Source: Bdellovibrionales bacterium
GTDB lineage: Bacteria > Bdellovibrionota > Bdellovibrionia > Bdellovibrionales > DASUEL01
Assembly (NCBI GenBank): GCA_050250255.1
Contig: JBFWOZ010000038.1
Coordinates: 1 to 27,702 of the forward strand
Direction: 5' to 3'
DNA: 27,702 nucleotides
In this document: in pieces, positions 1 through 27,702 of the stretch
How positions within the stretch are numbered: the first letter of the stretch is position 1
Layout: every line of letters starts with the position of its first letter
Made by a program: the position numbers and the translations under genes
The notes under the pieces: generated by a model
The model's database searches: none
What the model was told of the DNA's origin: nothing
The model's input: the letters and a program-made list of their open reading frames with translations, nothing else

Positions 1-533
1 GAAAATTCTATACTCACATGGGTTATGAAGTCACCAAAGCTAAAGATAATTGGCAGTACTCACGAAGTTACACATTTAATTATGCTATCCCTTTTTGGCA
101 TGAAGGTATAAGTGCCAATTATGTAGTTGTCCCTGGTAAGTTCGGTACAAGCCTCTATTTGTTAAATGCTTGGGATGGTCGGATTTCGCAAGAATCCAAC
201 AAGTCATCCACTGTAGGTGCAAATTTTAATTTTATTCCCGTTGATGGGCTTGTTGCGAATTACAACTATATCGGAGGTATTGAGACAAGTGCGACAGATG
301 CCGTTCGTGAAGTTCACGAGGTTAATGTCGCTTACAATTTAAACTCTATGTTCAGCTTTGCAACAGATCTGGTTTTCGGTTCACAAAAGAAAGTGGGAAC
401 TGTGGATGCAAGATGGTCAGGTGTTGCTTTTTATGCTAAGGCTGCATTGAACGATTGGTACATATTAAGTCCACGTTATGAAACCTTCGATGATTCAGAT
501 CAGGGCTTTGCAATCTCAGGTGGGCTTGCAGGT
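1..533 (+). CDS. Outer-membrane beta-barrel porin (BBP2/OmpL-like), 5' cut by the window edge and 3' truncated at a junction near 533
   Basis: The frame is open from the window start: KFYTHMGYEVTKAKDNWQYSRSYTFNYAIPFWHEG resembles the BBP2 GKFxTxxGYE...N..YSRS..F....PF.H.G signature, followed by amphipathic strands (WSGVAFYA, ILSPRYETFDD). After ...SGGLAG the ORF reads the antisense of another gene up to the stop at 740. Confidence 0.7.
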
Positions 534-718
534 CCCTCAATTTCAACATCTTTAAGGTGCTTAAATTGCAGTTCCTCTTCAGGCATCATCGACTTCACGA
601 CAAATCCCTTACTCGATACCGGAAAAACTTCCGATGAGCTCGAGTCATTCTGCGAACCAAGTTGTGCCATAGCCACAGAACCACTCAAGACCATCGATGC
701 GATTAAAAGTGATTTCAT
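500..718 (-). pseudogene. 3'-truncated paralog of the 749-1708 secreted/outer-membrane protein
   Basis: A GGAG RBS precedes ATG 718 and there is a signal peptide. SGSVAMAQLGxQNDSxSSEVFPVSSKGFVVKSMMPEE is shared with 749-1708. Homology ends at KDVEIEG (~534), and the last 10 aa are antisense porin sequence. Confidence 0.75.
534..703. repeat. Diverged direct repeat, copy A (copy B ~1512-1681, offset 978 nt)
   Basis: Ungapped alignment by eye. An exact 30-nt block CTCTTCAGGCATCATCGACTTCACGACAAA lies at 575-604 and 1553-1582. Confidence 0.92.
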
Positions 719-748
719 ATTTATTTCTCCATTTTTTTAAATAAAGTT

Positions 749-1708
749 CTAATTTCTCTCAAACCACTTAGCATCTTTATTACCAAACCCAATAGACAGT
801 TGGCCTGTAATTCTTCTGTTGCCCTGACGACCCATGTACGCAGTAACCATAAACCCTAGATCTGGCACATCATAACCTGGGACAACAACTCGCACACTAG
901 CAGTATAACCACTCTCACGGAGAACACGATCATCTACTGAAGTCGATAAATCTAAATATTTGGTGCCAGGCTCAGGATTTACCTGATGAAATCCATATGA
1001 CATTTTATGCTTCGAAAAAAAGTATCCCGCAGCAAACCCAAGATAAGCGTTCTCCCCTACAGGCAAGACATACAAATCATGTTCAACAGCAAACACGTAG
1101 CCAGATATATCTGGCTCAACATTCTTGCGTTCTGTCTCTTGATCATGGTCATTGCCCGAAATAGCACCGGCGCTTATCCTCAGAGTACGGTAAAAATGAG
1201 GACGATAACTCACAAAAACCTCTTCACCGCCGGAGCTCTTAAGAATTTCTTCACGGTTAGAAGGATCTAAAGCGATCCCTCCAGGCGCCCAATTGGGCCC
1301 TAAAGTAGCTTGAGCAGCCGCACGATCTGCACTAATTTGTTTCTGAGATAATTGAGTGCGTCCAAATCCAAAGCCAAATTGAAACATACCTTCACGACTT
1401 AAAGCTTTTCGAGCTTTACCAAACCACCAATACACTCCACGCTTCTTCAATGAATCTTTCGAGGCCAAAATGTCATCATGACTTTGAGTTTGGTAATGAA
1501 CATATTCTTTACCTTCAACAACAACATCTTTCACATATGTGAACTCTAATTTCTCTTCAGGCATCATCGACTTCACGACAAAACCTTTACTCGATACCGG
1601 GAAAACTTCCGATGAGTCTGAGTCGTTCTGCGGGCCAAGTTGCGCCATAGCTACAGAACCACTGAAAATTATCGATACCATTAATGAATTTTTAATTAAT
1701 TTTTTCAT
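749..1708 (-). CDS. Secreted protein, probable outer-membrane beta-barrel in the C-terminal two-thirds
   Basis: ATG 1708 has a GAGGA RBS (preferred over 1720). Signal peptide MKKLIKNS...VAMA. Alternating strands MFQFGFGFG, YVFAVEHDLY, YLGFAAGYF, YTASVRVV, ITGQLSIGF. Confidence 0.7.
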   Translation of the reverse strand: MKKLIKNSLMVSIIFSGSVAMAQLGPQNDSDSSEVFPVSSKGFVVKSMMPEEKLEFTYVKDVVVEGKEYVHYQTQSHDDILASKDSLKKRGVYWWFGKARKALSREGMFQFGFGFGRTQLSQKQISADRAAAQATLGPNWAPGGIALDPSNREEILKSSGGEEVFVSYRPHFYRTLRISAGAISGNDHDQETERKNVEPDISGYVFAVEHDLYVLPVGENAYLGFAAGYFFSKHKMSYGFHQVNPEPGTKYLDLSTSVDDRVLRESGYTASVRVVVPGYDVPDLGFMVTAYMGRQGNRRITGQLSIGFGNKDAKWFERN

Positions 1709-1731
1709 GTTATTCCTCAATGTTTTTTAAA

Positions 1732-2985
1732 TCATTTCACTTTTTTAAACCAGCTGGCATTCCAAATGGCATAAGCTTCATCAAATTCGTTATCTTGAAT
1801 TTTAACTTCTACATATATATCATCATTCTGAACTACAGATGCCGAACTGACAGAAGAGAAAACATAATTTACTGTGCCAGAAATTGTTGATCCGTTTTTA
1901 TGTTCACCCTTGACGCTGTCGCCTTTACAAATCCTGTCACCCTTCTCTGTATGAAAACAGTCGTTCTCAAAATATAAAGGTACACCGTCTTTAACCCCAT
2001 CAATCGTGGCAGTTCCATCTGAAACCGCTACATTGTTCTCACGAAGCCACGTGATTTTCTTATAATCACCAGTCGTATTCACACCAACGAAAGTTGCTTT
2101 TTTTCCATCCATTTCTTTAACTACTAGAACTGCAGGTCCCTTTAGCCCTGCAGTTCTTTTTTCTTTATCTTGTTTCTGAAAAGAACCCATAGTTGGAATT
2201 CCTGGAATAGTATCCAATCCAAGATCTTTCACAAGGCCTTGAACTTCGGAGAGTCGTTCACGAATAAAATCATTCACTTCACGATAGAGAGCTAAACCTT
2301 CTAAAGTATTTCCAGGCTTTCTCTTTTCAATCTCATTCAAGTAAACGAAAGTTTTTGTCACAACGTGCGCTGCAGCCTGCCGAGCCACGATGTCACCATT
2401 CATGTCATTGGCAAGAAGCTTCAAGGATTCTCGAGACAATTCCAATTTTGTGTCATGTTGTGGAGCTAAGTCATAAAGACTCAACATCATTTGAGCATGC
2501 ATCACGCCTAACTTAAAGCGATTGATCGGCTGAATTCCCAAACGAGGATCCGCTTTAATCTTCAAAAGAAATTGCTCTTCTGGTTTATAGAGTTCAATCG
2601 CCCATAAAACGGATAATCGAAGCAAACGATATGAAACCGCATACCGATCACCCGATATCGCAGAAGCACCGATAATATCATCAAGGTTACGAGCTCGACG
2701 AAGCACCGAACGCATATAAAGCTCTTGGCCTTTATCATCCGAACCTTCAATCACATCATCAATGAGTTTTCGAATCACACGATGACGTTCGCTGTATTTC
2801 ACTTTGTTGATATTACGAAGACCTTCTTCCAATTGAAGTTTTGAATGTTGCGCAAGACCTAAAAGATCTTTCACAAGATTCAAATCAATAGATGTCGAAA
2901 CCGCATCTTTGACATCTCCGGGCTTCTGAGCCAAAGCCACAGAACCTGCCATCACAACTGCTAATAAAATAATAAATTGTTTCAT
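1732..2985 (-). CDS. Secreted hypothetical protein with a helical N-terminal domain and a small beta-rich C-terminal domain with a Cys pair
   Basis: 417 aa ORF with signal peptide MKQFIILLAVVMAGSVALA and an AGGA RBS inside the upstream gene end. C-terminal segment CFHTEKGDRICKGDSV...SGTVNYVF. Confidence 0.8.
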   Translation of the reverse strand: MKQFIILLAVVMAGSVALAQKPGDVKDAVSTSIDLNLVKDLLGLAQHSKLQLEEGLRNINKVKYSERHRVIRKLIDDVIEGSDDKGQELYMRSVLRRARNLDDIIGASAISGDRYAVSYRLLRLSVLWAIELYKPEEQFLLKIKADPRLGIQPINRFKLGVMHAQMMLSLYDLAPQHDTKLELSRESLKLLANDMNGDIVARQAAAHVVTKTFVYLNEIEKRKPGNTLEGLALYREVNDFIRERLSEVQGLVKDLGLDTIPGIPTMGSFQKQDKEKRTAGLKGPAVLVVKEMDGKKATFVGVNTTGDYKKITWLRENNVAVSDGTATIDGVKDGVPLYFENDCFHTEKGDRICKGDSVKGEHKNGSTISGTVNYVFSSVSSASVVQNDDIYVEVKIQDNEFDEAYAIWNASWFKKVK

Positions 2986-2987
2986 GA

Positions 2988-3719
2988 CTATTTCCTTTTC
3001 TCTAACAGCAACATCGATGAAATATTGGTGCTGGCAGGAGACGCAATGGCTACGAACTCCGACTCACCATCTTTAAAACTGATGACAACTCCGGTAATTT
3101 TCGCAGTTTCAACTTCGCGAAAGTTACTGTTCTCGATAATTCTTCTTAACGTATGAATACCTGTCTGTTCATTTCGGATGGCATAATCCGCTTCCGAACC
3201 CGCTGCTAAGCGACCACTCACTCCACCGTCAATTTCAGAAAAACGACTGAACAAAACAGCTGCTTTCTCTTTACCAAAACGACCCTCTGGCAACGGCAAC
3301 ACCATTTGCAAATTTGCCAATCGGCGCTTAAAAGTCATTCGGACATAACTAGTACCGGCGTTAGGTACCAAAACAATTTCTGATTTTCCTTTTTGATCAA
3401 TCACTCTCAAAGAGGCAACTGGATCATTCAGCACAAGGTCTTCACCACCAGGTGCCAGCGCGAAAGGCTTAAGCCCCATCGTTGCAGCGTTCTTGCGTTC
3501 CGCATACAGCAACTGCACCCCTTTGTTATCACCATGGATCAAAGTCACAATGGCTGTACCTACGGAGTTAGCACGTGGAACAATAATGATTCGCACTTTG
3601 GAGCCTTGCTGAGTCTCACCTTCGTAAGCTCCAGAAAGATCTCTCACATCAGCATTCGCCTTCGGGGCGGCTGCGACCGCAGCCATCACAGCTACGGTCA
3701 AAAGAACTAGAATTTTCAT
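2988..3719 (-). CDS. Secreted hypothetical beta-rich protein
   Basis: 243 aa, GAGGTG RBS, signal peptide ending ...PKANA. The mature N-terminus DLSGAYEG is typical of small beta-barrel domains. There is a 2-nt gap to the next gene. Confidence 0.8.
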   Translation of the reverse strand: MKILVLLTVAVMAAVAAAPKANADVRDLSGAYEGETQQGSKVRIIIVPRANSVGTAIVTLIHGDNKGVQLLYAERKNAATMGLKPFALAPGGEDLVLNDPVASLRVIDQKGKSEIVLVPNAGTSYVRMTFKRRLANLQMVLPLPEGRFGKEKAAVLFSRFSEIDGGVSGRLAAGSEADYAIRNEQTGIHTLRRIIENSNFREVETAKITGVVISFKDGESEFVAIASPASTNISSMLLLEKRK

Positions 3720-3745
3720 AAATCACCTCTTCTATTCATTACTTT

Positions 3746-4726
3746 TTAAAATGGGCTTCTATAATTATAAGGACCACGATGACAATGGCGTGTCGAAGAC
3801 AGCCAGTTCGAAGCGTGAGTCACTTCTTCACGAGCAAACTGTACCGCTTGATCTCCATGATCAAAATCATCGCGACTGCCGGCATTAAATGTTCTCAACA
3901 TGCTGCTTGTACGATCAAGACTACCGATGAGACATGCATAACTACGACGAGATAAATCTTGATTAAGATCCTGAGCTGCCCAACGAGTCACAAATTCTGC
4001 AACACGGGTTTCGTAGTAATTTTTTGCAAGTGCTTCCGGTAAACGATTTCCATCAATCGTGCGACCAATATAGAGGTTCAACAAAGAGGCTGCCGACTGG
4101 CTATACGCCGCCATGAATGGCTCACGGAAAGTTTCTGGCAGACAATCAAACGTCGTACATGCACGACGGTAGTCTCTCTGGTAAGGAATGTAATAGTTTG
4201 TATCCAGTGGGATAATACTATTAAGAATCCATACATAAAATCGTGATACGAGATAATTTGCAGCTCGTGTTTCAAGATCGATACAGAGCTCAACAGATTC
4301 TGGATCTCTCATAGTTCGACACGCGCCCGTTACAAGAGTATTTGCTTGAAGTGCTCTTTGGACAGCTCGTTTTGTGAGGGGTTGGTAAGTCCATTGGTAC
4401 GACATAAGTCTTAAAGCTTTCTCAAGACCAATCTTAAGAAGTTCTCTTTGACGTGCGGGATCACCGTTACGTAAAACACGGCTGTACGCCCAACGCAATT
4501 CTGTCGCGACACCTTGGCAAGCCACTGCGGCGTCACTCATATCTGAGTACACATCACTCAGTGGTCCGTCGGAGGCACCTTTACCCACATCAGCACCGTA
4601 TAAAACACTTGTGCCGGTTAAAATCTGAAACTCCTCTTGCGTAGGATATCCTGGCGCTTGAGATTGTGCTTGCTGCGAGCCCATGCTGACGAGCAATGCT
4701 GTTAAAATAAATACGAACTTCTTCAT
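3746..4726 (-). CDS. Secreted, helical, Cys-containing hypothetical protein
   Basis: 326 aa, signal peptide MKKFVFILTALLVSMGSQQAQS. The ATG overlaps the upstream stop (ATGA) with an AAGGAG RBS. Confidence 0.82.
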   Translation of the reverse strand: MKKFVFILTALLVSMGSQQAQSQAPGYPTQEEFQILTGTSVLYGADVGKGASDGPLSDVYSDMSDAAVACQGVATELRWAYSRVLRNGDPARQRELLKIGLEKALRLMSYQWTYQPLTKRAVQRALQANTLVTGACRTMRDPESVELCIDLETRAANYLVSRFYVWILNSIIPLDTNYYIPYQRDYRRACTTFDCLPETFREPFMAAYSQSAASLLNLYIGRTIDGNRLPEALAKNYYETRVAEFVTRWAAQDLNQDLSRRSYACLIGSLDRTSSMLRTFNAGSRDDFDHGDQAVQFAREEVTHASNWLSSTRHCHRGPYNYRSPF

Positions 4727-5616
4727 ACATCTTCTCCTTCTTGAGATGTTAGAGGGTTTGTCTTCTTCGGCGCTGAATCTTCTGTCAGTTCATACATCTG
4801 CACATTCATTTGAATAACGCTGTTGCATTGACTCTGTTGAGGATCGATGACCGAGTATCGACGGTTGATTTCTCCAAAAAACTGGTTAATCGCTTTTTGG
4901 ATTTCTTCATTTTTGTCTTTATCTATAGCAATAGTAAGAGCGCGCACATTCCAGCTTTCAAAAGAATCTTCTTTAATGGACTCACTAGCGCGCTCTAAAT
5001 TTTGAGTGTGGTAACGGCGAATCTGTAGATTCACGATATCTTGGCTGTATTGAATCGTGGGGTCAGACTGTACTAACCTTTGCTGATCATTTTTTCTAAG
5101 AAGTCCTGTCTTTAATAAAACTTCGATGGCGTGCTTCGCCTGTTTAGGCGTTACTTTGTTTTTTAGTTTTTTTGAAATGTACTGAGGGCTTTCGTCAAAA
5201 TCTTTTAATAAAACAAGCTCTCGAATCGCTAAAATGTACCAATGATTGAAAACTTCAAACTGATCATGAGCAATTTCTACGGCCGCATTTTGCTCACCAT
5301 CGGCTGCCGCTCTTAAAAGATCAAAGTAATGCTTTTTAGAAACTTCATTTTTGTTTTGCGAATAATTCACGAGAGCTTCAAAATAAAGACTCTCTTTTCG
5401 AGTTAACTCAAACCCTATACAAAATTTTGGGATGTTCTCGCTGGACAGATTCCGCTCGCCATCAATGACGCGTTTCAAGTAGTTGCGAGTCTGTAAGCCT
5501 GCTTTTTTAGAAAACACTGCCAGCGAGAAACTCCCACGGGTCTCTTTTTTAAATTTTAACATTTCTCCCAAGTACTTTCGGTAATCGAGATAATCGTAGA
5601 TGCGAGGGCGCTTCAA
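4723..5616 (-). CDS. TIGR02147 / DUF4423 family protein with N-terminal HTH (putative DNA-binding regulator)
   Basis: Family-type motifs IYDYLDYRKYL, FSLAVFSKKAGL...YLKRVIDGERNLS, YFEALV, FNHWYILAIREL, IRRYH, VIQMNVQMY. The start is uncertain: TTG 5616 (GAGG RBS, giving MKRPRIYDY) is preferred over ATG 5673, which has no RBS. Confidence 0.88.
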   Translation of the reverse strand: MKRPRIYDYLDYRKYLGEMLKFKKETRGSFSLAVFSKKAGLQTRNYLKRVIDGERNLSSENIPKFCIGFELTRKESLYFEALVNYSQNKNEVSKKHYFDLLRAAADGEQNAAVEIAHDQFEVFNHWYILAIRELVLLKDFDESPQYISKKLKNKVTPKQAKHAIEVLLKTGLLRKNDQQRLVQSDPTIQYSQDIVNLQIRRYHTQNLERASESIKEDSFESWNVRALTIAIDKDKNEEIQKAINQFFGEINRRYSVIDPQQSQCNSVIQMNVQMYELTEDSAPKKTNPLTSQEGEDV

Positions 5617-5634
5617 TGCGCCCTCGCGCTCTAC
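5596..5634 (-). promoter_or_regulatory. GC-rich mRNA hairpin covering the putative RBS and start codon of the TIGR02147 gene
   Basis: Perfect 10-bp stem GCGAGGGCGC/GCGCCCTCGC (5602-5611 and 5618-5627) with a 6-nt loop containing the TTG. It is extendable by GTAGA/TCTAC. Confidence 0.5.
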
Positions 5635-5740
5635 TGGGACTGGAATGTTAGAGGGGACAATCTCTTTTTCCATAACGTGAGACAGTTTTAACGCACTGTT
5701 ACCAAAAGTGTGAGAGTAGATATTACAAAACGCTATTTCG

Positions 5741-5759
5741 TGTTCCCAGGCCGGGAACA
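5741..5759. promoter_or_regulatory. Palindromic candidate operator TGTTCCC-N5-GGGAACA
   Basis: Perfect 7-bp inverted repeat in the divergent intergenic region upstream of an HTH gene. Confidence 0.5.
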
Positions 5760-5812
5760 ACTTAACTGGTACATTGATTGCTAATGAAAGGGAGTCGTGA
5801 AGAGGAAAAGAA

Positions 5813-6982
5813 ATGGCAAGACACTCTATATCTCTGAAAATTCTGTTCTATTTTAAAAATAAGAGCTGTTTAGTTCTCTACGTAGGGAGCTTTATACTGT
5901 TTCCGCTAGCCTTCTCGGTCGCTTCTGTACAGAACTTCGACAGCAATCATGGCGTTTCAAAGTTTTGCAAACATTTTGCTGAAGATGAAAGCCGCTTTGT
6001 CGATTTCCAAATCCCTCTTCAAGGGCATGAAATGAAGAAAGTGAGAGTGGAGTGGCCTAAACTCGAGCTCAGCCCAAGACTTCTTTCTTCAGAGAGCATT
6101 TTCATTTCGAGCATGTCGTTAGCCTTAGAAACCCTGAGCGAGCAAGGCCATTTAGAAAAACTAGAACATCTACACATCCTTATGAATCTGCCCGATGATG
6201 CAGGTTTTGGAGCCGCTTTCTGCACAAATCTGCAGACAGATTCTTCTACTGCAGTTCTGCTTGTAAATCGTCGCACAATGACTCAGTCACAGCAGCTCAT
6301 GCGATTGATCCCTCATGAACTGGCTCATTGGGCAATGGATCAACATAAAAAAGATTTTCCGCGATGGTTCGAAGAAACTCTTGGCACCATTCAAGAGTTT
6401 CGCACCATGAAAGAACCAACCGGCCCATGGTTTTTAGCAACCTTAAGATTTCCTCAAATGGGGCTCACCTCTCTTGAATCCAACAATGTTTTAGAAGATC
6501 CCAATCAGCGTTTAGCAGCTTACGGTCAAGTCGCCCTGTTTTCTATTTTTCTTGAGAAACATGCAAAACACTCACTTTTAACTTTCGCACTTAAAAAAGA
6601 AGAACAAGATCCATTTAAAATCTTAGAAGACTTTGTAGATAAATATCTCCATGACAAATTCGACAATTTAAAAGAGGCCTTCATAGCTTTCATAGTCGCC
6701 AAGCACATCAACAGACTTAATAATGCCACTGGGAGTGAAGATCCTGAGCTCACGCTGATCTATCCTACAACAGAAGTAGCGCCCACCTTCTCTCAACCAC
6801 CTTTGCTTCAACCTTGGTCAGGAATTTCTGTTGCTCTGACGCTTCCTCCAACTTCTTCCGAACTCGAAAAAGAATATTGGGTTGAAACATCTATGCTAAA
6901 AACCACGAAAATTGCACCATTGAAGAGCCATCCAAAATGCCCTTTTGAAGAATGCCTTCGACTCCGTATTCGTTTCGATTGA
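5813..6982 (+). CDS. Putative exported gluzincin-type zinc metallopeptidase
   Basis: LIPHELAHWAM followed by PRWFEETLG (HExxH plus a downstream Glu ligand) and a later AYG...LF helix. N-terminal hydrophobic segment and AGAGG RBS. Confidence 0.65.
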   Translation: MARHSISLKILFYFKNKSCLVLYVGSFILFPLAFSVASVQNFDSNHGVSKFCKHFAEDESRFVDFQIPLQGHEMKKVRVEWPKLELSPRLLSSESIFISSMSLALETLSEQGHLEKLEHLHILMNLPDDAGFGAAFCTNLQTDSSTAVLLVNRRTMTQSQQLMRLIPHELAHWAMDQHKKDFPRWFEETLGTIQEFRTMKEPTGPWFLATLRFPQMGLTSLESNNVLEDPNQRLAAYGQVALFSIFLEKHAKHSLLTFALKKEEQDPFKILEDFVDKYLHDKFDNLKEAFIAFIVAKHINRLNNATGSEDPELTLIYPTTEVAPTFSQPPLLQPWSGISVALTLPPTSSELEKEYWVETSMLKTTKIAPLKSHPKCPFEECLRLRIRFD

Positions 6983-7103
6983 AATTACAAAAATACTTCT
7001 CCCCGTAATTCACAAATTCCCATGAAATTCTCATAACTTTCGGTTGATCTATGCCCATTCCTTCGATTTAATATTGTCGAGAACCACAGCTTTGGAGGAA
7101 TAC

Positions 7104-7604
7104 ATGCGTCAACTCGCCTTGGTTTTAGGACTTCTAGGACTTTTTCTGACATCCAGTTTTCCATTTAACAGCTATGCAAAGGATCTCACCAATCGACTGG
7201 GTATCGGATACTCCGATCAGTTCAGCGTCGATCTTCCAAGTATCGCTATGAAATACCACACCTCTCCTGATATGTCCTTCGGCACCCAATTAGGTGTGCA
7301 AACAGAGAGCAATAACTCAAAACTCGGTTTCGCGATAAAAATCAACAAAGTCATTTTTCCTGAAGACAATATGAATTTCTATATGGGAGTCGGCGCAGGT
7401 CTTCTGTCTTCAAAAATTGCAGGAGTGAATAACTCGGGCGTTGAGCTCACTGCTTACTGTGGTTCGGAATTCTTTTTGCCAGGTCTTGATAGTTTAGGAT
7501 TAAGTTTCGAGGCGGGGCTTGGTATCACATCTTTGTCTAATGGAGTGAATTTTCGTACGCTGGCTGATCACCCACTGCGCGCAGGTATGATTTTCTATTT
7601 TTAA
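7104..7604 (+). CDS. Small outer-membrane beta-barrel protein
   Basis: GGAGG RBS before ATG 7104, signal peptide to ...SYA, amphipathic strands (NFYMGVGAG, LSFEAGLG), and a C-terminal beta-signal AGMIFYF. Confidence 0.82.
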   Translation: MRQLALVLGLLGLFLTSSFPFNSYAKDLTNRLGIGYSDQFSVDLPSIAMKYHTSPDMSFGTQLGVQTESNNSKLGFAIKINKVIFPEDNMNFYMGVGAGLLSSKIAGVNNSGVELTAYCGSEFFLPGLDSLGLSFEAGLGITSLSNGVNFRTLADHPLRAGMIFYF

Positions 7605-8212
7605 TGCAGCTTAAAAAAATAAAAATTTCTGAAAAGTTCCAGGAGCTCGCTAGAGCTTTTGGCAACAAACCTATCCCTATCGGTGAATTTGTCGATAGCT
7701 TCGGTATTAGCGGTCACGCCGTTTTCATTCTCATCCTCTGTATACCTTTCGTCACTCCTGTCCCCATCCCAGGTCTCTCTACTTTGTTTGGTATCTTAAT
7801 CGCTATTGCCGGAGTACGAATTAGCTTTGGGCTTCCACCATGGGTCCCTCAACGGTGGAGAAAAAAAGAAATTCCCATCACCGTTTCCAAACAAATTTTT
7901 TCTACGGGTACCAAGATCATGAGTAAGGTGGAGTTGCTGACCAAACCTCGTCTCAGATTTTTTTCGATGCACCCAGCTCTTCTGCACTTTAATGGCTTTA
8001 TCATTGTTATGATGGCGATCGTACTTGCTTTACCTCTGCCTCCCGGCACAAATTTTCCACCGGCACTTGCTATTGTCCTCATGGCCTTAGGCAACCTGGA
8101 AGAGGATGGACTCATTATTCTTTTGGGATATGTTGTTTTTTGCTTAAACCTACTAGCCATCGCCTTGATTTCTATTTACGGCCTCGAAGGCTTCCTTAAA
8201 CTCATCTCTTAG
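7604..8212 (+). CDS. exoD: ExoD family membrane protein (exopolysaccharide synthesis protein ExoD-like)
   Basis: Motifs PFVTPVPIPGLSTLFG, PWVP, KPRL, LALPLP...NFPPALAI, LEEDG. The start overlaps the upstream stop (TAATG). Confidence 0.9.
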   Translation: MQLKKIKISEKFQELARAFGNKPIPIGEFVDSFGISGHAVFILILCIPFVTPVPIPGLSTLFGILIAIAGVRISFGLPPWVPQRWRKKEIPITVSKQIFSTGTKIMSKVELLTKPRLRFFSMHPALLHFNGFIIVMMAIVLALPLPPGTNFPPALAIVLMALGNLEEDGLIILLGYVVFCLNLLAIALISIYGLEGFLKLIS

Positions 8213-8325
8213 GATGTTGATGTAACAGTCTACCGACCAAGGGCTAGACGATGCCCGTAATCCTATGCGTTCTTTGACCGGCCCAAGCCTTGCTTTAGAA
8301 TAAAGTGACGAGGGGGGAATTTACG

Positions 8326-9096
8326 GTGCGACGTGCTCAGATTATTTCTATTTTTGTTCTGCTTACCTTTTTCTCTTCTCCGGGAAACGCGCAAGAATTT
8401 GGTCCCCAAAAATCTTATTTATTAGCCCAAAATGAAGGCGAAGACGCCTACGACCCATTTGCCGACTACAGTGAGTTTGATGGCGCATCCGAAGAAGAAG
8501 CAGATATCAATTTCTTTAGACACGGTCGATTCTTCACGCTCGCTTTCACTTTTGGCTACCGTCGTTTCACAGAGAATCTCGGCGAAGTCTATTCGGCATC
8601 AAACTTTTTTGGTGGCTACCTCACATACTTCTTTGATCTTCGTTTTGCTCTTCAAATTGGATACATCACTGGAGATCATGCCCTCAGCCTTCCGTACGGA
8701 GCGACCGGAAGCCTTCTCGGAACTACGACGATTTCGGCCACAAGCTTTCATCTCAAGTATTTTATGAACACTCAAAACGTGACAAAAGGCCTTGCCGACT
8801 TGAATCCCTATTTGCTCGGCGGCTTTTCACAGATCTACCGTACAACTCGTATCAGCGGGAACGATCGTTACGCTCGCGATAATGCCATGTCTTTTGATGT
8901 AGGTGTTGGTTTAGAGATTCCGCTCATGCGACATAAAATGTTTTTAGGCCTTCAAGGCATCTACCAATTTGCAAAATTTCAGGATGAAAATACCGAATTC
9001 ACCTATCGCGATGATAACGACCAAGTTCAATCGACAGGCTTTTTCCCACGTGGTGATTTGATTATGGGAAGCGCACTTCTCGGCGTGAATTTCTAA
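8326..9096 (+). CDS. Outer-membrane beta-barrel protein with an acidic N-terminal segment
   Basis: GTG 8326 follows GAGGGGG. Signal peptide to ...GNA, acidic stretch EGEDAYDPFADYSEFDGASEEEAD, strands LNPYLLGG and FDVGVGLEIP, C-terminal LLGVNF. Confidence 0.8.
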   Translation: MRRAQIISIFVLLTFFSSPGNAQEFGPQKSYLLAQNEGEDAYDPFADYSEFDGASEEEADINFFRHGRFFTLAFTFGYRRFTENLGEVYSASNFFGGYLTYFFDLRFALQIGYITGDHALSLPYGATGSLLGTTTISATSFHLKYFMNTQNVTKGLADLNPYLLGGFSQIYRTTRISGNDRYARDNAMSFDVGVGLEIPLMRHKMFLGLQGIYQFAKFQDENTEFTYRDDNDQVQSTGFFPRGDLIMGSALLGVNF

Positions 9097-9099
9097 GAA

Positions 9100-10461
9100 T
9101 CAATAGGCGCTAATATCGCGACCTTTTTTCATTGCGAAAATCCGAATCGGTATTCCAGAGAGATTCCACTCTTCTTTAATCTTCTTCGCCACAAAACGAC
9201 GATAAGCTGTCGTCACTCCGTCTGGAAAGTTCGTGAAGGCGATAAAACTAGGTGGGCGCTGTTGAGTTTGGGTGAGATAATAAAATGACACATTCTTGGT
9301 TCCATAAACCGGAGCCGGTGCCAAACGAATCACGTTCGTAAAGAATTTGTTTAAAGCACTCGTTGAAATACGAAAATTGAGTTGCGTCCAAGTTTCATCG
9401 ATAGTTTCAAAAAGTTCGTCCATCCCGGCACCTGTTTTTGCGCTTACAAAAACGATTTTTATATCTTCAAAGAAGTGGAATACTTTTGAGACTTTCTCAC
9501 GAAAGCCACTGCGATAGGCAGGGATCTCTTTATTCCCAATGTCTGATTTATTGGCGACAAGAATAAGGCCTTTATGCTTTTCTAAAATCATTTCGGCCAT
9601 TTTTGCATCTTGTTCCGTTGGACCCTCGGTGCCATCAACCATCAACAAAATGATGTCGGCCCGATAAATTGAACCCTCTGATTTGAAAGCCGAGATGATC
9701 TCAACGTCGTCTTTGCGGCGAGCTTGTTTTCTTAAACCTGCGGTATCGATAATCGTGTATTGCTTGCCATTACGTTCGAACTCTAAATCAACAGCATCCA
9801 CTGTTGTTCCAGCGGTTTCAGACACCAGCATGCGTTCTGAACCCATCAAGTAATTACAAAACGAGCTCTTTCCGACATTTGGTTTCCCAAGTACGGAAAT
9901 ACAGAGTCCACGCGTATGATGCGTCTGTTTTTCTGGAAGACGCGCTACAATCCACTCTAGGATCTCATCCAGACCCCGACGCTGTTCGAAAGAGGTCGCA
10001 ACAACATCCGATTCTGAGCTAAATTCACTAAATTCAATGCGTGCATTTTCTTCGTCTTGGCGGCTATCAACTTTATTGATGACAAGTAAAAAGGGCTTTT
10101 CAGAACGGTGAACGATTCTCATCACATCACGGTCTTCAGGACATAAACCTGCACGTCCATCCAAAACCACAATCACTAAATCAACACTTTGAAGAGTACG
10201 AAGAACTTGCTCTTTAATCATGACCGAAAATTGATCCGCGGCATCCGTGAGCCCGCCAGTGTCCATGAGGTCAAACTTTGAGCTCAACCATTCGACAGGC
10301 GCAATTTGAATATCACGAGTGACTCCAGGCTGATCTTTTACAACCGCTTTGCGGGTACCAGTAAAAATATTAAAAAGGGTCGACTTCCCTACGTTCGGGC
10401 GGCCAATAATCGCAACCGTACCACGTGAGGGCAATACGACATCACCGGGTTTCGCTGACAT
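9100..10461 (-). CDS. der: Ribosome biogenesis GTPase Der (EngA)
   Basis: Two GTPase domains (GRPNVGKS/DTGG/NKVD and GKPNVGKS/DTAG/NKSD) and a C-terminal KH-like domain (YLTQ...PPSF...GIPIRI). Confidence 0.98.
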   Translation of the reverse strand: MSAKPGDVVLPSRGTVAIIGRPNVGKSTLFNIFTGTRKAVVKDQPGVTRDIQIAPVEWLSSKFDLMDTGGLTDAADQFSVMIKEQVLRTLQSVDLVIVVLDGRAGLCPEDRDVMRIVHRSEKPFLLVINKVDSRQDEENARIEFSEFSSESDVVATSFEQRRGLDEILEWIVARLPEKQTHHTRGLCISVLGKPNVGKSSFCNYLMGSERMLVSETAGTTVDAVDLEFERNGKQYTIIDTAGLRKQARRKDDVEIISAFKSEGSIYRADIILLMVDGTEGPTEQDAKMAEMILEKHKGLILVANKSDIGNKEIPAYRSGFREKVSKVFHFFEDIKIVFVSAKTGAGMDELFETIDETWTQLNFRISTSALNKFFTNVIRLAPAPVYGTKNVSFYYLTQTQQRPPSFIAFTNFPDGVTTAYRRFVAKKIKEEWNLSGIPIRIFAMKKGRDISAY

Positions 10462-11395
10462 ACCCTAACTCCTGAAGCTCATGTCGATTTGTACTCCAGC
10501 CTTCTTTGACTACAACATGTAGGCCTAAGAACACTTTTCCACCGATGAGATTTTGAATGTTTTTACGAGCTTCAGAACCAATCGTTTTAATCATCTCTCC
10601 ACTTTTACCAATTACGATTTGCTTATGAGATTGTCGTTCCACAATAAGATCTGCTTCGATACGCGTCATGTTTTTAGTTTCCTCACTCGCTTCTTCAAAA
10701 GAACGAATGGACACGGCGGTGCCGTATGGAATTTCCTGCTTTAAATTTAAAAAACATTGTTCACGAATAAACTCCGCACAAAGATCGCGAATCCTGTGCG
10801 TTGTAGAGAGATCAGGATCATAAAGAGGTCCAGGAGAAATCGGCATATAAGGACGAAGAAGCGTTCTCATTTGCTCTTGCAAGCGATCTTGAGTTTTCTT
10901 TTTATCTGTCAGTCGACTTGAAATAAATGTGATGGCGGCCACTTTGTCGGCATACTTTTGTTGAGCCAGATCCAAGGCTTCTGCCATTTGACTTCCCTTA
11001 GCCATATCCGCTTTGGAAATACAGAGAACGATCGGTTTTTTTGTTTTCAAAAGTTCCTGCAGAATACTACTTTGATCTTTTTTGACGTTCTCTACAGAGA
11101 GGAGCCACAAAAAGGCATCAGCACCTTTAACGGCTTCATCAAACTCATCTTTTAAAAACTGATTCATCTTGCTGCGTACTTTCCAGATATATCCTGGAGG
11201 ATCGATAAAAATAATCTGTTCATTTTCTGAAGAAAGAATTCCCGGAGTTCTTCGTTGAGTCGTTTGCGGCTTAGAAGAAACGATGGCGAGTTTTTCACCG
11301 ATCAGTAAATTTAAAAGCGTGCTTTTACCTGCATTTGCTTCACCAACAATTGCGACAAAACCAGCACGAAAATCATTTTCTAATTTCTCACCCAT
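10442..11395 (-). CDS. era: GTPase Era
   Basis: AGFVAIVG..NAGKSTLLN, KPQTT, EFIREQ, QEIPY, KH motif VIGKSGEMIK, L.LHVVVKEGW. Lies between rnc and der. Confidence 0.97.
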   Translation of the reverse strand: MGEKLENDFRAGFVAIVGEANAGKSTLLNLLIGEKLAIVSSKPQTTQRRTPGILSSENEQIIFIDPPGYIWKVRSKMNQFLKDEFDEAVKGADAFLWLLSVENVKKDQSSILQELLKTKKPIVLCISKADMAKGSQMAEALDLAQQKYADKVAAITFISSRLTDKKKTQDRLQEQMRTLLRPYMPISPGPLYDPDLSTTHRIRDLCAEFIREQCFLNLKQEIPYGTAVSIRSFEEASEETKNMTRIEADLIVERQSHKQIVIGKSGEMIKTIGSEARKNIQNLIGGKVFLGLHVVVKEGWSTNRHELQELGYVSETR

Positions 11396-11410
11396 TCTTA
11401 AACCTTATCC

Positions 11411-12154
11411 TTACATTCTTTCAAGACCCATACGGGCCGCAGCTTGCTCAGCTGCTTTTTTAGTACGACCCCAACCGAGCCCGACAGTTCGTCCATTCAC
11501 CTTCACACGCACTTCAAAGCGCCTGTTGTGCTCAGGGCCAATTTCTTCTTGAAGCTTATATTGCGGCACAGATGCAAAATTCTTTTGAGATAACTCTTGA
11601 AGCTTTGATTTGTAATCACAGCTAAAATCTGAAGACCAATCGTGATGTTGTATTTGTACTCTTAAAATAGGCCGAAGAACAGTCTGAACTGTGGCGTAGT
11701 CAGAATCTTTGAGAATCGCTCCGATCACCGCTTCGAAGGCAGAAGACAAAATACGAGGATTTGAAGCAACTCCTGCCGCTTTTTCCCCACGACCTAAACG
11801 CAATCTTGTATCAAATTTGAGTTCGAGAGCTAAATCAGAGAGCGCCTGCTCGTTCACAAGGCTTGCGCGACGTTTTGAAAGATTACCCTCGGTATCTTCC
11901 GGGAAAATCTCCATTAATAATTCTGTCACCAGAAGTCCTAAAACCGAATCACCCAAAAACTCGAAAGTTTCATTATGTGACGATGACTCTTCGTGAGGAT
12001 TTTCATTTGCAAAACTTTTATGTGTCAGCGCCTGAATGAGAAGCTGAGTATTTTTAAACTGGTAACCGAGAATGTAGCCTTCACCGGGAGTCATGCTCAT
12101 TTCTCCTTTAGATTCTACAATGGATTCAATTTGCGAACTTTCAAGAGTCTTCAC
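11411..12154 (-). CDS. rnc: Ribonuclease III
   Basis: ALTHKS, NETFEFLGDSVL, EGNLSKRRA, FEAVIGA, and a dsRBD (DYKSKLQE...GPEHNRRF...KKAAEQAAA). GGGAGG RBS before GTG. Confidence 0.97.
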   Translation of the reverse strand: MKTLESSQIESIVESKGEMSMTPGEGYILGYQFKNTQLLIQALTHKSFANENPHEESSSHNETFEFLGDSVLGLLVTELLMEIFPEDTEGNLSKRRASLVNEQALSDLALELKFDTRLRLGRGEKAAGVASNPRILSSAFEAVIGAILKDSDYATVQTVLRPILRVQIQHHDWSSDFSCDYKSKLQELSQKNFASVPQYKLQEEIGPEHNRRFEVRVKVNGRTVGLGWGRTKKAAEQAAARMGLERM

Positions 12155-12264
12155 AATAAAAACCTCCCACCATTTTGGTCTAATTTCTTGGGCGATTGTG
12201 CTCTATTTTCGAGATTTTTTTAAGTGTTTTAACAGCCCGTGTTAATTCGATATGTCAAAAGATC

Positions 12265-13602
12265 TTACAGGGAGATGGCGGTGAGGCGGCCGGAGAATTC
12301 GCCCTTCTCAAAACCTCTATGACCTGTAATTTTTATAGAACGCTCTTCGCCCATCTGTATCGGTTCTTCCATAATCACCGGCCAGTAATCTCTTGTTAAT
12401 GTACGTGTCGTTAATTGGCTTTGAGCTAAAGTTTCTGGAGAATCCTTTAGAGGAAGTGCCCATTTCACTGTGCCTACTTGTTTTTCTGCTTCGCTTACAA
12501 AGCGATTATAACTCAGTTCCCGCAAGCGGCGTGCACGTTCTTTGATATGAGCCGGCTCTACCGGATTCGGTAAGCGAAGTGCCAGAGTCCCGGGTCGCTG
12601 GCTGTAAGGAAAGACATGGAGTCGTGTCCAAGGAAGTTCGTGTAAACGCTGGTAAGTATCTAAAAAGTCCTCTTCCGTTTCTCCAGGAAATCCTGCGATG
12701 ACATCCATTCCAACAAAAGCATGAGGCAGCTGCGTGGCGATCGCCTTCAACGCTTCTTCCACTTGCTCCGCGGAGTACTGACGCTTCATATCTCTCAGCA
12801 CTTTCGTATTCGCGCTCTGAATACTCATGTGAAAATGCGTACAAAGCCGAGGGTCACGATAAAGTTCTAACAAGCGTGGTGTGAGCTCAATAGGTTCTAG
12901 ACTAGAAAGACGAAAACGTGGAATTTTTGTTTTTAAAAGAAGGATCTCGACGAGATCTTCCAATGTGTTTGTTTGATCCTGGTAATCACCAATATGGACT
13001 CCGGTGAGTACAACTTCACGAATGTTTTTTTCGTAAAGCGCGTTTGCGCGACTGACTAAATCAGCAATAGGAATACTTCGGCTTTTCCCTCTCGCAAAAG
13101 GGATTACGCAAAAGGTACAAAAGCTGTTACAGCCATCCTGAATTTTTAAAAAAGAACGTGTGTGATCTTCTTCTAATCCCCCACCCGCTTCGAGATCGTC
13201 TTTTTTGAAAATCAAACTTTTAAAAACTTTTTCTTGAAGTTGGCCCTTAAAATATTTTTCAATCAAATTTTCGATTTGACCTTTATGGGAGTTGGCAACC
13301 ACGAGGTCGACTCCAGGAAGACTACTGAATTGATCTGTATCCACCTGTGCCGCACAACCGGTCACAACAACCGTACAGAAAGGATCTTTGCTCTTGAGAC
13401 GGCGAACTAATTTGACGGCTTCTTTGGTGGCTTCACTCGTCACCGCACAAGTATTTAAGATGTGAATTTTGCTTTCGCTTTTTTCGGGGTTCGTCCACGT
13501 ATCGACAGACTTTTTGGCTTCAAACCTCTGAGTGAGAAGACCGGAATCGTAAGTATTCACCTTACAACCAAAAGTGTGGATATTATATTTTAAACGATCC
13601 AT
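12265..13602 (-). CDS. mtaB: tRNA t6A37 methylthiotransferase MtaB
   Basis: TFGCKVNTYD, NTCAVT, VTGCAAQ, radical SAM motif KIQDGCNSFCTFC, RLSSLEP, LHVFPYSQRPGT. Confidence 0.95.
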   Translation of the reverse strand: MDRLKYNIHTFGCKVNTYDSGLLTQRFEAKKSVDTWTNPEKSESKIHILNTCAVTSEATKEAVKLVRRLKSKDPFCTVVVTGCAAQVDTDQFSSLPGVDLVVANSHKGQIENLIEKYFKGQLQEKVFKSLIFKKDDLEAGGGLEEDHTRSFLKIQDGCNSFCTFCVIPFARGKSRSIPIADLVSRANALYEKNIREVVLTGVHIGDYQDQTNTLEDLVEILLLKTKIPRFRLSSLEPIELTPRLLELYRDPRLCTHFHMSIQSANTKVLRDMKRQYSAEQVEEALKAIATQLPHAFVGMDVIAGFPGETEEDFLDTYQRLHELPWTRLHVFPYSQRPGTLALRLPNPVEPAHIKERARRLRELSYNRFVSEAEKQVGTVKWALPLKDSPETLAQSQLTTRTLTRDYWPVIMEEPIQMGEERSIKITGHRGFEKGEFSGRLTAISL

Positions 13603-14735
13603 CCGCCGCCCAGCAATTGATTGTCACGATAAACAACTGCCGCCTGCCCTGGAGTGATGGCACGTTGAGGTTGATCAAAATGAACTACGGTCTGTTCGTC
13701 CTCGATACGAATTTCTCCGAGAGCGCCTTCGTGGTGTGCGCGAATTTTAAATTTCACTTTTTCGCCAGGCTGCACCCGGGTGATCCAGCTTGTTTTTTCT
13801 AAAATCATTTTATCTGAAAAAAGATATTTCTCTTCCCCAACCCAAACGACATTTTCTTTGGGATCAATTTTTAGAACAAAAAGAGGTTCGTGGTGATCAA
13901 GCCCTAAGCCTTTACGTTGACCGTAAGTGAAGTGATGAATTCCGTTATGCTCGCCGATCACTTCACCAGAAGGGTATCGTTTAAAAACGCCACCCACGAG
14001 CAGATCTTTTGCGACTTGAGACTCAATGAAGTTTGCGTAACCTTTATTACCCACAAAACAAATTCCGATAGAGTCTTTTTTACGAGCGTTCACGAGCTTT
14101 TTTTCTTCGGCAATTTTTCTCACCTGATCTTTTGTCATATCGCCAATCGGAAATAGCAAAAACGGCAGGACTTCCTTACGCATAGTGAAAAGAAAATAGG
14201 TTTGATCTTTCCAAGTGTCATCGCTTACGACAATTTGATTTTGACCGGACTCATCTTTCGAAATTTTTGCGTAATGTCCAGTTGCGAGATAATCGCAGTC
14301 GAGCTCTTTCATTTTTTGAATTAGGTGATCAAATTTTAAGTAGGTGTTGCAATTCACACAAGGGCTTGGAGTTCGACCTTCGAGATATTGATGAATAAAA
14401 TCGTCGATCACATAGGCTTTGAATTTGGCTTCGCAGTTCATGACGTAAAACGGGAAATCTAAACGATCCGCAACCGCTCTAGCATCTTCCACGTCAACGC
14501 TGGAACAACAGGTTCCTGCACCTTCTTGGATATCACACTCGGTATAATCCCAGACCTGCATCGTGATTCCGACCACATCGTAACCTTGATCTACAAGTAT
14601 TGCGGCTGCCACAGAACTATCCACCCCACCGCTCATCGCCACGAGAACCCGAGGTTTTGTTTTCGCAGTTGTGCTGCCGTTTGATTTTCTAAGTTGAAAA
14701 TGAGGAACTAACTCATTCATACCAGCCTCACTCAT
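13590..14735 (-). CDS. mnmA: tRNA 2-thiouridine(34) synthase MnmA
   Basis: PP-loop AMSGGVDSS, PSPCVNCN, ATGHYA, KDQTYFL, KKDSIGICF, TYGQRKGLG, AITPGQAAV. Confidence 0.98.
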   Translation of the reverse strand: MSEAGMNELVPHFQLRKSNGSTTAKTKPRVLVAMSGGVDSSVAAAILVDQGYDVVGITMQVWDYTECDIQEGAGTCCSSVDVEDARAVADRLDFPFYVMNCEAKFKAYVIDDFIHQYLEGRTPSPCVNCNTYLKFDHLIQKMKELDCDYLATGHYAKISKDESGQNQIVVSDDTWKDQTYFLFTMRKEVLPFLLFPIGDMTKDQVRKIAEEKKLVNARKKDSIGICFVGNKGYANFIESQVAKDLLVGGVFKRYPSGEVIGEHNGIHHFTYGQRKGLGLDHHEPLFVLKIDPKENVVWVGEEKYLFSDKMILEKTSWITRVQPGEKVKFKIRAHHEGALGEIRIEDEQTVVHFDQPQRAITPGQAAVVYRDNQLLGGGWIV

Positions 14736-15928
14736 ATCGCTTCCTCAATGGCTTGACGTTCACGAGCACTGAGATCGCGAATACGCAAAATCGTTCGCTC
14801 TAGAATATCAATAAATCTTTCCACTTCATTTTCTGTGTTGTACCAACCAAAACTCACTCTTAAAGAAGATTGAGCTTGTCGACGGGTAAGACCCATATTG
14901 AGGAGTACGGCACTTGGCTCGGGACTTCCGGCGCTGCAAGCAGATCCCGTACTTACGGCAACACCTTCCATGTCTAATCGCATGAGGAGAGTTTCGCCCT
15001 CAACACCATCAATCACAACACTTGAGGTATTCCCTAAACGTGGAGCTTCTCCCGCTGTAATACTGACTCCCGAGATACGCTTGCAGAGCTCGGATTCAAA
15101 ACGATTACGGAGCTTCGTCATGTACGCAATTTTCTCTTCAAGATATTTTTTCTGATCAGCCATGAGACCAAAAGCCGCGATGGCCATAATATTTTCTGTG
15201 CCCGCGCGACGGTGACGTTCTTGACCTCCACCATGAATGAGGGGTTCAAGATAGTGGCCGCGTTTGGAATAAAGAACTCCGGTACCTTTTAAAGAGTAAA
15301 ATTTGTGTCCTGCAAAGGAGGCAATATCCACATCCAGATCCCGTACGGAAAGAAACATTTTTCCTAAGGCCTGAACCGCATCGGTATGAAAAAGGGCGCC
15401 CTTTTCATGAGCGATACGAGCCATTTTTTTTATGGGAAAGATCGTTCCGGTTTCATTATTTGCGAGCATACAAGAAACAAGGGCCGTGTCTTCGCGAACT
15501 CGAGATTTAAAATCTTCAAGATCAAGGATACCACCAGGAGTAATCGGAAAAATTTCGACTTCAGCTCCAAGTGTTTCAATAAAACGAGCCGCTTCCAGAA
15601 GACTTGGATGCTCCACAGAACTTAAAAGATAATGCCGGCGAGGACTCGCTTGACGCTGATGATGGAAAAAGAGTCCCTTCAGGACAAGATTGTTGGCTTC
15701 ACTTCCGCCACTTGTAAAAATAGTTTCTAGTGGGTCACAGCCGATGAGTTCAGACAAAGATTTACGTGCATCTCGAAGATGAGTTTTAGGCCCGCGCCCA
15801 CCCCAATGAATGGAACTTGGATTTCCAAAATGCTCAGCCCATACAGGGAGTTGGGCCACTACTAGTGGGCTTAAAGGAGCTGTGGCATTATTGTCTAAAT
15901 AGATACGATGTTGTATACCCGAATTCAT
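14732..15928 (-). CDS. iscS: Group I cysteine desulfurase (IscS/NifS family)
   Basis: IYLDNNAT, GNPSSIH, FTSGGSEANN, NNETG, HTDAVQ, HKFY (PLP Lys), RAGTEN, catalytic STGSACSAG. The stop overlaps the mnmA start. Confidence 0.93.
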   Translation of the reverse strand: MNSGIQHRIYLDNNATAPLSPLVVAQLPVWAEHFGNPSSIHWGGRGPKTHLRDARKSLSELIGCDPLETIFTSGGSEANNLVLKGLFFHHQRQASPRRHYLLSSVEHPSLLEAARFIETLGAEVEIFPITPGGILDLEDFKSRVREDTALVSCMLANNETGTIFPIKKMARIAHEKGALFHTDAVQALGKMFLSVRDLDVDIASFAGHKFYSLKGTGVLYSKRGHYLEPLIHGGGQERHRRAGTENIMAIAAFGLMADQKKYLEEKIAYMTKLRNRFESELCKRISGVSITAGEAPRLGNTSSVVIDGVEGETLLMRLDMEGVAVSTGSACSAGSPEPSAVLLNMGLTRRQAQSSLRVSFGWYNTENEVERFIDILERTILRIRDLSARERQAIEEAI

Positions 15929-16060
15929 GGGCTATCTTGTAACACGAGATCCCCCTTTTTGAGAAAATCTTTCCATATGAGATTTCCCTTCCGTGCAAAA
16001 AAACCTCTTTTGTACAAAAAAACTTAACCGAACTTCAACCCCTTTGCGTCAGATCCACAA

Positions 16061-16086
16061 CTTTAGAGGCTAAAACTCCTCTAAAG
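16061..16086. promoter_or_regulatory. Inverted repeat CTTTAGAGG-N8-CCTCTAAAG (operator or leader hairpin)
   Basis: Perfect 9-bp arms ending 32 nt before ATG 16119, in a divergent intergenic region. Confidence 0.4.
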
Positions 16087-16118
16087 CGCTCGCCACAGGG
16101 GTAATAAGGGAGGATTAC

Positions 16119-17027
16119 ATGAAGTCTCAACTTCATTTGTATTTAAAAAAAAGGGTGGGGCCTTTTATAAGAACTTTTTTTATTCTGCTGCTTTGCCTCG
16201 ATATGGGGCCACCAGCTGAAGCACAAGAGAGTTCTCTCTCAACGGCTTCTCCGATTCCAGCCATTCAAACTTCGCTACCGGCTCAGCCCACAAATCGCAC
16301 TACACCTTCTTTTTTTAAACTTTCAGGACAAATTAAAAATGAATCGCAAATTCAAGGTTCGCAAGGCCCTCAAGCGCTCTCTCAACTCGTCCTCTCTCTT
16401 ATCCCGAGCCTACAGTGGAAAGAGATCAGGCTTTCTGTGGCTTCCGAACTCACAAAAGAGCAACAGGGAAAACAAAAACTGTCGGTATCTGATACGAAAG
16501 TATCACTAGGGCATAAGCCTCTCACACTTTCGAAAGGGCTTACGACCCAAGCAAAAGTTTCTTATATCGCCGCGACGAATGAGGATTCTATAAAACAAGA
16601 TCGTTTGCGCGCCGGAGCCTCGGTAGAACCCTCTATAAGGCAAGAGCTTCAGTTAGGTGTGCCCGTTACTTTGGATTACCGACTCGGGTTTCGCCAAAAT
16701 TTCCATGAATACAACGTCAATGCTGATGGCAATGCGAATATCCAGTGGGTGTTTTCTCATGTGGTTGGCGTGACAGTAGGAGTGATGGAAGATTTAGAAA
16801 TTTCCATCGCAGGACTATGGCGAACTGCACGCACATACAAAAATTTCGAGCGACTCGGGTTTGGACTCAGCGAAGAAATCAGTTGGGGCGTTTCTAAAAA
16901 CTGGAACCTCTTTCTGGGTCACTCCAATGAAGGAAGTTTGCAACCAGCGGAAAGACAAAATTCAAGTTTAAAAGCTTTTGACGACAAATCCTCTGTGATC
17001 TACGGCGGATTTGGATGGGATTTTTAA
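16119..17027 (+). CDS. Probable outer-membrane beta-barrel protein
   Basis: GGGAGG RBS, signal-peptide-like N-terminus, S/P/T linker, many amphipathic strands, C-terminal beta-signal IYGGFGWDF. Confidence 0.75.
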   Translation: MKSQLHLYLKKRVGPFIRTFFILLLCLDMGPPAEAQESSLSTASPIPAIQTSLPAQPTNRTTPSFFKLSGQIKNESQIQGSQGPQALSQLVLSLIPSLQWKEIRLSVASELTKEQQGKQKLSVSDTKVSLGHKPLTLSKGLTTQAKVSYIAATNEDSIKQDRLRAGASVEPSIRQELQLGVPVTLDYRLGFRQNFHEYNVNADGNANIQWVFSHVVGVTVGVMEDLEISIAGLWRTARTYKNFERLGFGLSEEISWGVSKNWNLFLGHSNEGSLQPAERQNSSLKAFDDKSSVIYGGFGWDF

Positions 17028-17037
17028 AGGAGGGGTT

Positions 17038-20000
17038 ATGAAGTTAAATCCAGTCATCGCGGCGCTACTCGTGTTCGCACTCAGTGCATGTACAAAAGAA
17101 GTGCCCTATCAAGAAGTCGCTAAAGACGAACAACTGACACAAAAATCGGTGATCGATACTCAAAGTCAGTTTCTCTATATCGCCTCAACCGGTGAAACAA
17201 GCCGCACATCCGCAGCCAACTATCCTTACTGGATGGGTTCCGAAAAACTTGTGAAGTTCCAATTTACGGAAAATGCTTTGCAGGTCATAGAAACGGAACG
17301 TGATGGGCGCTTTAGCGACAACCCTACTAATAACAAATTGGTACTCGAAATTCCGATCACGCATCTGGATTATCAGTGTCAAAAAGATCGCTTTGGCGAA
17401 TGTACAGGACAGGAGGAAGAAAACCATGATGTTGCTTGGAAAAATCGTGGATTCTTTAAACCGTCTCTAGGGCAAATGAAAGTTTCTGAAGTGAGCGTCC
17501 TGCCATTAGAACTTCAAAACTTTTTTGGTCAAGGATGTTACAAAGAGGTCGGTTCAAGACTCATAGATTACGAACTCTCCCCTATCGCAGTGAACGTACG
17601 TCTTGAAAGATCTTTTGTTGTGACAGCTGGCTGCCTTGACGACTCGATTGAAAGTTTATCCGATCTTAACTTTTCAACGATTTACAACTACTCCATCGTA
17701 CGCGTCGATCAATTAGCTTCGAAAGATTACAAACCCATTGTCTACACGAGACAAGACGAAAGTACTTTTGGTTTTTTTGCCTCGGTCACTAAAAATCTTG
17801 ATGTCGATAACCGCGATGTAGAGAAAAGCGAAGTTTCTTACTTAAATCGCTGGAATCCTCAACGTGGTGTTATCACCTATTATTTGAGTGAAAATTTTCG
17901 TAAAGAGGCTAATCGCTCTATTCGTGATGCGACGATACTTGCGGCTGACCGTGTAAACCAAGCCCTCGCAACAGCCAATAGTTCACTTTCTTTACGCATC
18001 TTAGACTCTCAAGGACAAAACCCAGGGGATTTGCGTAACAACATGATCGTGATGGTTGAAGAACCTCTCGCTGAGAATATTGTTGGTTACGGACCATCTG
18101 TGGCTCACCCTATAACGGGTGAAATCGTCTCTGCTAAAACGATTATGTACCTTGGAACTATCAAAAAGTTTATTCGTTACACTTACGACGAGTTAGTCGA
18201 ATCCATCACGGCAGAAAAAAATAAACCCGATGCGGCAGCTCTACAGGCTTCGGCGAAGCAAAAGCCTAAAGCGAAGTCACTCGCTCAAGACCTCCTTGTA
18301 AAAGCAAATATGAAAACGTCTCTCGGTGCAAATCTTGAGACCAAAAAGAAAGATGTCTTAGGTAAAAAGAACATCACCGCAAAAGACCTCCATCATCTTG
18401 GAAAAGAAGCCCGTGCCTACCATAAACACGCAAGCACCAGCGAAAGATTGAAAGACCGAATTGAGGCCATGTCACAACATTGTGCTTACCCAGCGGAACT
18501 CATTAACTTTGAGCAAGCTGTTAAAAGTGGTCTTCAGGGAATCATTGGTGACAACCCTAAACCTTGGAATGACCTCAGCGACAACGAGAAAGAAAGAATT
18601 ATTTCTCTTGTAGCACCATTCGTTTGGGTGTCGACGCTCGTACATGAACTTGGTCATAACTTAGGTTTGCGCCATAACTTTGCAGGCTCTGAGGACGTAG
18701 CTAATTATTACTCTCTTGATGAATTGAAATCCATTGGGGTCAATCATCCTATCACCTATAGTTCAGTAATGGATTACGCGTACAGTAATCTTAATGATTT
18801 ACCGGCTATGGGTAAGTACGATATCGCGGCATTAAGATTCGGTTATACTCGCGAAGTGGGCATTCAAGAAGTACGCCTTGGAGAAAAGGAAGAAGATCCA
18901 CCTCAAATCATTGATCGAGGATTTGTACCGGTAAAAACAAATCTAAAAGATTTAGAGGCAGAACTTCAGAAAAAGGCAGATAACGAGAATTCGGCTCTTG
19001 AAATGAAGTCCTATTCTTTCTGTACGGACGATCACGTTTCTGTCAATGTTGGTTGCAAACGTCATGATGAGGGAACGACCTACACCGAAATGGCTCTCCA
19101 CATCGTAAAAGCTTACGAAAAAGATTACACAAAACGAAACTTTAGAAACGGTAACCGAAACTTCAGCCTCTACAGCGACATTTACGCCGCGGCTCGAATT
19201 GACGGTATCTTTCGAAACCTGAGGCTCTTCTTTGAACTCTATGAACGTTTCAACACGCAGTTCAATATTCCACCAGAACTCTGGGAAACACATCCTCTAC
19301 TCAAAGATGTGCGCGACGCCACTGATATTGCAGTCGTCTTCTTAACGGATGCTCTACGCACTCCTGATGTTATGTGTGCTTATGCCGATGCTGAAAAGCC
19401 AAACGAAGTAGCGGGCGTTATTCCGCTTACGTCGATTGATCCCGCGATGCTCTCCTGTTTTGATCCAAGTGTGACAGCGGTCGCAAATGAAAATGGTCTT
19501 GTCATCATCGCCCAAGCAGGTAAATCCTTTGTCTCTAAAAAGGATCCGCAAAGCGATAACCCATACGCAGATCAAATTGATGTGCGCGGAGTGTGGATTG
19601 AAAAGGTGATGGCCGCAAAATACTTATTCACTCGCGTACTTGGTATCAGTGCGTTTGATGGAGCCCAGCACAATCTCACCCACTATGATCGCTACGTGGA
19701 TTTGATGTTACAAAGTCTTGCGGAAGTGCTGATGGATGATGTGACCTCGGATGTGGTTTTTTCAGACCTAAGTGGTCCATTGTTTCAAACGCAACTTCGC
19801 CACTCTCTTGGAGAGACACATGTGATTCCACAAGCCTCTACTGAGCAGCTAGCGAAGTTCCTCTCGCTCCCCGAGCAAGACGTGAGATACGATGAAGTTC
19901 TGGTGAACGCGATTAAACGTGAAGTCCCCTCACTCTTGGAACGTGAAAACGCGAGCTCCATGTTAGATCTGGTTTCTGTTCGCACTTCCATTCGTGATTC

Positions 20001-20322
20001 CGGTTTTTCTGAAGCGGATTTTGAAAGTGTTGCTGTGGGTACTAAAAAATACTTTGCTCTTCCGCAAAATGGATTTGCTTTACTCGCAATACGGGGAATT
20101 CAGGCCGGCAGGGATTTGAGCACTCTTGAAGAAAAACAGATCCAAGTTATTCTCGAAGCTGTCAAAGCAAAAAAGCCAGCTCCAGAAAAAGCAACAGATG
20201 TTGAAAAGCGGGTCTATGCACTCGAGCCAAGCGTGATTGAATCTTACCTCTCGGGCGAGATGAAAAGCGAAACACATTACGCTAGACTTTTGTCCTTACT
20301 CACGGTGTCGACTGGTCCTTAA
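17038..20322 (+). CDS. Lipoprotein zinc-dependent metalloprotease (Met-zincin, DUF4953/EcxA-like)
   Basis: AGGAGG RBS before ATG 17038, lipobox LSAC, GDLRNN and GYGPSVAHPITGEI, HELGHNLGLRHNFAGS, Met-turn SSVMDY, GKYDIAALRFGY, FCTDDH. Confidence 0.93.
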   Translation: MKLNPVIAALLVFALSACTKEVPYQEVAKDEQLTQKSVIDTQSQFLYIASTGETSRTSAANYPYWMGSEKLVKFQFTENALQVIETERDGRFSDNPTNNKLVLEIPITHLDYQCQKDRFGECTGQEEENHDVAWKNRGFFKPSLGQMKVSEVSVLPLELQNFFGQGCYKEVGSRLIDYELSPIAVNVRLERSFVVTAGCLDDSIESLSDLNFSTIYNYSIVRVDQLASKDYKPIVYTRQDESTFGFFASVTKNLDVDNRDVEKSEVSYLNRWNPQRGVITYYLSENFRKEANRSIRDATILAADRVNQALATANSSLSLRILDSQGQNPGDLRNNMIVMVEEPLAENIVGYGPSVAHPITGEIVSAKTIMYLGTIKKFIRYTYDELVESITAEKNKPDAAALQASAKQKPKAKSLAQDLLVKANMKTSLGANLETKKKDVLGKKNITAKDLHHLGKEARAYHKHASTSERLKDRIEAMSQHCAYPAELINFEQAVKSGLQGIIGDNPKPWNDLSDNEKERIISLVAPFVWVSTLVHELGHNLGLRHNFAGSEDVANYYSLDELKSIGVNHPITYSSVMDYAYSNLNDLPAMGKYDIAALRFGYTREVGIQEVRLGEKEEDPPQIIDRGFVPVKTNLKDLEAELQKKADNENSALEMKSYSFCTDDHVSVNVGCKRHDEGTTYTEMALHIVKAYEKDYTKRNFRNGNRNFSLYSDIYAAARIDGIFRNLRLFFELYERFNTQFNIPPELWETHPLLKDVRDATDIAVVFLTDALRTPDVMCAYADAEKPNEVAGVIPLTSIDPAMLSCFDPSVTAVANENGLVIIAQAGKSFVSKKDPQSDNPYADQIDVRGVWIEKVMAAKYLFTRVLGISAFDGAQHNLTHYDRYVDLMLQSLAEVLMDDVTSDVVFSDLSGPLFQTQLRHSLGETHVIPQASTEQLAKFLSLPEQDVRYDEVLVNAIKREVPSLLERENASSMLDLVSVRTSIRDSGFSEADFESVAVGTKKYFALPQNGFALLAIRGIQAGRDLSTLEEKQIQVILEAVKAKKPAPEKATDVEKRVYALEPSVIESYLSGEMKSETHYARLLSLLTVSTGP

Positions 20323-20362
20323 ATCGAAGTGAGTTTTTCTAGAAAAACAGGCTGTAAATTGG

Positions 20363-20394
20363 GCCGGGAATCTTTATAGATTCCCGGCTTTTTT
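20363..20394 (+). terminator. Rho-independent terminator
   Basis: 11-bp stem GCCGGGAATCT/AGATTCCCGGC, 4-nt loop, then T6, located 40 nt after the metalloprotease stop. Confidence 0.88.
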
Positions 20395-20410
20395 CCGATA
20401 CCTATAGAGT

Positions 20411-22423
20411 ATGAGTGAAGTTCCAAATTGGGTGTCAGGCCTCAACATTAAAGCAGAAGATTATCAGGAATGGCTCACACGCTTTCCTTCAAAAGATTTT
20501 CTTTTAGGTTGGGCCATTCAAACAAGTCACTTAAATGAAAACACTTATCTCCAGTGGGCGCACAAATTTTATCAACTTCCGCTCATCAAATCTGATTTTT
20601 TTGAACAAGCAGCACCATTAGAACTTTGGAAAAAATGTTTGAATGGACCTTGGAGTCCAAACGCCCTTCCCGTCGCCGAGTGGGACGGTGTTGTTTACGT
20701 GGGCTGCCTTGAGCCGGTGACTTTTTCACAAGACCCTCAAATGAAAATTCAATTTTTGTTAGCACCTACATCGGCTCAAACAAAGTGGTGGGGACTTTTT
20801 AGTAACTTTAAAAAAGAAAATGGAACAACGGTTGCTTCCCAACCAGCAGTCGCACCTGTCGTAGCCCAACCTCAAACTCCTTCACAGGCTCCGGTTGCAG
20901 TACCTTCTGCTCCCGTCATCGTCACGCCAGTTGCAGCACCAATTGCTCCACCACCACCTGTGTCCGCAGTAACGCCACCGACAGCTCCAATCGCTGCAAT
21001 GCCTCCGCCTCCACCGCCTGCACAAACGATCGCTCCGGCACCAATCGCAACTCCTCCGACGCCAGCGCAAAAAACTGTTCCACCACCTCCGCCTGTAACC
21101 CAAGCGACAGCACAACCTATTATTCCACCGACACCTCCTAAAGCACCGGCTGCCGCTATTCCTAACCTTCCGCCGCTGCCTACAAAAGCCTCTACTCCTG
21201 TTCCGTCGGCACCACCTGCAATGGCTCCGGTGATTCCTTCGCCAGCAGCTTCAGCACCACCGCCAGGGATTCCCGAAATGCCGCCGATCTCTGCGAAGCC
21301 ACCGGCTATAGCTCCCGTGCCCGCAGCTGCAGTTGTATTTCCGCCACCACCTACAAAACCAAATGAGTTTGTGGCGCCGATCAATCAATTTTTAAAACCT
21401 GAAAAACAAGTCGATTTTTCAGAGAAAAAAGCTCCCGCGCCTCCTGCAAAAACAAAACTTTCCGTTCAATCTTCGCGAAAAGATGATGCGATTTCTTTTG
21501 ACCATTTAAATGTTGCGAATGTCGATCTTCGAATTCCTGATGGAATCAGTCTTACACCAGAAGAACTCGCCGTACAAAATCAAGTTGAGACTGTCACACT
21601 TCACAATATCCCAGATGTTCCAGAGGGAATAAACGTGGAAGCGGATGGAATCAATTTAAAGCCTCTTGATCCTCTTATGGCTTCAGGTCCAATGGGACTG
21701 GAAGATGTAAAATTAGAAAACGTAGATTTACTCAAAGTGGAGAACCTCATTGAAACTTCTCAAGAAGTCGAACTTCCTTCTCTCACTTTAGAAAATTCTG
21801 TTGTCACGGAACCTTCTCCCTTAGCACCACCTTTAAAGGCGGTTCCACCGACACCAGTAGCTTCTCCGATGGTAACTCAACCGCCGCCTGCGGCTCCGTC
21901 GCCATTACCCGCAACCCCGACTCCAGTAGCAGCTCCGCCACCAGTCGCGCACTATTTTGATCCTAACACCAATCCTCAAGGGCTCCCTGATTCAGGGATC
22001 CAACCGGTGTTTGAAAAAATGCGTACGCACTTTGAAAAATCCATGATTCTTCTAATGAGTGGCCCTCATCTTCAACCCTATCAGTGGGACCCTAGCTGGA
22101 CAGCAAATAATAGTTATCCTTTTGAAGTGAGTTTACAGACTCCAAGTGTTTTTAAAATTGTTGTTGATAGTGTCCAACCTTATCATGGGTATATGCGCCC
22201 CTCGGCCGTGAATGATTCATTTTTTAAAAGATGGAATAACGGACAGTATCCTGCACATCTTACGGCTGTGCCGATCAGTGTGCAAAACGATATGTTAGGA
22301 ATTCTTGTAGGTATTTCTCAACAGGAAAAAACGGATCTCACTTCGCTCAACCAGTGCCAAGCCCTCGCGCATGAGATTGCAGTGAAACTCAAACAAGTTT
22401 TAGAAACTCCAAAAGCAGCTTAG
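20411..22423 (+). CDS. Proline-rich protein with a GspE/PilB N-terminal-like domain and a GAF-like C-terminal domain
   Basis: The N-terminal FYQLPLI...ALPVAEWDGVVYVGCLEP resembles the T2SSE N-domain. There are long P/A/T low-complexity linkers. The C-terminal SVFKIVV....PYHG...LTAVPI.....LGILVG is GAF-like. No ATPase motifs are present. Confidence 0.6.
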   Translation: MSEVPNWVSGLNIKAEDYQEWLTRFPSKDFLLGWAIQTSHLNENTYLQWAHKFYQLPLIKSDFFEQAAPLELWKKCLNGPWSPNALPVAEWDGVVYVGCLEPVTFSQDPQMKIQFLLAPTSAQTKWWGLFSNFKKENGTTVASQPAVAPVVAQPQTPSQAPVAVPSAPVIVTPVAAPIAPPPPVSAVTPPTAPIAAMPPPPPPAQTIAPAPIATPPTPAQKTVPPPPPVTQATAQPIIPPTPPKAPAAAIPNLPPLPTKASTPVPSAPPAMAPVIPSPAASAPPPGIPEMPPISAKPPAIAPVPAAAVVFPPPPTKPNEFVAPINQFLKPEKQVDFSEKKAPAPPAKTKLSVQSSRKDDAISFDHLNVANVDLRIPDGISLTPEELAVQNQVETVTLHNIPDVPEGINVEADGINLKPLDPLMASGPMGLEDVKLENVDLLKVENLIETSQEVELPSLTLENSVVTEPSPLAPPLKAVPPTPVASPMVTQPPPAAPSPLPATPTPVAAPPPVAHYFDPNTNPQGLPDSGIQPVFEKMRTHFEKSMILLMSGPHLQPYQWDPSWTANNSYPFEVSLQTPSVFKIVVDSVQPYHGYMRPSAVNDSFFKRWNNGQYPAHLTAVPISVQNDMLGILVGISQQEKTDLTSLNQCQALAHEIAVKLKQVLETPKAA

Positions 22424-23475
22424 CGATAATCAAAAAGATAATCGATGTGTTGGGGCACCCACTCGACTTCACTTAGCTGTGTTGAACGAATGGCGCCTCT
22501 ATAACCCACGGGAAAAATCTGGGCTCTTGTGAGTGGCTCTACGAGCGTTTGCAATGTCGCCGGCTTAAGAATTTGCCGAGAGAGTAAATCATCCACCGAT
22601 TTTGCAAGCTCGTCAGGAGTAAAAGCGTAATTGTTAATCATATCGTGAGCAATTTGCGTGATTTGATCTACATCTAAATGTCCATCCTGATAAAGATCTA
22701 GAGATGCCTGAAAAGTATCGTAAGTGGCGACCATACGGCGACCAAACTTGAGATAATATTCAGGATCCGTATCCACGGCTAAATTAATATAGATTTTTTT
22801 AACTGGATCCATCGGTGGAGTTTTTTCTTGGAGCAAAAGTATATTGTGGATCTGCTTCATTTCTACTTTAAGGCCTTTCAGCACTCTGAGAAGTTCTGTG
22901 TGTGAAAGTCTGCGAGCACAAATGTCAGAATATAATGAATAGATCACGGCATCGGATTCACTATCATCGCCCCAGAGGATTTGCTGAACATCCAATCTTA
23001 ACCTTACACGCAATTCCAACAAAGCCTGAATCTTGTAACCCATGTGGTTTGTTAAACGCTTGAAACGTTTAGGCGTGAGATTTTGCAAATTATCTTTATA
23101 AAAACACCCAAAAGGTCGAATGTTATCAAGTTGCAATTTTTGATGAATTTTTTCTTCGATCTGAGGAGGCGAGGCGCTAATAAAGAAAATGGGGAATGCA
23201 CGATTCCCTCGTCCCTGACTGGAAATCAATGCGCGAACGAGGGTGTTTGTCCCTGGAACATTTCGTTTTTGAAACGCCTTTTCTAAGGCCGTACGGATAA
23301 GCCCTTTTAAAGACTCAAAATGCGTTTCCAAATAAGTTTTATCAAGATCCCATACGTAGACAAGATGTGCGTCCTGCGCTTGTTTTTGAGGAACATAAGT
23401 GAAGAAAACAACATCCTCAAAGATTTGTGCTCGGGACCGCCAATCTGTTTTGGAAGCAAATAAGGCTGAAAGCAT
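22420..23475 (-). CDS. HAD-superfamily phosphatase (App1/LNS2-like)
   Basis: Motif I VWDLDKTYL, motif II FISASP, motif III GYK, motif IV WGDDSESD. Confidence 0.8.
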   Translation of the reverse strand: MLSALFASKTDWRSRAQIFEDVVFFTYVPQKQAQDAHLVYVWDLDKTYLETHFESLKGLIRTALEKAFQKRNVPGTNTLVRALISSQGRGNRAFPIFFISASPPQIEEKIHQKLQLDNIRPFGCFYKDNLQNLTPKRFKRLTNHMGYKIQALLELRVRLRLDVQQILWGDDSESDAVIYSLYSDICARRLSHTELLRVLKGLKVEMKQIHNILLLQEKTPPMDPVKKIYINLAVDTDPEYYLKFGRRMVATYDTFQASLDLYQDGHLDVDQITQIAHDMINNYAFTPDELAKSVDDLLSRQILKPATLQTLVEPLTRAQIFPVGYRGAIRSTQLSEVEWVPQHIDYLFDYR

Positions 23476-23537
23476 CCTTCCATAGTAATTTTAAAAGCTC
23501 GCGTTGCCAAGATAGTGACCCCGTGTTAGGGAAAAAC

Positions 23538-24422
23538 ATGCAAAAAACGAGTCCCCAAACACAGACTTCGCCCCTTATAACGCAGGGATTGACGCACAGA
23601 TTTAAAACTCGACCTATGAGTGAGTGTCAAAACGACTTTGATTTTCAGCCTTCGGTGACTTGGCCTGAAGCACTCCCCTGTTTTGCCTTTGAGGGGCAAC
23701 TCCTCTGCGGATTTCCTCGCAAAAACATTGATAATACTTCAGAAGTTGTGATCGAACTGCAGGGCGAACGAGACGCCATATTAAAAGCTCTCTACCCACG
23801 CTTAAGTCTCCCAGAACTGGTTCGCCTTATACAAAAAATGACATTGTCCTCTGAGCAAAAATCCAAACTCCTCTTTCTCTATAACTACAAATTTTCAAAT
23901 GACTTAGAAGAACATTTTGATTTTCTGCTCTCACTTCCTCTTGCAGTCCAAAACTGGCTTTCGGAAAAAGACATTGCACCTCGAGATTTAGAAAAATTGG
24001 CTCCCCTCGGTAAACAAAAAATGGAGCACGCACAAAGAGCCCTTCAGTTTTGTATCGAAAAACGACTTAACAAAAATCAAACTTTGCAGGCCTGCGAATG
24101 GATTCAAGAGCTTTTAGAAATGGGACATGGTGAAGAAATTCTTTTTACTGTCCGCTCAACCCCTGATCTCTATCTCCAACACTTAAAAACTCTTCGTTTT
24201 CCTATGACCCTAACCGAAGACCAAAAAGTACAATCACAACTTCAATCATTTTCTTGGCCCAATAAAACCGAAGCCCGTTGGGTACGACAGGGAGATTTGG
24301 CCGCCGTTGAGATACAGCTCAAAGCGCATACAGAGTGGGACCTTGAAAAGCAGATTTCTTCTCTCACAAATTTAAAGGATCAAATCAAAACCATTTGGAG
24401 ATCGGGTCGTCATGCCGACTAA
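23538..24422 (+). CDS. Degenerate ParB-like protein
   Basis: ATG 23538 is preferred because the longer ORF overlaps the divergent gene. QLLCGFPR resembles ParB box II, and LLSLPLAVQNWLSEKDI and IEKRLNKNQT resemble the ParB post-HTH helices. Overlaps the next gene by 11 nt. Confidence 0.5.
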   Translation: MQKTSPQTQTSPLITQGLTHRFKTRPMSECQNDFDFQPSVTWPEALPCFAFEGQLLCGFPRKNIDNTSEVVIELQGERDAILKALYPRLSLPELVRLIQKMTLSSEQKSKLLFLYNYKFSNDLEEHFDFLLSLPLAVQNWLSEKDIAPRDLEKLAPLGKQKMEHAQRALQFCIEKRLNKNQTLQACEWIQELLEMGHGEEILFTVRSTPDLYLQHLKTLRFPMTLTEDQKVQSQLQSFSWPNKTEARWVRQGDLAAVEIQLKAHTEWDLEKQISSLTNLKDQIKTIWRSGRHAD

Positions 24423-25578
24423 ATCTCTTAAACCGCTTTTAGAAAAATTTGACCGCGTCTTTATTCATGAACCTTCGGTAGGTTCTGAACTCGCGGAAAG
24501 AATGCAATCCCTCTTCCCAAAAGAAAAAATTGAAATTTGCCAAACCCGACCATTTACTGAAAGTAAATCTTCATTAACGGTTCAGGAATTCGAGCGCAGT
24601 AAAAAAAATCTTTTCATTACCAAATTTAAAGGTTCTTTTTTCAAACGCTGTCCAGGCGCTGGTGGTATGGCCTGCTGTAATTATTTTGTTCTTAATTTGG
24701 GTGTCCAGTGTGACATGAACTGCAGCTACTGTTATTTACAATCTTATATCAATTCTCCCGTGCTGACCTTGTATTCAAATTTAGATAATGCACTTGTTGA
24801 ACTTGACGGTCTTGCGCAAAAACATCCAGATCTTCCTTACCGAGTGGGGACTGGCGAGACAACGGATAGCTTAAGCCTTGATCCATTGACTCTTTATTCG
24901 CAAAAGTTAATTAGCTTCTTTACCCGTTATCCAAAATGGAAATTGGAATTTAAAACGAAATCTTCTTATGTGGATCAGTTTCTTGAAACGCCTCATGCAG
25001 GTAACGTAATTGTGTCTTGGTCAATCAATCCTTCTTATGTGATTAACAAAGAAGAGCACGGAACCGCACGACTTCATGAGAGGTTACTGGCCGCTCAAAA
25101 ATGTTTGGAAAAGGGTTTTAAAATCGCTTTCCATATGGACCCTATGATTTGGCATCCCGAGTGGGAGAAAAATTATCAAGAGCTTGCGGATCTTTTAGCG
25201 ACCACTTTTACTCCTGAGCAAGTCCCTTCCATCACCGTAGGGGCTTTGCGATTTCAACCTGAACAACGTTTTATGATGAAAAAACGTTTTGGAATGGAGA
25301 GTCTCGTGAACCGCGGAGAACTTTTTCCGACAAAAGAAGGCAAGTGGCGCTACGACCAAAACCTAAGAAATCTTATGTTTCGCACAGTGATGGACCGCTT
25401 CAAATCTCACAATCCAAAATGGAATGTGTGGCTCTGCATGGAAAATTCAGAATCTTGGACCGGAAGTTTTGAGGCGACCCCACTTCAAGTCGAAGGATTA
25501 AACGAATTTTTCCGTCCCCTTCCTCAAAAAACCAGTTCAGCTTCAAAACAAGATGCGCTGACCGAAGTGCCTTTGTAA
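24412..25578 (+). CDS. Spore photoproduct lyase-like (SplB family) radical SAM protein
   Basis: CDMNCSYCYLQ, TGETTDSL, LEFKTKS, VSWSINP, EEHGTA...ERL.AA, FHMDPMI, WLCME. GGAG RBS. Confidence 0.88.
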   Translation: MPTKSLKPLLEKFDRVFIHEPSVGSELAERMQSLFPKEKIEICQTRPFTESKSSLTVQEFERSKKNLFITKFKGSFFKRCPGAGGMACCNYFVLNLGVQCDMNCSYCYLQSYINSPVLTLYSNLDNALVELDGLAQKHPDLPYRVGTGETTDSLSLDPLTLYSQKLISFFTRYPKWKLEFKTKSSYVDQFLETPHAGNVIVSWSINPSYVINKEEHGTARLHERLLAAQKCLEKGFKIAFHMDPMIWHPEWEKNYQELADLLATTFTPEQVPSITVGALRFQPEQRFMMKKRFGMESLVNRGELFPTKEGKWRYDQNLRNLMFRTVMDRFKSHNPKWNVWLCMENSESWTGSFEATPLQVEGLNEFFRPLPQKTSSASKQDALTEVPL

Positions 25579-25620
25579 AGGTCTCTTGACTCATCTCTCT
25601 TTGCCTTCTTTACTTAGGAA

Positions 25621-26661
25621 ATGAAACTTTTCATCTCTTTATTGATGTCTTTTTATTTCTCCGGAGCGCAAACAACCGCACCCGGCACGCCTGTTCCTAA
25701 AGAAGATAAAAATCAAGCCACCGCTGCCGACCAAGGAATTAAAACAGATTTTCAACAAGGCTCCGAAAAAGAACTTCGAAACCTTGATACAAATTCCCAT
25801 AGTCTTGTTCGTAAAATTGCCGTATTCCCGCTTGATACACTAAAAAAAGATCCTGAAGCCGCCGAACAATCCTGGTGGAAAATCCGCGAAGAACTCACAA
25901 ACCATAAACGCTTCCTCATCGCGAGTCGGCAAATGATGTTGAGAAAAGAAGTTCTTCAACCTCGCTCGGAGCTGGAACCAGCTAGCGCCATTTTGATTGG
26001 GAAACTTTTAGATGCTCACGCTCTTGTCACAACTTACTTACGAAATCGCATCCTAACGATGACCGTCTACAGCAGTGAAAATGGAATGATCCTCTGGAAA
26101 AACGAATGGAATCTTTCGACGTCCATGCCTGTTTCTCAACAACTAGTGGGAGCTTCTGTAAAATTGATTCGTGATTTCGTGGCGAGTGTGCCCTATCAGG
26201 GATTTCAAATTTTGGACCCTCTGATTGGCAAGCCAGTCTACGAAGAGTCGAAAGCTCTCTACGCAAAAGTGGATTCGGGACAAAACACACGCATCCAAGT
26301 CGGTGATTTGATCCAGTGGCTTCATGTGCGCGCCCAACCGCCTATTTTTCAAAATCATGACAATTTGACCGTCATTGCCGAAGGAATTGTAACGGAAAAT
26401 CGGCAAGGTGTTCTCACCGTAGAAATCAAACGCATGAAAGACAAATCGCTTCTCGTAGAAAAAACGCTCATACGCGCTCCCACCGAATATCAACGGGTCA
26501 AAGAAGCGTGGGCCTTGCCTACGGAGAAAACAAGATTAAGCCCTGATATTTATATTGCAGAAATGAAATCGGCGGAGCCCGAAAGTAATGGAAATAAAAA
26601 TATGGTGATGACCGGAACGACAATTTCGTCCCTTTTGTTTTTGTTACTTCTCGCGTTTTAA
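25621..26661 (+). CDS. Exported hypothetical protein with a CsgG/LpoB-like alpha/beta domain, a beta domain and a hydrophobic C-terminal tail
   Basis: Signal peptide, then KIAVFPL...IGKLLDAHALV...GMILW (TolB-N/CsgG-like pattern) and VDSGQNTRIQVGD (FlgT-C-like). The tail is ISSLLFLLLLAF. Confidence 0.6.
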   Translation: MKLFISLLMSFYFSGAQTTAPGTPVPKEDKNQATAADQGIKTDFQQGSEKELRNLDTNSHSLVRKIAVFPLDTLKKDPEAAEQSWWKIREELTNHKRFLIASRQMMLRKEVLQPRSELEPASAILIGKLLDAHALVTTYLRNRILTMTVYSSENGMILWKNEWNLSTSMPVSQQLVGASVKLIRDFVASVPYQGFQILDPLIGKPVYEESKALYAKVDSGQNTRIQVGDLIQWLHVRAQPPIFQNHDNLTVIAEGIVTENRQGVLTVEIKRMKDKSLLVEKTLIRAPTEYQRVKEAWALPTEKTRLSPDIYIAEMKSAEPESNGNKNMVMTGTTISSLLFLLLLAF

Positions 26662-27685
26662 GAACCTGTTTTTAAAATGGAACCACATGCCGCCTGAGGT
26701 TCGTTTGGCTCTGCAGAGTATGTCACACGAGGCTTACCATTTTTAAAGCCCACAACTGGGATTCGACCGCTTAATGCCCCAATCATCTCTCGTTCCGCAC
26801 GTTCTTTTTCGTATTCACGCATATATTTACGATGTCTGATGTAACCAGCTAATCCCAAACTTAAATGCCCAAGTGTCGGCAAAATGATTCGCGTATGTTC
26901 CAGCGAAAGTAAATGTGAAAGGAAGGGATGCAACCTATCTGCAGCGCCTTGCCCTGAGATCATAATAGCGGCCCAAGCGGCAGATATTATAAAGAGCTTC
27001 AACTGAGCTTCGGCATCAATTCGTTTTGACTCACCATAATCATGCACTTGATGATCTCTTTTGTCGTAAATATGAAGCTCCCACACTCCTTGAGAACCAA
27101 GAGTTAATGCCGAGTTATACAGAATATTAAAAACCGTCCACCCATCGAAAGTTCCCATAGCAGCCATAAAAACGCCGGTCTTTATTACCGACATAAAAGT
27201 TACTTCCGTCATGAACCATTTAAATTTTTTCATTACATCGCGGGACTGCTGGGATTTCTTCAATTCTTCAAGTGGTATTTTCCAATATTTCTTCGGGTAG
27301 TTCACCATCTTGCCAAACGCGGGCATATTTCTAGCTATTCCCCAGGACATAGCACCTGCTGTCAGTCCCAGGAGTCCTGAAGCCAACCTCGTTGAATCTT
27401 TCGCATTTAAAAAACCTAATCCTGTAATCCCTCCAGTAAAAATAAATCTAGCAAGAGCAAAATACTTTAATGGCTGTTCTATAGATCGTTGGCCTATCTT
27501 TGTAGAAAAGAAGTGCTCTGTCCAATTAGTAGGTAGCGCAATTTTATCCGTTGAAAAATTGTGTGTTTGACCAAGCTTCCTTAACTCTTGAACCTCTGCA
27601 GAGTCAGATTTTACGCCTTCTTTTTAAATCGTAATTCCTTGAATCGCAACATTTGGATTTTGTGCGCGAGCCTTCTGAGTTTCGA
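26658..27685 (-). CDS. Hypothetical multi-pass membrane protein, 5' incomplete, with one in-frame TAA at 27624-27626
   Basis: The frame of the 26658-27386 ORF stays open upstream to 27623 and again beyond a single TAA (...NPNVAIQGITI*KEGVKSDSAEVQELRKLG...). It has several hydrophobic segments. Confidence 0.6.
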
Positions 27686-27702
27686 AGATCGGAAGAGCGT
27701 CG
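27686..27702 (+). other. Illumina TruSeq adapter remnant (non-biological)
   Basis: The terminal AGATCGGAAGAGCGTCG is identical to the first 17 nt of the TruSeq read-2 adapter read-through sequence. Confidence 0.96.

Follow-up and report, generated by a model that had tools for sequence, protein, structure and literature searches.

A five-gene locus in Bdellovibrionota that encodes a TIGR02147 regulator, a predicted zinc peptidase and likely exported proteins with a constant base and variable heads

The locus and its conserved unit

The window, that is, the whole stretch of 27,702 nucleotides of Bdellovibrionales DNA that was analyzed, contains six co-oriented minus-strand reading frames, g1 to g6 (Table 1), separated by gaps of -4, 26, 2, 23 and 30 nt. 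A first-pass annotation had given the same layout with the same gap values, and had regarded the six genes as a regulator-headed module of exported proteins in which no catalytic motif was recognized. The module itself holds up for g1 to g4, whose homologs are co-localized in relatives and match no characterized system that could be found, whereas g5 and g6 do not belong to it and a divergent gene with an HExxH motif, UP, has to be added. The conserved unit is therefore composed of five genes: g1 (the TIGR02147 regulator), UP, g2, g3 and g4.

Table 1. Features of the locus (positions refer to the window)
Feature	Positions	Strand	Description	Basis
BBP2 porin fragment	18..740	+	lacks its 3' end	Pfam PF07642
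g6	500..718	-	72-residue stump	copy of the first 62 residues of g5
g5	749..1708	-	likely exported orphan, local add-on	barrel-like by alternating hydrophobicity
g4	1732..2985	-	base plus head	
g4 variable head	1732..2217	-	residues 257-417	beta-rich, SH3/KOW-like by eye
g4 constant helical base	2218..2913	-	residues 25-256	cluster search, AlphaFold2
g3	2988..3719	-	likely exported beta protein, 243 aa	constant neighbor of g4
g2	3746..4726	-	likely exported helical protein, 326 aa	homologous to g4 base
Gly tag of g2	4577..4597	-	residues 44-50, G-x-x-V-G-x-G	comparison of g2 homologs
g1	4723..5673	-	TIGR02147/DUF4423 regulator, 316 aa	Pfam/NCBIfam match, AlphaFold2 model
Palindrome GTTCC-N7-GGAAC	5742..5758		likely g1 operator	genome count, ortholog comparison
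UP	5813..6982	+	predicted exported zinc metallopeptidase, divergent from g1	conserved ligands, profile match

We show herein that the five genes are inherited jointly. All five occur together in 17 of 27 mapped loci, a set of our own selection made through a g2 match (with the g3 of L012 assigned by hand). Matches to g2 were found in 43 of 401 genomes of the phylum, about a tenth, the complete genomes G004 and G410 among them. The g4 base is also present in 40 of these 43 genomes, where about 5 would be expected by chance, and UP in 36, the other 7 having no UP match. Fifteen genomes had contributed no sequence to the UP alignment; in 11 of these held-out genomes, UP and g2 are no more than 5 kb apart. 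The gene order varies: UP lies within the operon in L074-L076, and a single UP-g3-g4 arm is found in L077 and L079. Some loci are partial, with UP-g1-g2 only (L015 and L016), without g1 and UP (L080) or without g1 (L064), and g3-g4 pairs lie away from UP in L075, L076 and L080. Despite this reshuffling, g3 adjoins g4 in all 21 mapped loci that contain both. The system is not a core function of predation, since 358 of the 401 genomes searched lack it; in the genus-level group g31 it is largely absent, with one weak match in 26 genomes.

Export was judged with a simple heuristic rule for signal peptides, not with SignalP. This rule is passed by g2 to g5, and the N-terminus of g6 is similar by eye, so that the Sec signal peptides originally assigned to all five products downstream of g1 stand for g2 to g5 under the rule and for g6 by eye only. 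None of g2 to g5 matches a Pfam or NCBIfam family. A scan for sigma-70 promoters and terminators gave counts at chance level (9 versus 9.6 and 4 versus 4.1). P0002 had no confirmed relative in a search of genome contigs. The five-gene system is apparently undescribed: no description was found in the largely open-access literature searched, and the titles and opening lines of abstracts of the retroelement and Bdellovibrio literature do not name it.

As parts of a core module, g5 and g6 were rejected: a search of 1533 candidates yielded no relative of g5, nor do the 27 mapped loci contain one. g5 contains 12 alternating hydrophobic stretches. Instead of the full paralog of g5 that it had been taken for, g6 is a stump, 72% identical to g5 over 62 residues. 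The PF07642 match of the porin fragment stops at residue 176 (profile position 273 of 339), around nt 545, and g6 and this fragment are fused head-on near nt 530-545, the 3' ends of both being missing. One contig of run X1 only, possibly itself the source of the window DNA, contains this junction; runs X2 and X3, with scattered coverage only, do not reach it.

The regulator, its candidate operator and UP

g1 scored 209.8 bits against TIGR02147 (curated cut-off 50) and 115 bits against DUF4423 (PF14394; cut-off 30), which confirms its initial reading as a TIGR02147 helix-turn-helix (HTH) protein. Its AlphaFold2 model (pLDDT 87.5) comprises an XRE-type HTH (residues 28-112), an ArsR-like winged HTH (130-213) and a C-terminal region. 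With VIA-align, g1 matched 3pxp (Z 8.4, rmsd 3.3, 82 aligned) and 2p4w (Z 8.1, rmsd 3.2, 79 aligned), and residues 134-296 matched 4g6q (Z 6.2, rmsd 5.1, 145 aligned). Foldseek returned nothing at E<=0.001 among solved structures. HetR was not among the structure matches listed for g1, and a family outside that list may still be similar. The gene had been extended to a TTG start at 5760, but the ATG at 5673 is more likely, because the collection's gene call gives a protein of 316 aa and the palindrome lies at 5742-5758. No function of TIGR02147 was found in print, DUF4423 appearing only as a table entry, and the family is still, as had been noted, one of no established function.

The exact palindrome GTTCC-N7-GGAAC occurs three times in the 3.09-Mb genome. 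A GTTCC/GGAAC palindrome with a spacer of 6-8 nt lies upstream of all six orthologs with a TRNYLK helix and of none of the 15 others. A single operator for all orthologs was rejected, since GTTCC-N7-GGAAC with at most one mismatch is present in only 5 of 21. Four recognition-helix groups have four distinct upstream motifs (6/6, 4/4, 7/8 and 2/2), so the motif of its own helix group lies upstream of 19 of the 21 orthologs; the single ortholog with a unique helix has none of the four. These motifs were defined after the sequences had been viewed, and the helix groups are clades and therefore not independent. From this comparison of sequences, the palindrome is likely the operator of g1, and the self-regulation that had been suggested gains support in that the palindromes track the recognition helix.

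TIGR02147 genes occupy 25 loci in the genome, and almost every one has a likely exported gene as its partner: a signal-peptide gene follows at -25 to +30 nt after 21 of 24 evaluable TIGR02147 genes, versus 127 of 1623 other non-exported genes. Gly-rich tags are found in 18 of 21 such partners versus 40 of 713 other signal-peptide proteins, by a post hoc pattern, and three of the 21 partners carry HExxH themselves. At the present locus, g2 overlaps g1 through ATGA, the geometry of translational coupling. Its Gly tag, a pattern formulated after seeing the sequences, is present in 20 of 22 g2 homologs located directly after a TIGR02147 gene versus 1 of 14 other g2 homologs.

UP is a predicted zinc peptidase and a core member of the unit. 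Its HExxH motif spans residues 168-172, and H168, E169, H172, W185 and a further Glu, E188, are invariant in all 22 aligned homologs. The Glu 16 residues on and its WxxEG context resemble those of gluzincin zinc peptidases, and a UP profile matched PDB 7bb8 (E 1.5e-6), a 'Neutral metalloprotease' that we take to be a member of family M30. Unlike those peptidases, UP falls outside any single fitting Pfam family; it has weak matches to several zinc-peptidase families, none above the cut-off that was checked, and each Pfam family fits at most 4 of the 22 homologs.

A constant base with changing heads

A search of 1.84 billion representatives with the base of g4 gave matches in 448 clusters at E<=0.001. 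Its AlphaFold2 model (pLDDT 91.5, pTM 0.88) has ten helices and no strands; the Atlas model of g4 was discarded for its poor quality. Among solved structures, VIA-align ranked a designed repeat protein first (Z 11.8, rmsd 4.1, 202 aligned); common helical bundles give Z values in this range, so the fold is not proven to be new. Foldseek gave nothing at E<=0.001 in solved structures or viral models, and sequence searches of solved structures gave no significant match for the base, g2 or g3. By profile alignment, g2 is homologous to the g4 base (hhalign probability 97%, E 1.1e-10, 193 columns). g3 is probably made of two small barrels; the ESM Atlas offered leads only, at 0.80-0.84, to DUF2147, DUF6006 and the avidin family.

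The base is N-terminal in all of the best 150 hits, 123 of which pass the signal-peptide rule, and a Glu-Gly motif at its start is conserved at 0.89/0.93. S82, E88, R92, R97, D136, D194 and D198 are also conserved in the base. What follows the base differs widely. Members of the g4 family are 207-729 aa long, and clustering at E 1e-4 divides the 126 heads of at least 60 residues into 59 groups; the head in the window resembles one of the 125 others (P0057, E 1.1e-10). Heads above a Pfam cut-off were named in 13 of 149 members (FGE-sulfatase-like 6, RCC1 3, HEAT 2, ankyrin 1 and laminin G 1), folds that include lectin-fold, propeller, HEAT and ankyrin. The 130 of 149 members without any Pfam match leave most heads unnamed, and some could therefore be enzymes or toxins. 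A check for polymorphic toxins, to be read with this Pfam-less majority in mind, found no toxin among the named heads and g4 arrays placed back to back without small genes between. Tandem arrays hold 2-7 copies, and several headless copies occur (L012, L068, L072, L073, L079 and L080); the window's genome has one g4 only.

In one of the 27 mapped loci (L062, in genome G528), g4 is linked to a diversity-generating retroelement. A 130-nt repeat closes its head, the matching template lies after genes for HRDC, bAvd (77 bits) and reverse transcriptase (RVT_1, 79 bits), and 14 of the 15 mismatches between the variable and template repeats fall on template adenines. This g4 is like known retroelement targets with FGE-sulfatase (C-type lectin fold) heads in its variable/template repeat pair, adenine-specific mismatches, bAvd and reverse transcriptase. 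In contrast, variety at the other g4 loci comes from duplication and head swapping, and the window's g4 has another head and no retroelement: neither reverse transcriptase nor Avd is among the 24 window proteins, and no second copy of its DNA is in the assembly. Thus, g4 keeps one base while its heads change by duplication and domain swapping and, in a single genome, through the retroelement.

Possible functions and known systems

We consider it an evenly balanced proposition that the locus encodes an exported, self-regulated set of exchangeable target binders, which is coupled to the predicted peptidase and possibly directed against prey surfaces. Since every nameable head is a binding fold, the heads would very probably bind ligands. 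It is also probable that g1 would bind the palindrome and regulate both arms of the locus. The base may dock on g3, a step inferred from gene order that we slightly favor, with one g3 for up to seven g4 proteins that would act as adaptors sharing one scaffold. Docking on a g3/g2 core would bring UP to varied targets. Somewhat more tentatively, UP may act with or on the assembly and free the Gly tag of g2 as a feedback signal to g1, and it is no less tentative that the targets would be prey or other foreign surfaces. Family-5 peptide-binding proteins, four of which are encoded in the genome, could serve re-import; they say little about it, because they are common (11 of 14 control genomes).

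F-box adaptor libraries combine a constant docking domain with variable protein-binding domains on one shared enzyme core. By analogy, g4 also presents what may be a constant docking domain with propeller, ankyrin and HEAT domains, but the two show no homology, the docking of g4 is read from gene order only, and g4 likely acts outside the cytoplasm. That the locus is an extracytoplasmic counterpart of an adaptor-ligase, in which swappable recognition subunits, diversified by exchange of heads and by a retroelement, dock through a new helical domain on a shared core and aim UP at prey or competitor proteins and a cut peptide reports to g1, is a rather unlikely form of the proposal. We give a similarly low rating to a mosaic adhesin library without a targeted protease, in which the base anchors or polymerizes g4 at the surface, g3 serves as an anchor or as a chaperone for export, and the role of UP is limited to subunit maturation, for example by cutting at the Glu-Gly motif conserved at the start of the base. 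The conservation of this motif would fit such a cut, the domain common to g2 and g4 is as expected for subunits of one filament, some heads look by eye like outer-membrane barrels, and g3-g4 pairs are found without a nearby UP; the logic of one constant and one variable end is shared with MAT fibres (PMC10769870). Against it stand the proximity of UP to g2 in most held-out genomes and the re-joining of UP with g3-g4 in one operon arm. HEAT, ankyrin and RCC1 domains, moreover, are usually associated with protein binding rather than adhesion.

A sensing cascade, with a regulatory rather than destructive output, appears less probable still. Here the heads would be receptors for prey fragments or for phage or competitor proteins, and binding would turn on UP to release the g2 tag, which would be imported and switch g1. 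Such a cascade would account for the tie of the tag to the position after the regulator and for the Gly-rich tags of other TIGR02147 partners, and the partners with their own HExxH would fit tag and protease being either joined in one protein or split between two. Yet the rarity of the exact palindrome makes the regulon look local, and an output limited to the locus itself explains little. Colicin-type proteins likewise join a constant domain to a variable receptor-binding domain, and the constant adjacency of g3 to g4 would suit an immunity protein, so that g4 might be a bacteriocin-like effector with a toxic helical base aimed by its heads. This is very improbable: a mean hydropathy of 1.6 over 19 residues is reached by none of 141 bases, none has an uncharged run of 30 or a hydrophobic hairpin, no toxin fold is prominent among solved or viral structures, and a single g3 accompanies up to seven divergent g4 proteins.

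The preferred reading, an exported kit of target binders, can be set beside systems already described. To our knowledge, MAT fibres are the only described prey-recognition library of predatory bacteria. g1 and g2 recall RRNPP systems, in which a regulator is encoded beside an exported precursor that has a short conserved tag, together with a protease that may free it. Unlike RRNPP regulators, the g1 model has XRE and winged HTH domains and no TPR, Pfam giving DUF4423 only; and the tag of g2, unlike RRNPP exported peptides, lies near the start of a complete folded protein. The present TIGR02147 gene leads a five-gene system rather than a pair of two genes. The MAT fibres of Bdellovibrio bacteriovorus have a beta-rich base of ~130 aa; they are trimeric, ~1000 aa in length and frequently include S74 (PMC10769870). 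They are like the g4 family in having a signal peptide, a constant N-terminal domain without a solved homolog, swappable C-terminal binding domains with a C-type lectin fold among them, several copies per genome and the same bacterial group. The g4 base, in contrast, is all-helical and 230 aa long, g4 has no beta-rich domain of ~130 aa, and its gene clusters with the regulator, peptidase, g2 and g3. Further domains listed in the supplements of PMC10769870 could bear on novelty.

In Bdellovibrio-type bacteria, the locus likely provides an adaptable set of parts for recognizing targets, possibly prey, and as such would represent a second design of recognition library, unrelated to MAT fibres. 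Three protein families without a Pfam model are defined here, namely the g2/g4 helical base, g3 and UP, and for TIGR02147 the analysis provides a candidate operator, a candidate peptide ligand and a code that links recognition helix to site in four groups. If the adaptor-ligase reading were true, these would be the first ligand and operator code for the large TIGR02147 family, and the locus would provide a natural programmable targeting scaffold.

Gene layout of the window

All six co-oriented minus-strand frames described in the first-pass annotation, with gaps of -4, 26, 2, 23 and 30 nt, are present in the window, a contig of a 3.09-Mb assembly. The first gene (g1) encodes a TIGR02147/DUF4423 protein according to Pfam and NCBIfam, and no family in either collection matched g2 to g5. 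Although g5 had been placed in the same module, no copy of it was detected in the 27 mapped loci, and a length-limited search of the protein collection gave no relative. The supposed paralogy of g6 holds as sequence likeness to g5 (72% over 62 residues) but not at full length, as g6 is a 72-residue copy of the front of g5. Near nt 530-545, g6 collides head-on with a BBP2 porin fragment, and the 3' ends of both are absent. This junction, likely a real deletion, is covered without differences by one contig of sequencing run X1, which may be the source of the window DNA and hence maybe not independent. The porin gene begins at the contig edge, and its sequence matches only itself in the assembly. 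Another exported protease cluster lies farther along the window (see the table).

Coordinates of the features discussed
Feature	Location	Remark
Broken BBP2 porin gene	window 18-740	
g1-UP intergenic palindrome	window 5742-5758	
UP	window 5813-6982 (+)	
Housekeeping run	window 9100-15928	cysteine desulfurase, mnmA, mtaB, rnc, era, der
Three co-oriented genes	window 16119-22423	302 aa unknown; 1103 aa, Met-zincin (DUF4953) match; 670 aa unknown
Spore-photoproduct-lyase-like protein	window 24412-25578	
Retroelement (G528)	L062:6491-8862	variable repeat, HRDC, bAvd, reverse transcriptase, template repeat
Beta-rich g4 tail	L065:7428-9455	
Beta-rich g4 tail	L067:5742-9855	
Beta-rich g4 tail	L068:8359-11815	
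Beta-rich g4 tail	P0169	
Untagged g2	L014:6075-7244	
Untagged g2	L063:4052-5131	
Untagged g2	L064:8772-9878	
Untagged g2	L074:6787-7917	
Untagged g2	L075:6264-7379	
Untagged g2	L076:8773-9951	
Divergent TIGR02147 gene	C1:59389	
Divergent TIGR02147 gene	C59:11065	
Divergent TIGR02147 gene	C24:15057	
Core-type palindrome	C45:1968	upstream of paralog
Core-type palindrome	C11:48182	upstream of paralog
Core-type palindrome	C3:81258	upstream of paralog
Core-type palindrome	C24:12111	upstream of paralog
Weak g2-profile match	C12:73531-74232	E 8.6e-5

Five jointly inherited genes

The genes g1, g2, g3, g4 and UP, a divergent gene for a predicted zinc metallopeptidase beside g1, are inherited jointly. 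As single-sequence queries, g2 and g4 found matches in 8 of 61 and 8 of 301 relatives, respectively. The phylum is probably Bdellovibrionota, since the source of one family member, P0160, gives its name as Bdellovibrionales. Among 401 genomes of the phylum, 43 were positive in an alignment search with g2, 51 with a g4 profile (4 of them in the head region only), and 45 for UP at E<=1e-10. The helical N-terminal base of g4 occurs in 40 of the 43 g2-positive genomes (about 5 expected) and UP in 36, counts in which kin are not independent and the positives span more than 10 families. Co-localisation of homologs in relatives, the check named in the first-pass annotation, was observed for g1 to g4, which occur together with UP in 17 of the 27 mapped loci, picked by us from g2 matches.

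Wherever g3 and g4 both occur in the mapped loci (21/21), they adjoin each other. The position of UP varies; it is mostly divergent, lies within the operon in L074-L076, and heads the g3-g4 arm in L077 and L079. Of 15 genomes that gave the UP alignment no sequence, 11 have UP no more than 5 kb from g2, and in the remaining 4 the UP match and the g2 match are on separate contigs. The HExxH motif and third Glu of UP are kept in all 22 homologs, and its profile matched a neutral metalloprotease among solved structures (E 1.5e-6). The beta protein g3 has small barrels as its nearest Atlas clusters, every score being below 0.9, so that these are leads only.

Constant base and swapped heads of g4

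The design of g4 is a constant base with swapped heads. A profile of residues 1-230 retrieved 448 clusters; in the best 150 of these, the start of the base never lies beyond residue 80. The signal-peptide rule is passed by 123 of them, and 126 carry a tail of at least 60 residues, with 59 tail groups at E 1e-4 (44 singletons). Thirteen of 149 scanned proteins have named heads over the Pfam cut-off (FGE-sulfatase-like 6, RCC1 3, HEAT 2, ankyrin 1, laminin G 1), and 130 have no Pfam match. A scan of 42 locus proteins adds FGE-sulfatase-like (3), HEAT (2) and laminin G (1) heads, plus weak WD40 and SUEL-lectin matches. Tandem rows of g4 reach seven per locus. The base, modelled as ten helices (pLDDT 91.5, pTM 0.88), showed no clear natural structural match and no membrane hairpin, and is homologous to g2 (alignment against alignment: probability 97%, E 1.1e-10). 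Protein P0145 apparently has two such bases in tandem. Some g4 tails are long and beta-rich, match no Pfam family and resemble outer-membrane barrels on visual inspection; these could be anchors for the five-gene system.

Diversity-generating retroelements diversify ligand-binding surfaces. At locus L062, an FGE-sulfatase-like g4 head ends in a 130-nt repeat, the template of which lies 3' of genes for HRDC, bAvd and reverse transcriptase. Of the 15 mismatches between the two, 14 fall at template adenines. Judged from its sequence, this head is the target of a complete retroelement. Two long hairpins lie 3' of the target gene.

Regulator, tag and possible mechanism

Two DNA-binding folds are seen in the g1 model, a helix-turn-helix of XRE type and a winged helix like that of ArsR. 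In a set of 21 orthologs, the motif found upstream, chosen by eye, tracks the recognition helix, the helix groups being clades: GTTCC-N6..8-GGAAC accompanies TRNYLK (6/6), TTACC..GGTAA SPNYLK (4/4), TGCWGACT SRGY (7/8), and GAAACA-N2-TGTTTC SHTLLG (2/2). None of the four motifs precedes the single ortholog whose helix is unique, and one TRNYLK ortholog additionally has the SRGY-type motif.

Two forms of g2 are split by a Gly-rich tag near the front, G-x-x-[IVT]-G-x-G, present in 20 of 22 copies directly after the regulator versus 1 of 14 others, the partial copy of L022 being omitted; the sole tagged copy among the 14 belongs to a locus without g1. Because one domain thus occurs in both tagged and untagged form, it provides its own natural control and links the tag with the regulator. 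The untagged form is about 80 residues longer and usually lies beside UP.

The genome holds 25 TIGR02147 loci, one at a contig end. A signal-peptide gene (by our own rule) follows tightly in 21 of 24, versus 127 of 1623 control genes, and the remaining 3 are divergent from one. These three are not coupled, and all their partners carry a Gly-rich tag. A Gly-rich motif near the front marks 18 of 21 partners versus 40 of 713 other signal-peptide proteins, by a post hoc pattern that misses three, including the window's g2 with its variant tag. Perfect palindromes with arms of at least 7 occur upstream of 18 of 24 paralogs versus 71 of 250 controls. Long paralog-specific palindromes sharing a 7-nt core (mostly CA-CTT-TG) with differing arms were seen in 7 of 24 versus 16 of 1075 control regions. 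The paralog palindromes look like a family-wide operator code. Another TIGR02147 gene has, two genes upstream, a weak g2-profile match that may reflect chance or a distant relative of the helical base.

We give about an even chance to a recognition kit joined to a peptidase. The proteins would be exported, the g4 heads would bind ligands, and the base would dock on g3/g2; the docked assembly might be coupled to UP, and the g2 tag released and then returned. Counted against this reading are that most heads are unnamed, some g4 proteins are headless, this genome has one g4 copy only, parts are missing in several loci, and the system is absent from the majority of genomes searched. It is possible, if doubtful, that g4 is simply a library of adhesins that UP matures; a pure sensing cascade appears improbable, and a bacteriocin-like design very improbable.

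According to PMC10769870, MAT fibres, like g4, combine a constant end with a variable one, but are defined by a beta-rich base, which g4 lacks. RRNPP regulators have a TPR domain, whereas g1 does not. Of retroelement targets, one g4 family member (L062) is bona fide. The literature searched gave no description of the system; in PMC12546842, the DUF4423 protein Bd3700 is in a table of proteins raised during growth inside prey, and this entry was the only printed trace found. The five-gene set appears to be new as a system, for which we infer a function in recognition, the target of which may be prey.
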